From: a candidate division FCPU426 bacterium
Lineage (GTDB): Bacteria > Oederibacteriota > PGYV01 > Palsa-1178
Direction of reading: 5' to 3'
Assembly: GCA_963840035.1 (NCBI GenBank)
Contig: CAWIXE010000001.1
Coordinates: 992,001 to 1,056,000 of the forward strand
Length of the DNA stretch: 64,000 nt
The notes under the pieces were generated by a model, which was given only the letters and a program-made list of their open reading frames with translations, was not told the origin of the DNA and made no database searches. A program made the translations under genes and the position numbers. Below are positions 1 through 64,000 of the stretch, piece after piece. Positions within the stretch are counted from its first letter, which is position 1. Each line of letters starts with the position of its first letter.

Positions 1-1
1 A

Positions 2-517
2 AACGGGGAAGTAAAGTTCACACCGGAGTCCGAACTAAATACAAAAGCCGAAGTGCTGATAGTTGTTTACGACGGCCTTCCGGCATATAAGATAGACTCA
101 AACAGCTGGCCTAAGTTTGTGGAAAGGCCGGAGCCGCTCGAATCAGTTATGGTCACCGCAAATAAGGCGACCGCTGATTTCTACGTGGCGCAGGACATAT
201 CAAAAATGGGCGTTAAGAACCTCGAACTGCGCGTCGGGCAGATTATGCTGAAAAAAGTGGCAAGCTCCGTTGTCAAGCAGCTGGCAAAACAGGTGGCAAT
301 ACTGAGTCTTTTTGTTCAGGATGATAAAGCTGACACGCGTTCCTGGAGGACCATACCGGCAAGGTTCAGGGTGGCAAGGCTCATGCTTGAACCGGGCAAG
401 ACGAAAATTACCGTCACATTGAACCCGGCAGGCAAGGGCGCACCTGTAACCCAGGTTTTTGATGTGAACATGAAAAAGGGCGAAAAGAAAGCCATACCGG
501 TTTTCTTTTTCCGCTAA
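2..517 (+). CDS. COG3014-type lipoprotein, C-terminal part (5' end lies outside the window)
   Basis: Frame is open from base 2. Shares VVYDG and DDKADTRSWRTIP motifs with the two downstream paralogs. Confidence 0.75.
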   Translation, partial: NGEVKFTPESELNTKAEVLIVVYDGLPAYKIDSNSWPKFVERPEPLESVMVTANKATADFYVAQDISKMGVKNLELRVGQIMLKKVASSVVKQLAKQVAILSLFVQDDKADTRSWRTIPARFRVARLMLEPGKTKITVTLNPAGKGAPVTQVFDVNMKKGEKKAIPVFFFR

Positions 518-541
518 TTATAATATGCGGAGAACCAAAGT

Positions 542-1792
542 ATGAAAAAGATAATAATTGCAGCGGCAGTACTGGCTGTTTTTTTTACCGGCTGCGCAAT
601 GCCGTTTCGGCAGAAGCTTGATTCTTACCTCTCCACGCAGAAGTATATGGAGGCGGACCAGCTTATTGAAAAAGAGCAAAAAGAAGGCTCCGAGTATAAG
701 GATAAGAACGAACTGCTGTATTACTTTGACAGGGGTTCTGTTTCCCAGATGCTCGGGGAATACGGCCTTTCAAACGACTACCTGGCAAAAGCTGACGGGA
801 TGATAGAAAAGCTTTATACCAGGAATGTCGCTGACGAGGCGTATTCTTTTCTGTCAAACGACATGAACCTGATGTATACGGGCGAGGATTTTGAGCAGGT
901 GATGGTAAACATCCTGCGCTCCCTTAACTTCATGTACGAAGGCAATTTCAAGGACGCCAGGATAGAAGCCAAAAAAGTAAACAATAAGCTCAACTGGTTC
1001 GCGGATACTTACGGGGATAAGGCAGTTTACACGGATGACGCTTTTGCCAGGTACCTTTCGGCTTTCTCATATGAGGCAAACGGCGACATTAATGACGCTT
1101 ATATTGATTACAAAAAAAGTCTTCAGGTATATGAACGCTATGGCCCGGCGTATAAGATGGAGATACCGGGTTATTTAAAAAAGGATCTTTTAAGGACCGC
1201 GACAGCGCTAAGATTTAAAAATGACGTGGATGAGTATAAAAAGAAGTTCGGGGATATTAAATTCGCGAAAGACGCTGACCTTAAGTCAAATGCCGAGGTA
1301 CTGGTAGTGGTGTATGACGGGCTTTCAGCATATAAAGAAGCGGGTTTTAATAATTTCCCCAAATATGTCCTCAGGGAATACGCTGTGCAGTCCATAAGCG
1401 TGACAGCGCAGGCCGCAAAGTCTGAAGCGGAGTTCTATGACGCGCAGGACGTGGCCAGGATGGCGCATACTAGCCTGGAAGCCAGGGCCGCGCAGATAAT
1501 GACAAAAAGGATGGCCAGCACCCTGCTTAAGGAAGCGGCGAAAAGGGTGCCACTGGTCGGGCTTTTCGTGCAGGATGACAAAGCAGATACCCGCTCGTGG
1601 AGGACGCTGCCCTCGAGGTTCCTTGTAACCAGGATGACATTAAGTCCGGGCAAGTCAAAAGTTAAGGTAATCATCTATCCGAGGGGATATGATGAGGATA
1701 AGACAGGCACAATAGCTGTTGTGGAAAAAGAAATCGAGATAAAACTAAAGGCCGGGGAAAAGAAAGTAATTCCCATATTTTTTCAGATTTAA
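542..1792 (+). CDS. COG3014-type TPR-like lipoprotein
   Basis: Lipobox FFTG-C. Motifs LLYYFDRG, Y.GEDFEQVMVN, AFARYLSA, ADTRSWRTLP. Confidence 0.75.
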   Translation: MKKIIIAAAVLAVFFTGCAMPFRQKLDSYLSTQKYMEADQLIEKEQKEGSEYKDKNELLYYFDRGSVSQMLGEYGLSNDYLAKADGMIEKLYTRNVADEAYSFLSNDMNLMYTGEDFEQVMVNILRSLNFMYEGNFKDARIEAKKVNNKLNWFADTYGDKAVYTDDAFARYLSAFSYEANGDINDAYIDYKKSLQVYERYGPAYKMEIPGYLKKDLLRTATALRFKNDVDEYKKKFGDIKFAKDADLKSNAEVLVVVYDGLSAYKEAGFNNFPKYVLREYAVQSISVTAQAAKSEAEFYDAQDVARMAHTSLEARAAQIMTKRMASTLLKEAAKRVPLVGLFVQDDKADTRSWRTLPSRFLVTRMTLSPGKSKVKVIIYPRGYDEDKTGTIAVVEKEIEIKLKAGEKKVIPIFFQI

Positions 1793-1818
1793 CATATAAC
1801 TGACATACGGAGAAGAAT

Positions 1819-3123
1819 ATGAAAAAAATCATCCTTGCTGCAGCAACCGTTTTGGTTATGGCGCTTACAGGCTGCGCCCCGCTTAACTTTTACGGCAAGC
1901 TCGACCCCATGCTCGTATCCGGCGATTATAAGTCCGCGGACGAGCTTGTGGAGAAGTCAAAGGAACAGTACAAGGGCCAGCATGAGATGCTCTACTACTT
2001 TGACAAGGGCGCCATACTGCAGATGGCCGGGGACTATAAGGGAAGCGTTTCTTTCCTGGAGCAGGCTGACCTGAAGATAGACGAACTTTACACAAAAAGC
2101 GCCACGCAGGAAATAGGGTCGTTCTTTTCAAACGACATGAACCTGCCTTATGACGGCGAGAACTTTGAGCAGGTCATGGTGAACGTCATGAAGTGCCTTG
2201 ACTTCCTTTACGCCGATAATTTCCAGGACGCGCAGATAGAAGCGCGCAAGGTTAACAACAGGATGAACCTGCTGGTGGACAAATTCGAGGGCAAGACCAC
2301 GTATAAGGACGACGCTTTTGCCCGGTACCTCTCGGCGCTGTCATATGAGGGTACGGGAAAATTAAATGACGCGTACATAGATTATAAGGCATCCTATAAA
2401 GCCTACCAGGAATACGAAAAACTTTACGGCACGCCTGTGCCGCAGCAGCTTAAAAAAGACCTGCTCCGCATATCCGAGGCCATCAAGTTCTACGACGATT
2501 ATGACGGATATAAAAAGGATTTTGAAGGCTTGTCATATGTTAAGCAGCAGGATATGAAAGGCAGCGGCGAGTTTGTCATAGTGGTATATGACGGAATGGC
2601 GCCTGTCAAGGAAAGCAAGTTTTTAATGCATAGTTATTATGACGAAAAGGCAAACAAGTACCATCAGATACCCATAGCCTTCCCGCATTTTAAGGCCCCG
2701 AGGCCGGTGCTCGCGGGAGCGTCCGCCTCGTATAAGACAGCCGGCTATGAAGGGTTTGTGGCCGAGGATGTGGGCGCCATAGCTGTAAAAAGCCTGGAGG
2801 AACGTAACGTTTTGATTATGGCAAAGGCCGTGGCCCGAGCTATTACAAAGTTTGTGGCAAAGCAGGCTTTAAGCAATGGCGGCAAGAACGCGATGATGGA
2901 CATGCTGGGAACGATTTATCAGTTCGCTTCGGAGCAGGCAGACACCCGCTCGTGGAGGACCCTGCCTAACAAGTTCTATATCATAAGAGGCAGGCTCGCC
3001 CCGGGAAAGTATGATTTGAAAGTAACACTCACCATGGCGGACGGGACAACAAGGGAAGAGGTTGTGAAGGTAAAAATCAAGGACGGCAAGAAGGATATAG
3101 TGCCGTTGTTCGCTCTAAAGTAA
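1819..3123 (+). CDS. COG3014-type TPR-like lipoprotein
   Basis: Lipobox ALTG-C. Same motifs as the upstream paralog (YDGENFEQVMVN, ADTRSWRTLP). Confidence 0.75.
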   Translation: MKKIILAAATVLVMALTGCAPLNFYGKLDPMLVSGDYKSADELVEKSKEQYKGQHEMLYYFDKGAILQMAGDYKGSVSFLEQADLKIDELYTKSATQEIGSFFSNDMNLPYDGENFEQVMVNVMKCLDFLYADNFQDAQIEARKVNNRMNLLVDKFEGKTTYKDDAFARYLSALSYEGTGKLNDAYIDYKASYKAYQEYEKLYGTPVPQQLKKDLLRISEAIKFYDDYDGYKKDFEGLSYVKQQDMKGSGEFVIVVYDGMAPVKESKFLMHSYYDEKANKYHQIPIAFPHFKAPRPVLAGASASYKTAGYEGFVAEDVGAIAVKSLEERNVLIMAKAVARAITKFVAKQALSNGGKNAMMDMLGTIYQFASEQADTRSWRTLPNKFYIIRGRLAPGKYDLKVTLTMADGTTREEVVKVKIKDGKKDIVPLFALK

Positions 3124-3187
3124 GAGTTTAAGAGACAGGAGATAGGAGACAGGAGTAAGACAGAAAATGCGAAAAACCCTGTTTTTC

Positions 3188-3216
3188 TTGACTATTAGGG
3201 GGTTTTAATATATGCT
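3188..3216 (+). promoter_or_regulatory. Putative sigma70 promoter
   Basis: TTGACT-17 nt-TATGCT upstream of the ORF at 3286. Confidence 0.5.
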
Positions 3217-3285
3217 TAATACATGTAAACCAAAAATAAGGGTAAGGCGTCTAATATTTATGAAATCAAAAACTATTAAGGAGGC

Positions 3286-3894
3286 GTGAATATGAAACTT
3301 AGAAGGTTTTTAACGGCAGCAGCGATAGCTTGTTTTGTGTCTTCGGCATTTGCTTACATCCCTGAAAATTCGGAGGAAAACTCATTTCAGGCGAAAATCG
3401 TTGACCAGATGACAGAGGTATCAAACCTGGTAAATGACGGCATCAAATCAATACGCCAGGAAGTGGTAAGCTCGACTTACCAGAACGTAAAGGGCACAAA
3501 GTTGGGCGACGGCGGGCTTGCTGAAGGCGAAGCCGGCGAGGAAAATGTTACTTCCAAGGAAATCCTCTACTATGAACCGAAAGAAGAGATATATGAGGCG
3601 CGCGACGCCATGGACGAAATGCTCATATGGATAAACATGTATAACACAAAGTCAGGCGACGATGTTATTACTTTCAAGAAGATCAAGGGATATGTAAGTG
3701 ACAAGTCCAAAGCCCTTGATAAGATGATAAACGCCTTAAAGTATGAGAAGGACAACAAGGATTCGGTAATGAAGGCAAAAATAGCCATTAAAAAAGTGGA
3801 CAAGGACTTTGCCAGGTACGTGAAAAGGCTTAAAGGAAAGATAGTCCTGATAGACGGAAAGCCGCTCCCTGAACCGACAAAAGACAAAGATTAA
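3286..3894 (+). CDS. Hypothetical secreted helical protein
   Basis: AAGGAGG RBS, signal peptide ending AFA, followed by a terminator. Confidence 0.7.
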   Translation: MNMKLRRFLTAAAIACFVSSAFAYIPENSEENSFQAKIVDQMTEVSNLVNDGIKSIRQEVVSSTYQNVKGTKLGDGGLAEGEAGEENVTSKEILYYEPKEEIYEARDAMDEMLIWINMYNTKSGDDVITFKKIKGYVSDKSKALDKMINALKYEKDNKDSVMKAKIAIKKVDKDFARYVKRLKGKIVLIDGKPLPEPTKDKD

Positions 3895-3909
3895 AGCAGG
3901 AAAGACATA

Positions 3910-3945
3910 AACAAAGGCCGCGGAAACGCGGCCTTTGTTGTTTTA
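3910..3945 (+). terminator. Intrinsic terminator
   Basis: AACAAAGGCCGCG-GAAA-CGCGGCCTTTGTT followed by a T-rich tail. Confidence 0.8.
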
Positions 3946-3991
3946 TGGGCGGTGTACTGCCGGTATTTGGCGTGGATGTTTTTGATGTTTT

Positions 3992-4266
3992 GTAGCCGCA
4001 CCCTCTACGCTTCACCGGGGTGTGTACGCAGGATGTGGCTTGTCATTGGTTTGCGTCCATCAATGCCTTATCTAGGCGCAGGCCGGTGGAACGAAGGCCT
4101 GCGACTACGAAAACAATACCGGGCGAGCCATCCGTCTTCGCCTAAGCTTCGACGGACATGGCCGGCTCGCCCTACGAGTTCTAAGATAAAACAACTGGTT
4201 TTTGTAGAGACACAGCTTGCTGTGTCTCGCCTTCAGCGTTTGAGACGCAGCAAGCTGCGTCTCTAC
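3992..4266. repeat. Cluster of GTAG-type REP/REPIN palindromes
   Basis: Doublet 3992-4108, single REP 4121-4175, and doublet GTAGAGACACAGCTTGCTGTGTCTC...GAGACGCAGCAAGCTGCGTCTCTAC at 4204-4266. Confidence 0.75.
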
Positions 4267-4314
4267 AAATGCTTAATAAACGACGTATGAAGAGGCGGCA
4301 TAAGTTCAAAATCC

Positions 4315-4343
4315 TTGCTTATTACCCTGATTTGTATTAAAAT
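4315..4343 (+). promoter_or_regulatory. Putative sigma70 promoter of ileS
   Basis: TTGCTT-17 nt-TAAAAT. Confidence 0.5.
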
Positions 4344-4398
4344 TAAAAGATTTTACATTACGAAACCATTTGACTTATATTAAGGAGAAGCTAATATC

Positions 4399-7164
4399 AT
4401 GGACAAAAAAGACACATCCATACACCTTCCAAAGACCGGTTTTCCCATGAAAGGGAACTTAAACCAGCGCGAGCCGGAGATGTTTAAAAAGTGGGAAGAG
4501 GATAAGCTTTATGAGACTATGCTGGCAAAACGCGAAGGGGCGGAAAAGTACATACTTCACGACGGCCCGCCTTACGCCAACGGCAATATACACATGGGGC
4601 ATACTTTAAATAAAGTTTTGAAAGATATTATTGTCCGTTATAAAAACTTCAAGGGTTACTACGCGCCCTATGTGCCGGGATGGGACTGCCACGGCATGCC
4701 TATCGAGCATAAAGTCATGGAAAACCTCGGCTCAAAAGCCGCGTCAATGACAAAAGCTGAGATACGCCAGCAGTGCACGACTTACGCCATGAAATACGTA
4801 AAACTCCAGATGGAGCAGTTTAAGAGGCTTGGAATAATCGGCTCATGGGACAACCCGTACCTGACGCTGAATAAATCATATGAAGACAAGATGGTGGATA
4901 TATTCTGGGAAATGTACAAAAAGGGGATGATATACCGCGGCTTAAAGCCGGTTTACTGGTGCTACAAGTGCGAGACAGCCCTTGCCGAAGCTGAAGTGGA
5001 ATACCACGACCACTCCACGCCTTCGGTTTATGTCAAGTTCAGCATCAAAGACGACTCCGCGTCAAAGGCCAAGCCGGGCAATGACGCCAGCATAGTGATA
5101 TGGACCACCACGCCATGGACGCTTCCGGCAAATGTGGCGATAGCCGTGCACCCTGATTTTGTCTATGTCCTTTTTGAATCAGCGGGTGTGAAATACATAG
5201 TCGCAAAAGAACTTCTTAATTCATTTGCTGAAAAAGCCGGATTAAAGGATATAAAAGAAATCCGCACATTCAAAGGCGCTGACCTTGAGCTGATAAAGTG
5301 CAGCCATCCATTCCTGGAAAGGGATTCGCTGGTTATCACTGCTGATTACGTAACTTTAGAAACAGGTACGGGCTGCGTGCACATAGCGCCGGGCCACGGG
5401 CATGAGGACTATGTCTCAAGCTTAAGGTATAAACTGCCCATACTTAACCCTGTAGATAACAAGGGACGCTTCACGGACGAATTCGCGCCGATGAAAGGCG
5501 ACAATGTATTTGCGGCAAACCCAAAGGTTGTTGAACTGCTGCGCTCAAAAGGCGCGTTAATGGCAGAGGAAAAAATTAACCACTCATACCCGCACTGCTG
5601 GCGCTGCAAAAGCCCGATTATATTCCGCGCCACCAACCAGTGGTTCATATCCATGGAAAAGAACAACTTCAGGCAGCAGGCTGTGGAAGCGGTCAAGACC
5701 GTGAAATGGATGAATGACTGGGGCGAGTCCAGGATTACCAAGATGATAGAGGGCAGGCCTGACTGGTGCGTATCCAGGCAGAGGTCGTGGGGCGTACCCA
5801 TATTCGTATTTTCCTGCTCTGACTGCGGCGAGACCATAGTCACGAAGGAAACAATAGAAAAGATACATGAGCTCATAAGGAAAGACGGAAGCGACGGATG
5901 GTACACGCATACCGCGGCAGAGATATTAGGCGGCATAAAATGCCCCAAATGCGGCGGGTCAAAGATAGAAAAAGAAAACGACATATTTGACGTGTGGTTT
6001 GACTCAGGCGCGTCCTCGTTTTCCGTGCTGGAAAACTATAAGGAACTTGCCTGGCCCGCGGACCTTTACATAGAAGGTTCTGACCAATACAGGGGATGGT
6101 TTCAGTCATCGCTTTTAACCGCTGTCGGCGTAAACGGAAAGGCGCCTTTTAAGTCTGTCATCAGCCACGGCTGGATATTAGACGGACAGGGAAAAGCCAT
6201 GCACAAGTCGCTGGGTAATGTCATAGACCCGCTGAACTTAATTAAGAACGGAGGGGCTGACGTGCTGCGCCTGTGGGTGGCATCGGAAGATTTTAAGACT
6301 GACCAGCCTATTTCTGACGAGATAATGGCGCGCGTGACAGATTCCTACAGAAGGATTAGAAATACATTCAGGTTCATGCTCGGCGCTCTTGAGGATTTCA
6401 CCAAAAAAGACGAAGTGCCTTACGATAAGATGCTCAAGTTTGACCAGTACGCGCTGCATAAACTCGCGGAAATGGAAGAAACAATAGAGGCGTCGTATGA
6501 GTCGTTTGAATTTTACAAAGTATACAGGGAATACATCCAGTTCTGTTCCACTTTCCTGTCATCCTTTTATTTTGACGTTTTAAAGGACAAACTTTATACC
6601 TATAAAAATGATTCTTTGGGCAGGCGCAGCGGCCAGACTGTCGTGTATAAGATGGCGAAAAAGATGATAAAGCTGATAGCGCCGGTGCTGGCATATACCG
6701 CTGACGAGGCGTGGCAGTTTATGCCCGAAGGGTTAAAAGACGAAAAACACGTGCAGTGGGAGCTCTGGAACGAACCCAAAGAAACAAAGCTCTCAGGCGT
6801 GGACGCGGCTGACTGGGAAGTCATATCAAAGGTGCGCGACCTGGCTTTAAAAGAGATAGAAAAGAAGAGGGCCGCGGGAGAAATAAAGCACCCGTACGAG
6901 TCGGCAATAACAGTTAAGTATTCGTCAAAGTCACTTGACGGGATATTCAAAAAATACAAAAACGAGCTTGAGCCGGTGTTTATCGTCTCAAAGATAGTTT
7001 ACGCGCCGTATGACTTAAAGGACGGGGCCATAGAAGAGGGCTTAAGCATCGAAGCGGCAAAAGCCGAAGGCGTTAAGTGCTCCAGGTGCTGGAGATTTAC
7101 CGACGACGTGGGTAAACACGCGGAGTATCCGGAACTTTGCGGAAGGTGCGTTGAGAACTTATAA
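4399..7164 (+). CDS. ileS: Isoleucine--tRNA ligase (type 1)
   Basis: HDGPPYANG-HMGH, GWDCHG, WTTTPWTLP, SDQYRGWF, AMHKS (KMSKS variant), C-terminal CSRC...CGRC zinc finger. Confidence 0.98.
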   Translation: MDKKDTSIHLPKTGFPMKGNLNQREPEMFKKWEEDKLYETMLAKREGAEKYILHDGPPYANGNIHMGHTLNKVLKDIIVRYKNFKGYYAPYVPGWDCHGMPIEHKVMENLGSKAASMTKAEIRQQCTTYAMKYVKLQMEQFKRLGIIGSWDNPYLTLNKSYEDKMVDIFWEMYKKGMIYRGLKPVYWCYKCETALAEAEVEYHDHSTPSVYVKFSIKDDSASKAKPGNDASIVIWTTTPWTLPANVAIAVHPDFVYVLFESAGVKYIVAKELLNSFAEKAGLKDIKEIRTFKGADLELIKCSHPFLERDSLVITADYVTLETGTGCVHIAPGHGHEDYVSSLRYKLPILNPVDNKGRFTDEFAPMKGDNVFAANPKVVELLRSKGALMAEEKINHSYPHCWRCKSPIIFRATNQWFISMEKNNFRQQAVEAVKTVKWMNDWGESRITKMIEGRPDWCVSRQRSWGVPIFVFSCSDCGETIVTKETIEKIHELIRKDGSDGWYTHTAAEILGGIKCPKCGGSKIEKENDIFDVWFDSGASSFSVLENYKELAWPADLYIEGSDQYRGWFQSSLLTAVGVNGKAPFKSVISHGWILDGQGKAMHKSLGNVIDPLNLIKNGGADVLRLWVASEDFKTDQPISDEIMARVTDSYRRIRNTFRFMLGALEDFTKKDEVPYDKMLKFDQYALHKLAEMEETIEASYESFEFYKVYREYIQFCSTFLSSFYFDVLKDKLYTYKNDSLGRRSGQTVVYKMAKKMIKLIAPVLAYTADEAWQFMPEGLKDEKHVQWELWNEPKETKLSGVDAADWEVISKVRDLALKEIEKKRAAGEIKHPYESAITVKYSSKSLDGIFKKYKNELEPVFIVSKIVYAPYDLKDGAIEEGLSIEAAKAEGVKCSRCWRFTDDVGKHAEYPELCGRCVENL

Positions 7165-7169
7165 AAACG

Positions 7170-7243
7170 TGGGAAGTGGCGAGTGGTATGTGATATGTGG
7201 CTGTTTTTTATCACGTAGCACTTAGCACATACCACTAAGCACG
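7170..7243. repeat. Inverted heptamer tandem arrays
   Basis: GTG every 7 nt (gtgggaa gtggcga gtggtat gtgatat), facing CAC every 7 nt (cacgtag cacttag cacatac cactaag). Confidence 0.55.
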
Positions 7244-7265
7244 AATTTGTATTTAAAGAGGAATC

Positions 7266-7598
7266 ATGGCAAAGAAAAAACAGAAACACAAAAGCATCTA
7301 CGGCTCTGACCTTGCCCTCACGCAGAAACTTGCGGCTATTTTTGAGGCGCGGCATATTGAGGAATATATTGACATGAGAAAAAGGCCTTGGAAGCTCATT
7401 TATTTGAATTTCATTATCGGGCTTTCGCGCGGGTTTGGGTTTCTGCTCGGGGCAACCGTTGTGGGCGCGCTTTTAATAGCGTTTGCCAAAACAAGCCTCC
7501 ATCATCTCGGCGGTATGCCGTGGATAGGCGAGAAGATAGCGCAGGCTTACCTGTACGTAAGTGAAATAGTAAAAAATTCCGCCGCAGGAGGAAACTAG
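7266..7598 (+). CDS. DUF5665-like small membrane protein
   Basis: IEEYI...PWKLIYLNFIIGLSRGFGFLLGATVV pattern. Confidence 0.7.
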   Translation: MAKKKQKHKSIYGSDLALTQKLAAIFEARHIEEYIDMRKRPWKLIYLNFIIGLSRGFGFLLGATVVGALLIAFAKTSLHHLGGMPWIGEKIAQAYLYVSEIVKNSAAGGN

Positions 7599-8558
7599 AT
7601 GGCAGCAACGACCGCAGACCCTGTACTTGCAAGGAAAAAAGGGCTGATCTACATAAGGGCCATACTGACCCTGTGCCTTATCCTGCTGGCCGCTTATAAC
7701 GGCACCGGCGAGAACGTCAATGTGCCGCTTATCGGGGGATATCTACTCGTGCTTTTAGCCAGCAACATAGTCTTCATCCAGATGCCCAAGGAAAGCTATG
7801 AAGGTTTAAGGCTGCACTATATCATATTCATAACCGACATCATACTGCTGAGCCTTGGCACTTACTGGATGGCAAACCTTGATTTTCAGTTTTTCATCAC
7901 GATGTTTTTGACCATATTCATCTGCGCACTGAGCCGTTCCATAGGTTTTTCCCTGATTGTCGCGCTGGTGGTGAATATGGTTTACCTTTACATGAAATCA
8001 ATACAGCTCGGAGGCGTCAGTTTACTTTTGCAGGATAAGATACTTTTAAATATCCCCTTTCTTTTTATAGTTGCGCTTCATTCAAGCTACCTGGCAGAAA
8101 AGGCAAGCGAAGAGGAAGGCGACAGGAAGAGGCTGGAACGCTCCAAAAACAACCTGGTGGAACAGGTGAAAAGCAGGGATTGCGAGATGGAGGAGTTGTC
8201 CTCATTTAACATCCATGTATATGACAGTTTTAAGGAAGGCGTCATAGTCCTGGACAGCGCAGGCGTAATAAAAGTGTTTAACAGCCGCGCCGAATTAATT
8301 TTTAACACAAAAAGGGGCAAGGTAATTAACTATTTTTACCGCGAGGCAAGGATACTCGGGGAGGTAATAGACATCATGACGGAATTGAAAGCCAGGAAGA
8401 TGGCCGCGGTCGACAGGGAAGTATTTGCCATGATTGACGGCCAGAATAAAAAACTAATTGTAAATACCGCCGCCGTAAAAGGCGATGGGGACGTACCCGC
8501 CGGGATGCTATGCACCGTGCGGCATATAAATCAGGAAACAGGAAAGGAAAGCGCATAA
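7599..8558 (+). CDS. Membrane protein with a C-terminal PAS domain and no output domain
   Basis: 5-6 TM helices, a coiled coil, then PAS signature EGVIVLDSAGVIKVFNSRAELIF. Confidence 0.7.
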   Translation: MAATTADPVLARKKGLIYIRAILTLCLILLAAYNGTGENVNVPLIGGYLLVLLASNIVFIQMPKESYEGLRLHYIIFITDIILLSLGTYWMANLDFQFFITMFLTIFICALSRSIGFSLIVALVVNMVYLYMKSIQLGGVSLLLQDKILLNIPFLFIVALHSSYLAEKASEEEGDRKRLERSKNNLVEQVKSRDCEMEELSSFNIHVYDSFKEGVIVLDSAGVIKVFNSRAELIFNTKRGKVINYFYREARILGEVIDIMTELKARKMAAVDREVFAMIDGQNKKLIVNTAAVKGDGDVPAGMLCTVRHINQETGKESA

Positions 8559-9067
8559 TGCCACTGCTAATAATTTCAGCTGTTTCAATAGTGCTGCTTG
8601 ACCAGTATGTCAAATACATCGTAAAGACAAAGATGGCCATGTACCAGTCCATACCGGTCATAAAGGATTTTTTCCACATTACGTACATAGAAAACAGCGG
8701 CATATCATTCGGCATGCTCGGCCAGATAGACCACCCGGCCAAGAGGTGGATACTGCTCGGCATAGTACTGCTCGCCATTGTAATGATACTTGTTTACTGG
8801 ATAAAGTACGGCAAGGGAAAACCGGTGTACAGCCTTTCCTGCGGGCTTATAATCGGAGGCGCGCTCGGAAACTTTATCGACAGGCTTGTGACAGGCAGGA
8901 TAGTGGATTTTCTTGAGTTCGGCATAAAGAACAGCCGGTTCCCGGTATTTAACATCGCTGACTCGGCGGTGACCGTGGGAGTTACCATATTCATCATTTA
9001 CATGCTCTTCTCAAAAGAGGCAAAAGGGGATACACCGGATGCATCCGATACTGTTCAGCCTGGGTAG
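8558..9067 (+). CDS. lspA: Lipoprotein signal peptidase II
   Basis: DQYVK, NSGISFG, GGALGNFIDR, VDF, PVFNIADSA. ATG overlaps the upstream TAA. Confidence 0.95.
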   Translation: MPLLIISAVSIVLLDQYVKYIVKTKMAMYQSIPVIKDFFHITYIENSGISFGMLGQIDHPAKRWILLGIVLLAIVMILVYWIKYGKGKPVYSLSCGLIIGGALGNFIDRLVTGRIVDFLEFGIKNSRFPVFNIADSAVTVGVTIFIIYMLFSKEAKGDTPDASDTVQPG

Positions 9068-9800
9068 TTTTAAAATAACGGTTTATGGTTTTATGACAGC
9101 CGTGGCTTTTTTAACCGGAATATATCTTTCCTCAATGGCCGCGAAAAAAAAGGGGATAGACCCAGATACCATACTGGATCTCGGGCTTGTCATAATAATC
9201 TCGGCTGTAATTGGCGCAAGGCTGCTGTATGTGATGGTTTGGTGGAACTATTATTCAAAGAACTTTGTTGACATATTCAAAGTATGGGAAGGCGGCCTGG
9301 TTTTCTATGGCGGCTTCATCGGCGCGCTTGGCGGATCCATATGGTGGATACTAAAAAAGAAACTGCCGTTTTTGAAGCTTGGGGACATATTCATGCCGTT
9401 TTTGGCCTTATCCCACGCCATAGGCAGGATAGGCTGCTACTATAACGCGTGCTGCTACGGAGCGGTAAACGACAAATGCGGAGTCATTTTCCCGGCGCTA
9501 AATGACAACCTAAGGCACCTGCCTACCCAACTGTATGAGTCAGTACTAAATTTTCTGAACTTTGTTGTGCTGATTATGTTTTTCAGCAACAAGAAAAGGA
9601 AGGAAGGCGATGTGTTCTTCCTTTACTTCCTTAACTATGGCATCATACGTTTTGTCATTGAGCTCTTCAGGGGCGACCCGGAACGCGGGGCGATACTGGG
9701 GATGTCGACATCGTCGTTTATCAGCTTGTTTCTGATTGTTACAGGCGTTGTGGGGATTGTATATTTGCGGGTTAAAAACAAAGGCGTGCAAAAGAACTGA
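9039..9800 (+). CDS. lgt: Prolipoprotein diacylglyceryl transferase
   Basis: GARLLYV, WEGGLVFYGG, AIGRIGC, PTQLYES, RFVIELFR. Confidence 0.95.
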   Translation: MHPILFSLGSFKITVYGFMTAVAFLTGIYLSSMAAKKKGIDPDTILDLGLVIIISAVIGARLLYVMVWWNYYSKNFVDIFKVWEGGLVFYGGFIGALGGSIWWILKKKLPFLKLGDIFMPFLALSHAIGRIGCYYNACCYGAVNDKCGVIFPALNDNLRHLPTQLYESVLNFLNFVVLIMFFSNKKRKEGDVFFLYFLNYGIIRFVIELFRGDPERGAILGMSTSSFISLFLIVTGVVGIVYLRVKNKGVQKN

Positions 9801-9930
9801 GGCGTGCGGTACGGCTTAAGGGACGTGCGGTAGAACTTAGGAACGTGCGAAAATCGCACGGCGGGCGCACGGTTTATCCCGCACGCATTACCTGGCACGT
9901 TCTATGTTAAACATGAAACAAAGAGGAATA

Positions 9931-10890
9931 ATGGAAAAGATAATTCTCACCGTTGAAATCACAGGCAAGCAGCGCATCGACGCTTACATGCGCGACCATA
10001 CAGACCTTTCCCGCGGGCAGGTGCAGAAGCTTGTCGAAGGCGCGAGGGTTTATGTTAATAAGAAAATAGCCAAAGCTTACAGCCAGCAGGTAAAAAATGG
10101 CGACATCATAGAGTTTGTTGAAGACATCCCCAAAGAAGCTGTGCCGGCACACAACGACATCCCTGTTGACATCATATACGAAGACAAAGATATCCTTGTC
10201 ATAAACAAACAGCCCGGGCTTGTGGTGCATCCGGCGCCGGGCCACAGCGACGGCACGCTTGTAAATGCCATCATAGAAAAGCACGTGGACGCGGAGGATT
10301 TTCAGGAAGGCACCAACAGGATGGGGGTTGTGCACAGGCTGGATAAGGATACCTCAGGCATCATGGTAATCGCAAGGCATGACAAAGCCATGATGAAGCT
10401 TGTAAAGATGTTCAAGGGCCGGGAACTTGAGAAGACCTATAAGACGCTTGTTCACGGCAGGATAGAAAAAGAGGGCAAGCTTGAAACTTACATAGACCGA
10501 GACACGCATGACAGGAAAAAATTCACCGCAAGACTGACCCATGGCAAAGAGGCACAGACGCTCTTTTTCCCCGAGGAAGTTTTCTACAACGCCACATTGC
10601 TGAAAGTAAAGATACTCACAGGCCGGACGCATCAGATAAGGGTGCACATGCAGTACTTAAAGCACCCGGTGGCAGGAGACGCGGTTTACGGGGATAAAAA
10701 CCTGGACATGCAGCTGACTTCGTACCTGGGCTATGACGAAAAATCAGCGGCGGACATCCTGCCGCGCCAGATGCTCCACGCGTACAACCTGAAATTCATT
10801 CACCCTATGACAGGGAAAAAATGCGATTTTACAGCGCCGCTGCCGGAGGACTTTGGAAGAGTATTGAAGATGCTACGGAAGAAGTTATAA
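9931..10890 (+). CDS. rluD: RluA/RluD-family 23S rRNA pseudouridine synthase
   Basis: N-terminal S4 domain, NKQPGLVVHP, HRLDKDTSG, TGRTHQIRVH, GDAVYG, QMLHA. Confidence 0.9.
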   Translation: MEKIILTVEITGKQRIDAYMRDHTDLSRGQVQKLVEGARVYVNKKIAKAYSQQVKNGDIIEFVEDIPKEAVPAHNDIPVDIIYEDKDILVINKQPGLVVHPAPGHSDGTLVNAIIEKHVDAEDFQEGTNRMGVVHRLDKDTSGIMVIARHDKAMMKLVKMFKGRELEKTYKTLVHGRIEKEGKLETYIDRDTHDRKKFTARLTHGKEAQTLFFPEEVFYNATLLKVKILTGRTHQIRVHMQYLKHPVAGDAVYGDKNLDMQLTSYLGYDEKSAADILPRQMLHAYNLKFIHPMTGKKCDFTAPLPEDFGRVLKMLRKKL

Positions 10891-10915
10891 CGGATTTGAT
10901 GTTTTTGTTCTTTTA

Positions 10916-11003
10916 TCCCTCTCCCCTTGGGAGAGGGTAGGGTGAGGGGAATAGGACAATTGGTTTCACCTCACCCCAGCCCCTCTCCTAAGAGGAGAGG
11001 GGA
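10916..11003. repeat. CCCTCTCC-type inverted hairpin doublet
   Basis: CCCTCTCCCCTTGGGAGAGGGTAGGGTGAGGGG facing CACCTCACCCCAGCCCCTCTCCTAAGAGGAGAGGGG. Confidence 0.75.
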
Positions 11004-11026
11004 AAATACTGCTTAAAGGAATATAA

Positions 11027-12823
11027 ATGACCTTAGTTCAAATGTCACAATCCAGAACTCAAAAACTTATTGAAAAATACCTGAAGCTGTATTTGTATTT
11101 CCTTGTCTTATTCCTCCCCCTTGTTTTCATACAAAAATGCGAAGACGCTTATTACATGCCTAAGCTGATTCTTCTGACAGGCGGCATGCAGTTCCTGTCG
11201 GTTACGGTTTTTGGACCGGCAAGGAAAAGGTTCGACGCTCTGGACTGGTCTCTTCTCGCGTTCGCGGTGCTTTACGCCACAGGGTTGATAAAAGCGGGGG
11301 ATAAAATAACGGCTGTTATTTCTGTGGCCGAATGGTTCTGCTGCGCGGGTGTGTTTCTTTTTATCAGGCATTATTTGAGGCCTTCTGAAATAAAAAGGAC
11401 GGTCATCCTGATGCTTTTATCGGCGCTAATTGCCGGGATTTACGCTCTGCTTCAGTCTTTTAACTTCGACTTAAAAGGATGGGTTACTGATTTTTCCGGC
11501 AGGGCGTTTTCGTCCATGGGTAATCCCGACTTTTTGGGCGGATTTTTGATACTCGTCATCCCGCTTGCTTTTTATGACGGGGCGTTTAACCGGACAAAAT
11601 TCCTGGCGCCGCTTATATTCATATTCCTGTCAGCCGTATTGATCCTCAGCCAGACCAGGAGCTCGCTGGCGGCCTTTGGCGTATCCCTGATATTGCTGGC
11701 GTTCCTGGTGCCGGGTTATTTCAAAAGGCATTATAAATACCTGGCCGGCGGAGGCGTTATTTTAGCGGCGGTAATTGTATTAAGCGGGGTGCTCGGGCCG
11801 CTTATTACAAGGATAACTTCCTCTTTTGGGCCGCACGGAACGGACTTAAGCGGCAGATTTGGATTGTGGTTAGCAGGGCTTCATATGGTGTGGGATAATT
11901 TCTTTACCGGGGCAGGTATTAATTCCATTAACAGTATTTTTACCCTGTACAGGCAGGCTGGTGCGGGATACCTGGAAACAGACCATCTGCATAATGATTT
12001 TATTGAAATATTCGCGGCATCAGGGGTTTTGGCTTTCGGCGCTTTTGCCATATTTTTGTCATTGCTGGCAGCCGCATTAATGCGGAAAAACAGCGAACTC
12101 TCCAGAATAGGTTTTGTATGTTTTATAGCCATGATGATACAGGCGTTTTTTAATTTCCCGTTTTTCATACTGGATTCAAAACTATATTTCTTCGCGATTG
12201 CCGGGCTTAGCCTTGCAGGGGATCAGGGAAAAGAACGCGTGTCTGTCAGGGCTTTTGCGGCAGGCGCAGCGTTATTTTTTATCTCTGCCGCCGTCACCTG
12301 CGTATTCCTGGCGGCTTCCTGTTATCTGAATTACGCCATTAACTCCGCGAACACCCCGGCAGCCGGGCAATATTATGAATCAGCGCGTTTTTACCCCGGC
12401 GCAAAAAAATATTATTACACAGCAGGCATGAAACTTGAACAGGGACGCATGGCTGAGGCAATGGCGGATAACCAGATGTACCTTTTTGCGTTCCCGTACT
12501 CCAAACAGGGAAAGATACAGCAGGGCATTATTTCAGCCGAATCAGGCGATCCGGGAAAAGCCATAAAGGTATTTGATTCGTTCCTGAAGTATTACCCGGA
12601 AGACACGGATGTTTTAAACAACAAAGGCAGGGCGCTTTACATGAAAGGCGACAAAAAAGAGGCTATTGAGCTGTTCAAAGCTATTATTAAAAAGGACCCT
12701 TCAAACGCTGTTGCGCATAATAATTTATATGGTATATACTATATGAACGGGATGAAACAGGACGCTTTAAAAGAACAGGAACGGTGGGAAATAATAACTA
12801 CGGATTATCAGATTAGGATGTAG
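11027..12823 (+). CDS. O-antigen ligase/O-oligosaccharyltransferase family protein with C-terminal TPRs
   Basis: About 12 TMs, SSMGNPDFLGG, SQTRSS, HLHNDFIE (Wzy_C-like), TPR repeats at the C-terminus. Confidence 0.8.
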   Translation: MTLVQMSQSRTQKLIEKYLKLYLYFLVLFLPLVFIQKCEDAYYMPKLILLTGGMQFLSVTVFGPARKRFDALDWSLLAFAVLYATGLIKAGDKITAVISVAEWFCCAGVFLFIRHYLRPSEIKRTVILMLLSALIAGIYALLQSFNFDLKGWVTDFSGRAFSSMGNPDFLGGFLILVIPLAFYDGAFNRTKFLAPLIFIFLSAVLILSQTRSSLAAFGVSLILLAFLVPGYFKRHYKYLAGGGVILAAVIVLSGVLGPLITRITSSFGPHGTDLSGRFGLWLAGLHMVWDNFFTGAGINSINSIFTLYRQAGAGYLETDHLHNDFIEIFAASGVLAFGAFAIFLSLLAAALMRKNSELSRIGFVCFIAMMIQAFFNFPFFILDSKLYFFAIAGLSLAGDQGKERVSVRAFAAGAALFFISAAVTCVFLAASCYLNYAINSANTPAAGQYYESARFYPGAKKYYYTAGMKLEQGRMAEAMADNQMYLFAFPYSKQGKIQQGIISAESGDPGKAIKVFDSFLKYYPEDTDVLNNKGRALYMKGDKKEAIELFKAIIKKDPSNAVAHNNLYGIYYMNGMKQDALKEQERWEIITTDYQIRM

Positions 12824-12831
12824 AAAATGCA

Positions 12832-12916
12832 GTCTCAATGATCTCAATAGTCTCAGGGGTCTCAGTGGTCTAAAGCGGACTATTGAGATTTGTGGGACCA
12901 TTGAGATTATTGAGAC
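12832..12916. repeat. Inverted nonamer tandem arrays
   Basis: Four RTCTCANNN units, a short spacer, then four mostly matching complementary units. Confidence 0.7.
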
Positions 12917-12934
12917 CAGCCCTGGAGGAAACAC

Positions 12935-13462
12935 TTGCTTTCAAAGAAACTGCAGACCCTCGTCGTAGAGCTCGTCCACGGCGACATCACAGAAGCCACA
13001 ACAGACATCATAGTAAACGCTGCGAATAATTCCCTTTGGATGGGCGCGGGTGTGGCCGGCGCGTTAAAGATGAAAGGCGGGCCTGAGATAGAAAAAGAGG
13101 CCATAGCGCAGGGCCCCATCCCCATAGGTACCACAGCGGTCACAAAAGCAGGAAAATTAAAAGCCAGGTTTGTCATCCACGCCGCTGTCATGGGCGACGA
13201 CCTTAAGACAAATGCCAACTACATAGCCTTAGCCACCTGGAATTCTTTTGCCAGGGCAGAGCAGCTAAAAATGGATTCCATAGCCTTCCCGGCATTGGGA
13301 ACAGGAGTGGGAGCCTTCCCGATACCAACCTGCGCGGAGCTCATGCTGGAGATAACAAAAAAGATAGACGAGGCAGGGCCGAAGTATTTAAAACGGGTGG
13401 TGTTTGTACTTTATACGCAGAAAGCGTATGATGAGTTTTTAAAGATTTATAGAACTTTATGA
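12935..13462 (+). CDS. Macro domain protein (ADP-ribose binding/hydrolase, YmdB-like)
   Basis: GDIT, IVNAAN, GAGVAGA, IHAAV, FPALGTGVG. TTG start with GGAGG RBS. Confidence 0.9.
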   Translation: MLSKKLQTLVVELVHGDITEATTDIIVNAANNSLWMGAGVAGALKMKGGPEIEKEAIAQGPIPIGTTAVTKAGKLKARFVIHAAVMGDDLKTNANYIALATWNSFARAEQLKMDSIAFPALGTGVGAFPIPTCAELMLEITKKIDEAGPKYLKRVVFVLYTQKAYDEFLKIYRTL

Positions 13463-13522
13463 TTTTCAATTTTCTATTTTAAATTTTCAATTAAAAGCAC
13501 GGCGCGGATTGAAATAACATCC

Positions 13523-13593
13523 GTAGAGATGCCACCTGTGGGCATCTCGGTGCAGAATGTCAGCCTTGAGACGGGCACGGGTCCCGTCTCTAC
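13523..13593. repeat. GTAG REPIN doublet
   Basis: GTAGAGATGCCACCTGTGGGCATCTC...GAGACGGGCACGGGTCCCGTCTCTAC. Confidence 0.75.
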
Positions 13594-13642
13594 GGTACAT
13601 GCGGCATGATTGCACCGCGTAATTTTATAAACGTAATGACGC

Positions 13643-13678
13643 GTTACATTTATGTAACACATGTTACATAAATGTAAC
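13643..13678. promoter_or_regulatory. Tandem palindromic operator-like sites
   Basis: GTTACAT-TT-ATGTAAC and GTTACAT-AA-ATGTAAC, starts 20 bp apart. Confidence 0.5.
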
Positions 13679-13719
13679 AGGATAAAGAATAATGCTTCAT
13701 GAGTTGGTTTTTTTCCCGT

Positions 13720-13748
13720 TTGACTTATGAAAATCCTTGTTTTATAAT
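13720..13748 (+). promoter_or_regulatory. Sigma70 promoter
   Basis: TTGACT-17 nt-TATAAT. Confidence 0.7.
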
Positions 13749-13812
13749 GGTTTTATGGTTTTAATTGAAAATTAAAAATTTAGAATTGAAAATCATCCCT
13801 TCTGGAGGTTTT

Positions 13813-16321
13813 ATGAAAGCCATTATTTTAGCCGGCGGTTTTGGAACCCGCCTTCGCCCTCTTACCACCAATATCCCCAAACCAATGGCACCTGTAATGA
13901 ACACGCCCATGCTCGAGCATATCATCAACCTTATAAAGAAAAACGGCATCACGGAAATAACCATGATGCTTTACTTTCAGCCTGAGGTAATATCGGGCTA
14001 CTTCAGGGACGGCTCGGATTTCGGGGTTAAGATAAACTACCTGACTTCGGAAAGCGACCTTGGGACAGCGGGATGTATTACTCTTGCAAAAGAACAGATG
14101 AAAGATGACGATTTTATCATAGTAAGCGGTGACGTTTTGACCAACTTTAACCTCTCAGACGCCATTGAATTCCATAAGAAGAACGCGGCCATCGGCACTA
14201 TCGTGCTGACAAAGACCACGGACCCGCTGCGCTACGGCATTGTAGTAACTGAGAAGGACGGCAGGGTTAAAAGGCTTCTGGAAAAACCATCCTGGGGAGA
14301 AGTTTTCTCGGATACAATCAATACCGGTATCTACGTATTCTCACCCGAGGTTTTTAAATACATACCAATGGGCGTGGATTTTGACTTTTCAAAACAGCTC
14401 TTTCCGGCTCTTCTTGCAAAGAACGAAAAGCTGTACGGTTTTACCGGCGAAGGCTACTGGAAGGACATCGGCACGCTCGCCGAATACAGGCAGGTTCATG
14501 AGGACATTCTCAATGGCGAAATAGACTGCGAGATAAAGGGCGAAAGAAAGGGCAAGATAGGCCGTGATGTATGGGTGGGAAAGAACGTAAAGATAAGCCC
14601 TAAGGCAAAACTAAAGGATTCTGTCGTAATCGGAAACAACGTCACAATAGAAGACGGCGCTGAGATATCAAACACGGTAATCGGCGATAATGTCTACATA
14701 GACAACGGCGCGAAAATTGTGCGCTCAATCATTTGGAACAACAATGTCATAGAAAAGGAAGTTGATATTAAAGAGGCTGTGGTCGGCAATAATAACAAGA
14801 TACGCTATAAAGCCTATATCGGCGTCGGCGCAGTTATTTCTGACAACTGTTTTGTCGGCAAAGAGTCGGTTATCAAACCCGAAGTAAAACTCTGGCCAAA
14901 TAAGATAGTAGACGACTTTTCAGTGGTATCGTCCTCGCTTATCCACGGCGAGCGCTGGTCAAACAGGCTTTTTGATATCTACGGCATCACGTCCATGGCA
15001 AATATCGAACTTACGCCGGAGATTGGCGCGAAAATAGGCGCGGCTTACGGCTCCACCTTTAAAAAGGGAAGCTACATATTGATGTCGCGCGATTATCACA
15101 GGACTTCGTTCATGTTAGAGCGTGCCATAATGTCGGGCATACTTTCCTCGGGGGTCAATATTTACGACTTCCGCATCATGCCTTTGCCCGTGACAAAGTT
15201 CGTCGCAAAGTCGCTGAAAGTGGCGGGCGGAATGCACATCAGGAAGTCGCCTTATGACGAGAAAATGATAGACATAAAATTCTTCGACGCGGACGGCATG
15301 GACATAGGCTTAAACCAGGAAAAATCCATCGAGAGCTCGTTTTTCCGCGAGGAATACCGCAGGGCTGACAACGACTCCATAGGCGTCATATCATACCCGC
15401 CGCGCGCGCTGGAGTATTACAAGGACGGCTTCATGAAGGCAGTGGATTTTGACCTTATTAAAAAGCGCAGGCTTCAGGGTTATCATTGATTATTCCTACT
15501 CGAACGCGCTGAACATATTCCCGTCGATACTCGGCGAGCTTAACTGCGAAGTCATAGCGCTAAACGCCTACAATGACGAGAAGAGGCTTACCAGGACAGG
15601 CGAAAAGTTTGAGGATTCGCTCGAAAAAATCGGCGAGATGGTAAAAACGCTTAAGGCTGACGCGGGTGTCATGATAGACGCCGGAGCGCAGAAGATATTT
15701 GTCGTAGACGACGCGGGAAAAGTACTTGTGGATGACGACGCTCTGATAGTCATGTCCAAGCTCTTTCTGGCAAGGAACAAGGGCGCTTCGGTTGCCGTTC
15801 CCGTCAACGTGGCCACTGCTGTGGACAGGGCCATAGAAGCGGCCGGAGGCAAGCCCTTCAGGGTCGGCACAAGCTACCGCGCCATGATGACCGCGGCCAA
15901 TACCAAGAAAGCGGATTTTGTCATGGAGGAAAAGGGCGGCTACATATTCTCGGCTTTCCAGCCTACCTTTGACGCCATGATGTCCACTGTAAAATTCCTT
16001 GAATGCCTGGCTGCGTACGGCAAGCCGCTTTCAACACTGACAGACGCCATACCTTCATACATTAAGATAGTGGATTCGGTGGTGGTGCCGTGGGAAAAAC
16101 GCGGCCACGTCATGATGGAACTGGCAGCGCTTAAGGATAACAATACCGATGAAGACATTGAAGGCATACAGTTCAAAGACGGAGACTCAAGGGTGCTCAT
16201 AATACCGGACAACGACAGGCCGGTATTCCAGATATATGTGGAAGCAAAGACAAAACAGGGCGCAAAGGCATTACTCGAAAAGAACAAGAAATTTTTGGGG
16301 AAGTTTGTCGAGAAGATCTGA
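13813..16321 (+). CDS. Bifunctional mannose-1-phosphate guanylyltransferase/phosphomannomutase-like protein, split by a frameshift at ~15460
   Basis: ILAGGFGTRLRPLT NTP-transferase domain, hexapeptide LbH repeats, and PGM/PMM domains continuing in ORF 15449-16321. Removing one A from the A5 run restores DLIKSAGFRVIID. Confidence 0.85.
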
Positions 16322-16353
16322 TTTTCAATTTTAAATTTTGAATTTTCAATTAT

Positions 16354-16385
16354 AAACAGGGCGCGCAAACGCCCTGTTTTTCTTT
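16354..16385 (+). terminator. Intrinsic terminator
   Basis: AAACAGGGCG-CGCAAA-CGCCCTGTTT plus T tract. Confidence 0.7.
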
Positions 16386-16531
16386 GCATTTAAGGCTTTA
16401 ATTGAAAATTGAAAGTATTGAATTGAAAATTTGACGTAAAAAAACATATAGCAAAAACCCCCAAAATTTGATAAATTATTACATCGTTTTAATTGAAAAT
16501 TTCAAATTGAAAATTCAAAATTGGAGTTTAT

Positions 16532-18313
16532 ATGAAAAACACTGTCGCGGTAATCGGAAGCGTAAATCTTGACATACTGGTAAAGACTGAAGCCATGCCT
16601 GAGAGGGGCGAGACCATTTCCGGGGATGAAGTCCACTTCCTGCCGGGCGGCAAGGGCGCGAACCAGGCTGTGTCAATCGCCAGGCTCGGTAAAAAGGTGA
16701 ATTTTGTGGCGAAAACCGGAAAAGACACCGTGCCGGGCAATGCCATAAAGAATTTAACCCACCCTAATATTAATTTAAAATACATGATAACGGACAGCGC
16801 CCTTATAACAGGGATAGCTCTTGTCAATACGACCGGAAAAAAAGGGAACAAGGTTACCTGGTACACGGGAGCCAATAATTTCCTGACCCCGGCAGACATT
16901 GAAAAGTCTTCGGAAGCAATCCAGAACTCGTCAATTGTGCTTATCTGCACCGAACTTCCGGTGGCAACGGCGAAAAAGGCCGTGGAACTCGCGAAAAAAT
17001 TCGGCAAGAAAATAATAATATCTATCGGCGCGTTAACCGGAAAAAAGAGGGAGGACATCATGTCCCTTTTAGACGGCGCGTACCTCGTGGTTATGAATGA
17101 AAAAGAGGGCGGATACCTTTCAAACAGGGTCATCTCGCACATGGAGACAGGAAACCTAACAGGCAAGGAACTCCTGGCAAAGGGCGTCGAGAACGTCATA
17201 ATAACAATGGGCCGCGAGGCTTTATTTGTAAACGCGAAAGGCGCTGAAGTGTTCCCGGGCTACGGCGTGAAAGTCGTGGACACCATCGGAGGCGGGGACG
17301 CATTCGCGGGCGCGCTTACTGTGGCGATACTTGAAGGCAAGCCGATGGCCGAGGCCATAGATTTTGCCAACGCGTCAGGCGGGATGAATTCCATGTTCAC
17401 GGGCGCGCAGGAAGGAATGCCTGAGAGGGACAAGCTCGACAGCTTTGTTTCCAAAAGAAGCGGCGAGGGCGGACACTACAGGGATTACAATGACACCATA
17501 AAAATGCTGGAAAAACGCACGACAAAAATGCGCGTTAATATAATCAAGATGCTCGGCTGTTCCAAATCAGGGCACCCGGGAGGGTCGCTTTCAGCCATTG
17601 ATATTGTATCCACACTTTACCTTCACACCATGAACGTGGACCCGAAGAACCCTAAAAAAGAGGACCGCGATAAATTCGTATTATCAAAAGGCCACGGCGC
17701 TCCCGCTTTATACGCGGCGCTTGCGGAAGCCGGATTTTTTCCCGAGGAAAAACTGTGGCAGCTTCGCAAGATTGACAATGACTTATCAGGCCACCCGGAC
17801 ATGAAAAAAACCCCGGGTGTTGATATGACCACGGGTTCGCTCGGGCAGGGGCTCTCGGTAGGAAACGGCATGGCGCTCGCGGCGAAGCTTAAAGGGCTTC
17901 CGACCAGGGTATATGTGATGATGGGCGACGGCGAGATGCAGGAAGGCCAGATATGGGAAGCGGCCATGACCTCGTACCACAGGAGGCTTGATAATGTCTG
18001 CGCCATACTTGACTACAACGGCCTGCAGATAGACGGCTCAATCGGCGAGGTAAAGTCGGGCTTAGAGCCGCTCGTGGAAAAATGGAAGGCGTTTAACTGG
18101 AACGTCATAGAGATAGACGGGCATAATTATGAGCAGATAATAGAGGCGTTTGAAGCGGCGAAAGCTTACAAAGGCGCGCCGAGCATAATAATCGCAAGGA
18201 CCGTCAAAGGCAAGGGAGTATCATTCATGGAGAGGAAGGTCGAGTATCACGGCGTAGCGCCCACACCGGACGAGGAAAAGCGCGCGTTAAAAGAACTCGG
18301 CTGTGGTGAGTAA
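16532..18313 (+). CDS. Ribokinase (PfkB) fused to transketolase N-terminal (TPP-binding) subunit
   Basis: N-half: GSVNLD, GGKGANQA, NEKE, DTIGGGDAF. C-half: SGHPGGSLS, SKGH, GSLGQG, GDGEMQEG, YHGVAP. Confidence 0.9.
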   Translation: MKNTVAVIGSVNLDILVKTEAMPERGETISGDEVHFLPGGKGANQAVSIARLGKKVNFVAKTGKDTVPGNAIKNLTHPNINLKYMITDSALITGIALVNTTGKKGNKVTWYTGANNFLTPADIEKSSEAIQNSSIVLICTELPVATAKKAVELAKKFGKKIIISIGALTGKKREDIMSLLDGAYLVVMNEKEGGYLSNRVISHMETGNLTGKELLAKGVENVIITMGREALFVNAKGAEVFPGYGVKVVDTIGGGDAFAGALTVAILEGKPMAEAIDFANASGGMNSMFTGAQEGMPERDKLDSFVSKRSGEGGHYRDYNDTIKMLEKRTTKMRVNIIKMLGCSKSGHPGGSLSAIDIVSTLYLHTMNVDPKNPKKEDRDKFVLSKGHGAPALYAALAEAGFFPEEKLWQLRKIDNDLSGHPDMKKTPGVDMTTGSLGQGLSVGNGMALAAKLKGLPTRVYVMMGDGEMQEGQIWEAAMTSYHRRLDNVCAILDYNGLQIDGSIGEVKSGLEPLVEKWKAFNWNVIEIDGHNYEQIIEAFEAAKAYKGAPSIIIARTVKGKGVSFMERKVEYHGVAPTPDEEKRALKELGCGE

Positions 18314-18314
18314 C

Positions 18315-19328
18315 ATGGCTAAAACATCGATGAGAGGCGTTTACGGAGAGACGCTTGTAAAGTTAGGCGCCAAGTATAAAAATATAGTCGTGCTGGACGC
18401 GGACCTGGCGAAATCCACGCAGACAGGAAAGTTCGGCAAGGCGTTTCCCGACAGGTTCTTTGACATGGGCATAGCCGAGCAGGACATGATAGGGACGGCA
18501 GCGGGGCTGGCAGCCTCGGGCATGAACCCTTTTGCCTCAACTTTTGCCATGTTCGGCTCAGGCAGGCCCTGGGAGCAGATAAGGAACTCAGTGGCATACC
18601 CGAAACTTCCGGTTAAGATAGTCGTAACCCACGCGGGAATTTCCGTCGGAGAGGACGGCCCCACGCACCAGGCATGCGAGGACATATCCATAATGAGGTC
18701 CATCCCGAACATGAAAGTGGTGGCGCCCGCTGATTCGGTGGAGACCGAGAAACTCATAGAGTACCTGGCTGAGTATTATGATTCTCCGGTATATGTAAGG
18801 CTCACCAGGATGAATACAGATGTCGTATTCGGTCCGGATTATAAATTCGTATTCGGCAAGGGCATCATCATGAGGAAGGGAACGGATATCACCATAATAA
18901 GCACGGGCATAATGCTTTTCCAGGCGCTTGGAGCCGCTGATATCCTGAAGTCAAAAGGGATATCCGCTGAAGTCATCCACATGCCCACGATTAAGCCCAT
19001 AGACGAGAAGATGATAATTGCCTCTGCGAAAAAGACGGGAAAAGTCATAACGATAGAGGAACACTCCATAATAGGCGGACTCGGTTCTGCCGTCGCAGAA
19101 GTGCTTTCCGAGAAGCTGCCGGTTAAGATGAAAAGGGTGGGCGTTAATGACCTGTTCGCGGAGTCAGGAGTGCCGGAAGCTCTGTTTGAGAAGTATGGAC
19201 TTACCCCGGAAAATCTGGCAAAGCAGGCAAAAGCGCTGGTTGGCGATTCTAAAGTTGTTAAAAAATTGAGCAAGGCTTTTAAGGTTAAATCAGTTAAGGT
19301 GACGAAAGCAAAGAAGAAAAAGAAGTAA
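18315..19328 (+). CDS. Transketolase C-terminal subunit
   Basis: LDADLAKST, GIAEQDM, GEDGPTHQ, TIEEHS. Confidence 0.92.
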   Translation: MAKTSMRGVYGETLVKLGAKYKNIVVLDADLAKSTQTGKFGKAFPDRFFDMGIAEQDMIGTAAGLAASGMNPFASTFAMFGSGRPWEQIRNSVAYPKLPVKIVVTHAGISVGEDGPTHQACEDISIMRSIPNMKVVAPADSVETEKLIEYLAEYYDSPVYVRLTRMNTDVVFGPDYKFVFGKGIIMRKGTDITIISTGIMLFQALGAADILKSKGISAEVIHMPTIKPIDEKMIIASAKKTGKVITIEEHSIIGGLGSAVAEVLSEKLPVKMKRVGVNDLFAESGVPEALFEKYGLTPENLAKQAKALVGDSKVVKKLSKAFKVKSVKVTKAKKKKK

Positions 19329-19331
19329 GGG

Positions 19332-19913
19332 CCTCAGAAATCCTTCTCTTATCTCCCTTTCTGAAACAAAGGGAGACGATTAGTGGAGGAGTCTTTTGGT
19401 TGAGGCGGAATTATACAACGGAGTTTTTTTCAAAAACTGACTGACATATGTTAATGAGGGGCGTATGTATAGTTATAAATACAATAACAAATCAAAAGGC
19501 CAGGCGCGGTTTCTGCGCAATAATATGACAGCGGCTGAGAAAGTCCTATGGAATCATTACCTGAAAAAATCAAAATTCAGATATCTTAGACAGAAGCCAA
19601 TAGAAGGTTTTATCGCGGATTTTTACTGTGCTAAGTTGAAGTTGGTTATAGAACTGGATGGAATCACACATGAATTTTCAACATCAAAGAAACGGGACAA
19701 GAAACGAACTGACAGATTCAATAAATATGATATTAAAGTAATAAGATTTAAGAATGAAGAGGTGTTTAATAAGCTGAACGGGGTTGTAGGCGAGATTAAA
19801 CGTATTGAAGAAGAAGAAAACGGAAGGGTTGCCCATTCGCCTCAAGTTAAAGACTCCTCAAGCGGTCGTCCCTCTTTGTTTCAGAAAGAGGGATAAGAGG
19901 GTGATTTCTGAAG
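19332..19913. mobile_element. DUF559 cassette flanked by 76-bp imperfect inverted repeats
   Basis: 19332-19407 and the reverse complement of 19838-19913 match at 60/76 positions by manual alignment. Confidence 0.65.
19465..19896 (+). CDS. DUF559 (Vsr-like) endonuclease domain protein
   Basis: ARFLRNNMTAAEKVLW, RQKPI, FIADFYC, LVIELDG-TH, IKVIRFKNEEV. Confidence 0.9.
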   Translation: MYSYKYNNKSKGQARFLRNNMTAAEKVLWNHYLKKSKFRYLRQKPIEGFIADFYCAKLKLVIELDGITHEFSTSKKRDKKRTDRFNKYDIKVIRFKNEEVFNKLNGVVGEIKRIEEEENGRVAHSPQVKDSSSGRPSLFQKEG

Positions 19914-19961
19914 TCTTAACGCGGAACCGCTAAAAATATAATAAATAATTAGGGAGACTAT

Positions 19962-21047
19962 ATGTCAAAAAAGATATTTAAATGGGTTTTTATTTCGTTA
20001 ATAATAACGACAATTGTATTTGTTGTATTTGCATTTAACACTCCCGGCAGCACGCCTGCCATAAAAGGCGCGGACCGGAAGCCTCTGGCCGGCAGCATTG
20101 CCGCTCTTGAACAGGTGGAGCTCGGCGGAGTAAAACAGTGGGTATTAATGCGCGGTTATGACACTTCGAAACCTGTTCTTCTTATCCTTCACGGCGGGCC
20201 GGGTTCGCCTGAGATGCCTATGGTCAGGGCTTATAATTCCGGACTGGAAAAGAATTTTATTGTAGTAAACTGGGACCAGCGCGGGGCAGGCAAGTCATAT
20301 TCGAAAAGCATTAAGCCGGAAACCATGAAGATCGCGCTTTTCGTATCTGACGCTGAAGAACTGGTTAATTACCTAAGAAAAAGGTTCAACAAGGACAAGA
20401 TTTATATTGAGGGACATTCGTGGGGATCGGCCTTGGGGACGCTGCTTGTCCAGAAGATTCCACAGTATGTTAAAGCATATATAGCCGTGGGTCAGGTCAG
20501 CAACATGATTGAAAGCGAAAAGAATGTTTATAATTATGTTCTGGCGCAAGCACAGGCAAAAGGCGATAAGAAAGCCATGAAGGAACTTGAATCAGCCAAA
20601 AGTCTGGCTGACGGCGACCTGAAAAAAATCATGGTCCAGAGAAAATGGTCCATGAAATACGGCGGGCTTATTTACAAAGACCCGATGAAACTCCTATCGG
20701 GGTCATTCTCAAAGTCGCCTGAATACTCCTTAAGAGACGCGCTTATTAATTATTATTCCGGATCAAAACTTTCACTTTACAGCATGTGGGATGAGCTGGT
20801 AAAGGGCGACATGTTTACTTCGGCCGCCGTATGGAAAGTACCGGTATATTTCATCATTGGCAGGCACGATACCACTATAGACCCGTATCTGGCCGAGAAA
20901 TACTTTAATTACCTGAAGGCGCCCAAAAAGAAGTTCTTCTGGTTTGAGAATTCGTCGCATATGGCCGCGTACGAGGAACCGGAGAAGTACGAAAATATTA
21001 TGGTAAATACTGTCCTGATTGATAACGAAGTACCAAATAAAAAATAA
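19962..21047 (+). CDS. Alpha/beta hydrolase (proline iminopeptidase-like), N-terminally anchored
   Basis: LHGGPG, WDQRGAGKS, GHSWG nucleophile elbow, FENSSH. Confidence 0.85.
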   Translation: MSKKIFKWVFISLIITTIVFVVFAFNTPGSTPAIKGADRKPLAGSIAALEQVELGGVKQWVLMRGYDTSKPVLLILHGGPGSPEMPMVRAYNSGLEKNFIVVNWDQRGAGKSYSKSIKPETMKIALFVSDAEELVNYLRKRFNKDKIYIEGHSWGSALGTLLVQKIPQYVKAYIAVGQVSNMIESEKNVYNYVLAQAQAKGDKKAMKELESAKSLADGDLKKIMVQRKWSMKYGGLIYKDPMKLLSGSFSKSPEYSLRDALINYYSGSKLSLYSMWDELVKGDMFTSAAVWKVPVYFIIGRHDTTIDPYLAEKYFNYLKAPKKKFFWFENSSHMAAYEEPEKYENIMVNTVLIDNEVPNKK

Positions 21048-21061
21048 TAAGCGGAGGTTTT

Positions 21062-21574
21062 ATGGAACTCAATGAAAAGACAATAAACACTAACAGGCAG
21101 CTGATATACTGGCAGCTGGCGTTATCGCCGCTTATTTACCTGGTAATGTGCGAGCTGCTGATTAAATATGTATTTAAAGCCGGCCAGACGGGGTTTGTGC
21201 CGCTTCCGGCCGTACAATACGGGATGATTAAAACGGGGCTTATCATACTGGCTGCCATCGAGGCCGGTTTTATCCTCAGCATCAGGATGTGCATACACTC
21301 AGGCAATCTGACGTGGCCGGGCAGCATGATACTGAAGCCCTATGTGGGACGCAAAGGAAATGAATACGCCATAGAACAGGGCTTCATGATAATGATACTC
21401 GCAATCTGCGTTTCAATATCCGTGTACGGACTCACGCTGTTTTTCTTAAACGGCATCAGGCTGGACGCGTATGCTTTTATGGGCGTTTCGCAGGCGCTCA
21501 CGCTGCTCTTTATGCCGACGAAGGTCTATACCGATAAATTCAGGGCGCTCAAAAGCAGCGCGGTGAATAAATAG
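21062..21574 (+). CDS. Hypothetical membrane protein
   Basis: GGAGG RBS and four hydrophobic segments. Confidence 0.7.
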   Translation: MELNEKTINTNRQLIYWQLALSPLIYLVMCELLIKYVFKAGQTGFVPLPAVQYGMIKTGLIILAAIEAGFILSIRMCIHSGNLTWPGSMILKPYVGRKGNEYAIEQGFMIMILAICVSISVYGLTLFFLNGIRLDAYAFMGVSQALTLLFMPTKVYTDKFRALKSSAVNK

Positions 21575-21899
21575 GGATTTGCCGGAGTTTTTGATTTGAT
21601 CAGGGATTGTGCGTAATTTCAAAAAAAATAATGCAAATATAACAATTATTGCCTTATCCCCCGGAGAGGGAATAAAAGAATGATACTTAATTTACGTATT
21701 GTTACAACAATGGCTTAGAAAAAAACCTTGCGTTTTTATACTGTTTTTTGTAATATATTCACGTACGAGGGGTTACGGGACACAACTAAAATTCAGACTT
21801 AAATCAAAATCTGTAACTATATTTTTTTGCGTATTTATTTATGCGTTTAACCAAACCGCGTACAAGGCGCGGGGCTAGGGATATATGGAGGGTGCTACA

Positions 21900-23147
21900 G
21901 TGTTTAAAAAGGGGATTATTATATTTACTTCGATGGCTATTGCCGCGCTTGTCATTACTTCGTGCGGTAAGGAAACTCCGGGAGGGCCTCTGGGCGTGAA
22001 TAAAATAAAATTGACATACACACCTACCGCTACACCGGATGTGTCTTTCTGCGTTAGAATCTGTCAGGAGCAGACACCTGTGTCAGACGTTGCTGTCAGC
22101 GTATATTCAATTGATACAGGGGTTACTCTTACATCCAAAACAGCCACAGACGGTATAGCCGGGTTTCCTGTGCATAATGGCGGGGAGTGGCGGGTGGATG
22201 TGGCTTCGTTTAACGGTTTTGATACGAGGCAGGCAATAGTAGAACCTGTTGGAAACAGCGTGTGCGTACTGAACTATGGCATACCATGGCTCGAAGTGGA
22301 GTTACTAAGCGGGAGTGAAATGGTGCCTATAGCTGGGGAAACTTTGCAGTACAAGGTAACATATCATACAAAACACCCGAGGCTGGAAAGTATCAGTTTT
22401 AGTTTTGGTGAGACGTTACAAGTATCGCCCAAAAACCAGGTTGTTAGGGGAAATATGGATTTTAAAATATATGACATAATAATACCAAAAAGTTTTGAAA
22501 ATTATGAATCTGACAAAAAGACACTAAAATTTACTATAATAGGGCGGCCGACAGAGGGAGATAATACCGAGTCAGCAAAAAGAACACTGACAAAAGACTG
22601 GTATATGGTTGTAATTGCAAAGTATCATTTCATGGCAATATATGATTATTATGGCAAAGGGCAATATACGTCATATTACGCGGGAATAGAAGAAGCAAAT
22701 CTGTCGTATTCGCATAACGTTAACTGGAACCCGCCGATAAATTATGAAGTGATAGCGGCGGCAAGTTCAGGCGATGCCGGGGAGGAAACTCCGGTATTAA
22801 CGAATATCACGGTTCCTTCCTGGACGGATTTTGGGAATATTGTGGCTGCCGGACGCATACCAACCAATAACGGATGGGACTACGCAAGCAGTCATCCTGA
22901 TAATAATGGATGGGTTAAAATCCGTTTTTATGACCAGGGTGATGTGGACATAGTGCGGACTTTCAGCACTACAAACGGCTGGGGCATAGCATGCGCGTAT
23001 GGAGACTGTGTACCTGTGCCGTTACCTCCTAATCCGGGTTCAAAAAAATGCGGGGCAATACCTCCCGGAAGTTGTTTCTTAGGATTTACATATTTACCGT
23101 CGAGAGTATACCGGGAAAGAAAAGAAACTATAACTTTGCAGGAATAA
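21900..23147 (+). CDS. Hypothetical lipoprotein
   Basis: GTG start after GGAGGG, lipobox VITS-C, beta-rich body, Cys-containing C-terminus. Confidence 0.7.
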   Translation: MFKKGIIIFTSMAIAALVITSCGKETPGGPLGVNKIKLTYTPTATPDVSFCVRICQEQTPVSDVAVSVYSIDTGVTLTSKTATDGIAGFPVHNGGEWRVDVASFNGFDTRQAIVEPVGNSVCVLNYGIPWLEVELLSGSEMVPIAGETLQYKVTYHTKHPRLESISFSFGETLQVSPKNQVVRGNMDFKIYDIIIPKSFENYESDKKTLKFTIIGRPTEGDNTESAKRTLTKDWYMVVIAKYHFMAIYDYYGKGQYTSYYAGIEEANLSYSHNVNWNPPINYEVIAAASSGDAGEETPVLTNITVPSWTDFGNIVAAGRIPTNNGWDYASSHPDNNGWVKIRFYDQGDVDIVRTFSTTNGWGIACAYGDCVPVPLPPNPGSKKCGAIPPGSCFLGFTYLPSRVYRERKETITLQE

Positions 23148-23161
23148 AAATGGAGGTAATA

Positions 23162-23887
23162 ATGGAAAAAGTCATGAGGTTATTGGTAATTATTGTTTTC
23201 GTAACATTGTTTTCATCGTGCGTGACAAAAGGCCCGGCCGGGCCCACAGGCCCTGCAGGCCCGCAGACTCCGGGGCTGAACTATACCAGGGTCTTCCAGC
23301 AAGGGGTATACTCAAGCACATATTCAGGACAGGTACAGGCAGAATTATGCACGTGGACATCAGGAACAACATATACAAGTAATCTCAATCCTCTGGGCGT
23401 TGGCGCAAAAGTAACAGACGGATCAGATGATTACAGGACGATAATAAAGTTTAATCTAGAAAGCTTGCCAAGTACTAAAATAATTGTTGATAAGGCCGAA
23501 TTAACACTTCATACAACATCGCTGTCAATGGGGGGTGGTGCTGATAACATGGAAATACATAAAGTTATAGCGCCATGGACTATATATTTTGCCAGGTGGG
23601 GATCGGCATCAAGCGGAGTGCCGTGGACAAACGACGGCGGTGACTTTTCGGCGGCAACCATGACAGCAAACGCCGCGTTCTACGACATTGCCGCTGACAG
23701 CGAATATACAATCGGGCTGGCTCCGGAGGTCGTTCAGGACTGGATGGAAAACCCGGCAACGAATTACGGCATGTTTCTAAAAGTTCAGGACGAACTTAAA
23801 ATAAATTTTGCGCAGTTTTATTCATCCGGAGCGGTATTGCCTTCAAACAGGCCAATGTTAAAGATTTGGTATTATACAATCGAATAA
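23162..23887 (+). CDS. Lipoprotein with a short collagen-like repeat and a DNRLRE-like domain
   Basis: Lipobox FSS-C, GPAGPTGPAGP, RTIIKFNL...AELTL, VQDWMENPATNYG, NRPMLKI. Confidence 0.7.
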   Translation: MEKVMRLLVIIVFVTLFSSCVTKGPAGPTGPAGPQTPGLNYTRVFQQGVYSSTYSGQVQAELCTWTSGTTYTSNLNPLGVGAKVTDGSDDYRTIIKFNLESLPSTKIIVDKAELTLHTTSLSMGGGADNMEIHKVIAPWTIYFARWGSASSGVPWTNDGGDFSAATMTANAAFYDIAADSEYTIGLAPEVVQDWMENPATNYGMFLKVQDELKINFAQFYSSGAVLPSNRPMLKIWYYTIE

Positions 23888-23912
23888 TAATTTAAAAATA
23901 TGGGGGGTTAAA

Positions 23913-24040
23913 ATGGTGAAAAGTTATGGCTGTTTTTATCGGTTTTATTTGTTTTTGCAGTTTTTATGCCGGGGTGCGGGAAAAATCCGACTGCGCCTCA
24001 GACGGATAATGTCAAAAGAATCAGCAAAGCTACCATGTAA
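23913..24040 (+). pseudogene. Frameshifted, truncated lipoprotein 5' remnant
   Basis: G-rich RBS. Adding one A at 23919-23922 gives MVKKLWLFLSVLFVFAVFMPG-CGKNPTAPQ, with a stop about 20 residues after the Cys. Confidence 0.5.
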
Positions 24041-24164
24041 GTAGTTTTTGAACACGAGAACGGGATTGATAATAACAAAATATTTGAAAACATTCAGGAG
24101 TACAAAATATTATTTGAGTATTAATCACGCAGGGCTTGTAACTATAGAGGGGTTTTTGCGTGCT

Positions 24165-24192
24165 GAGGCGGCGGGTAAAACCGCCGCCTTTA
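24165..24192 (+). terminator. GC-rich hairpin, probable terminator
   Basis: GAGGCGGCGG-GTAAAA-CCGCCGCCTT followed by an AT/T-rich tract. Confidence 0.55.
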
Positions 24193-24242
24193 TAATTATT
24201 TTTTTTGCCATATTCTACAGGACAAAATAGTGGCCGCAAAAC

Positions 24243-24271
24243 TTGAGAAATCAACAGTCATGTGCTATAAT
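24243..24271 (+). promoter_or_regulatory. Strong sigma70 promoter with extended -10
   Basis: TTGAGA-17 nt-TATAAT, with TG one base before the -10 box. Confidence 0.7.
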
Positions 24272-24276
24272 AGTAC

Positions 24277-24531
24277 TGAAAGAGAAAGAGAAACAGAAAG
24301 GGAACAGAAATAGCACCGGAAAGAGTCCCGGAAATAGCACGAGAACGGGAAGCGGAAAGAGCACCGGAAACAGTACCAGCAACAGGAGTTGCACCAGAAC
24401 CAGCTGTAGAAGTCCTGCAGTAGAACGGTTCTGGGGCGGTTTGGGTAAACACTCGAGAAGAACGGGCCTAACAAAAGCCTAAATGATTAAAAATCTCCTC
24501 CGAGAATGCCTGAATCGCCTCCCTTTTTTTT
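24277..24531 (+). ncRNA. Candidate novel non-coding RNA (hexamer/GGA-repeat 5' domain plus structured 3' domain)
   Basis: Own promoter, no credible ORF, hexamer periodicity, two stems with G.U pairs, ends in T8. Confidence 0.55.
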
Positions 24532-24704
24532 ATACCCCCGGATATACCCGCCACAATCCACATATTTTCTATCAAACAGCAAGATGCTTAACTACTTAAG
24601 CAAAAACAACGTTTTTTCACTCATTTATCCTGGTTTTCACGTACATACTGTGATGATTAATGCGTTAACCCCGGCATGTAAATATTTTGTCATAGGGGCT
24701 AAAT

Positions 24705-24733
24705 TTGACTTCAGTTAGACAGGGATATACAAT
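24705..24733 (+). promoter_or_regulatory. Sigma70 promoter
   Basis: TTGACT-17 nt-TACAAT. Confidence 0.6.
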
Positions 24734-24770
24734 TGATATAAGATATAAAAACATATATAGAGGGGTTTTT

Positions 24771-27746
24771 ATGAACTTTAGCAAATTTCATAGGACAACA
24801 GGGGTTGTTCATTTTTTTTCACCCCCTGTTAAACCGTTTAAACGCGATCCCGCTTATAACGCATGCATGCTGATTGTTACCGTATTTCTTATGTTTTTTT
24901 ACGATAACTGCCTGGCATGGGTAAATGCCGGCTTTGAAACCGGAGACACTTCTTCCTGGAGTGTGAGCAGGAGCGTTACAACAAGGGCGGATGTCGTTTA
25001 TACGCCGACAGTAACTGTAGCAACTCACGGAGCCGCACCGCATACGCAGGGAACCATATGCGCCGCGCCGGCTGTATGCCTTGATAAAGTGCGCTCGGGC
25101 AATTATGCGGCACAGATGCATTCGGGCCGCGGCGGGAGCGATGGATTTGACGACTGGGCTAGGATACAGCAGACTGATTTAGTTCCAACAAACGGTAATA
25201 CCTGCCTTTCTTTCTGGTTTTCTGCTGTCTTAACAGGAAAACATTATCTTTCTGACGGCGCGCCTGATGAGGACGCAAATATACTTCTTGAAGTAATAGT
25301 GAACGGCAGGGTTGTTGCCAGTCAGAGCTTTAACTATTTTACAATGCTAAACCAGCTGGTTGATGACGGCGCCGATCCGTATGGAGCGCCGGACCCCGTA
25401 GACGGCGGCGGCGATGATACGCAGGACCAGTGGCGGCACCTGCCTTGGACGCAGTTTTATGTCAACCTTGCGGCTTACGCCGGGCAAAACGCCACGGTAC
25501 GGTTTACCGCTTACGGCTGCAGCCAGGGCGGCCATGACTGCTACGGATTCCTGGATGATGTGAGCTGGGCGGCGTGCCCCGTGGTGGACATGACCCTTGT
25601 CAAATCAAACAGCCCGGCTGGCGTTGTGCACCCTAACGGGAACATAACCTATACACTGAACTATACAACAACGGGGACGGCGGGAATACTCGGGGTAAAA
25701 ATCTACGATACAATACCCCCAGGAACGTCATATGTAAATAATTCCGCTTCAAGCGTGCCGCATTATCCGCTGGTAACTGTCTACGGTGGTATGATTGAAT
25801 GGGATATGGGATACCTGCCGCCCGGAGCGTCCGGAAGCCTAAGTTTCCGCGTAAGGGTCAATACAGCATGTACATCCGTATCCAATACCGCTTCAGAGTC
25901 TGACCTGCAGACAGACGGCTTGAAATCCAACACGGTTTCCAATATTATAGACGGCTGCACGCCGACCGTGACAATGACTTCAACACGCACAATTACAAAT
26001 ACTGTTACCAAGACAATAACAAGGACCACAACACCGACTGTCACCATGACTGCTACAGCAACAAATACAAAGACGGTCACTGAAACCGTGACGCCGTCCG
26101 TTTCCAAAACATATACGGCAACAAAGAGCGATACGCCTACACATACAAGCACTCGGACGGCCACAGAGACTTCTACAGACACCGCCACATATACCCCGAC
26201 AAAAACAATGACGCCGACTAAAACGCCTACAAATACCAATTCGCCGGTTGCCTCTGTCACGCATACACCTACAGTGACTGCCACAAAAACCGCCACACCT
26301 ACACATACAATGACTTCTACAGCCACACATACAAAAACAGCCACGCAGACATTTACGGCCACGCAGACATTTACGGCCACGCAGACATTTACGGCCACGC
26401 AGACATTTACGGCCACCGGGACAACATCGTATACATATACTGCCACACCGACACATACCGCTACAAAAACTTTCACAAATACATCTACGCCGACAAATAC
26501 CAATACTGCGACTGGGACGGTTACTTCCACGCGCACATCTACGGCTACAAGTACCGCGACAGCAACTGCGACAGCCACGAAAAGCGGCACAAATACATTT
26601 ACGCATACCCGCACCGCGACACGCACGGTTACTGTTACCGTGACACTGACCCCGATGCCGACGTTTACGATAACGGCGACGCTGACGGTGTCGGAGACGC
26701 CGTATATACCGGTGCGAGGTTTTCTTTTGAGCATTAACGTATATAATTCGGCAGGCGAGGTTGTCAGGCATATAGCGGGCATGGCTACGCTTTCAAACAT
26801 GACATCCGCTGATGTCCGTATTGACGGGGATGAAAGCGCCAGCGTAATAGGGGAGAACTCAGTGATGGCCATATACCTGCCAGGTGTGCGGCCATCGGCA
26901 AATCCCGGGATGTCAGGGCTTTCATTCACGTGGGATGGAAAGAATGACGCGGGCCAGTTCCTGGCATCAGGCGCGTATATGGTAAAAATTGAGGAAATTG
27001 ACACATATGACCGTCTTACAACTTATAACAGGGATATAACCGTAATGAGGGTCCAGACCTATGCGAAGCTTAAAGTGTTCAACACCGCCGGAGAACTGGT
27101 GCGGATTATAACCGAGATGGGAAAGGTTGTCCCTGATTCGATCTTTCTTGGCAATGACGCAGAGGGGACGCAGGGGGTTAAGGCCCTGGCAAATCCTGAT
27201 GTGATAGTAATAAACAATAATAAGCCAAACGACATTAACATAACATACGGGACAGGCGATAATGACTTTATTATATGGGATGGAAGGAACAGTTTCGGAC
27301 TGGCAGTTTCAAGCGGCATATACGAACTGCAGGTTTGTTTACGGACGCGGGAGGGTTTTTTAAAAGAGGCCACAAGGACCGTGTTCATACGCAACGAAGG
27401 GAAAAAATATCTGGGAAACATAAGCATCGTGCCAAATCCTTACAGAGGGACAACAAACGGCATAGAGATACGGTGGGATTTGGGCGGGGTTACCTGGATG
27501 CCGGACCCCGGCGGCGCTCAGACAGGTGAAGTAGCGGTCCTTATATGTTCCGTTTCAGGCGAACAGGTCAGAAAGATCTACGGCAAACTTCAGGCGGGCC
27601 GGGTTGTATGGGATTTAAAAAGCGCCTCAGGAGAACTGGTTACAACAGGTATTTACATAGCGGTAATAGAGGCAAAGAGTTCGGACGGATATCTGGAAAG
27701 GAAGACGCAGAAGATCGCGGTTGCGGAGTACCGGTTCAAATACTGA
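24771..27746 (+). CDS. Large secreted protein: N-terminal beta domain, DUF11-like domain, Thr-rich linker, FlgD-Ig/CTD-like repeats
   Basis: [12 protein letters not shown]...ITYTLNY...[12 protein letters not shown] (DUF11); ~250-aa TxTxT linker; repeated V[YF]N[ST]AGE[VL]VR...WDG[KR]N...SG.Y motifs. Confidence 0.8.
26340..26416 (+). repeat. In-frame 18-bp perfect tandem repeat, four copies
   Basis: GCCACGCAGACATTTACG x4, encoding ATQTFT. Confidence 0.9.
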
Positions 27747-27806
27747 CTTTTCTGAGGCTGTTATGATATAATTATCCCCGTAATCAATTCATCTGCGGAG
27801 GCTTAT

Positions 27807-30377
27807 ATGGTCGACAGCACAGGATTGCCGGGGCTTGATAAGATCCTAAACGGCATCATTCCGGGGGACAATATTGTATGGCAGACTGATTCCATAGAAG
27901 ACTTTACGCCTTATGTAAAACCTTACTGCGATTACGCAAAATCCATCGGCAGGAAGCTGGTATATTTCCGGTTTGCCAAGCATCAGGCGTTTGTGGACGC
28001 GGAATCAGGGGCTGAAGTCTGCGTATTAAAGCCGGAGGAAGGTTTTGAAAAATTTATAACGGGAATGCACGAAGTCATAACGCGCGTGGGAGACGGCGGG
28101 TATTATATTTTTGACTCGCTTTCAGAGCTCGCTGTCGAGCACTTTTCCGAGGCTATGATTGAAAATTTCTTTGTCTTAACCTGCCCCAGGCTCCTGAAAA
28201 TGAAATGCATCGCTTACTTCATGGTGCTGCGCAATTATAACTCATACCACGCCACCCAGCTTATCACCCGCACAACCCAGCTGATTCTCGATGTTTATAA
28301 CCAGTCCGGAAAGGAATACATACATCCGGTAAAGGTGGACGGGCGCTACTCGCCAACCATGTATATGCTGCATGAACGCCTCGGGGATGATTTTATTCCG
28401 GTCATGGATTCCACTGTGGTGGCGGATGTTTCGGTGTCCGGGCCGTGGTATGGCCTGCAGTCCGCGCCATACAGGGCGGTCGGGCTATGGGACAAGCTTT
28501 TCATTGAGGCTGAAAATATCACCGAATCGTGCAGGCGCGGAGAATGCTCGCAGGAAACAGTGCGGGAAGTGTTTAAACGCCAGCTGCGTCAGCTAATCGC
28601 CACGGATGAGCGCATGCTCGAGATGGCGGCAAAACACATGGACCTGGCCGGGCTGATACATATATGGAAACGCACCATAGGCTCGGGAATGATAGGCGGA
28701 AAATCCGTGGGCATGCTTTTGGCCCATGACATATTAAAAAAAGGGTTTAAGCGTTATGACGAGATAATTGAAAAGCATGACTCATTTTATATCGGTTCCG
28801 ACATATTTTATTCCTTTCTTGTGCAGAACGGGTGCTGGCATATAAGGCAAAAGCAGAAGGACCCGGAGACGCTTTTTGACGGCATAGAAGAGGCGCGCGA
28901 GCGCATCCTCGCGGGTAAATTCCCCAACGAGGTAATAAAAAGATTCTCTGACATGCTTGACTATTTCGGACAAGCCCCTGTAATAGTCCGCTCCAGCAGC
29001 CTTCTCGAGGACAACTTCGGCAATGCATTTTCAGGAAAGTATGAATCCATATTCTGCGTAAATAACGGCACGCGGGAGGAGCGGTTGAAGTATTTCCTCG
29101 ACGCTGTGCGCGTCATATACGCTTCCACCATGTCCAGGGAGGCGCTGGCTTACAGGGCGCGGCGCGGAGTCCTGGAAAATGACGAGCAGATGGCGCTTTT
29201 GGTGCAGCGGGTCTCGGGGGCAAGGCATAAGAACGTGTTTTTTCCGGAACTCGCCGGGGTCGGTTTTTCCTACAATTCATATACCTGGGATGAGTCCATA
29301 GACCCGGACGCGGGACTGTTGCGGTTAGTTTACGGGCTGGGCACAAGGGCCGTGGACAGGCACGATGATGATTACACCAGGATAGTCGCGCTTAACGCGC
29401 CTGAAAAGAGGCCGGAAGGCAATACCAGGGAAGTCCTGAAATTCACCCAGAAAAGGGTGGACGTGCTTAACATAAAAAAAAATGACCATGAAACCGCCTA
29501 CTTTACGGATATTATAAAAGCAAACCCGGACATTGACGTGAGGCTGTTCAGCGCAATAGTGGAAAAGAATGACATGAGCCATAAGGTCATTGATTTCAGC
29601 GGGATATTTTCGGAAACGGCATTCATAAATGATATGAGCGAAATTTTAAGGATATTAAGGGACGCTTACGCAAGCCAGGTCGACATAGAGTTTACCGCCA
29701 ATTTTTTCCCTGACGGCAGGTATAAGATAAACCTACTGCAATGCAGGCCGCAACTGGTAAAAAAGGATACCTCGGCGAAGAGCGCGCTTCCGCAGATGGA
29801 GTCCGGGAATATAATTTTAAAGGCGGGAAGCGGAGTCGTGGGACAGGGAAGGATGGCCGCAATCGACAGGCTTATATATGTGGTGCCGTCAAAGTACGGC
29901 GCGCTGCCTGAGCAGGACAGGTACGCTGTCGCAAGGCTCATAGGCAAACTCGCCCATCATGAGACGTCTGACGCGAATAAGACCATAATGCTTATGGGCC
30001 CGGGAAGGTGGGGGACCAGGATGCCGTCGCTGGGAATACCCGCGACTTTTTCGGAAATAAACACGGCCTCGGTAATATGCGAGATTGGCGTGATGCACGA
30101 GGGATTAACCCCGGACCTTTCAATGGGCACCCACTTTTTTAACGATATGGTCGAGATGAACACCCTGTATATAGGTTTCTTCCCGTCCAAAGAAGGCAAT
30201 GTCCTAAATGAAGAAATGCTGCTTAAACTGCCTGACCATTTCCCTTACCTGATGCCTGAGGAACCGGGATGGAAAGGCGTTATAAAAGTTATAGATTCAG
30301 ACGCTCTGGAAGGCGGTAAAAAACTATATCTGAACGCTGATTCTGTAAAACAGGTGGCTGTTTTATATATAGGATGA
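27807..30377 (+). CDS. PEP/pyruvate-binding (PPDK_N, ATP-grasp) domain protein with a degenerate RecA/KaiC-like N-terminus
   Basis: STGLPGLDKIL start, IGGKSVG, VRSSSLLED, FSGKYES, GLGTRAV, DIEF, LQCRP, GPGRWG. Confidence 0.8.
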   Translation: MVDSTGLPGLDKILNGIIPGDNIVWQTDSIEDFTPYVKPYCDYAKSIGRKLVYFRFAKHQAFVDAESGAEVCVLKPEEGFEKFITGMHEVITRVGDGGYYIFDSLSELAVEHFSEAMIENFFVLTCPRLLKMKCIAYFMVLRNYNSYHATQLITRTTQLILDVYNQSGKEYIHPVKVDGRYSPTMYMLHERLGDDFIPVMDSTVVADVSVSGPWYGLQSAPYRAVGLWDKLFIEAENITESCRRGECSQETVREVFKRQLRQLIATDERMLEMAAKHMDLAGLIHIWKRTIGSGMIGGKSVGMLLAHDILKKGFKRYDEIIEKHDSFYIGSDIFYSFLVQNGCWHIRQKQKDPETLFDGIEEARERILAGKFPNEVIKRFSDMLDYFGQAPVIVRSSSLLEDNFGNAFSGKYESIFCVNNGTREERLKYFLDAVRVIYASTMSREALAYRARRGVLENDEQMALLVQRVSGARHKNVFFPELAGVGFSYNSYTWDESIDPDAGLLRLVYGLGTRAVDRHDDDYTRIVALNAPEKRPEGNTREVLKFTQKRVDVLNIKKNDHETAYFTDIIKANPDIDVRLFSAIVEKNDMSHKVIDFSGIFSETAFINDMSEILRILRDAYASQVDIEFTANFFPDGRYKINLLQCRPQLVKKDTSAKSALPQMESGNIILKAGSGVVGQGRMAAIDRLIYVVPSKYGALPEQDRYAVARLIGKLAHHETSDANKTIMLMGPGRWGTRMPSLGIPATFSEINTASVICEIGVMHEGLTPDLSMGTHFFNDMVEMNTLYIGFFPSKEGNVLNEEMLLKLPDHFPYLMPEEPGWKGVIKVIDSDALEGGKKLYLNADSVKQVAVLYIG

Positions 30378-30486
30378 AGATTATTGATAATCGTCAATAA
30401 ACGATTTTTAAATTTGCCTCATATGGCATTCCCTTACAATTAGTGCTATAATTAGCATGTGAAATATGGGGAATCCCGGAGGAAAA

Positions 30487-31131
30487 ATGAAAAAAATCAT
30501 ATTTATATTAACGGCTATATTTGTCCCGTTATGCCTCATGTCCGCTGACGGCGGACGGGAAAATTACTGTCCGCTTGGTATAAACCAGAACTGGGTATAC
30601 TCGCTTTTCAGCAAAAAAGACAATGTACAAAAAGACGACATTCATACTTTTATAAAAACAATTGAAAAATTCGACGGGACGGACTGTTATTTCTATGAGG
30701 CCCCGTCAAAATCAATATATGTATATTTTATCACCGGCGTTACGGGTATATACGCCAAAGCTGTGCGCACAAACCTGCCTGTGCTGGGATTTATTAATGT
30801 GGATATAGTTTTTGACCCGCCCGGGCTTTTACTTAAGTCTGAAATAAAAGACGGGGATAAATGGCGGTATGAAGGCAAGGCTGTCCTGAAAACCCTCGCC
30901 ATTATAAACATAGAAACAAAAGTATCGGCTGACATAAAGATGATAGGCATGGAAAACATAACGGTGCATGGCCGCAAGTTCAAAGCCTACCACGCCGAGG
31001 CTACCGCAAGCAGGAACTGGAATGACGAGACGCCCATGAAGTTCGACTGCTGGCTCGTGAAAAATGTTGGGCTGGTAAAGGGCGAGACAAAAAATTCCCT
31101 GCTGGAAATAAAGGAATGCTACACGGAATAA
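30487..31131 (+). CDS. Hypothetical secreted protein
   Basis: GGAGG RBS, signal peptide, YCPLG..WVY and WLVKNVGLVK motifs. Confidence 0.7.
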   Translation: MKKIIFILTAIFVPLCLMSADGGRENYCPLGINQNWVYSLFSKKDNVQKDDIHTFIKTIEKFDGTDCYFYEAPSKSIYVYFITGVTGIYAKAVRTNLPVLGFINVDIVFDPPGLLLKSEIKDGDKWRYEGKAVLKTLAIINIETKVSADIKMIGMENITVHGRKFKAYHAEATASRNWNDETPMKFDCWLVKNVGLVKGETKNSLLEIKECYTE

Positions 31132-31161
31132 CTTAAAATTTGTAGTTTAAAATGAAAGCGA

Positions 31162-33531
31162 GTGAAAAGCGTTATGTTTATAGAAACGGAAGTGCTGATA
31201 AAAAAGCTGCTTCGTGTCTTTAATCCCGATGAGATCATGATAAGGCTGTTAAAACTTTCAAGGCTGGACAAGCCGGCCGACCAGCCAGGCCTCATTATGA
31301 TTCAGATTGACGGACTGGGTTATGACCAGTTCAAGACAGCCCTTGAAAAAGGGCAAATGCGCAACATGAAAAGAATCGTTAAAAAAGAGGGCTTCTCATA
31401 CGGCCGGCTTTACCCGGGGCTGCCTTCAAGTACTGCCGCGGTACAGGGGGAACTTTTTTACGGCGTGAAAAAGGCAATCCCGTCTTTTAGCTACAGGGAC
31501 AGCAGCACGGGTAAAATATTTAACATGCTGAATCCGGAGTCGACACTGTCCGTTGAAACGCGCCTGCGGGAGGCCGGCGGCGAACCGCTTTTGAAAGGCG
31601 GAAGCGTATTCGGCAATATGTTCACCGGCGGGTCTGATGAAGCGCACTTCTGCGTCTCGGCTGCCGGATGGAAGCGGTTTTTCAGGACCGCAAGTTTTGT
31701 CGCTTTTACCCTTTCCATATTACTCCACCTGCATATCTTCATAAGTTTGATATTCGAATTAATTTTACAAACCCTCATCGGGTTATTTGTTGTTTTCCGG
31801 TCAGTTTTCAGGCTGGAAAAGATAGGCGACGGGTTAAGAAACAGCGTTATCAGGGCGCTTGTATGCTCGCTGATGAAGGATATTATCACCATAGGCGCCA
31901 GGATAGACGTGGCGCGCGGCCTGCCGGTAATACATTTGAACCTTGTGGGATACGATGAAATGTCGCATCTGATGGGGCCGAAATCATTTACGGCCCACCA
32001 GTATCTGCGGGGCATAGACAGGGTGATAGGAGACATGTGGAAAGCGGCGCACAGTTACAAGCTCCGGGATTACGAATTCTGTATTTATTCCGACCACGGA
32101 CAGGAAGAAACCGTTTACTACGCGAATGAGACAGGCAGGTCAATCCAGGAAGCCATCAATTCAATATTTAAAAACACCATCATGTCAGCGGGCTGGAGGG
32201 CTTCTTTAAAGGCTCACACGCATTATTCAAGGGCTGACCTTTTAAGGAACAGGCCGAAAAAAATAAAACCACAGCCGCAGCCGCCTGCAGACGCCCACGC
32301 GGCGGTGGAGGCCATCGGGCCCGTAGGGCATATTTATCCGCCTGTTTCGCTTTCATCCGAGGAAAAGCAGCAGCTTGCCGCGGAGCTGGTGAAAAATGCG
32401 GCCATACCAACGGTAATGTATTTTGACGAAAAAAACAGGGCTGTCGCCAGGGACGCGCAAGGAAGTTTTTTCCTGCCGGAAGGCGCGGACAGGATAATAG
32501 ACAGGGGCCATCCGTTCTATGAAAGCACGGCAGAAGATTTAAAGAACCTTTGTCTTCACCCGGATTCAGGCGCGCTCATATTGCTGGGCTGGAGAAAAAA
32601 CAGGAAACCACTGACATTTTATAATGAACACGGGAGCCATGCCGGGCCCGGCCCTGAGGAGACATCCGCTTTTGCGGTGCTTTCCGAAAAGGAGATAGGG
32701 CATCCGTGGCCGCGTCCAATCACCATCGGGGATCTGCGCGAAGCCGCTCTGCGCGCGCAGGGAAGGCTCAAGGCCGGCGCCGCGCACCCGCACAGCCATA
32801 AAAAACCGGAAGGGGTCATAAGGGTCATGAGTTATAACGTACATGGCTGCGCCGGAAGGGACGGCAGGATCTCCCCCGAAAGGATCGCGAGGGTTATTGC
32901 CGCGCATGACCCGGACATAGTCGCGCTGCAGGAACTCGACGCGAACGACGCCGTACATCAGGCAGAAATAATAGCAAAGAGTCTTTCCATGTCGCACCAT
33001 TACCACGCTTCCGTATTGCTAAGGCACGGATGGCATGGCAACGCCGTGCTGAGCAGGTATGACTTAAAGCTTATTCACAGCGCCGGGCTAAAGAGGCTGA
33101 TGAAAACCAGGATCCTGGAACCACGCAGCGCGTTATGGGTTGAAGCGGATGTGGACGGGAAAAAAGTGCAGATATTTACCACGCATTTAAGCCTTTTCCC
33201 CGGGGAAAACCTGCTGCAGGCAAAGGACATATTAGGGCATGATTGGATTGGAAGCCCCAAAATATCCGGGCATGTAATACTGTGCGGCGATTTTAACGCT
33301 ACAGCCAGGTCAAAAACGTGTAAGGAGATAAAGAAAGTATTAAAAGACGCGCATCATGGCCTCAAAGGCAGGTACGGGATCAGGACTTTTCCGAGCATGT
33401 ATCCGGTGAGCAAGATAGACCACATATTTACCGACAGCGGCATTAAGACAATACCGGTATGTCATGTGATTTCCAGGCTTGAAAGAAAGGCCTCGGACCA
33501 CCTGCCGCTGATAGCGGACCTTGTCATATAA
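31162..33531 (+). CDS. Alkaline-phosphatase-superfamily phosphodiesterase fused to an EEP (endonuclease/exonuclease/phosphatase) domain
   Basis: N-part: QIDGLG, PSST, YDEMSH, SDHG, HGSH. C-part: SYNVH, LQE, GDFN, IDHI, SDHLP. Confidence 0.8.
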   Translation: MKSVMFIETEVLIKKLLRVFNPDEIMIRLLKLSRLDKPADQPGLIMIQIDGLGYDQFKTALEKGQMRNMKRIVKKEGFSYGRLYPGLPSSTAAVQGELFYGVKKAIPSFSYRDSSTGKIFNMLNPESTLSVETRLREAGGEPLLKGGSVFGNMFTGGSDEAHFCVSAAGWKRFFRTASFVAFTLSILLHLHIFISLIFELILQTLIGLFVVFRSVFRLEKIGDGLRNSVIRALVCSLMKDIITIGARIDVARGLPVIHLNLVGYDEMSHLMGPKSFTAHQYLRGIDRVIGDMWKAAHSYKLRDYEFCIYSDHGQEETVYYANETGRSIQEAINSIFKNTIMSAGWRASLKAHTHYSRADLLRNRPKKIKPQPQPPADAHAAVEAIGPVGHIYPPVSLSSEEKQQLAAELVKNAAIPTVMYFDEKNRAVARDAQGSFFLPEGADRIIDRGHPFYESTAEDLKNLCLHPDSGALILLGWRKNRKPLTFYNEHGSHAGPGPEETSAFAVLSEKEIGHPWPRPITIGDLREAALRAQGRLKAGAAHPHSHKKPEGVIRVMSYNVHGCAGRDGRISPERIARVIAAHDPDIVALQELDANDAVHQAEIIAKSLSMSHHYHASVLLRHGWHGNAVLSRYDLKLIHSAGLKRLMKTRILEPRSALWVEADVDGKKVQIFTTHLSLFPGENLLQAKDILGHDWIGSPKISGHVILCGDFNATARSKTCKEIKKVLKDAHHGLKGRYGIRTFPSMYPVSKIDHIFTDSGIKTIPVCHVISRLERKASDHLPLIADLVI

Positions 33532-33730
33532 ATACAATTAAAAATTCAAAATTTAAAATTAATAATTATAGTGTGCTGTTGCGCTTACTATTATGATAAT
33601 GCGAGGAGCCTGCGGCGAGCCTGTTCCGCAATTTTGAATTTTTTAATTACTTTTACCCTATTTATCTATTATCCAATTCGCCTGTTTTGTGCTAATATAT
33701 ATCATAAAATTTGACTGCGATTGGAGCGAG

Positions 33731-34654
33731 ATGAAGATAGCCTGTATAGACTTTGAGACCGCGAACCCCTTCTGGGGCAGTATCTGCGCGGTTGGAATGA
33801 CAGTGATAGAAGACGGGAAAATAGTGCATTCACTCAACACCTATATAAAGCCGCATCCGGAGCACGGTGTTTTTAACAGGGACAACATACGCGTGCACGG
33901 GATAAAACCCGAGATGGTAAAAGATTCCCCTGAATTTAAGGACATATACCCTCAGATAAAGCCCTACATTGAAAATGGTTTTGTCGCCGCGCATAATTCC
34001 TCTTTTGACATAGTATGCCTAAAGGATGTCCTTACGCTTTATAACATTCCCATACCGGGCTTTGAATACATCTGTACCTGCGAGATATCAAGGAAAGCCT
34101 GGCAGGGGCTGAAAAACTACAGGTTAAAAACAGTGGCTACCCATCTGGGGCATAAGTTCAAACACCACGACGCGGGCGAGGACGCCGAGGCCAGCGCGAA
34201 CATCCTGATAAAAGCCATGGAGCAATCCAAGGCTGCCGACGTGCATAAACTCGCGGAAGAGCTTGGCGTGAAGGTAGGGGTGGTTAAGGCCGGGGAGATT
34301 CACATACTGAGCTCGGTTAAAAGCGCCCAGAAGAAACTTGACAGCGTTGACGCGGCCACTATCAAGGCTGAATCCGATAAATTTGACGAATCAAGCCAAT
34401 TTTATAACAAGGAAATAGTATTTACGGGAAAGTTCATGAACGGAGTAACCCGCAGGCAGACCATGCAGATGGCGGTAAACGCGGGCGCGAAACTTTCAAA
34501 TTATGTCCGCATGGCGACTGATTTCCTGGTCCAGGGAGCGGATGAAACAGGCGCGGAGAGTTCCAAGACAAGAAGCGCTAAGAAATACATACAGGGTGGA
34601 AGCAAGCTGCGGATTATTACAGAGGACGAGTTCCTTAGTAAAATAAAGATATAA
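33731..34654 (+). CDS. DEDDh 3'-5' exonuclease (DNA Pol III epsilon-like) with BRCT domain
   Basis: IDFET, AHNSSFD, HHDAGEDA. BRCT: IVFTGK...TDFLVQG...IITEDEF. Confidence 0.88.
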   Translation: MKIACIDFETANPFWGSICAVGMTVIEDGKIVHSLNTYIKPHPEHGVFNRDNIRVHGIKPEMVKDSPEFKDIYPQIKPYIENGFVAAHNSSFDIVCLKDVLTLYNIPIPGFEYICTCEISRKAWQGLKNYRLKTVATHLGHKFKHHDAGEDAEASANILIKAMEQSKAADVHKLAEELGVKVGVVKAGEIHILSSVKSAQKKLDSVDAATIKAESDKFDESSQFYNKEIVFTGKFMNGVTRRQTMQMAVNAGAKLSNYVRMATDFLVQGADETGAESSKTRSAKKYIQGGSKLRIITEDEFLSKIKI

Positions 34655-34658
34655 TACA

Positions 34659-34759
34659 GTCTCAATAATCTCAGAGGTCTCAATGATCTCAATGGTTAGA
34701 ACAGGCCTGTTTTTTGTCCCGACTATTGAGATCATTGAGACTTATGAGATCACTGAGAC
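34659..34759. repeat. Inverted nonamer tandem arrays, same family as 12832-12916
   Basis: gtctcaata atctcagag gtctcaatg atctcaatg ... tattgagat cattgagac ttatgagat cactgagac. Confidence 0.7.
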
Positions 34760-34775
34760 TGCTTTCGAGGCACCT

Positions 34776-35315
34776 ATGGATCTAATAACCGAGCTTTCCG
34801 GCATTGATTCAAAACACAGGATAAGCGTAAAAAAGGCTGCTGCGGAAATTGTATTTCAGGGGGCCGGGCTTTATGACCTGGTTTTTGAGAGGGCCCTTTC
34901 AGCTGAAGGCGTCCTGGCAGAGCGCTGCGCGGAAAGCTGCGCGAGGGCCGCGAGGGAAATCCCGTCGCTGGCGCAAAAGCATAAGAACGAACTTGTCACC
35001 GCAATCCGTAAAAATCCAAAAGGCAACATGAGATACTTTCTTGCCTCCATTCTTATAAACGTCAATCCCGGCAAAAAGCAGGCTAAAGATTGCGCGCGTA
35101 TTATCCATAAGTGGCTCAATGATGAAGTGGGCAAAGGTGCAAAAGCGTGTTTTCTGGAAGCAATTGTATCGCTTTCCCGGAACAACCCGGATGTCCTGCC
35201 GCTTGCGCGGAAACTCATCGCAGAAGCATTAAAGTCTGATGTGGCCTCGTACTCGGCAAGGGCAAGGGTTGTAATGGGAAAAGGCAGGAAATTATCTATT
35301 AGCCGGCACTTGTAG
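34776..35315 (+). CDS. Hypothetical helical-repeat (HEAT-like) protein
   Basis: GAGG RBS before ATG 34776, amphipathic helical pattern. Confidence 0.6.
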   Translation: MDLITELSGIDSKHRISVKKAAAEIVFQGAGLYDLVFERALSAEGVLAERCAESCARAAREIPSLAQKHKNELVTAIRKNPKGNMRYFLASILINVNPGKKQAKDCARIIHKWLNDEVGKGAKACFLEAIVSLSRNNPDVLPLARKLIAEALKSDVASYSARARVVMGKGRKLSISRHL

Positions 35316-35602
35316 AGCCGCCGCTTGCTGCGGCTCAAGGTTGGATTCGTTTTTTATGATGATGTTCGAACCTGTTTGGCATCTGCTGATAACAACAATA
35401 CCGACTTTGAGCCGCAGCAAGCGGCGGCTCTACAAAAACTGTGTTATTTGCTTGTAGGGGCGATTCACGAATCGCCCAGAGGCAGGATGTGGTTTTGGAG
35501 ATTTTATATATGAGGGCTTAGAAAAAATGTAATAAGAAGTTTGAGATTACGGGTGAAAAAAGTGAATTCCCAACTTTTGGGCGATTCGTGAATAGCCCCT
35601 GC
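35312..35602. repeat. Two adjacent GTAG REPIN doublets
   Basis: GTAGAGCCGCCGCTTGCTGCGGCTC pair (35312-35433) and GTAGGGGCGATTCACGAATCGCCC pair (35454-35602). Confidence 0.8.
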
Positions 35603-35659
35603 AACAGCAAATAATCCAAAAACAAAAAAACCAGCCTGCAAAAACAGCTTTATTTTTAA

Positions 35660-36427
35660 TTAAAACCCAATCCCCACCCTAAACTCAAACTTTTCCTTTT
35701 TATTATCCAGCAGGTTCTCACCGAAGCCGTGGAAAAACTGGAAGGTCAGCATGGGCAGGATTTTTTTCGCGAAGGCCTTGTTTATGCGGAAGGTTATTTC
35801 CTGGCCGCCTTTTAGCGGGTCTATGAGGTAATCGCCGCCCGGGTATATCCTGATGGTCAGATCGTTCCTGTCAAAAATGTGCGCCAGTACATTTCTTACC
35901 GTAAACTGCAGTTCGTATATGCCCCGGTATTTGGCGATGTCTAAACTTGTGCTGTCATATCCAAAAGGAAACCATGCTTTGACCAGCCAATAGAGCTCGT
36001 GCTCGCCGGCTATGTCCGCGGCTGATGAGTATCGCAGGTAAACGTGGTTCCAGCCGCATGAGTCGCCGCCGCCCAAACCGTTAGACTCGTGTTCCACGCC
36101 TAAGTCAAGCCACAGGAGGTTTTCCCGGGATACGACAAAGCGGTAGAATAACTCGGGGTTGTAGTTTAAGTCCCTCATGGGCTGGGAATCAGCCCATAAA
36201 TCCCACATCATGAGCTGGGAGTAGGCAAAGTAGAAATCAACGTCCTCTATCATCTTAATCTTAAAACTTACTGAAAGTTTTGAGGCGTTAAAGCCAAGAA
36301 GGAAATAGTTGGACCTGTATCCCTCGGCGGCCCAGTGCGGCCCGTCGAATTCATTTACGTAGGCTTTTAAGCCGGAAAATGTGAAAAAAAATATGAGCAT
36401 TGCCATGTAAGTTGTTTTTTTTCGCAC
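35660..36427 (-). CDS. pldA: Outer-membrane phospholipase A1
   Basis: FAYSQLMMW, SQPMRDLNYNPELF, catalytic HESNG, terminal RVGIGF beta-signal. Confidence 0.85.
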   Translation of the reverse strand: MRKKTTYMAMLIFFFTFSGLKAYVNEFDGPHWAAEGYRSNYFLLGFNASKLSVSFKIKMIEDVDFYFAYSQLMMWDLWADSQPMRDLNYNPELFYRFVVSRENLLWLDLGVEHESNGLGGGDSCGWNHVYLRYSSAADIAGEHELYWLVKAWFPFGYDSTSLDIAKYRGIYELQFTVRNVLAHIFDRNDLTIRIYPGGDYLIDPLKGGQEITFRINKAFAKKILPMLTFQFFHGFGENLLDNKKEKFEFRVGIGF

Positions 36428-36557
36428 GAGTGTCCCCCGGTAATTTTTATCAGATGATTATAAATTGAAGTAAGGGAGTTAGTCAAGGGTAATAATAAAA
36501 AGGGTGCCTTTTGCAATAGTGCGTAAATCAAATGCCGTCATCTTAATTGTTGTCCTA

Positions 36558-36606
36558 TTTTGTCAACGCAGTTTTGGTGCCTGACACCAAAACTGCGTTG
36601 ACAAAA
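36558..36606. repeat. Perfect 22-bp hairpin around GGTGCCTGACACC
   Basis: TTTTGTCAACGCAGTTTTGGTG-CCTGA-CACCAAAACTGCGTTGACAAAA. Confidence 0.85.
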
Positions 36607-36811
36607 GGTGCGGGCTGCGGGAATACCGTGGCAGGTGTTGATGTTTCGGGCGGACACATAGGTCCGCTCATGCGGGGGATTGTAATGATTAATTGCCTGC
36701 TTTGAGCCGTAATATCCGTCTTTGGCGGGCTTCGACTCACATGCAGCGGAGGTTAAAGGCATGAACTGTGTTTGGTTGGCACAATTAGGATTACAGTGAT
36801 AAGAATACCCG

Positions 36812-36840
36812 CCTTGAGCCGCAGCAAGCGGCGGCTCTAC
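36812..36840. repeat. Single REP copy
   Basis: Exact reverse complement of 35312-35340. Confidence 0.8.
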
Positions 36841-37003
36841 GAAAGGCAAAACAGGACAGACACCTTTTTTACCCAAACAAAACAGGGTGTTTTTTTATGT
36901 TGAACTCTTCCTTATATATATGGTATTATATGGCGTTGTTTTTAAGACGGGTGAAAAAACACAAGGCGCACTAAAAGTGCGTCTTAACATTTTGGAGGAT
37001 TAC

Positions 37004-38341
37004 ATGCAGAGAAGGATGCAAATTACGCTGTTTATAACGTTATGCCTTGTCATTTTTTCAGTATGGAAAATATGGCCGCCTTTTGACATGAAGGACAGCC
37101 AGGGGGAGATTTTGACAAAGGGAAAGATAAAGCTCGGACTCGACCTTCAGGGAGGCATGTACTTAAAGCTTGCCATTGATACTGAAAAGATGCCTGCGGG
37201 CGTCAAACTCGAGGAAGCCGTGTCGCGCGCACTTGAGATTTTAAGGAACAGGATAGACGCGCTCGGCGTGGCTGAGCCGCTGATTACCCGCGAAGGGGAC
37301 AAGTACATAGTAGTCCAGCTTCCGGGAGTCAAGGACCCTGAAAGGGCGCTGAATATTGTGGGAAAGACAGCGCTGCTTGAATTTAAAATGGTGGATGAAA
37401 GAAATAAAATATCGGACATGACCGACGCCAGCGGCAATACAGTCGCTTCGAAAATACCGGCGGATGTAAAGATCGTAGCGGACCGCAACGGCGAGCGCCT
37501 GGTTATATCAAACAAAGACCTCTTAACCGGAGCTGACCTTGTTGACGCCAAGGTGCAGATGGGGCAGAGCATGCCGGTTGTATGGTTCAAGTTCTCGCCG
37601 ACCGGCGGAACAAGGTTCGCTGAAATAACCGGAGACAATGTCGGCAGAAGGCTCGCCATCATTCTTGATGATAAGGTTTATTCGGATCCGGTCATTAAAA
37701 CCAGGATAAGCGGCGGGGAAGGCATCATAGAAGGAAACTTCACGCTTGAAGACGCGAGGGACTTATCGCTCATACTCAGGGCAGGAGCGCTTCCCGCGCC
37801 TGTAAAGATCATCAACAAATACGTCGTCGGGCCTTCGCTCGGCGCGGATTCCATAGCCAAGGGCCAGAAATCCATCATGATCGGCGCTTTAATCGTGGTA
37901 ATTTTCATGGTGCTGTATTACGGGCTCTCGGGCCTTATCGCGGATTTCGCCCTTTTATTCAACATACTTTTTGTAATGGGCATACTCGCGGCTTTAAACG
38001 CGACGCTCACATTGCCGGGTATCGCGGGCTTGACGCTGACCCTCGGTATGGCAGTTGACGCGAACGTCCTTATCCTTGAGAGGATAAGGGAGGAGATGAG
38101 GGGCGGCAAGACCATAAGGGCGGCAATAGACGCCGGATACAACAGGGCCTGGCTTACCATACTTGACTCGCACGTTACATCGCTTATCACGGCCGCCATA
38201 CTTTTCCAGTTCGGAACCGGCGCCATTCGCGGTTTCGCTGTTACGCTTTTCTGGGGCCTTGTAATCTCGCTTTTCACGGCGTATTTCATAACTCAGTCAA
38301 TATTTGACATGAGAAAACAATACAACAAACTCAGCATATAA
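37004..38341 (+). CDS. secD: Protein translocase subunit SecD
   Basis: LGLDLQGG, RIDALGVAEP, LAIILD, LRAGALPAP, GMAVDANVLI.ERI. Confidence 0.97.
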   Translation: MQRRMQITLFITLCLVIFSVWKIWPPFDMKDSQGEILTKGKIKLGLDLQGGMYLKLAIDTEKMPAGVKLEEAVSRALEILRNRIDALGVAEPLITREGDKYIVVQLPGVKDPERALNIVGKTALLEFKMVDERNKISDMTDASGNTVASKIPADVKIVADRNGERLVISNKDLLTGADLVDAKVQMGQSMPVVWFKFSPTGGTRFAEITGDNVGRRLAIILDDKVYSDPVIKTRISGGEGIIEGNFTLEDARDLSLILRAGALPAPVKIINKYVVGPSLGADSIAKGQKSIMIGALIVVIFMVLYYGLSGLIADFALLFNILFVMGILAALNATLTLPGIAGLTLTLGMAVDANVLILERIREEMRGGKTIRAAIDAGYNRAWLTILDSHVTSLITAAILFQFGTGAIRGFAVTLFWGLVISLFTAYFITQSIFDMRKQYNKLSI

Positions 38342-38357
38342 TCCCAAGGAGGGTATA

Positions 38358-39284
38358 ATGATTGAAATAATTAAGAACCCAAAAATTGATTTTATCGGAT
38401 TAAAAAAGGTTACATACATAATTTCCATACTTCTGGTTTTAAACGGGCTCTTCGCGGTTTATAAAGTCGCCACAGGCAAGGCTAAGATGGGGCTGGATTT
38501 CACCGGCGGTGTTTCCATACAGCTGAAGTTTGCCAAGGATGTAAAGGTTGATGACATACGCTCAATACTTGACAAACAGAAAATGAGCCAGGCAGTCATA
38601 CAGCAGGTAGGAGCCCCGGCTGATAAGGTCATCATGATCAGGGTCGGGACACAGGACTTAAAGAGTGAGAACGCTTCGGGCGTCATAACGGATATTATAA
38701 GGACCGAAACAGGCGACACTCAGATGACCGTCCTGGAACAAAATGAAATAGGCGGAGTTGTAAGCGCCCAGTTAAAGGAAAAAGCCATGCAGGCTGTTTT
38801 TTGGGCGTTAATCGGCATATTGCTCTACATCTGGGTCAGGTTCAAGTTCAAGTTCGCGGTAGTGGCGACTGTGGCCACGCTTCATGACGTGCTTGCGGTG
38901 CTCGGGCTTTTGGTCCTTTTGAACAAGGAAATAGACCTGCTGACCATCACCGCGCTTTTAACCGTCGCCGGCTACTCACTTACCGACACTGTCGTTGTTT
39001 TTGACAGGATAAGGGAGAACATGAGGCATATTTTAAAGCAGACATATAAAGAACTTGTAAACATGTCTATTAATGAAGTTTTAAGCAGGACCATCATAAC
39101 GTCTTTTACTACCATAGTAGTTGCGCTTTCGCTATTTTTATTCGGCGGCGACGTGCTGCATGTTTTCTCGCTTACGCTGGTCATAGGCATCGTGGTGGGC
39201 ACGTATTCATCGGATCTGCTTGCCTCGCCTTTAATAGTGGACTGGGAAGAGTTTGAGAAGAAAAACAGGACGGGGATTAAGTAA
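38358..39284 (+). CDS. secF: Protein translocase subunit SecF
   Basis: GLDFTGG, HDV, GYSLTDTVVVFDRIRE, SRTIITS, GTYSS. Confidence 0.97.
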   Translation: MIEIIKNPKIDFIGLKKVTYIISILLVLNGLFAVYKVATGKAKMGLDFTGGVSIQLKFAKDVKVDDIRSILDKQKMSQAVIQQVGAPADKVIMIRVGTQDLKSENASGVITDIIRTETGDTQMTVLEQNEIGGVVSAQLKEKAMQAVFWALIGILLYIWVRFKFKFAVVATVATLHDVLAVLGLLVLLNKEIDLLTITALLTVAGYSLTDTVVVFDRIRENMRHILKQTYKELVNMSINEVLSRTIITSFTTIVVALSLFLFGGDVLHVFSLTLVIGIVVGTYSSDLLASPLIVDWEEFEKKNRTGIK

Positions 39285-39383
39285 TAATTTACAATTTTGA
39301 ATTTGCGATTTACAATTTGGTTTACCGGCGTTTTAAATTGTAAATCGTAAATTGTAAATAATAAATGGTAAATTGAGGTTCAC

Positions 39384-40379
39384 ATGATCCTTCATATCAT
39401 CCTTGGGTTAATCAGTCTTATCATAATCCTTATTGCGTGCGAATTTTTTTCCAATTCCGCGGCGTGGGCGATTAAAAAATACAGCCTTGGCCGCGGGCCG
39501 GCCGGCAGGATTTTATCTGTCATGGCCACAGCGCTTCCTGAAACCATAATACCCCTGACTGCCCTGCTGCTGATTCCCGGCAGAAGCGGCGCTGAAATGG
39601 CGCAGGGCGCCATACTGGGCGCGCCTCTCATGCTATCAACGCTTGCCTTCGGCATAACAGGCATTACCGCGGCTGTATTATCCCTTAAAGATAAAACGCG
39701 CGGAGCTGTTATAGGCTCCGGACATACAGCCCTTCTACGCGGGCTCTTATTCTTTACCGTAACCTTCACACTTGCCATTATATTTTCCTGGTTTCACCCA
39801 GCGGCAAAAAAAGCCGCGGCTGTTGTCTTCCTCGTTATTTACGCGTATTACCTGCACCTTTGCGCGGCGGATAAGGTCGTTGACGCGGAAAACCAGGATG
39901 GACTCTATTTTTCCCCCGGGGCCAACCCGGCTGTACAGCTTGTAGTATTCCAGCTTGCGGCGGCGGCCGGCGGCATCGTGCTGGGCGCAGGGATTTTTGT
40001 GGACACTTTAAAGTATTTTTCAGCGGAATTCAGGATTGACGCATTTTTACTCGCGCTTTTTGCAGCGCCCTTCATAACGGAATTTCCTGACAGCCTGAAC
40101 ATTGTCAGCCGTTTGAAGCAAAAAAAGGACGATGCGGCGCTTTCCGGAATAGCGGGAGCGCTCGTTTTCCAGTCGTGCGTGGTGGTGTTTGCCGGGCTTG
40201 TGGCCACGCCATGGGATTTAAGCAATACCGCGAAAGTATCCGCGCTCATTGCGATAGTGTCGGCGGCTTACCTGGCAGCGTATATCAAAATATTTAAGAA
40301 GCTGCACGCCGCGGCGCTTATCGTGCCGTTTTTATTTTATATTTTATTCATATTGTTCGCTGTAAAAGGCGGATTTTAA
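39384..40379 (+). CDS. Sodium:calcium antiporter (CaCA family)
   Basis: About 10 TMs, alpha-repeat motifs ATALPE and ITEFPD. Confidence 0.8.
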   Translation: MILHIILGLISLIIILIACEFFSNSAAWAIKKYSLGRGPAGRILSVMATALPETIIPLTALLLIPGRSGAEMAQGAILGAPLMLSTLAFGITGITAAVLSLKDKTRGAVIGSGHTALLRGLLFFTVTFTLAIIFSWFHPAAKKAAAVVFLVIYAYYLHLCAADKVVDAENQDGLYFSPGANPAVQLVVFQLAAAAGGIVLGAGIFVDTLKYFSAEFRIDAFLLALFAAPFITEFPDSLNIVSRLKQKKDDAALSGIAGALVFQSCVVVFAGLVATPWDLSNTAKVSALIAIVSAAYLAAYIKIFKKLHAAALIVPFLFYILFILFAVKGGF

Positions 40380-40380
40380 A

Positions 40381-40809
40381 ATGGTAAAGGCCGCGGCTTG
40401 CTGCCTCATACTTCTGCACGGAGCCATGTTTTTTATTAAGAAACCCCGGTTTAAACTGATTTACCTGTACATCCTGGACGCGCTGTTTTTGGGGATTATG
40501 ATTATTTCAGGGTCAGGCCCGGCGCAGGCCCTTTTTTTTACCGCGGCTGCTTTTGCCGTGAATATCTTCCTGTGCGCGCCGGAAGCCGCCGCGCCTGAGT
40601 TTAAATTCGGGAAAGATGAGTTTTTATTGTGCGTTTTTGGCGCGGCAACCATCGCGTACGGAGCCTTCTTTGCGGCAAAGAATCCCGGGGAATTTTTACC
40701 GGACACACAAGGGCAGTGGCCTGTTACGGCGCTTTTTATGCTTTTATCCGCGGTATTCACCTTTGTTTATTTTATCTCCAGGCAGGAAAAAGGGGCGGCC
40801 CATGAATGA
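40381..40809 (+). CDS. Hypothetical 5-TM membrane protein (NuoJ-like topology)
   Basis: Five hydrophobic segments, coupled to neighbouring genes. Confidence 0.55.
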   Translation: MVKAAACCLILLHGAMFFIKKPRFKLIYLYILDALFLGIMIISGSGPAQALFFTAAAFAVNIFLCAPEAAAPEFKFGKDEFLLCVFGAATIAYGAFFAAKNPGEFLPDTQGQWPVTALFMLLSAVFTFVYFISRQEKGAAHE

Positions 40810-42043
40810 AATAATGATCCCTGCGGCAATATTTTTCGCACTTATGGCGGCCTTTTTACTTTTTGTTAAAAATGACAATCCGGCCGCGTTCAAAATATTC
40901 CTTATAATAATAAAAGGAATGCTTATGTGGTCCATATTATCGGGGGCTTTCGCGGCGTCGCCGGGAGTGTTCGGGGCTTTTTTCACGCTGATGGCAGCCG
41001 TGGTTTTCGGATTTTACCTCCTGCCTGAAGGAAAAAACACCGGACGCAGGCGCCATTTTGCGGCGGCAGCCGGCCTTTTCGCCGCGGTCCTGATATTTTC
41101 ATCGGGTTGTTCGGGGCAGGGCGGAATGAAGTATCCTGCAATATCGGATTACATGGACCTGGGTTTTGTCCCTTCCGCCATATTAAGCGGCGAAAAAAAC
41201 ACCGTATATGTGGCAACTGAAAGGTCAAAAATAATATACCTGTATAACACCATGGAAAAAAAGAGGATCACATCAATAGGCGCGGGATACATGCCTGCGG
41301 ATATAAAGGTGTCAGGGGGCAAATTGTACTCCGCGAATAAAATGTCCGACACCATAACCATCCACGACCTTGAAACAGGAAAAGGGGTTAACATCGCGAC
41401 GGGAGGGATATACCCTTCGGCAATCGCTTTAAACCAAGCCAGGGGGGAGCTATACGCCGCGAACCTGGGCAGCAACAGCGTGTCCATCATAGACATAGCG
41501 TCAAACACACCGGCGGTAAAAGCCGTCATCAAAACAGGCAAATGGCCCTCAGACCTGTACGTTGCCCCGGATAACAGGTATGTTTATGTATGCTGCAAAT
41601 ACACGAATACCGTCCAGATAATAGACGCGGAGAAGCAGCTTCCGGTATTTACAAAAGTTGACACCGGCACCTCGCCTTCGCAGCTGCTTCCCATTAATAA
41701 CACTGATATTGCCATCATTAACGAGTGGGAGTACGCATATAACCATTCAAGCTCCGTAATTGTTTTTAACAGGGTGTCATACGCGCTTGAATACGACATT
41801 ATAGTCGATGGAGGCATTTATCAGGCGGCGCTTTCAAAAAGCCGCAGGTACATGTACATATCCGTGCCGCTGAAGGATAAAATAATATTTGTGGACATAA
41901 AGAAAAAACAAAAGGTATATGAGATACAGTTTAAGGATGACCTTCCCAAGTACCTTTCGCTTTCCGCGGACGGGTCGCTGCTTTATGCCGCAACCCAGCA
42001 GTCGAAAAAACTATTCATGATAAAGTTAAACGACCTCAGATGA
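40802..42043 (+). CDS. Membrane-anchored YncE/YVTN-type beta-propeller protein
   Basis: N-terminal TMs, then repeats such as LYAANLGSNSVSIID and KTGKWPSDLYVAPDNRYVYV. Confidence 0.75.
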   Translation: MNEIMIPAAIFFALMAAFLLFVKNDNPAAFKIFLIIIKGMLMWSILSGAFAASPGVFGAFFTLMAAVVFGFYLLPEGKNTGRRRHFAAAAGLFAAVLIFSSGCSGQGGMKYPAISDYMDLGFVPSAILSGEKNTVYVATERSKIIYLYNTMEKKRITSIGAGYMPADIKVSGGKLYSANKMSDTITIHDLETGKGVNIATGGIYPSAIALNQARGELYAANLGSNSVSIIDIASNTPAVKAVIKTGKWPSDLYVAPDNRYVYVCCKYTNTVQIIDAEKQLPVFTKVDTGTSPSQLLPINNTDIAIINEWEYAYNHSSSVIVFNRVSYALEYDIIVDGGIYQAALSKSRRYMYISVPLKDKIIFVDIKKKQKVYEIQFKDDLPKYLSLSADGSLLYAATQQSKKLFMIKLNDLR

Positions 42044-43311
42044 TGACCGCGGAAAAAGCACTGCTTTTTGGGCCGGCGGCGGTATCCGGGGTGTGCGCGG
42101 TAATATTCCTCGCCCTGTACGTCTTTAAAAAACATATGGTTCCTGTGAAGCGGGCGCTGGCCGGGATTGCCGGGATAACCGGATTGATCTGCGGTTCCAT
42201 GCTGTGCCTTGAAATGACCGGCCCTGCGGCAGTAACCGCCATGATGGATGTTTCAAAACTTCCCCTGTATATAAGCACGCTCGCGTTTATGCTCCTGCTG
42301 TTTTCACTTTCGCACACCGGGGATAAAGGCCTGTACTTTTTAGGCTGGTCAACCCTTGCTTTTTGCGCGGGGATGTGTTTTTTCAGGCAGCACCCGGCTG
42401 TTTACGCCGCGATATTCATGGCTGCGGATTATGCCTTCAGCGCCGTTTCCGTAAATGAAAGCGCGCCTGAGGAACAGGGAAAAAGCAGGCCGGGCTGGAA
42501 GCTCTTCTTTTTTATTTCCGCCTCCATTTTCCTTTTTCTGCTTATCTCCTCGCCGGAAGGCGGAAGGGCACGCACCCTGGGGATAAACGGCTTCATAGTA
42601 TTCCTGTTCATGTCAGGCATACAGGCGGCATACGCTGCCATGCCGTCAGGCCGCGTTGAAGCCGGCGCGCGGGCAATATACGCGGCAGCGTGCCTCATAC
42701 AGGCTGCGGTAATGGTGTCGCTCTTTGGCATGTACGCGGGGCATTATTCGCCGGGACTGATGATACTTACATTCGCCTGCGTGGCAATATTATCGGCTTT
42801 TAACGCGCTCACTGAGGAAGACCACGGAGAATACACGGCCTCTGATTTCGGGGCCATAACAGCGCTGTTGGCGCTTTTAGCGTCGGCTAAGGAAATTGAC
42901 GGGTGGATGGTGGCCGCTGCTTTTTCGGCGGCGTCTTTTTACGCTTTTTCCGGCGCGGCTTTCGCGCACGACGGGGGCCGCGGAGGGCATACTGTGGCGG
43001 CTTTAAAATATTCTTTTGAAAAAATAAAGAATAATTTCTTGCCGCTTTCCGGTTCGTTTGCGGCTTTGATTGCCGAAGCGCTGGTTTTTGCGGGGTTATA
43101 CCTGTGGCTGCCTTCGGGAATGTTTGGAAGAACGGTTCTTATGATATCCGCGGCAATTTACCTTCCGGCTTTTTTAAACAGGCTTTTTTTTACGATGTCC
43201 ATGGTTTCAAGGACGGGATTAGACAGAAAAAAAAGGACTGTCCTTAATATGGCAGGCCTTAAAACCGGGCTCGCCGCCTTATTCATGGCGGCAATGCTCT
43301 TTAAGTGGTGA
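42040..43311 (+). CDS. Hypothetical polytopic membrane protein
   Basis: About 13-14 hydrophobic segments, ATGA overlap with the upstream gene. Confidence 0.65.
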   Translation: MMTAEKALLFGPAAVSGVCAVIFLALYVFKKHMVPVKRALAGIAGITGLICGSMLCLEMTGPAAVTAMMDVSKLPLYISTLAFMLLLFSLSHTGDKGLYFLGWSTLAFCAGMCFFRQHPAVYAAIFMAADYAFSAVSVNESAPEEQGKSRPGWKLFFFISASIFLFLLISSPEGGRARTLGINGFIVFLFMSGIQAAYAAMPSGRVEAGARAIYAAACLIQAAVMVSLFGMYAGHYSPGLMILTFACVAILSAFNALTEEDHGEYTASDFGAITALLALLASAKEIDGWMVAAAFSAASFYAFSGAAFAHDGGRGGHTVAALKYSFEKIKNNFLPLSGSFAALIAEALVFAGLYLWLPSGMFGRTVLMISAAIYLPAFLNRLFFTMSMVSRTGLDRKKRTVLNMAGLKTGLAALFMAAMLFKW

Positions 43312-43314
43312 CGC

Positions 43315-43479
43315 GTGAGCGATAAAACCAAGGTGTTAATATACCTGATTTCAATAGGGCTTATGACAGTGGCCGCGTTTATCATGGCGCCTGTCTCCCT
43401 GACATCGGGTATTATGGCTGTGGCATTTGTGGTAAATATCCTGCTTTTCAGGGATATGTTCGGCGGCGGCAAGAAGTGA
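43315..43479 (+). CDS. Small 2-TM membrane protein, 54 aa (not in the ORF track)
   Basis: GTG start 3 nt after the previous stop, MSDKTKVLIYLISIGLMTVAAF...GGGKK, stop overlaps the next GTG. Confidence 0.55.
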   Translation: MSDKTKVLIYLISIGLMTVAAFIMAPVSLTSGIMAVAFVVNILLFRDMFGGGKK

Positions 43480-44127
43480 ATGATATACTACTTTTAATCC
43501 TTGTTGCCCTGGTGTACGGCGTATACTACAGGGCAAGGCTGAAAGATATTTCCGCCCCTGTGGGAAGGAAAGCTGTTATTTTTTCAGTTGCTGCCGCTGC
43601 CTTTACAGCATGCGCGATACTCCCCGCATACGCAGACCGGATATGGGCCCTATATGATTGGAGCGGCGTGGATAGGGATGATAGCCGTTTATAATTACAC
43701 AAGGGAAATTAATGATCCCGCGATTTACCCGTACTACCTGCTGGCCGCGGGCGCGGTGTTTTCAGCCTTTATCCCGGGGATTTCAAAATTCACGGTTTAT
43801 ATTTTCCCGATAAGTTTTTTTATCATGCTTGCGCTCTCGGCAGCGGCATATAAACCTCTTCTCAATGAAAAGAACCCTGTTCCGGCTTTTATCTTCCTGT
43901 GTTTTACTGTTTTTTCACTCAAAGGCGTCATGCTGGAAAGCCTGACCCCACTTATAACAGTCCCTGTTTCGCTGCTTGTGGCGCTATTCTTATGCGTCAG
44001 CAAAGTCCAGCCAATTGAATATTATCTGGAAGAAAAAAACATGTACAGGGTCCTTGCCGTGCTGTATCCGCTGTTTTTACTGCAGTGTTTTATAGGCGCG
44101 GTTGTTAAGAATAGTCTGTTTCATTAG
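43476..44127 (+). CDS. Hypothetical membrane protein, probably one gene frameshifted near 43645-43650
   Basis: ORFs 43476-43694 and 43588-44127 join into a continuous hydrophobic protein if one base is removed in GGGCCC. Confidence 0.5.
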
Positions 44128-44188
44128 CGCGGCGCAGAAAAGGGGTTAACCCATTCTCTGCGTTGCTGCAAATATTGCAGGAGGGCTT

Positions 44189-44488
44189 ATGTTAAGGCAT
44201 ATCCTTGTTTTTAAAATGAAAGAAACCGCATTGGGGAAGACAGGCAAAGAAAACGCCCTTGAGTTGAAACGTATTATTGACGGCTTGATGGGCGTTATTC
44301 CGCAGTTAAAAAAAATGGATGTAGGACTTGATATCAGGCACACACCCACGTCATATGAAGTGGGGCTGTATTCGGAGTTTGACAACATGGAAGACCTGAA
44401 AATATATGTGGACCATCCGGCGCATAAAAAGGTGCTGGAGTTCATAGGGCAGACGGTGGAAGACCGGAAAGTTGTTGATTGGGAATAG
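44189..44488 (+). CDS. Dabb (stress-responsive A/B barrel) protein
   Basis: MLRHILVFK...LYSEFDNMEDLKIYVDHPAH...VVDW. Confidence 0.88.
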   Translation: MLRHILVFKMKETALGKTGKENALELKRIIDGLMGVIPQLKKMDVGLDIRHTPTSYEVGLYSEFDNMEDLKIYVDHPAHKKVLEFIGQTVEDRKVVDWE

Positions 44489-44508
44489 GATAAATTTACA
44501 ATAAGAAC

Positions 44509-45588
44509 TTAAAATTGCGAATTAATTAAATTCATTGATACAACCACATCCGGACTTAAAACCGGGGCAGTGGCGTAAAACAGCGCTTCTTTTTCCACCT
44601 TTTCTTCATTTCCCATATTGAGCAGAAGTGCCAATCCGGCGCCTGCCAGCATTCCCGCGGGGTAACCTAACAATACTGCATACCAACCGCCGTCAGGTGT
44701 AGTTTTATATATTTGACCCGTAATATATGCTCCACCTAAACCGCCTAGGACACCGCAGCCAAGGGTCAATAAAGCCCGGTTACCCTGCAAGGTGTTTATA
44801 TCCGCAAATGAATACATTTTTGTGTTTTCGGGAGGGTAGAGAAGTTTATCTGATACTATATCAGGCGTTATCATGGACCCGGACATTATCTGCTTTGAAT
44901 CCGCAGCCATTTTATCAAGTTCGGTTTTGAAGACCCGGTCAATGAAATCGTTAAAATAAGGTCCGGTACTGTAAATATCTTCGGGCTTATATGTTATAAA
45001 GCCTTCTGACCTGAATGTATACGTTTTTGTTGAGCTGAATTCCCGGATGTAGTAGATGCTTCCACGACCCATCATTAGCTTGATGTTCCCGCTTATAAAA
45101 AACGTGATGTTATAGCACTGCTGTTTTGCTGAAGGCGTGATATCAACCTCAAACCTGTTTATATTGCCCCACATAACGCCCGTACTGCGGCATAAGTCCT
45201 TTAATGCGTTAAAATTTTGAGTATCAAAAGTCAGTTCCCGGCCGCGGTATGTTTCGGATGGAGCCATTCCTATCTCCCTGAAGATACCGTACTTTGAGCC
45301 GTTTACCGCGAGTAATTCAGCAGCAAGAATGGAAAGTGGGACGCTTGTGGCATAAATAATGGTTTTCGTTTTCCTGTTATCGACAAAGGGAAAGACCGCT
45401 ATGGACTGGTTAATAGGGGGCGTTGTATTAGTCCGATTATAGCCGGCTAAAGGTTCATCAACTTTTACCTTATATGCCTTACGGCCTTCTTTATACTGGA
45501 ACGGATTCATTATGGAACATCCTGTCATGAAAAGCAGCAATAATAATCCGGCTGTAATCAAAATAATCCATGTCCGCAATTTGCCCAT
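44509..45588 (-). CDS. Hypothetical lipoprotein
   Basis: AAGGAGG RBS, lipobox FMTG-C, IAVFPFVDNR, C-terminal glycine-zipper-like hydrophobic helices. Confidence 0.7.
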   Translation of the reverse strand: MGKLRTWIILITAGLLLLLFMTGCSIMNPFQYKEGRKAYKVKVDEPLAGYNRTNTTPPINQSIAVFPFVDNRKTKTIIYATSVPLSILAAELLAVNGSKYGIFREIGMAPSETYRGRELTFDTQNFNALKDLCRSTGVMWGNINRFEVDITPSAKQQCYNITFFISGNIKLMMGRGSIYYIREFSSTKTYTFRSEGFITYKPEDIYSTGPYFNDFIDRVFKTELDKMAADSKQIMSGSMITPDIVSDKLLYPPENTKMYSFADINTLQGNRALLTLGCGVLGGLGGAYITGQIYKTTPDGGWYAVLLGYPAGMLAGAGLALLLNMGNEEKVEKEALFYATAPVLSPDVVVSMNLINSQF

Positions 45589-45636
45589 CGGGTTGTCCTC
45601 CTTTTGTATAAACGGTATTATACTATAAACGGTACT

Positions 45637-45661
45637 GTAGCGGGCGCATAATATGCGCCCG
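45637..45661. repeat. Single GTAG REP
   Basis: GTAG-CGGGCGCATA-A-TATGCGCCCG. Confidence 0.6.
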
Positions 45662-45671
45662 AGCAGTATGC

Positions 45672-46526
45672 TTATTTGAAAGCCGCCAGGAACTTTTCAG
45701 TGCTTTCCAGGTATTTGCCCTGCGTGATGTCCAGGTTTGTGTGCTTTTGGCCTTCCAGGGTACAGAAAGTTTTTTTCTTTGAACCGGCGGCGGCAAAGAG
45801 TTCCTTTCCCATGGCGTAAGGGAAGCAGTCGTCCTGCGTCCCGTGGAAATACAGCAGCGGCGCTTTGAGCCTTTTTATCTTTGACACGGGCTGGTCAGGA
45901 TAGTTTGACAGAAAGTCGTCAGCTTTTAAGCTGACTAAAAACCTTGAAATATCCGGCTGTCCGTCGGTCATGTGCGCTACCGCTTCTTTTCCTTCGGTAA
46001 ACCCGGCTTCCATGATGATACCGGTAATCGGACGGTTTACAGCGACTTCAAGCCCGGGTACTGTGCCGATGGATTGGGTATAAACAAAGACCCTCTTTGA
46101 CAAATCAGGGTGATCTTTTTTTATATAATCATATATGAAAATACCGTCTGACATGATGGCGGCAAATGAAGGGCTTCCGCCGGAATACCCGTACGCCCTG
46201 TAATCAAAACACACGACATTCTTCTTATAATGGCCGCACAGGAATTTTAAGCGGGACATTGACTCGCTTACGCTGCACATGTTGCCGTAGAAATACAGTA
46301 TGGTATCGGACGCGCCTTTGTATTTCATGATCACACCTGAGAGCGCGATATTTTCCGGGTTTTTTATTTCCACGTTCTTTAACGTCACCTGCTCTGATTC
46401 GTAATCAGGGGTTTTCGGGCATGTCTCAGGGAAAAAGAAATTGGATTCGTGCATGGTAATGGTGCAGGATGAGAAGATAAAGGACAGTACGATAAAAAGG
46501 GCGATTATTGCTATTTCGTCGCGCAT
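45672..46526 (-). CDS. Alpha/beta hydrolase lipoprotein (ABHD17/Bem46-like)
   Basis: Lipobox FSS-C, LYFYGN, FDYRAYGYSGG, QSIG, HGTQD, HTN. Confidence 0.8.
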   Translation of the reverse strand: MRDEIAIIALFIVLSFIFSSCTITMHESNFFFPETCPKTPDYESEQVTLKNVEIKNPENIALSGVIMKYKGASDTILYFYGNMCSVSESMSRLKFLCGHYKKNVVCFDYRAYGYSGGSPSFAAIMSDGIFIYDYIKKDHPDLSKRVFVYTQSIGTVPGLEVAVNRPITGIIMEAGFTEGKEAVAHMTDGQPDISRFLVSLKADDFLSNYPDQPVSKIKRLKAPLLYFHGTQDDCFPYAMGKELFAAAGSKKKTFCTLEGQKHTNLDITQGKYLESTEKFLAAFK

Positions 46527-46746
46527 AAATACCTCCGTAAGGTAGATTTCTAATTTCTTATTTCTAATTAATAATTAAGCAGGAACAATGCCTGAAAAAA
46601 CCCCTTATTTTAAAGGGGAAGTGTTTGAAAGCCGCGCAAATATAGGCAAAAAAGCGCAGGGATTTGCGCAACTAAAGGGCTGCTGCTTCATTATATATAT
46701 AGGCTTTGTTGTGTTATAATTAGAAAGACCAAAAAGGCGGGTAAAA

Positions 46747-49745
46747 ATGAAAAAAACCCTGTATATACTGATTCTGGCGTTTATTACATCCTTTATTTAT
46801 CCGGCTGCCGTTAATGTGGCCATAGACGCATCTACGGAGCTGCACGCCTATGAGAGGGATATGGCTTTTGGATCAAATGCCCTGGGCGAATGGACCGATT
46901 TTTCCCTGTATAAAAATAACGTATACCGCTTCCAGCAGGCGGGTACCAGGTTTCTGCGTTTTCCCGGCGGATCCAACTCAAATGAATACCACTGGAACGG
47001 CAACGGCAGTTATGACGCTGACAAGGTGTGGCATGTTGACAATAGCCCTTCGCCTGTTACTTTTAAGCGCGGATTTTACAACCTGGCTTTGCACAGGGGT
47101 TCGCTTTCAAAAGGCTATGGCAAGTGGGCCATGGTAACAGACGGCGATTTGACAACAACATGGTCTTCATTTCCGGATGAAACATTTGCCCAGTGGATTT
47201 ATATAGATATCCAGACAGCGTCATACGCAGGGGTTACGGTAAACAAGGCGGTTATAGACTGGGATACGCCCTACGCGGCGCAGTACAAAGTGCAATACTC
47301 CAACGGCAACTGGAACGGCATTGGGCAGTGGATGTACAATGATACCGCATGGACAGATACGTCAGCGGGGATTGTATCCGGCGCGGGCGGGCAGGAAACC
47401 GTAAACTTCAACCCTGTCAGCGCGAAGTATGTCAGGATACTCATGCTGGCGTCTTCAGACGCGCACAACCAGTATGCCATTAAGGAAATAAAACTGTATA
47501 ACGACGCCGTACAGCTTACCAAAAACCAGGCAAACGTGAATCAGTCGCCGTCAGTTTCGTCTTCCGTGGCGCTTGGTGATAAATTTTTTGAGAATGACAC
47601 CATGGATTTCGAACAGTACATATCCATATGCAAGTCCATGACCCCGTCAGCAATTCCCATGATAACGATAAATTTTTATACCGGCACCACGCAGGAGGCC
47701 GCTGACTGGGTCTACTACGCCAACATCCATAAACTGTATGATATAAAATACTGGGAAATAGGAAATGAGAACGCGGGCAACTGGGAAGCGGGCGGGCCGT
47801 GCCTGCCTGAGCGTTACGCGCAGAGGTTCATGGATTTTTATGACGCGATGATTGCCGTGGATAACTCCATAGTCATTGCCCCGCAGTTTAATACCATAAA
47901 TGACCCGGGAAATGTAACCATGACCGCGGGGACCAATAACCCGGGCGCTTCGGATTATTACATAAGGATTTTCCTGCAGTACCTTGCGGACCACGGCCGG
48001 GCTGATATATTAAAAGGGTTATCCGTCCACAGGTATCCGACCTGGATGCCTGCCACAGAAGCTGTACCGCTGGGCATGGTGGATTTGTGGGACGCGGATT
48101 TGCCGCGCGTTAAAACATGGATCAACAGCCTGTGTACTTACCCGGGCAATGTTAAAATATGGCTTACGGAGTATAACGACGGCATAGACAGTGCGTTTAC
48201 AAACCATTTCTCAAATTCGCTTTTTGTGACGTCATTCGTCCTGAATTATCTGAGGAATGGCGGGGATTACACCACTTTTTTCCGGCCTTTTGGGACGCCC
48301 GGCCCGGGCAGCAGGATTTGACAATCTTTTCGGATTTCGGATACCTGGAAGGCGGTTCCTTAAGCGGCGCTTTATCTGATAAAAAGTACCAGCCGCGCGC
48401 CTCTTTTTATGCTTTTGACATGCTTTATAATGATTTTTCAGCGGATGATTCTTTTGGCAACATAATGGTTACAGCGACTGCAAATAATAATTCACTCAAA
48501 GTATATGCGAACAAAAGGGGCGACCGCAAGCTTTCAGTGGCGCTGGTGAACACGGACCAGTCTGTAACAATGACGGCCAATATATCAATTGCTGGTTTCT
48601 CGCCGCTTGGGTCCGCAAATACAGCCGCATATTCCAGGCAGAATTACTCATGGGTGGCAAATGGCGCGCAGTCATATGCCGCACCTGACCTGGAGCCAAA
48701 CCGGGGAAACATGACAGGCGTTACCTCAAACTTTACCCAGGATATTCCGCCATATTCCATAAAGATAATAACCATGTATGATTCTTCGCGGGCCACGCTT
48801 GTGCCATCTTCCACGCCTACCATGCTTCCCACGCTGACATACACTCCTACGGCCATGCCAGTCGGCCGTGTACTGGTGGATGACTGCGAACACCCGACGT
48901 CCGTATACAACATGTGGGGAGGTAAGTGGGAGATTTATGGAGACGGGATTTCGTCATACCCCGCTGTTTTTGAATCAGTTACATGCGACGGTGACGGGGC
49001 AAACGGCTCAAGCTGCCATGTGCGCGTGACAGGGACGGTTGCCACAAGTTCCTGGGGTTTCGGCATCAACTGCCCGCTCAACCCTTCATGGGCCGCCACG
49101 GATGTGTCCATGTATGACGGCGTATTTTTTTATTACAGGGGCGACGGCGGCGCGGCAAGGTTTGCCATGGTACAGACCGACATGTCAGGATCAAATTACG
49201 GGGTTACTTTTACCACCTCGGTTACCTGGCAGTTTTATGAACTGCCGTTTACTTCGCTTACCCATTCCACATTCGGGCCTCCGGGCGGTGTCTGGACAGG
49301 CACGAACGTCCAGGGCATGCAGATTCAGATAAAAGACGGCTGGCCTGTCGGCGGTGAGAGGATACTCGACATGGACTATGTGGGTTTTTATAAAAACACG
49401 TCAACGCCCACGCCTACGCCTACAGCGTATATTTCGCCGACTTCAACGCCCACACTCCCGGCCATGAAAAATCTTGATAAGCTTTACGTTCACCCGTCTT
49501 CATTCAGGAAGGCCGCCGGAGACGAAAAAATATGTTTTTATAACCTTACGGAAAAAGCGACAGTGCAGGTATTTAACATGGCCGGAGAGATAGTGTTTAA
49601 GGAAAGCTCGGATATTGGCGAGGCTGTATGCTGGGATTTAAGCGAGCCCAGGAGGTATAAGAAGATGGCGCCCGGAATTTACATATACGCCGTGACAAAT
49701 GAAAAGGGCGAGAAAAAGACGGGGAAGGTGGCGGTAGTACGGTAA
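46747..49745 (+). CDS. Secreted clan-A-like glycoside hydrolase with inserted discoidin/CBM32-like domain, CBM11/CIA30-like domain and C-terminal sorting-type domain; frameshift near 48270-48312
   Basis: LRFPGGS, YWEIGNE, WLTEYN; DGDLTTTWSS...AKYVRILM insert; ORF 48318-49745 continues the fold and has PT linkers. Confidence 0.75.
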
Positions 49746-49883
49746 TTTTCAATTCTAAATTTTCAATTTTCAATTAAACCAACAACGACAGGCATAATTG
49801 CGCTTGTAATTTGTTATTGGATTGATATAATGTCCTGTAATTTAATTGAAAATTCAAAATAGAAAATTGAAAATGGGGTTTTA

Positions 49884-50246
49884 ATGGATAACGCCGTACT
49901 GACAATAACCCACAGCTATGACGCGGACGACCTGACCATCGGCATACTTAAATTCCAGGGGTTTCTTAATTTTGAGTCATATGATATTGCAAAGATAAAC
50001 ATAAACAGGATGATAGAAGCCGGCATATTTAAGATAGTTATAGATCTGTCTGAGACGGGATATATAAGCTCCAGCGGGTGGGCGGTTTTTATCGGCGCGC
50101 TTGGTACTGTACAGGCCGCAGGCGGGGATATAAGGCTCGCCGGCATGACGGATGAAGTGGCGTTTATTTTTGACGCGCTGGATTTAAAGTATGTTATAAA
50201 GTCTTACGGTCGTATTGAAGCCGCGATAGAGTCGTTTAAAAAATAA
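49884..50246 (+). CDS. STAS domain anti-sigma factor antagonist
   Basis: IVIDLSETGYISSSGW, GGDIRLAG. Confidence 0.88.
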   Translation: MDNAVLTITHSYDADDLTIGILKFQGFLNFESYDIAKININRMIEAGIFKIVIDLSETGYISSSGWAVFIGALGTVQAAGGDIRLAGMTDEVAFIFDALDLKYVIKSYGRIEAAIESFKK

Positions 50247-50279
50247 TCAATAATTATTGACCATTGTCTTTTGATATTT

Positions 50280-50430
50280 GTAGTCGCAGGCCTTCGTTTT
50301 ACCGGCCTGCGCCTATTCGAGCAATTCAAAACCTCAAACCATCGACAGTTCACGCGAGGCTATCTATCGCATTTGCTTGCCGGCAATCCTTCATTTGGCG
50401 CACCCCGATGAAACGAAGGGGTGCGACTAC
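50280..50430. repeat. GTAG REPIN doublet, same family as 3992-4108
   Basis: GTAGTCGCAGGCCTTCGTTTTACCGGCCTGCG...CGCACCCCGATGAAACGAAGGGGTGCGACTAC. Confidence 0.8.
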
Positions 50431-50439
50431 AAAATAATA

Positions 50440-50486
50440 CGTTTCATAATAAAGCAATTTTAAAACGCATGTTTCATATTGAAACA
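50440..50486. promoter_or_regulatory. Putative enhancer-binding-protein sites (UAS)
   Basis: TGTTTCA-TAT-TGAAACA at 50470-50486, with a degenerate copy 30 bp upstream. Confidence 0.5.
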
Positions 50487-50536
50487 AGGCGTAATTATAT
50501 TATCATAAAAAACCCAATAAAATATAGGCCTATTTA

Positions 50537-50552
50537 TGGCACGGCTATTGCT
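50537..50552 (+). promoter_or_regulatory. Sigma54 (-24/-12) promoter of dnaK
   Basis: TGGCACG-GCTA-TTGCT matches TGGCACG-N4-TTGCW. Confidence 0.8.
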
Positions 50553-50610
50553 TATATGATAGCGTGAGCAATATGAGCAATCAAATTGAAATCAAATGGA
50601 GGTGTTTTAT

Positions 50611-52554
50611 ATGGCAAAGGTTATCGGAATCGACTTAGGAACTACAAACTCCTGCGTTGCGGTAATGGAGGGCAAAGAGCCCAAGGTTATCGTAAACTCA
50701 GAAGGCAACAGGACAACCCCGTCTGTTGTAGGTTTTACAAAGACAGGCGAGAGGGTGGTGGGATTGCCGGGAAAAAGGCAGGCAGTTGCAAACCCGGAAC
50801 ACACCATATTCTCCATCAAGAGGTTCATGGGAAGGAAGTACAATGAAGTAACTGAGGAGACAAAGAAGTACCCGTACAAAGTGGCGCCGTCTGATAACGG
50901 GGACGCGCACGTGGAAATTGAGGGAAAGAATTTCAGCCCTCCCGAAGTTTCAGCCATGATACTTGCAAAGCTTAAAACAGACGCTGAAGCTTATCTTGGA
51001 GAAAAAGTTTCACAGGCTGTCATCACCGTGCCGGCTTACTTCAATGACTCACAGAGGCAGGCTACAAAAGACGCCGGAAGGATCGCGGGGCTTGAAGTGC
51101 TGCGTATTATCAATGAACCCACAGCCGCTTCACTGGCATACGGGCTCGACAAAAAGAAAAACGAAAAGATAGCCGTATATGACTTGGGAGGCGGTACCTT
51201 CGATATTTCCATACTGGAAATAGGCGACGGAGTATTTGAAGTAAAGTCGACAAACGGAGACACGCACTTAGGCGGCGATGATTATGACCAGCGCCTCATG
51301 GACTGGCTCGCCGAGGAATTCAAAAAGACCGAAGGCATAGACCTGCGCAAGGACAGGGTGGCTTTACAGAGGCTCAAAGAAGCGGCTGAAAAAGCGAAGA
51401 TTGAGCTTTCTTCAACCATGCAGACAGAGATAAATATGCCCTTCATCACGGCGGACGCGAACGGGCCCAAGCACCTTGTGGTAAACCTGACAAGGGCTAA
51501 GATGGAACAGATAGTTGCAGACCTGACAGACCGTACCATAGAACCGTGCAAAAAGGCCATAGCCGATTCAGGCATAAAGATGTCGGAAATTGATGAAGTT
51601 GTGCTTGTCGGCGGCATGACCAGAATGCCTTCAGTTGTCGAAGCGGTAAAGAAACTTTTCGGCAAGGAACCGCATAAGGGCGTAAACCCGGATGAAGTCG
51701 TGGCCATAGGCGCGGCCATACAGGCCGGAGTCCTGCAGGGAGAAGTTACGGACGTACTCCTGCTTGACGTAACCCCGCTTTCGCTCGGAATCGAAACCCT
51801 CGGCCAGGTATTTACAAAGCTGATCGAAAGGAATACGACCATCCCGACAAAGAAATCGGAAATATTCTCAACAGCCTCGGACAACCAGACAAGCGTCGAG
51901 ATACACGTGCTCCAGGGAGAGCGTTCCATGGCGCGCGAGAACAAGACCATCGGCAGGTTCCATTTGGACGGCATACCGCCGGCGCCAAGAGGCGTGCCGC
52001 AGGTTGAGGTCACATTTGACATAGACGCCAACGGAATACTCCACGTCCAGGCAAAAGACATGGCCACGGGCAGGGAACAGAAAATCACCATCACCGCGTC
52101 CTCGGGACTCTCAAAGGACGAAATAGATAAGATAGTAAAGGAAGCGGAAAAACACAGCGACGAGGACAAAAAGAAAAGGGAAGAGATTGACACGCGCAAT
52201 CAGGCGGAAAGCCTCGTGTACCAGGCTGAAAAGACTTTAAAAGAAGTCGGCGACAAAGTCCCTGAAGCGGATAAGAAAGAACTTCAGGAGCAGGCTGATA
52301 AGTTAAAGGAACTGAGCAAAAACAACGCTTCGCTTGAAGACCTGAAAAAGCAGATGGACGTTCTCACGGAAAAGTGGCATAAAGTATCAACAGCCATGTA
52401 CCAGAACGCGCAGGGAGCAAAAGGCGCACAGCCCGGCCCTGAAGGCGCGCCGGGAGCGGGACCTAATCCGGGAGCCGGAAAGAAAAACGGCGACGACGTA
52501 GTGGATGCCGAGTATGAGGTAGTTGACGAGGACAAAAAGAAGAAAAAGGATTGA
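50611..52554 (+). CDS. dnaK: Molecular chaperone DnaK
   Basis: [32 protein letters not shown] tail. Confidence 0.99.
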
Positions 52555-52682
52555 CGATAGCGGATTGAAGATTGCGGATTAATAGGCATAAAGCGCTTAT
52601 TAATCCGCAATCAAATATCAACAATCTTCAATTACAAAGGAAATAGGAACAAAAAAATAGCACAAAAGGAGGCAACAGAAGT

Positions 52683-52964
52683 ATGAACTTAAAACCGCTC
52701 GGAGACAATGTAGTCGTAAAACCGCTCAAGGAAGAAACCGTTAAGGGTGGCATCATCATTCCTGACACGGCAACTGAAAGGACTGAAAAAGGGGAAGTAA
52801 TCGCAGTAGGAACGGGCAAACTCCTCGAGAACGGCACGCGCAAAGCCATTGAACTCAAAGTAGGGGATAAAGTGCTTTATTCCTATTCAAGGAAGGAATT
52901 AAAGATCGACGGGCAGGAACTGGTTATCGTAAGCGAGGAAGACGTTTTAGCAATAATTCAGTAA
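52683..52964 (+). CDS. groES: Co-chaperonin GroES
   Basis: LKPLGDNVVV, GGIIIPDTA, GEVIAVG. Confidence 0.97.
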   Translation: MNLKPLGDNVVVKPLKEETVKGGIIIPDTATERTEKGEVIAVGTGKLLENGTRKAIELKVGDKVLYSYSRKELKIDGQELVIVSEEDVLAIIQ

Positions 52965-53015
52965 AATTACCAATTACTAATTATAAATGACTAATAAAGG
53001 GCGTATCCCATTTAG

Positions 53016-54695
<1,680 letters not shown>

Positions 54696-54740
54696 AATTT
54701 TCAATTCTAAATTTTCGATTTTCAATTAAATACTGCGGGC

Positions 54741-54772
54741 AAAAGGGGCGCGTGATGAGCGCGCCCCTTTTT
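54741..54772 (+). terminator. Intrinsic terminator, potentially bidirectional
   Basis: AAAAGGGGCGCG-TGATGAG-CGCGCCCCTTTTT. Confidence 0.8.
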
Positions 54773-54904
54773 AAAGAATTTAGTGTTAAAATAGGGGAAC
54801 AAAAAAAAGAGTCAAATCGTCTAAATTAAGGTCACTGGAATTATAAGATCTTTAAAGGAAGGGTTTTCAATTGAAAATATAAAATTGAAAATTCAAGGTG
54901 TCAT

Positions 54905-56077
54905 ATGCCCATAAAAGACTACTACAAGATACTCGGCGTGACGGAAAAAGCCGGGCCGGATGAGATTAAAAAAGCCTACCGGAACCTTGCCAAAAAATAC
55001 CATCCCGACACAAACCCGGGCAATAAAGAAGCCGAGGAAAAATTCAAGGAAGCAAATGAAGCCAACGAGACATTGTCCGACAAGGATAAGCGGGCTAAGT
55101 ATGACCAGATAAAGGACGCGCAGGCGCGCGGATTTGATTTTTCCCAGCACGCCGGAGGCGGCAATCCCAGGGGTTATTCCACGAACGGTAGTTTTGACTT
55201 TGGGGATTTGTTCGGGGATTTTTTTTCCGGGCGCGGAAATAAAGGCCAGGCAGGCGGAGCCGGCGGTTTTGAGGACATATTTGACATGTTCTCAAACCAG
55301 GGCGCAAGGCGCGGCTATACGCAGGAAGCTTACGAGGAAGAAGGCCGCGGCGAAAAGGGACAGGATATAACCGTAAGGATAGAGATACCCTTTACCCTCG
55401 CTATGGAAGGCGGGGAGACCATAATAAAAGTGCCGCGCGCCGTGGATTGCCAGCGCTGCAGGGGCACGGGCGCTGAACCGGGCGCGAAAGTGGAGCAGTG
55501 TCACGCGTGCGGCGGCGAAGGCACCATGCATTTTTCCCAGGGCGGATTCATGATTAACAAGACATGCCCCGCGTGCGGGGGAAAAGGCACAATCATACAT
55601 GACCGCTGCAAAGAGTGCGGCGGCTCAGGCGAAAAAGAGGAAACAAGGAAGATAAGGATACACATACCCTCAGGCGCGGCCGAAGGGGATAAGATAAGGG
55701 TAAAAAACGAAGGCAACATGCGTTCATGGAACAGGGAGCGCGGCGACCTTTACGTGGTATTTAAAGTTGAAAAGAGCGCTGTTTACGACAGGCGCGGCGA
55801 TGACCTGTACATGACAATAAAAATAAACCCTGCGCTGGCCGTGCTGGGCGGGGCTGTTGACGTGCCCACTCCCGAAGGACATGTGAACCTGAAGATACCG
55901 GCAGGGAGCCAGCACGGGACGCTGATGAAAATGGGCGGCCACGGGGCCATGAACATAAAGACGGGAAAAAAAGGAAATTTCTACGTAAAGGTAGAAATAG
56001 AGATGCCAAGAGCGGCGACACCTGAAGAAAAAGAAATAATGGGAAAATGGGCGAAAATAAGAAAATGGAATATATAA
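54905..56077 (+). CDS. dnaJ: Molecular chaperone DnaJ
   Basis: J domain with HPD, G/F region, four CxxCxGxG repeats. Confidence 0.95.
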
Positions 56078-56123
56078 GTAAGAAGTAATAAACCGGAAGT
56101 ATTGATGGAAAGAAAAAAAACTG

Positions 56124-56237
56124 GTAGCCGCAGCCTTTAGGCTGCGAAAGGCCGGTATTGAAACCAAGCAAAGTCCTGCCTTGCGCAACCTGATCCGTCT
56201 TCGCTGAAGCTTCGGCGGACATGGAGGTTGCGGCTAC
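56124..56237. repeat. GTAG REPIN doublet with a 31-nt insertion in the right arm
   Basis: GTAGCCGCAGCCTTTAGGCTGCG...CGCAACCTGA[insert]AGGTTGCGGCTAC. Confidence 0.75.
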
Positions 56238-56259
56238 CAAATTCAACGGAGGTTGACGC

Positions 56260-57195
56260 ATGATTGAGTTAAAAAACGTCACAAAACGTTTCGGAAACAA
56301 GACCGCTGTTGACGACATATCTTTTGAGGTTAAAAAAGGGGAAATCATCGGGTTTCTCGGGCCTAACGCGGCCGGCAAAACCACTACCATGAGGATCATT
56401 ACCGGGTTCTTCACGCCCGCGCAGGGAAGCGTTACTGTCGCAGGCATAGACGTGCTTAAAGATCCACAGAAGGCAAAGGAAAAAATAGGCTATATGCCCG
56501 AGAACGTTCCTTTATATAAGGAAATGGAAGTCACGTCATACCTGAATTTTATTGCCGGGATAAAAGGGGTAAAAAAAGATGAAATAGCGGGCAGGGTTGC
56601 AAAGTCAATAATGCAGACCGGCCTTGAAGGCGTAAAGAATTCAATAATAGCCAAGCTCTCCAAAGGCTACAAGCAGAGGGTGGGGCTGGCGCAGGCTATC
56701 ATAAACGACCCTGAAGTGCTGGTCTTAGACGAGCCCACAGTCGGGCTTGATCCCAAGCAGATAAGGGAAATAAGGGAACTTATAAAGAACATGCGCGGCG
56801 AGCGTACCATAATACTTTCCACGCACATTCTTCCCGAGGTGGCAATGACCTGCGACCGGGTCATAGTCATAAACAACGGCAGGATCGTGGCGCAGGACGA
56901 GGTCAAGAACCTGACAAACCAGAAAGCCGCGAACATATACCTTGAAGTGGAAGCGCCGAAAACCCAGGTCATTTCCGAGTTAAAAAAGATAAAGGGAGTA
57001 GCCGATGTCAGGGAGGAAACAAAGGTCGATGACGGCGTGTACTCCTACGTGATTTCCACCGAAGGGGAAAAGGACATACGGCGCGAGATAGTGGCGAAGC
57101 TCGCCAAAAACGACTGGGGCCTGCTTGAGTTTAAGCGGCAGCAGGTATCGCTTGAGGATGTCTTTTTAAAGCTTGTGACAAAGGAGGAGCTCTGA
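56260..57195 (+). CDS. ABC-2 exporter ATP-binding protein (GldA-like)
   Basis: GPNAAGKTT, LSKGYKQRVG, LDEPT, STH. Confidence 0.92.
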   Translation: MIELKNVTKRFGNKTAVDDISFEVKKGEIIGFLGPNAAGKTTTMRIITGFFTPAQGSVTVAGIDVLKDPQKAKEKIGYMPENVPLYKEMEVTSYLNFIAGIKGVKKDEIAGRVAKSIMQTGLEGVKNSIIAKLSKGYKQRVGLAQAIINDPEVLVLDEPTVGLDPKQIREIRELIKNMRGERTIILSTHILPEVAMTCDRVIVINNGRIVAQDEVKNLTNQKAANIYLEVEAPKTQVISELKKIKGVADVREETKVDDGVYSYVISTEGEKDIRREIVAKLAKNDWGLLEFKRQQVSLEDVFLKLVTKEEL

Positions 57196-57196
57196 T

Positions 57197-57973
57197 ATGA
57201 ATTCAAAATTTTCCGCACTGTATAAAAAGGAACTCGCAATATTTTTCTCCATGCCCATTGCCTACGCGCTGCTTGCGGTGTTTGTGGCGCTCTCCGGCTA
57301 TTTTTTCTCAAGTATTGCCAATTATTACGCCATGGTATCCATGCAGGCTATGAGCCAGTACAACAGGGGCTCCATAGATTTAAATATCCTGCAGGGAATC
57401 TTCAGGCCGTATTTCAGCAATATGGTGGTTATTTTAATGCTGATGGTTCCGATCATCACCATGAGGGTCTTTGCGGAGGAAAAAAGGGAAGGCACTTCAG
57501 AGCTTCTTTTCACCTATCCTGTTTCAGACCTGACAATAGTCAGCGCAAAGTTCCTGGCGGCATATACGGTATTTGGCGTGATGATATCAGGGGCGTTAAG
57601 TTCCTTCATAATACTCCGGTTCTCGACGCCTTTTGAATTAGGCCCTGTGCTTGCCGGTTTTCTCGGGATGCTTCTTCTGGGGGCCGCTTTCCTGATGCTC
57701 GGAATTTTCATTTCATCCATGACGGAGAGCCAGATAGTGGCCGCGGTAATATCCTTTGGGGCGCTCCTGTTTTTCATGGTGCTGCCGTGGGCGTCGCAGT
57801 CGGTCAGCCCGTTCTGGGCAAAGGTAATAAACAACTTATCAATAGTGACGCACTTTGACAGTTTTTCAAAGGGCGTCCTTGACACCGCGGATATAACATT
57901 CCTTTTAAGTTTTTTCGCGGTATTCTTTTTCCTGACCTTACGGGTCCTGGAATCAAAACAGTGGAGGGGATAA
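57197..57973 (+). CDS. ABC-2 permease (GldF-like)
   Basis: ITMRVFAEEKREGTSELLFTYP, six TMs. Confidence 0.88.
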   Translation: MNSKFSALYKKELAIFFSMPIAYALLAVFVALSGYFFSSIANYYAMVSMQAMSQYNRGSIDLNILQGIFRPYFSNMVVILMLMVPIITMRVFAEEKREGTSELLFTYPVSDLTIVSAKFLAAYTVFGVMISGALSSFIILRFSTPFELGPVLAGFLGMLLLGAAFLMLGIFISSMTESQIVAAVISFGALLFFMVLPWASQSVSPFWAKVINNLSIVTHFDSFSKGVLDTADITFLLSFFAVFFFLTLRVLESKQWRG

Positions 57974-57974
57974 T

Positions 57975-59543
57975 ATGAAAAATGAAAAAATTATGAATTT
58001 TATCCTCGGCGCCGGGATAGCGCTGGTAATAATCTCGGCGGCCACCGCGTTATTAATCGGGGAATTCAACCTGGCGGCAATCATAATGGCCGCGCTGGGT
58101 TTGGCGGGGATTGGTTTATATATTGCCGTGAATTTCAATAAAGTGAAAACAATAGCGTCAAATAAAGGGGCAAGACAGGGCACAGGAACTGTTGTGTACT
58201 CGGTTATAGTCATTTCAATCATAGTTCTATTGCAGTCCATACTGCTTACGCATTCCGCGAAATGGGACCTTACAAAGAATAAAAAGTATACGCTGTCAGA
58301 ACAGACCAAAAAGGTCCTAAAGAATATGAAGGCGGATGTGGAGGCGTATTACTTCTTCTCAGTTAAGGCGCAGAACCCTAATATTACGGATATTATGGAG
58401 CAGTATTCCAAACAGTCGGGAAAATTTAAATATCAGGCGGTGGATGCCGACAGAAATCCGTCTATTTCCGCGAGGTTCAAGGCTGACAGGTACGGTATAG
58501 TAGTTCTATACAGGAAAGACAACAATACACAGGAAAAAATAGACTTGCTCTCCGAAGAAGGGCTGACAAACGGGCTTATCAGGATAACCAGGGACAGCAG
58601 AAAGAAAATATATTTTACAAAGGGCCACGGGGAACCTTCGCTCGATGCTCCCATGAACGACAAGACAGGCTACAGCGCCATTAAGCAGGAGCTGGAGTCC
58701 TATAATTATCAGGTAGCAGCGGTGGAGCTTTTTACAAACGCCGCGGGAGTACCGGCTGACTGCGCGGTGCTGGTAATAGGCGGGCCGCAGACAGATCTTT
58801 TTGACCCGGAAGCGGCAATGATAAATAAATATATGGCATCAGGCGGAAAGGTAATTGTGTTTGAAGGCCCCATGGTAAGGCTGCCGAAGCTGGATGCCAT
58901 GCTGGCAGCGAAAGGGATTATTCCGCAGAATGACATAGTTGTGGATAAGATGGGAAAGATGTTCGGCGGGGATCCGCTGATGCCCATTATAAACACATAC
59001 GGCGTGCATGATATAGTTAACCCGCTCAGGGCGGCGGCTTTCATGCCCAACTGCAGGACCTTCGCGCAGAAAAACAATATCGCCGGCATAAAACTTACTG
59101 AACTGGCCATGACAAACCCGGGAAGCTGGGGCGAGACTGATATAGCCTCTGTCAGGAAAGGTGAAGTAAGCCAGACAGGGTCGGATTTAAAGGCGCCGCT
59201 TCCGGCAGCGATTGTTTCACAGGCGGATTACTCCGCGTATATTGAGCCCGGAGCAACGGCCAAACCCGGTATTATTTCCGAGGTTGTTGTTTTCGGCAGT
59301 TCTGATTTTATAAATAATACATTCCTTGGCGCGTCCGCGAATAAAGACCTGGTATTGAACGCTTTTAATTACATGGCAGGCCAGGGCGATACGATATCCA
59401 TAAAGCCAAAAGACCCTTCATTTGAGCCTCTTTTTCTTTCCAAGATGGGGGGGAGGATGCTTTTTATAATCCCGGTAATTTTTCTGCCGCTTTTATGCGT
59501 AAGCCTCGGGATACTTGTTTTTGTGAGGAGGAGGCGGTCATGA
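57975..59543 (+). CDS. GldG-like ABC accessory protein
   Basis: WDLTKNKKYTLS, IYFTKGHGE, C-terminal TM followed by RRRR. Confidence 0.85.
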   Translation: MKNEKIMNFILGAGIALVIISAATALLIGEFNLAAIIMAALGLAGIGLYIAVNFNKVKTIASNKGARQGTGTVVYSVIVISIIVLLQSILLTHSAKWDLTKNKKYTLSEQTKKVLKNMKADVEAYYFFSVKAQNPNITDIMEQYSKQSGKFKYQAVDADRNPSISARFKADRYGIVVLYRKDNNTQEKIDLLSEEGLTNGLIRITRDSRKKIYFTKGHGEPSLDAPMNDKTGYSAIKQELESYNYQVAAVELFTNAAGVPADCAVLVIGGPQTDLFDPEAAMINKYMASGGKVIVFEGPMVRLPKLDAMLAAKGIIPQNDIVVDKMGKMFGGDPLMPIINTYGVHDIVNPLRAAAFMPNCRTFAQKNNIAGIKLTELAMTNPGSWGETDIASVRKGEVSQTGSDLKAPLPAAIVSQADYSAYIEPGATAKPGIISEVVVFGSSDFINNTFLGASANKDLVLNAFNYMAGQGDTISIKPKDPSFEPLFLSKMGGRMLFIIPVIFLPLLCVSLGILVFVRRRRS

Positions 59544-60895
59544 ACGGAAAAAAAATACTGGCGGCGTTTATGGCGTTTGCGCTGCTTGGCGCGTATTACT
59601 GGTTTTTTGAGGTAAAAAAGAAGGCTGAGGATGAAAAAATAAAAGCCGAGGCCGCGCGTTTTTTTCCGGGGTTTGACAGTAATAAAATATCGGAAATAAC
59701 AATAAAAAGCCCCAAAGGCAAAATATTCCTGAAAAAAAGCGGTGTTACCTGGTACATGGAAAAACCGGCAAAATATGAGTGTGACACGGGTTTTGTTGAC
59801 AGCATAGCGGCGTCTTTCGCGGCGGCCATACCAGAACAAAAAATTGACGGGATAAAACCACAGGATTTCGGCATTACGGGGAATGACCCGTCAATCATTT
59901 TCAGGGAATTTACAGGCAAAACTTATGAAGTTGTTTTCGGGACTGAAAGCAGCGCGTCCCATTTAATGTACGCGGCAAAACCCGGCGAGGCAGGGGTAGT
60001 CTACCTTATACCCCATACGCTTATAGATTATTGCGAGAAAACCATATTTGACCTGCGTTATAAAAAAATCCTTAAAATGCCGGAAGCGGCCATAGATAAG
60101 ATAGCGGTCAACGTTAAGGGCAAGAAATACACCCTTGTTAATTCGCCGGCCGGATGGCGGTTTGAACCGGACACTAAGGAAAAAGTAAAAACTGATATGG
60201 CAAACAACATCATAAGAACTTTTAGGGAAAATGTTGCGAAGTCAATGGAAGGCCCTGAGGCAGCGGGAAAGCGCGGCATAAGTGCTTCTTCTGAAACAGT
60301 GGATTTTTATTTTGGCAAAGAACACGCGAAAATAGTTTTCGGCAGTGAAGATAAGAAAAAATACTCGGTTTATGCCCAAAACAACCAGATAGACGACATT
60401 TTGGAGCTTCCGGATTTCGTATACTTGAACCTGCCGGCCTCACGTGACCTGGCGGATAAAAGGATAACCGGTTTTAACCCGCAGATGGCTCGGAGGATAG
60501 AGGCAAACTACGGTGACAGGTCTTTTATCGCGGAGAAGCAGACAGATCCCAAAAAGCCGGATAAATGGAAGATAAAAAGCGTGAAGATAAGCAAAGTTGA
60601 GGAAGCAAAAATAAACGGATCATTAATAGCTTCTGACCTTGCCTGGCTCGAGTATTCCGAAAAGATACAGGTGAAACCTGAAGGAAACCAGGAGCAGCTC
60701 TACGGGTTTGTTCCGGGGAATAACGTTATAAGGGTATTTGATGATAAAAATGCCATGTTGGCCGAGTTTAACATCGGGAAGAAAGCCAATAAACAGGAGC
60801 TGGTATTTGTCAGGACAAATAACCCCGGGGTTATATATCTCACGGGATTAAGCGGAATAAATAATCTGAATCTCCCGGGTATGGAGGTAAGGTAA
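59540..60895 (+). CDS. DUF4340-like membrane-anchored protein
   Basis: N-terminal TM, repeated W.M..P and FG modules, usual position after GldG-like genes. Confidence 0.7.
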   Translation: MNGKKILAAFMAFALLGAYYWFFEVKKKAEDEKIKAEAARFFPGFDSNKISEITIKSPKGKIFLKKSGVTWYMEKPAKYECDTGFVDSIAASFAAAIPEQKIDGIKPQDFGITGNDPSIIFREFTGKTYEVVFGTESSASHLMYAAKPGEAGVVYLIPHTLIDYCEKTIFDLRYKKILKMPEAAIDKIAVNVKGKKYTLVNSPAGWRFEPDTKEKVKTDMANNIIRTFRENVAKSMEGPEAAGKRGISASSETVDFYFGKEHAKIVFGSEDKKKYSVYAQNNQIDDILELPDFVYLNLPASRDLADKRITGFNPQMARRIEANYGDRSFIAEKQTDPKKPDKWKIKSVKISKVEEAKINGSLIASDLAWLEYSEKIQVKPEGNQEQLYGFVPGNNVIRVFDDKNAMLAEFNIGKKANKQELVFVRTNNPGVIYLTGLSGINNLNLPGMEVR

Positions 60896-62269
60896 ATGAA
60901 AAAAACTTTTTTTCTGGTAATCGCGTTTTTTGCTGTTGTGGCATCTGTTTTGGCGGTGCAGTTTATTCCGGCTTCTTTTAAGGATCTGGCAGAAAAAGTG
61001 CGGCCGTCTGTAGTGAACATCTCAACCGTGAGCACCATAAGGACAGGCCAGGACGCGTACGGAGACCCGTTTTTTAACGATGATTTTTACCAGCGTTTTT
61101 TTGGAATGCCCAAGCAGCAGATGAAAAGGCAGTCGTTGGGAAGCGGTTTTATTGTGAGCCCTGACGGATACATACTTACAAATAATCATGTGGTGGATAA
61201 AGCTGATGAGATAACTGTAAAACTGTACAACCAGAAGGAATTCAAGGCAAAGGTTATAGGCACTGACAGGGAAACAGACCTGGCAGTAATCAGGATTGAT
61301 ACCAACGGTTTGACACCGATACTCATGGGTGATTCAGACAGGATAAATGTGGGCGACTGGGTTGTGGCCGTGGGCAGCCCTTTCGGGCTTGAACAGACAG
61401 TGACGCAGGGAATCATAAGCGCCAAAGGCAGGATTATCGGCGCCGGGCCGTATGATGATTTCCTCCAGACTGACGCGGCAATAAACCCGGGAAATTCCGG
61501 GGGCCCGCTTATCAACCTTGACGGCGAGGTCATCGGCATAAACACGGCAATCTCATCCACGTCAGGCGGTTATGAAGGCGTGGGGTTTGCCATGCCCATT
61601 AACATGGCGAAAAAATCATATTCTGACATCATAAGCAAAGGCAAGGTGGTGCGCGGCTGGCTCGGGGTTGTAATTCAGGAGATGACGCCTGAGCTTGCCA
61701 AACATTTTAAGGTCACGGACGGGGTGCTCATATCACAGGTGTATGCCGGAAGCCCCGCTGAAGAAGGCGGCATAAAACGCGGTGATGTTGTAACCGAGAT
61801 TGACGGCAAGAAGATCAAAAAATACCGCGAATTGCAGGCTGTCATCGCCGGCGAATCAGTGGGCTCAAGCGTGCCTGTTACCGTCGTAAGGGAAGGCAAA
61901 GAGATTAACCTCAGCATAAAAGTCGCGGAGCGCAACCTTGAAAAATTCGCGGAACAGCAGCAGAAAGAGTACGCGCAGGAGGCAAAAAAGGACCTTGGCA
62001 TAGTGGCAAGCGACTTAACGCCTGAAACAGCTGAGCGTTACGGCCTGGCGGCCAAGCAGGGCGTTGTGGTGCTGCAGGTGGAGGAAGGCTCCGCAGCGGA
62101 TTCCGCCGGGGTCATGGGCGGTGATGTCATACACGAGATGAACGGCAGGCAGGTAAAAAGCAGCGCGGATTTTGACGCGCTTGCGGCAAAGGTGAAAAAG
62201 GGAAGCCAGGTGGTGCTGCTTATAGAACGGGGAAATACGATGGTGTATCTGGCTTTTACGAATAACTAA
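60896..62269 (+). CDS. degP: DegP/DegQ (HtrA) serine endoprotease
   Basis: GSGFIV, TNNHVV, DLAV, GNSGGP, two PDZ domains. Confidence 0.92.
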   Translation: MKKTFFLVIAFFAVVASVLAVQFIPASFKDLAEKVRPSVVNISTVSTIRTGQDAYGDPFFNDDFYQRFFGMPKQQMKRQSLGSGFIVSPDGYILTNNHVVDKADEITVKLYNQKEFKAKVIGTDRETDLAVIRIDTNGLTPILMGDSDRINVGDWVVAVGSPFGLEQTVTQGIISAKGRIIGAGPYDDFLQTDAAINPGNSGGPLINLDGEVIGINTAISSTSGGYEGVGFAMPINMAKKSYSDIISKGKVVRGWLGVVIQEMTPELAKHFKVTDGVLISQVYAGSPAEEGGIKRGDVVTEIDGKKIKKYRELQAVIAGESVGSSVPVTVVREGKEINLSIKVAERNLEKFAEQQQKEYAQEAKKDLGIVASDLTPETAERYGLAAKQGVVVLQVEEGSAADSAGVMGGDVIHEMNGRQVKSSADFDALAAKVKKGSQVVLLIERGNTMVYLAFTNN

Positions 62270-62314
62270 ACCGGATTCTGAATTCTTGATTCTGGATTTT
62301 GGATTGAAAGGCAT

Positions 62315-62346
62315 AAAAAGGGCGGGTTATACCGCCCTTTTTTTTT
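62315..62346 (+). terminator. Intrinsic terminator
   Basis: AAAAAGGGCGG-GTTATA-CCGCCC followed by T9. Confidence 0.85.
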
Positions 62347-62351
62347 AGGCA

Positions 62352-62554
62352 CTGCGGCAGACATGGATGACACTTTTTTGAATTAGCGGCGGGTTTAAGA
62401 GACGAATATAGTTGATAATTTACAATGCGGGAATAGATTTGTATACGCTTGTTTGCTTCACGGCGGGCAGGTTTGATAGGGACATGGTAAACTTGTATTC
62501 AAATGGTTGCTCCCGGGGCTTAATCAAAAAGAGCGTCATCCATGTCTGCCGCAG
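62352..62554. repeat. MITE-like element of ~200 bp with ~36-bp terminal inverted repeats
   Basis: CTGCGGCAGACATGGATGAC is perfectly inverted at both ends and extends imperfectly inward. Confidence 0.65.
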
Positions 62555-62714
62555 CTAAAACAGAAAGCATTGTTTAAGCAAATTTAGTAGTTTTGCTGTG
62601 ATATTATATAATAATAAAACGCAAAAACCTGTTAATGCATGCAGTGTGGAAAAATAACGCTTATTTCTAATGTTAAAGCGTGTGCATTGAAAATGTGTTC
62701 CTTATGGCGAAACG

Positions 62715-62743
62715 TTGACTAAAACCCATAATTCTGTTAAAAT
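62715..62743 (+). promoter_or_regulatory. Sigma70 promoter
   Basis: TTGACT-17 nt-TAAAAT. Confidence 0.6.
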
Positions 62744-62831
62744 CATATATATTAGAACTTTTGAGTGTTTTTATTGTCTAAAATACATGCGGTTCTTCAT
62801 TATTATAAGCTAAACCGCATCGGGGCGTTTT

Positions 62832-64000
62832 ATGTTTATAAAACGGAATATAAAAGCATCCAGAATGATAAAAACAATGATTTCAATCGTTGTTGTTTTC
62901 ACGTTAACATTCATGTTTCAGTTTACATACGCAGCTCCAACCCCTAATACGAATGCTACTTACCTTGCCTGGGTTGACAGTTCAACCAATCCGCAGGGGC
63001 AAATACATATTTTTGGAGTCATCCCCAATACAAAAGTTACTGTGTACTCAACTCCTTTAAATGGGACAACAATTGCAGGCCCGACAACCATAACCAATAT
63101 TAACCTCCCGGTTGAAGGGTTTCCCATAGACTGGAGAAGTTTAAACGGCAATGTCCCGTTTGGTCAGATGTTTTTTAAGATTACTTCTGATTATCCTGTG
63201 ATATGGGAATCCGGAAACGTGAATATAGGATCAAATTTTGATTATGAAATAGGCGTTTTGTCATTAAACGGAACTTTAAGAGGGAGAACATTTTATACGT
63301 TCATGCAGCCTCTTTCAGCTGGCGGGGTGGCCGATGTTCTGACAGTGTTTAATCCGGATGCGGTACCTAAAAATATTACTGTTATGAAATGGAACACGGG
63401 TACAACAGCATATGACATTCCTGTTGCGGGAGGAACCTTTGCAGTGCCGGCTGGCGGGGTTTATACTTTCGCGCCTCCGGCGGCAACAGAGCTGGGATAC
63501 TATAAGGTTGTATCTGACAGCGATGTAATGATGTTTAAAGGTGTCGCGCAGAATTCTGACAATGACAATTGGTTTGAACACGGTTCTGACTGGATTTCAG
63601 GATCAAAAATAGGCACACAGGTTTATGGAAAATTTGGCGCTTTAGATACGAAAATGACCATAACAGGAATCACAGGGGGTATGATAAGTTACGACGTGTA
63701 CTATATGGATTATCCCGCGATGAATACATCGTCAACGGTATGGACGCTTTTAAGCAGCGGGGTAGTTGCGCAGGGCGCGGGTGCAAGTATAAATCCTCCT
63801 ATTAACGGCGGTATATTTAAGGTTATAACTACCGGCGGGGAAGTTCTGGTCGGCGGCGGTTCGACAATAATGACCAGTATGTGGGGCGATGGAGATTATG
63901 TTCCGGGATCCATAAACAAAAGCCCGCTCGATGTTGATTTTTATTTTACAACAGGAAACAACGGGAGCGGCGGCGGCGGCAATCCGGTTTGCTCGATAGT
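62832..64000 (+). CDS. Large secreted beta-rich protein running off the window end (not in the ORF track)
   Basis: ATG 62832 (or 62865). Signal peptide ...FMFQFTYA-APTPN. Repeated K[IV][TV]SD.[PD]V motifs, loosely reminiscent of IgGFc-binding N-terminal domains. Confidence 0.7.
   Translation, partial: MFIKRNIKASRMIKTMISIVVVFTLTFMFQFTYAAPTPNTNATYLAWVDSSTNPQGQIHIFGVIPNTKVTVYSTPLNGTTIAGPTTITNINLPVEGFPIDWRSLNGNVPFGQMFFKITSDYPVIWESGNVNIGSNFDYEIGVLSLNGTLRGRTFYTFMQPLSAGGVADVLTVFNPDAVPKNITVMKWNTGTTAYDIPVAGGTFAVPAGGVYTFAPPAATELGYYKVVSDSDVMMFKGVAQNSDNDNWFEHGSDWISGSKIGTQVYGKFGALDTKMTITGITGGMISYDVYYMDYPAMNTSSTVWTLLSSGVVAQGAGASINPPINGGIFKVITTGGEVLVGGGSTIMTSMWGDGDYVPGSINKSPLDVDFYFTTGNNGSGGGGNPVCSI

What the first reader, a model, noticed from the sequence alone, without database searches (positions are those of the whole stretch)
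19332..19913. DUF559 endonuclease bracketed by 76-bp inverted repeats whose internal hairpins covary
Seen: the left arm (19332-19407) and the reverse complement of the right arm (19838-19913) align ungapped at 60/76. Each holds a hairpin: TCTCCCTTT-ctgaaac-AAAGGGAGA versus TCCCTCTTT-ctgaaac-AAAGAGGGA. The two stem differences are mirrored by compensatory changes in the opposite arm. The cassette starts 3 nt after the transketolase stop, and the ORF's last ~19 codons run into the right arm. Established: RAYT transposases are flanked by inverted REP hairpins that they mobilise. Inference: a REP/RAYT-like selfish module that uses a Vsr-like nuclease instead of an HUH transposase and recognises hairpin structure.
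Basis: partly seen in the sequence, partly recalled or inferred. Interest (0 to 1): 0.7.

Follow-up and report, generated by a model that had tools for sequence, protein, structure and literature searches.

The report
Nuclease cassette with triplex-DNA ends
A small predicted DNA-cutting enzyme gene sits between two inverted repeats whose sequence is predicted to fold into three-stranded DNA, and gene-less copies of the repeat lie right behind the stop codons of other genes in this genome, so the enzyme is likely what spreads this long-unexplained kind of bacterial repeat.

Summary
Observation confirmed: arms match 60/76, stems covary, and the ORF is an intact DUF559 (Vsr/EDxHD-fold) nuclease. 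The arm is more than a hairpin: a third block mirrors the stem and covaries with it (117/126 purine-motif triads over 14 arms; permuted mean 101). That fits a class II intrastrand DNA triplex, the BoxC/PIT class whose spread is unexplained in print. The genome holds 12 gene-less loci of this arm family. Nine of all 13 loci start exactly 3 nt behind a stop codon (0.26% expected), and orthologues show native stops and no arm. Two more DUF559 genes here have their own arm families. Across 110 other DUF559 loci, 72 have inverted flanks (controls 1/94), and arm type follows the protein tree. Best reading: a master cassette whose nuclease likely nicks at folded ends while host repair completes copying. 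It resembles Ssn-NTS and REP-RAYT but is neither. Not shown: activity, movement of the cassette, or its exact empty site. I found no paper on the pairing; this scan noted it on other DNA many times (641 notes). Added here: three-way covariation and stop-codon targeting.

The parts
19332..19407 (+). Left arm (family A repeat, outer end first)
19339..19376 (-). Predicted class II purine-motif intrastrand triplex of the left arm, read on the minus strand: pyrimidine stem 19376-19368, 7-nt loop, purine stem 19360-19352, 4-nt loop, third strand 19347-19339; 8 of 9 triads fit
19326..19328 (+). Transketolase stop TAA, 3 nt before the arm; possible first copy of a 3-bp target duplication (inferred)
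19456..19461 (+). Shine-Dalgarno-like GAGGGG before the ATG at 19465
   Evidence: sequence
19465..19896 (+). DUF559 Vsr/EDxHD-fold nuclease gene, 143 aa, conserved Q43, D52, E63, D65, H69, D78, R94; low GC3 (0.375 vs genome median 0.55)
19838..19913 (-). Right arm (inverted family A repeat), overlapping the last ~19 codons and the stop of the ORF
19869..19906 (+). Predicted class II triplex of the right arm: pyrimidine stem 19869-19877, loop, purine stem 19885-19893, loop 19894-19897 (holds the ORF stop), third strand 19898-19906; 9 of 9 triads fit
19917..19919 (+). TAA 3 nt after the right arm; possible second copy of a 3-bp target duplication (exact in 2 of 4 paired elements)

Best explanation
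This 582-bp cassette is likely the gene-carrying master copy of a small repeat family: an intact Vsr-fold (DUF559) nuclease gene between two inverted ends that are predicted to fold into a three-stranded DNA structure, with gene-less copies behind stop codons elsewhere in the genome that the nuclease likely helps to spread. SHOWN: the arms, the gene, 12 gene-less loci (single arms, inverted pairs, one fused pair), perfect stem covariation, a mirror third block that covaries with the stem, placement 3 nt behind native stops, absence from orthologous sites in relatives, and family-wide pairing of arm type with protein clade. INFERRED: (1) the purine-rich strand folds into a class II triplex when single-stranded during replication or transcription; (2) the protein, which has no separate DNA-binding domain, recognises that fold plus the conserved outer motif and nicks hydrolytically near it; (3) host repair or replication copies the end into a new site at TAA/TGA plus three mostly purine bases, perhaps with a 3-bp duplication; (4) insertion just behind a stop leaves the protein intact, and at the one site checked the native terminator too, so copies persist. 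Steps 2 and 3 are untested.
For: Copies: 17 arm sites at 13 loci; the reversed-genome control gave one hit at E 0.063. Stem: 126/126 cells paired, 14 double-sided changes at 4 pairs, no G-T; slid controls 56-74%. Third strand: 117/126 triads at a 4-nt loop (33-82 at other loop lengths); 20,000 permutations gave mean 100.7, max 115; each of 4 stem types fits its own third strand best; for the two asymmetric stem types the block follows the mirror image, not a direct repeat. Stops: 9 of 18 outer ends (9 of 13 loci) lie exactly 3 nt behind a co-oriented stop; expected 0.26% per intergenic position, 5.5% given TAA there. Orthologues: the response-regulator gene ends at the same codon in 4 of 6 same-family genomes; the same gene follows in 8 of 11 relatives at 168-187 nt versus 268 here, with a terminator-like hairpin right after the stop. 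The dehydrogenase gene ends within 1 codon in 6 of 7. No strong arm match in these relatives (best E 0.001, 36 nt, far from the gene end). Transketolase is followed by secD in 9 of 12 informative relatives, none with DUF559. Survey: inverted flanks in 72 of 110 loci vs 1 of 94 control windows; triplex motif in 69 of 110 (both flanks 39) vs 2 of 92 (both 0); 4 arm-type changes on the tree for 83 labelled rows vs shuffle mean 35, minimum 28; Mantel rho 0.24, distal control 0.02. Three DUF559 genes in this genome have three distinct arm families. Fold: 3hrl Z 14.6, I-Bth0305I Z 12.2, Vsr Z 9.8; the I-Bth0305I D196A position aligns with D52.
Against: The gene-carrying cassette is single-copy and has no exact empty site: no same-genus genome was offered, and a 17.7-kb lineage-specific block separates transketolase from secD. 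Arms are only 67-85% alike, so no recent burst. No long target duplication; TAA on both sides in only 2 of 4 paired elements. Two copies carry another repeat inside the second loop, breaking the triplex, yet also sit at +3. The fixed +3 spacing is not general among other DUF559 loci or families B and C. 38 of 110 loci lack inverted flanks, and family C's gene has arms on one side only. 22 family C doublets travel inside an unrelated MITE, so such repeats can spread without DUF559. Copies and kin are not independent, so the permutation values overstate significance; arm classes were hand-made and 62 of 145 rows stayed unlabelled. Holder 2015 found no stable triplex in duplex DNA or in vivo. A hydrolytic nuclease cannot rejoin DNA by itself.
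Confidence: 0.55

Rival explanations
1. The pairing is real, but the nuclease is a domesticated site-specific single-strand nuclease, like SsnA on NTS repeats. It cuts its repeats to affect recombination or incoming DNA; the repeats multiply as a by-product of repair and the cassette is not a transposing unit.
For: Same repeat-gene-repeat architecture, small single-domain protein and partner specificity as Ssn (PMC11893778 passages); single gene copy per family; old, diverged arms; no clear target duplication.
Against: Patchy distribution (49 of 99 genomes of the phylum), foreign codon use (3.6th percentile GC3) and a family found only in this genome of 99 suit a mobile unit; the exact +3 placement implies a defined insertion reaction.
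Confidence: 0.25
2. The arms are moved by another enzyme in the genome (a RAYT/Y1 transposase, an Ssn-size GIY-YIG protein or a DDE transposase), and DUF559 is a passenger or only protects or regulates the element.
For: The genome has 8 Y1_Tnp matches, two 105-aa GIY-YIG frames, 221 GTAG-REP-like starts, and a MITE that carries family C doublets with 8-9-bp duplications.
Against: No Y1 gene lies within 4 kb of a family A arm; family A has no outer terminal repeats; arm type follows the DUF559 tree across phyla, and three genes in one genome have three arm families; catalytic residues are kept in 142-145 of 144-145 rows (D52 partly by the search pattern).
Confidence: 0.1
3. The arms are kept as RNA elements (terminators or mRNA stabilisers) behind stop codons, and their place reflects selection rather than targeting.
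For: Nine loci lie right behind stops, all in the same orientation on the transcript.
Against: No terminator-like site was found; no G-U pairs in 126 cells; T in the third block opposite A fits only the purine motif, which cannot form in RNA (Holder passages); the native terminator is still present behind the arm at the response-regulator locus; selection alone would not fix a 3-nt spacing; PIT elements showed no terminator activity.
Confidence: 0.05
4. The gene is an ordinary Vsr-type mismatch-repair nuclease, or the arms are sites of a programmed inversion.
For: Vsr fold; DUF559 is enriched (odds ratio 14) among predicted inversion targets in a table of PMC9881135.
Against: No methyltransferase or recombinase among the adjacent genes; arms are 79% alike and mostly occur singly; that enrichment is equally explained by flanking inverted repeats.
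Confidence: 0.05

Closest known systems
BoxC / PIT / TM_ECO class II intrastrand triplex repeats (Holder et al. 2015, PMC4666352; passages and section 16 read)
   Same: Intergenic; pyrimidine stem, loop, purine stem, short loop, mirror third strand with 9-nt stems; patchy among relatives. Families B and C give 10 exact TM_ECO matches in this genome.
   Different: Family A does not match the TM_ECO consensus: it is A/T-richer, with 7- and 4-nt loops and a longer conserved flank. Holder found no mobility genes near TM_ECO and never mentions a nuclease.
Ssn nucleases with NTS/SRM repeats (Chenal et al. 2025, PMC11893778; passages read)
   Same: Small single-domain nuclease gene flanked by its own folded repeats, dispersed copies, partner-specific pairs, hydrolytic chemistry.
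   Different: Ssn is GIY-YIG and cuts near a hairpin; this is a Vsr/EDxHD fold with predicted triplex ends. Ssn activity is shown; this is not. The paper has no mention of Vsr, DUF559 or triplex.
REPtrons/TIRtrons: RAYT/TIRYT with REP/REPIN repeats (Di Nocera et al. 2013, PMC3733652; passages read)
   Same: Single gene between inverted repeats; gene-less singles and doublets across the genome; several cognate pairs per genome.
   Different: No HUH/tyrosine transposase domain, no GTAG/CGTC tag; different chemistry.
EDxHD homing endonuclease I-Bth0305I and Vsr (Taylor et al. 2011, PMC3239194; passages read)
   Same: Fold (Z 12.2 and 9.8) and catalytic Asp/His positions.
   Different: No N-terminal NUMOD DNA-binding region, no intron or intein, no adjacent methyltransferase.
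CIR repeats of Caulobacter (Chen and Shapiro 2003; not held, seen only through Delihas PMC2229807 passages)
   Same: Intergenic two-armed repeats of about 110 bp with unknown mobiliser; Caulobacter has PF04480 matches.
   Different: No sequence comparison was possible. I recall, unverified, that this paper noted an ORF between some arms; if so, part of the pairing has been seen before.

Membership tests
Class II intrastrand triplex motif (Holder 2015 definition) | Pyrimidine block, purine block, reverse-Hoogsteen block in 5'-3' order; stem 6-15 nt, at most one mismatch | tested here: met
   Right arm 9/9, left arm 8/9; 12 of 14 arms have 8 or more
Class II intrastrand triplex motif (Holder 2015 definition) | Loops of 1-6 nt in the ITxF search (0-10 in Hoyne's) | tested here: inconclusive
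   First loop is 7 nt, second 4 nt: outside ITxF, inside Hoyne
Class II intrastrand triplex motif (Holder 2015 definition) | Physical triplex formation (CD/NMR) | not testable with these tools
   Needs oligonucleotide work
TM_ECO / BoxC | TM_ECO consensus sequence | tested here: not met
   Window arms do not match; 10 other sites in the genome do
REPtron (RAYT-REP) | HUH/Y1 tyrosine transposase | tested here: not met
   Only DUF559 in Pfam; Vsr-like fold
REPtron (RAYT-REP) | GTAG/CGTC-tagged palindromes | tested here: not met
   No such tag in the consensus of alignment A2
REPtron (RAYT-REP) | Gene flanked by inverted cognate repeats with dispersed copies | tested here: met
Ssn-NTS | GIY-YIG domain | tested here: not met
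Ssn-NTS | Site-specific ssDNA cleavage near own repeat | not testable with these tools
   Needs purified protein
DUF559 / Vsr-like nuclease | PF04480 above cut-off; Vsr fold; catalytic D, E-x-D-G-x-x-H, D | tested here: met
Vsr mismatch-repair system | Linked cytosine methyltransferase gene (recalled) | tested here: not met
   Adjacent genes are transketolase and an alpha/beta hydrolase
EDxHD homing endonuclease | Intron/intein host and N-terminal DNA-binding repeats | tested here: not met
   Free-standing 143-aa intergenic gene
Classical IS/MITE | DDE transposase and regular target duplication | tested here: inconclusive
   No DDE domain; TAA on both sides in 2 of 4 paired elements, no longer duplication

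The most novel reading that the evidence does not exclude
DUF559 proteins are a widespread class of mobilisers that read intrastrand triplex DNA: each recognises its own three-stranded end, nicks it, and drives copying of the gene cassette and its miniature copies. This subfamily targets the stop codon plus three bases. That would give BoxC/PIT repeats their missing enzyme and give bacterial triplex DNA a defined biological role.
Probability: 0.4. Interest if true: 0.85.

Novelty: new variant of a known kind. Interest (0 to 1): 0.64.

Why it matters
Holder et al. 2015 close by saying that the mechanism and origin of these triplex repeats are unanswered and that they found no mobility genes nearby. 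A cognate 143-aa nuclease makes this testable with one protein and a 40-80-nt oligo. This genome is a ready specificity panel: three nucleases with three arm families, and four natural stem variants with matching third strands. If true, it adds a third enzyme class beside HUH (RAYT) and GIY-YIG (Ssn) to repeat-plus-nuclease elements, gives a natural triplex-reading nuclease, and shows an insertion rule (behind stop codons) that spares genes.

Tried and rejected
Rfam: nothing meaningful, two chance hits. Promoter/terminator scan: none in 19250-20000. Whole-arm folding z-scores were weak, -0.4 to -2.1; only the 9-bp stem is robust. An exact family A pattern found 0 matches in metagenome contigs. 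The left arm matched only this genome among 99 of the phylum, plus one weak 36-nt hit. Sequencing runs: one DNA run with 6% of words, no RNA holder listed; it showed no joints and does not bridge the cassette. The idea that the element supplies a new stop by truncating genes was rejected for two well-conserved genes; two others end at variable places and do not decide it. A long target duplication, reported in other scan notes, was not found at the 13 loci; the 21-nt A/G-rich repeat 19311/19808 is low-complexity. A general +3 rule across DUF559 loci was rejected. No Mutator-family transposase was found for the family C MITE with PF00872. A covariance model of family A scored arms of the nearest protein clade best but weakly (best E 0.002; 67 loci given). 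Chen and Shapiro 2003 could not be read. Literature searches that found no paper on the DUF559-repeat pairing; the library lacks most subscription papers, and I opened no supplements (Holder's tables of motif neighbours may bear on this).

Full report
Observation. The two arms are at the stated coordinates and match 60/76 without gaps, against a maximum of 49 in 60 shuffles. The ORF 19465-19896 is DUF559, between a transketolase C-terminal subunit gene and an alpha/beta hydrolase gene. It is AT-rich: GC 0.37, GC3 at the 3.6th percentile of 2,766 crudely called genes.

Protein. An AlphaFold model from a 55-sequence alignment (pLDDT 84) matches the uncharacterised 3hrl (Z 14.6), the I-Bth0305I catalytic domain (Z 12.2) and Vsr (Z 9.8). 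The I-Bth0305I D196A mutation aligns with D52 and H213A lies one position from H69. Q43, D52, E63, D65, H69, D78 and R94 are kept in 142-145 of 144-145 rows (the metagenome set was retrieved by a pattern containing D52). The closest relatives reach about 50-56% identity. There is no extra DNA-binding domain. Activity is inferred.

Copies in the genome (3.46 Mb, 98% complete). An iterated profile finds 17 arm sites at 13 loci; the reversed genome gives one hit at E 0.063. Twelve loci have no gene: singles, two inverted pairs whose spacers resemble the cassette's inner flanks, and one 65-bp fusion of two half-arms of different stem type. Arms are 67-85% alike, with the outer end and hairpin at 84% and the inner part at 62%. 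Two further DUF559 genes lie on contig C2. One has inverted arms on both sides, the other a cluster upstream only. Their families have 20 and 100 arms at E<1e-5 (the two models overlap on weaker hits). Arm alignment scores are 73, 50 and 31 within families and 16-23 between.

Structure of the arm. In 14 aligned arms the stem is paired in 126 of 126 cells, with 14 double-sided changes and no G-T. Template switching could produce that alone. An earlier scan note pointed to BoxC/PIT repeats, so I tested for a third strand. On the strand reading pyrimidine stem, loop, purine stem, the nine bases after a 4-nt loop fit antiparallel G.G-C, A.A-T or T.A-T triads at 117 of 126 positions in a set of 14 arms with intact outer ends (both halves of the fused pair counted; the two interrupted copies and the truncated one left out). 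Other loop lengths give 33-82. Swapping third strands among arms gives a mean of 100.7 and a maximum of 115 in 20,000 tries. The copies are related, so the fair statement is that each of four stem types fits its own third strand best. For the two asymmetric types, which include both window arms, the block follows the mirror image rather than a direct repeat. Template switching makes inverted, not mirror, copies (established knowledge), so this points to selection on a triplex. Purine-motif triplexes do not form in RNA (Holder passages), which points to single-stranded DNA. The arms fit class II but not the TM_ECO consensus.

Placement. Nine of 18 outer ends, at 9 of 13 loci, start exactly 3 nt behind a co-oriented stop codon; chance is 0.26%, or 5.5% if TAA is already there, and 9 of 11 ends with TAA/TGA at that place are real stops. 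For four host genes I fetched orthologues from 24 genomes of the order (the best 9-11 loci each were examined). The response regulator ends at the same codon in 4 of 6 same-family genomes and is followed by a terminator-like hairpin and the same next gene at 168-187 nt (8 of 11 relatives); here the distance is 268 nt and the arm sits between stop and terminator. The dehydrogenase ends within one codon in 6 of 7. The other two genes have variable ends. None of these relatives has a strong arm match. So at the informative sites the arms are lineage-specific insertions behind native stops. TAA flanks both sides in 2 of 4 paired elements, including the window's, which hints at a 3-bp duplication but does not prove it. 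The +3 rule is specific to family A. For the cassette itself, 9 of 12 informative relatives have secD after transketolase and none has DUF559; here secD is 17.7 kb further on, so there is no exact empty site.

Family-wide picture. PF04480 occurs in 49 of 99 genomes of the phylum. Of 144 loci gathered by similarity (plus the window), 110 had full flanks after leaving out this genome's two. Of these, 72 have an inverted match of 30 bits or more across the gene, versus 1 of 94 control window pairs. A class II motif occurs in at least one flank in 69 and in both in 39, versus 2 and 0 of 92 controls. Three hand-defined arm types change 4 times on a FastTree tree for 83 labelled rows (62 unlabelled), versus at least 28 in 500 shuffles. 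A motif-free Mantel test on 61 loci under 70% identity gives rho 0.24 against a permutation maximum of 0.13, and distal windows give 0.02. Kin share labels, so this shows co-inheritance of gene and arm, not function. The window's protein groups with the arm type its own arms resemble, apart from the other two genes of its genome.

Mechanism. I commit to a master-cassette model (0.55): the folded end is recognised and nicked by the DUF559 protein, and host repair or replication copies it to sites behind stop codons. A domesticated Ssn-like role (0.25), passenger status (0.1), an RNA role (0.05) and Vsr repair or inversion (0.05) are the rivals. Real weaknesses: a single gene copy, old arms, no clear duplication, two copies with a broken triplex, and the finding that 22 family C doublets ride inside a 201-bp MITE with 8-9-bp duplications, which shows such repeats can be amplified by other means.

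Known and new. The repeat class is known (Holder 2015: passages and section 16), as is the repeat-nuclease-repeat design (Chenal 2025, Di Nocera 2013: passages). Nine searches found no paper pairing DUF559 with such repeats. One table lists DUF559 as enriched among predicted inversion targets, and a superfamily review groups it with Vsr. Chen and Shapiro 2003 was not available and may hold an earlier hint (recalled, unverified). This scan has noted the pairing on other DNA: 641 notes hold the words. They are leads, not support. What I tested here adds an A/T-richer arm subfamily with three-way covariation, exact stop-codon placement with orthologous empty sites, and three cognate pairs in one genome. 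Verdict: real; new variant of a known kind; interest 0.64.

Noticed in passing
G000 C1:192120, C1:912880, C3:509978-510187 and 19 more: A 201-202-bp MITE with its own terminal repeats and 8-9-bp target duplications, 22 copies, each carrying a family C triplex doublet inside; no Mutator-family transposase was found in the genome.
   Followed up: partly
G000 C2:390600-391135 (L068) and C2:1647944-1648576: Two more DUF559 genes with their own TM_ECO-like arm families; the second has arms only upstream.
   Followed up: yes
window 10911-11006: A family C triplex doublet between two genes, 20 nt behind a stop.
   Followed up: no
G000 C1:660552-660629 and C1:961175-961249: A different ~75-nt repeat (about ten other copies) is inserted at the same place, the second loop, of two family A arms; possibly an Ssn-type repeat, untested.
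   Followed up: partly
G000 C1:229952-230016: A 65-bp element made of two half-arms of different stem type joined at the hairpin, like a collapsed cassette.
   Followed up: partly
G000 C1:17308, C1:184293, C1:660533, C3:322898: GTAG-type REP palindromes lie within about 150 nt of four family A copies; these gaps collect several repeat families.
   Followed up: no
window 16532-18313: One ORF fuses a PfkB sugar kinase domain to the transketolase N-terminal subunit.
   Followed up: no
window 19465-36876: A 17.5-kb block separates transketolase from secD, which are adjacent in most relatives.
   Followed up: partly
L072 (G001:C203), G002:C14, G010:C7: DUF559 matches inside open frames of about 1,200 aa in three relatives, suggesting fusion or in-frame insertion.
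   Followed up: no
G000 C1:495377, C1:732837, C2:246357, C2:658315, C2:1648279, C3:497117: A ~30-nt hairpin unit is inserted in the first loop of several family C hairpins.
   Followed up: no

Follow-up and report, generated by a model that had tools for sequence, protein, structure and literature searches.

Results

A predicted non-coding RNA gene with its own promoter

The window analyzed here – 64,000 bp from a candidate division FCPU426 bacterium, whose genome (G000) is 98% complete – holds a 254-nt segment set between a terminator-like hairpin, which closes the upstream gene, and a DUF11/FlgD-Ig gene with Thr repeats (Table 1). An initial annotation, made from the letters alone, had read this segment as a novel RNA with a U-poor hexamer-repeat arm and a structured 3' part, and most of its features proved to be as described. 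The promoter (TTGAGA-17-TATAAT, with an extended -10 TG) matches at 11 of 12 positions and is the best of eight sites in the interval 23400-25400; a recount again gave 6 T in the 123 nt from 24278 to 24400 and 7 GGA in the arm; the hexamer pattern has a 6-nt periodicity (P=0.0005 against mononucleotide shuffles); and the hairpin adjoining the closing helix, the T8 tract and the separate promoter of the downstream gene lie where they had been placed. The 15-bp stem said to close the 3' part (24433-24447 with 24507-24521) is present with its five G.U pairs, but it shares G24433-G24434 with the adjoining hairpin, so that the two compete, and the part conserved in homologs is the shorter helix P1.

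Table 1. Coordinates of the RNA gene, its parts and flanking signals, and of related loci (positions are those of the window unless a contig or locus is named).
Feature	Position	Strand	Remarks
Terminator-like hairpin and T-run	24165-24200	+	10-bp stem 24165-24190; closes upstream gene, would insulate RNA gene
Sigma-70-type promoter	24243-24271	+	-35 24243-24248; extended -10 TG 24263-24264; -10 24266-24271
Predicted ncRNA (type I), 254 nt	24278-24531	+	predicted start G24278 to end of U-tract
Purine-rich arm	24278-24393	+	mostly unpaired; G-N-A-N-N-R hexamers, a few 5- or 7-nt units
Hairpin adjoining closing helix	24394-24434	+	two G-Y-N-G-U-A-G-A-A motifs (24403-24411, 24417-24425), which also mark the typA leader
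3' domain	24435-24519	+	conserved; P1, P2, 1x3 internal loop, P3, P4, linker
P1, closing helix	24435-24444/24510-24519	+	
P2	24452-24455/24501-24504	+	
1x3 internal loop	A24456/24498-24500	+	C-W-C
P3	24457-24461/24494-24497	+	
P4 hairpin	24464-24480	+	
Linker	24481-24493	+	A-rich, variable
T8 tract after closing helix	24524-24531	+	predicted 3' end; T-run also 3' of P1 in homologs
Promoter-like site of downstream DUF11/FlgD-Ig Thr-repeat gene	24705-24733	+	separate; boundary, outside RNA
typA leader RNA of G000	C2:1438616-1438779	-	arm-like, plain terminator end
typA leader, example	L156:2163-2328		
Short-arm paralog	L030:1501-1586; L031:1501-1587; L032:1501-1590; L094:1492-1578		mostly after phoU

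Folding distinguishes the two strands: the plus strand is more stable than all 200 shuffles (z=-4.1), while for the minus strand 14 of 200 shuffles are as good (z=-1.5). Within the arm the predicted mean unpaired probability is 0.68 (24278-24380). Only three ORFs (64-79 aa) overlap the region and no frame is kept in homologs, which bears out the earlier judgment that it has no credible ORF. As had been expected of a novel RNA, the window contains no covariance-model match at the gathering score of Rfam 15, and the RNA region of ten homologous loci gave none at E≤10. SRP, 6S, tmRNA and RNase P RNAs – the first an SRP-like RNA that scores below the large-SRP cut-off – were each located elsewhere in G000 and have no match at this locus. 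On these features, and on the comparative data below, the locus is very probably a genuine ncRNA gene.

Poverty in U is by itself common: G000 has 68 windows of 123 nt with seven or fewer T, many of them in Thr-X coding repeats. Outside ORFs, the arm is the top-ranking G-N-A chain of the genome. Thr-X coding repeats reach great length in places (25600-26800 in the window; C3:420000-424500 and C1:1146000-1150100 elsewhere in G000); the genome has 64 genes with 6580 such units, five whole families of the phylum have none, and of the four tRNA-Thr genes in G000 two have the CGT anticodon.

Repeats of other kinds are also found in G000. A near-identical, MITE-like intergenic repeat with a GC-rich hairpin is present in at least 11 copies (sites include C1:192254, 732908, 913013 and 1123562, and C3:510111, 510320 and 512369), and perfect 7-nt tandem repeats lie at C1:708688, C1 reverse-strand offset 989519 and C2:654221, at least two of them running for more than 120 nt. 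The end bins of contigs C2 and C3 are 58-69% GC, compared to ~47% elsewhere, and are possibly foreign or contaminating DNA.

The 3' domain is conserved and covaries

The 3' domain (~95 nt) is the best-conserved part of the RNA: an interrupted rod of ~23 bp (P1, P2, the 1x3 loop and P3) carries the P4 cap and the linker and is followed by the U-tract, while junction and loop bases vary. Covariation, which the initial annotation had proposed as a check, is evident. Across 15 aligned sequences 87% of cells pair, compared to 75% in shuffles and at most 57% when the structure is slid along the alignment, and compensatory changes are found in 16 of the 28 stem pairs (8.9 in shuffles; 0 of 500 did as well); the realigned set gave 91% and 17 covarying pairs, both alignments being fitted to the model and including near-identical paralogs. 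In an independent MAFFT alignment of six sequences, 10 of 23 pairs change on both sides.

Homologs are found in one order

Searches with a covariance model of the 3' domain recovered 12 copies (69-97 bits) in 9 of the 24 genomes of the order: five of the eight genomes of family f1, the single f2 genome and three of the four of f6. Relatives thus carry the homologs that had been anticipated, with a shared promoter, T|G start, variable arm and 3' domain. No RNA homolog was found in the 75 other genomes of the phylum, where the sole match was a 40-nt terminator-like hairpin (30.5 bits); because 29-150 of ~200-2800 candidates per genome were scored, and many genomes are incomplete, such misses mean "not found". 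A DNA search of 61 genomes matched eight non-self genomes, five with true homologs and three (G043, G021 and G012) by chance; weak model matches in G003, G004, G005 and G010 (E≥0.006) were not accepted. Pattern scans returned 29 genomic, 30 metagenomic and 2 viral loci, of which ten passed the model at 49 bits or more; the remaining 51, including both viral loci, were dropped as chance, and blastn of phages and plasmids with the RNA gave no match. Metagenome locus L082 adds two further copies in tandem (L082:1489-2250, minus strand), each with its own promoter; the arm of the longer copy contains an additional hairpin whose stem is P1-like.

A like sigma-70-type promoter precedes all 15 distinct copies. 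Positions 6|7 counted from the -10 box are T|G in 12 copies as parsed, and counting from the first -10 box where two stand in tandem brings in two more (by eye), which leaves G001 as the one exception among the 15; from this conservation the start is predicted to be G24278. The neighbors of the copies are unrelated (DUF11/FlgD, Top1 zinc ribbon, nucleotidyl transferase, FecR, hydrolase, MerR and DUF1846), the next gene has its own promoter-like site in eight of ten long-arm copies, and G003 and G005, congeners of G007, have no element at the gene junction where G007 carries the RNA. For these reasons the long-arm form is predicted to be a trans-acting gene.

Three f6 genomes hold a paralog that keeps the 3' domain but has an arm of only ~30 nt. 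About 30 nt separate it from the SBP_bac_3/PAS gene that follows, an internal promoter is present in none of the four copies examined, and the paralog may be a cis attenuator. Taking all forms together, a same-strand ORF follows in 14 of 14 copies examined. Behind one and the same gene in G006 (L034:1501-1569) and G002 (L035:1501-1567) are terminators whose stem is P1-like and whose C-rich loop is similar to the internal-loop strand of the 3' domain, possibly a reduced form.

The arm is built on G-N-A units in 6-nt steps

Arms range from ~30 to ~300 nt and contain 5-22% U. Their unit is G-N-A-N-N-R: spacings between G peak at 6, 12 and 18, and 6-nt periodicity is significant (P≤0.01) in 7 of the 11 arms longer than 40 nt, with no significant period in G007, G008 and one L082 arm. 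Steps in the G register number 102 of 6 nt, 49 of 5 nt and 30 of 7 nt; such frequent slips mean that no reading frame is kept, and a small peptide encoded by the arm was ruled out on this ground.

The initial annotation had likened the repeats to those of CsrB and CrcZ, sponges of CsrA and Hfq. Repeated, unpaired purine-rich motifs and the 7 GGA of the G000 arm would suit a sponge of this kind, but the likeness did not hold. Searches of G000 for CsrA (PF02599) and Hfq (PF17209) gave no match, with controls positive; the repeated unit is G-N-A every ~6 nt rather than GGA; and the motifs in question are not conserved, GGA being found 1-11 times per arm (once only in two homologs, and not among the 12 most enriched 3-mers), ANGGA 0-3 times and AANAANAA in none of 15 arms. 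That the RNA is a sponge of the CsrB or CrcZ type, acting on CsrA or Hfq, is therefore highly improbable.

The most enriched arm 6-mer, AGAAAG (27 occurrences against 3.5 expected), complements the 16S 3' tail. Pairing to that tail was nonetheless ruled out, since all 15 arms pair with it more weakly than the mean shuffle: the arm avoids Shine-Dalgarno-like pairing. Mimicry of rRNA was rejected too, the longest word shared with the rRNA region being 11 nt, which is within chance.

A tie to the Thr-X coding repeats was also considered, with the RNA as a template, guide or mimic (DGR-, retron- or telomerase-like, or a non-autonomous mobile RNA). One arm, that of G022, aligns with Thr-X coding repeats at 74-80% over 69-96 nt; such genes are many in G000, the contexts of the RNA vary, and the L082 copies stand in tandem. 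Yet the RVT_1 match that a DGR, retron or DRT would lead one to expect is absent from G000 (divergent reverse transcriptases could be missed by this search), as is an adenine-variant target repeat: the best non-self partners agree at 19-26 of 25-37 non-A positions, and the longest exact match elsewhere is 16 nt. Moreover, 14% of arm hexamers end in ACN, and Thr-X repeats are present in 81 of 99 genomes compared to nine with the RNA. This explanation is improbable.

An arm-like leader precedes typA/bipA

Arm-like RNAs ending in plain terminators were uncovered by a search with the G022 arm and by a promoter-plus-arm pattern, which matched 10 of 99 genomes, mostly by chance, and exposed the leader of G018. 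The gene downstream of the RNA in G000 encodes a partial protein whose best match is TIGR01394 (TypA/BipA), the GTPase that E. coli requires to assemble 50S subunits in the cold (PMC8313970, PMC6962249). A model of the leader finds one copy in each of 14 of 99 genomes (12 of them the source of its training sequences), all within this order (14 of 24). Since this model, R3, carries terminator pairs only, it is nearly a sequence model. In all 13 of these 14 genomes where typA was recovered the leader lies directly upstream of it; the 18 typA loci known from 17 genomes divide into 13 with the leader, one (G009) with a terminator-like remnant and four without. A viral scan for the leader found none, and 13 typA-leader and RRM-gene loci had no Rfam match at the gathering score.

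The leader consists of one promoter and a long hairpin adjoining a GC-rich terminator, with a promoter-like site between terminator and typA in none of 13 cases. Six G at exact 6-nt steps are invariant in 12 leader sequences. In the hairpin 95% of cells pair, and 6 of 36 pairs covary, most being invariant. Because the hexamers fold into a hairpin adjoining the terminator, and no internal promoter intervenes, the leader looks like an attenuator. In the TypA tree the four genes that lack a leader form one weakly supported group (81/82) and the G001 gene groups with f6 (94/99), the bootstraps not being settled in either case; this grouping fits a leader inherited with typA, as a putative cis attenuator would be.

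In G010 two typA paralogs (L162 and L168) share a downstream leader segment, and the hexamer hairpin and terminator are found in only one of them. A different leader, with motifs that recur in several genomes of the order, precedes the gene for an RRM protein (L140, G000 C3:513570-513740; also L128-L139); three that were tested have no Rfam match at the gathering score, and it is a candidate autoregulatory element.

The free RNA and the typA leader are related

Several comparisons connect the arm of the free RNA with the typA leader. Among the non-coding windows of G000, a 4-mer model trained on the arms of other genomes gives the RNA arm the top score (39.1), followed by the typA leader (20.1) and a next window at 16.3. 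With a profile built from leaders only, 7 of 11 arms outscore every one of 200 dinucleotide shuffles, those of G007, G008 and both L082 copies falling short; against shuffles that keep the G-N-A blocks, the G000 arm remains above all 200, four others have values of 0.01-0.03 and the rest are not significant. The leader model scores six long-arm copies in their own loci, five above every background match (E=1.5e-5 in G000). The 9-nt motif of Table 1 is found twice in the G000 RNA and once in the leader; as background, the 385 kb of non-coding DNA hold 33 sites. The G002 arm closes with the word that is also found ahead of the leader terminator, and P1 then occupies the position of that terminator: here, and in G006, the 3' domain stands for the leader's terminator at the same junction. 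On this evidence arm and typA leader have related sequences.

The two RNAs also tend to be found together: eight genomes have both, six the leader only, one (G008, whose typA is leaderless) the free RNA only and nine neither, so that eight of nine genomes with the free RNA also have the leader. Predicted pairing differs, with 18 of 31 G-N-A sites unpaired in the free RNA of G000 compared to 5 of 18 in its leader.

Pairing between RNAs must also be weighed: as a small RNA, the unpaired purine arm could act in trans on a pyrimidine-rich partner, for example the typA leader hairpin (through its 3' strand) or the U-rich coding regions of signal peptides. In its kind of sequence the arm complements that 3' strand, arms share a recurring 5' word, A-A-G-A-G-A-A-A-G, that is predicted to be mostly unpaired, and in four of seven genomes the duplexes beat shuffles (≤0.05) on at least one control. 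They are not significant in G000, G002 and G007, however; the best mRNA duplex of the first 24 nt in G000 (-20.6 kcal/mol) is weaker than the best of each of five shuffled seeds; and neither Hfq nor ProQ has a match. We regard such base pairing as distinctly unlikely.

Discussion

A proposed decoy for the protein that would control the typA leader

A protein-titrating or scaffold RNA had been suggested for this locus at the outset. What stands is a stand-alone, conserved ncRNA gene with covarying stems, for which titration is still the best guess; what does not stand is a CsrB or CrcZ type. Since the arm is related to the typA leader, the free RNA is likely to serve, if it titrates at all, the leader's own protein. 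We suggest – tentatively, and with a little less than even confidence – that it is a decoy titrating a putative RNA-binding protein predicted to control termination in the leader. Both RNAs would be transcribed. The leader would be an attenuator in which about six G-N-A sites are locked up in the long hairpin, while this hairpin and the base of the terminator vie for 1-2 nt; a protein binding one G-N-A site per ~6 nt would shift the balance between hairpin and terminator, and the many unpaired sites of the free RNA would lower the amount of free protein. The 3' domain would end and protect the RNA and may bind a second partner. What is found, at the level of sequence, is what a decoy calls for: a stand-alone gene with repeated unpaired sites shared with a putative regulated leader.

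Several points count against the decoy. In G008 the RNA is present but typA is leaderless, and six genomes have the leader but not the RNA; four of the 11 arms fail to outscore every dinucleotide shuffle on the leader profile, and three have no significant 6-nt period; the pairs of the leader hairpin are for the most part unchanging, few of them covarying; G000 has one candidate target leader, few for a dedicated sponge; the best-conserved part, the 3' domain, is not explained; and shared ancestry of arm and leader need not mean a shared ligand.

The unexplained conservation of the 3' domain is the reason for retaining a further explanation, in which that domain is the functional core – either as a scaffold to which protein binds or as the closing terminator of an attenuator that has moved – and the arm an inherited, expandable and loosely constrained tether. 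The tenfold range of arm lengths, the short-arm paralog set closely before its SBP_bac_3/PAS gene with no internal promoter, the same-strand ORF behind every copy examined and the domain in place of the leader terminator in G002 and G006 all agree with it. But the genes downstream of long-arm copies have no common function and mostly have promoters of their own, junction and loop bases vary in a manner unlike that of an aptamer core, and the G register is invariant in the leader, with periodicity kept in most arms. This explanation deserves to be taken seriously, but it is unlikely.

Candidate partners

A decoy requires a protein, and no RNA-binding family that was profiled has a distribution following that of the RNAs, which is a further point against it. 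The RRM family, of which G000 has one protein, agrees with the RNA in its distribution across all eight f1 genomes but is absent from all four of f6, and is present in nine genomes without the RNA. PC4/YdbC is absent in G010, and some genomes that lack both RNAs have it. Cold-shock domains, which the initial annotation had listed for checking, are found in 22 of the 24 genomes of the order, too widespread to be informative. SpoVG is present in five of five genomes, two of which have neither RNA. All four were rejected as partners. ProQ, BglG and a NusG paralog were sought by search and not found; Rho is present. By eye, the regions upstream of spoVG and PC4 hold no arm-like array. G000 has three spoVG genes (C1:185883-186442 and C2:1128149-1128406, both on the minus strand), two in tandem behind an apparent AraC-type gene, compared to one each in four relatives.

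A fuller circuit, undescribed so far and set in a lineage known from metagenome-assembled genomes, can be drawn around the decoy, and is possible though somewhat unlikely: an oligomeric protein that reads RNA in strict 6-nt steps would control termination before typA/bipA, and the decoy would have arisen from a duplicated attenuator whose repeats were unfolded and expanded and whose terminator was replaced by a domain of three helices, on which a second factor may dock. For bacteria without Hfq, CsrA and ProQ few RNA regulators are known. The range is narrow – one order, viewed through its sequences – but within it are two related RNA families without an Rfam match, whose signature of a G every 6 nt could be used as bait for a new RNA-binding protein; they point to attenuation control of typA/bipA and suggest a route by which a decoy may evolve from its own target leader. 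Literature searches, largely outside subscription journals, brought up no description of either RNA as judged from titles and the opening of abstracts, though supplementary motif tables could hold either.

Comparison with known systems

The RNA is not a member of the CsrB, CrcZ, EutX, Y RNA or reverse-transcriptase template families. The sponges CsrB, CsrC, RsmY, RsmZ and CrcZ are stand-alone RNAs with their own promoters and many repeated purine motifs, and vary in copy number. The RNA described here likewise stands alone, has its own promoter and repeated purine motifs, and has paralogs in some genomes; unlike the sponges, it has a different motif and a large conserved 3' domain, in a genome where CsrA and Hfq were not found. 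Ro60 (TROVE), partner of Y RNA and YrlA, was found in none of the 24 genomes of the order, with controls positive. ANTAR-type sites are tandem hairpins with six-base A-x-x-G loops; by this definition such loops number none in the G000 arm and at most one in any of 26 sequences.

In Bacteroides the paralogous sRNAs FopS and GibS are reported to be bound by the RRM protein RbpB (PMC11697453). As there, paralogous RNAs with a single-stranded 5' part are found in bacteria lacking Hfq and CsrA, and G000 has an RRM protein; the difference is that FopS is described as pairing through a seed, and that RRM is absent from f6 genomes carrying both RNAs.

The typA leader invites two comparisons. Like the cATT zipper-type attenuator of plasmid pLS20, it has a long imperfect stem followed by an intrinsic terminator, while the abstract on cATT mentions neither periodic repeats nor a free paralog (PMC13401043). 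In the trp leader of B. subtilis, TRAP is reported to act through repeats, with an overlap of 0-5 nt between hairpin and terminator (PMC3064811). The typA leader resembles it in that short purine repeats recur at regular intervals along the 5' strand of the hairpin, which overlaps the terminator by a few bases, and differs in its unit, G-N-A with a period of 6 rather than 11 (G/U)AG repeats: the longest (G/U)AG chain is 0-3, compared to about 11 in TRAP-binding RNA.

Rli55 of Listeria and EutX of Enterococcus are RNAs reported to sequester the ANTAR antiterminator EutV (PMC5449094). From these the RNA in G000 differs in that it has no upstream riboswitch, its sites are linear 6-nt repeats and its putative target is typA. 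As proposed here, it would share with them the central feature: a site present in a leader with a terminator is copied on a free RNA, which is thereby able to titrate the leader's protein.
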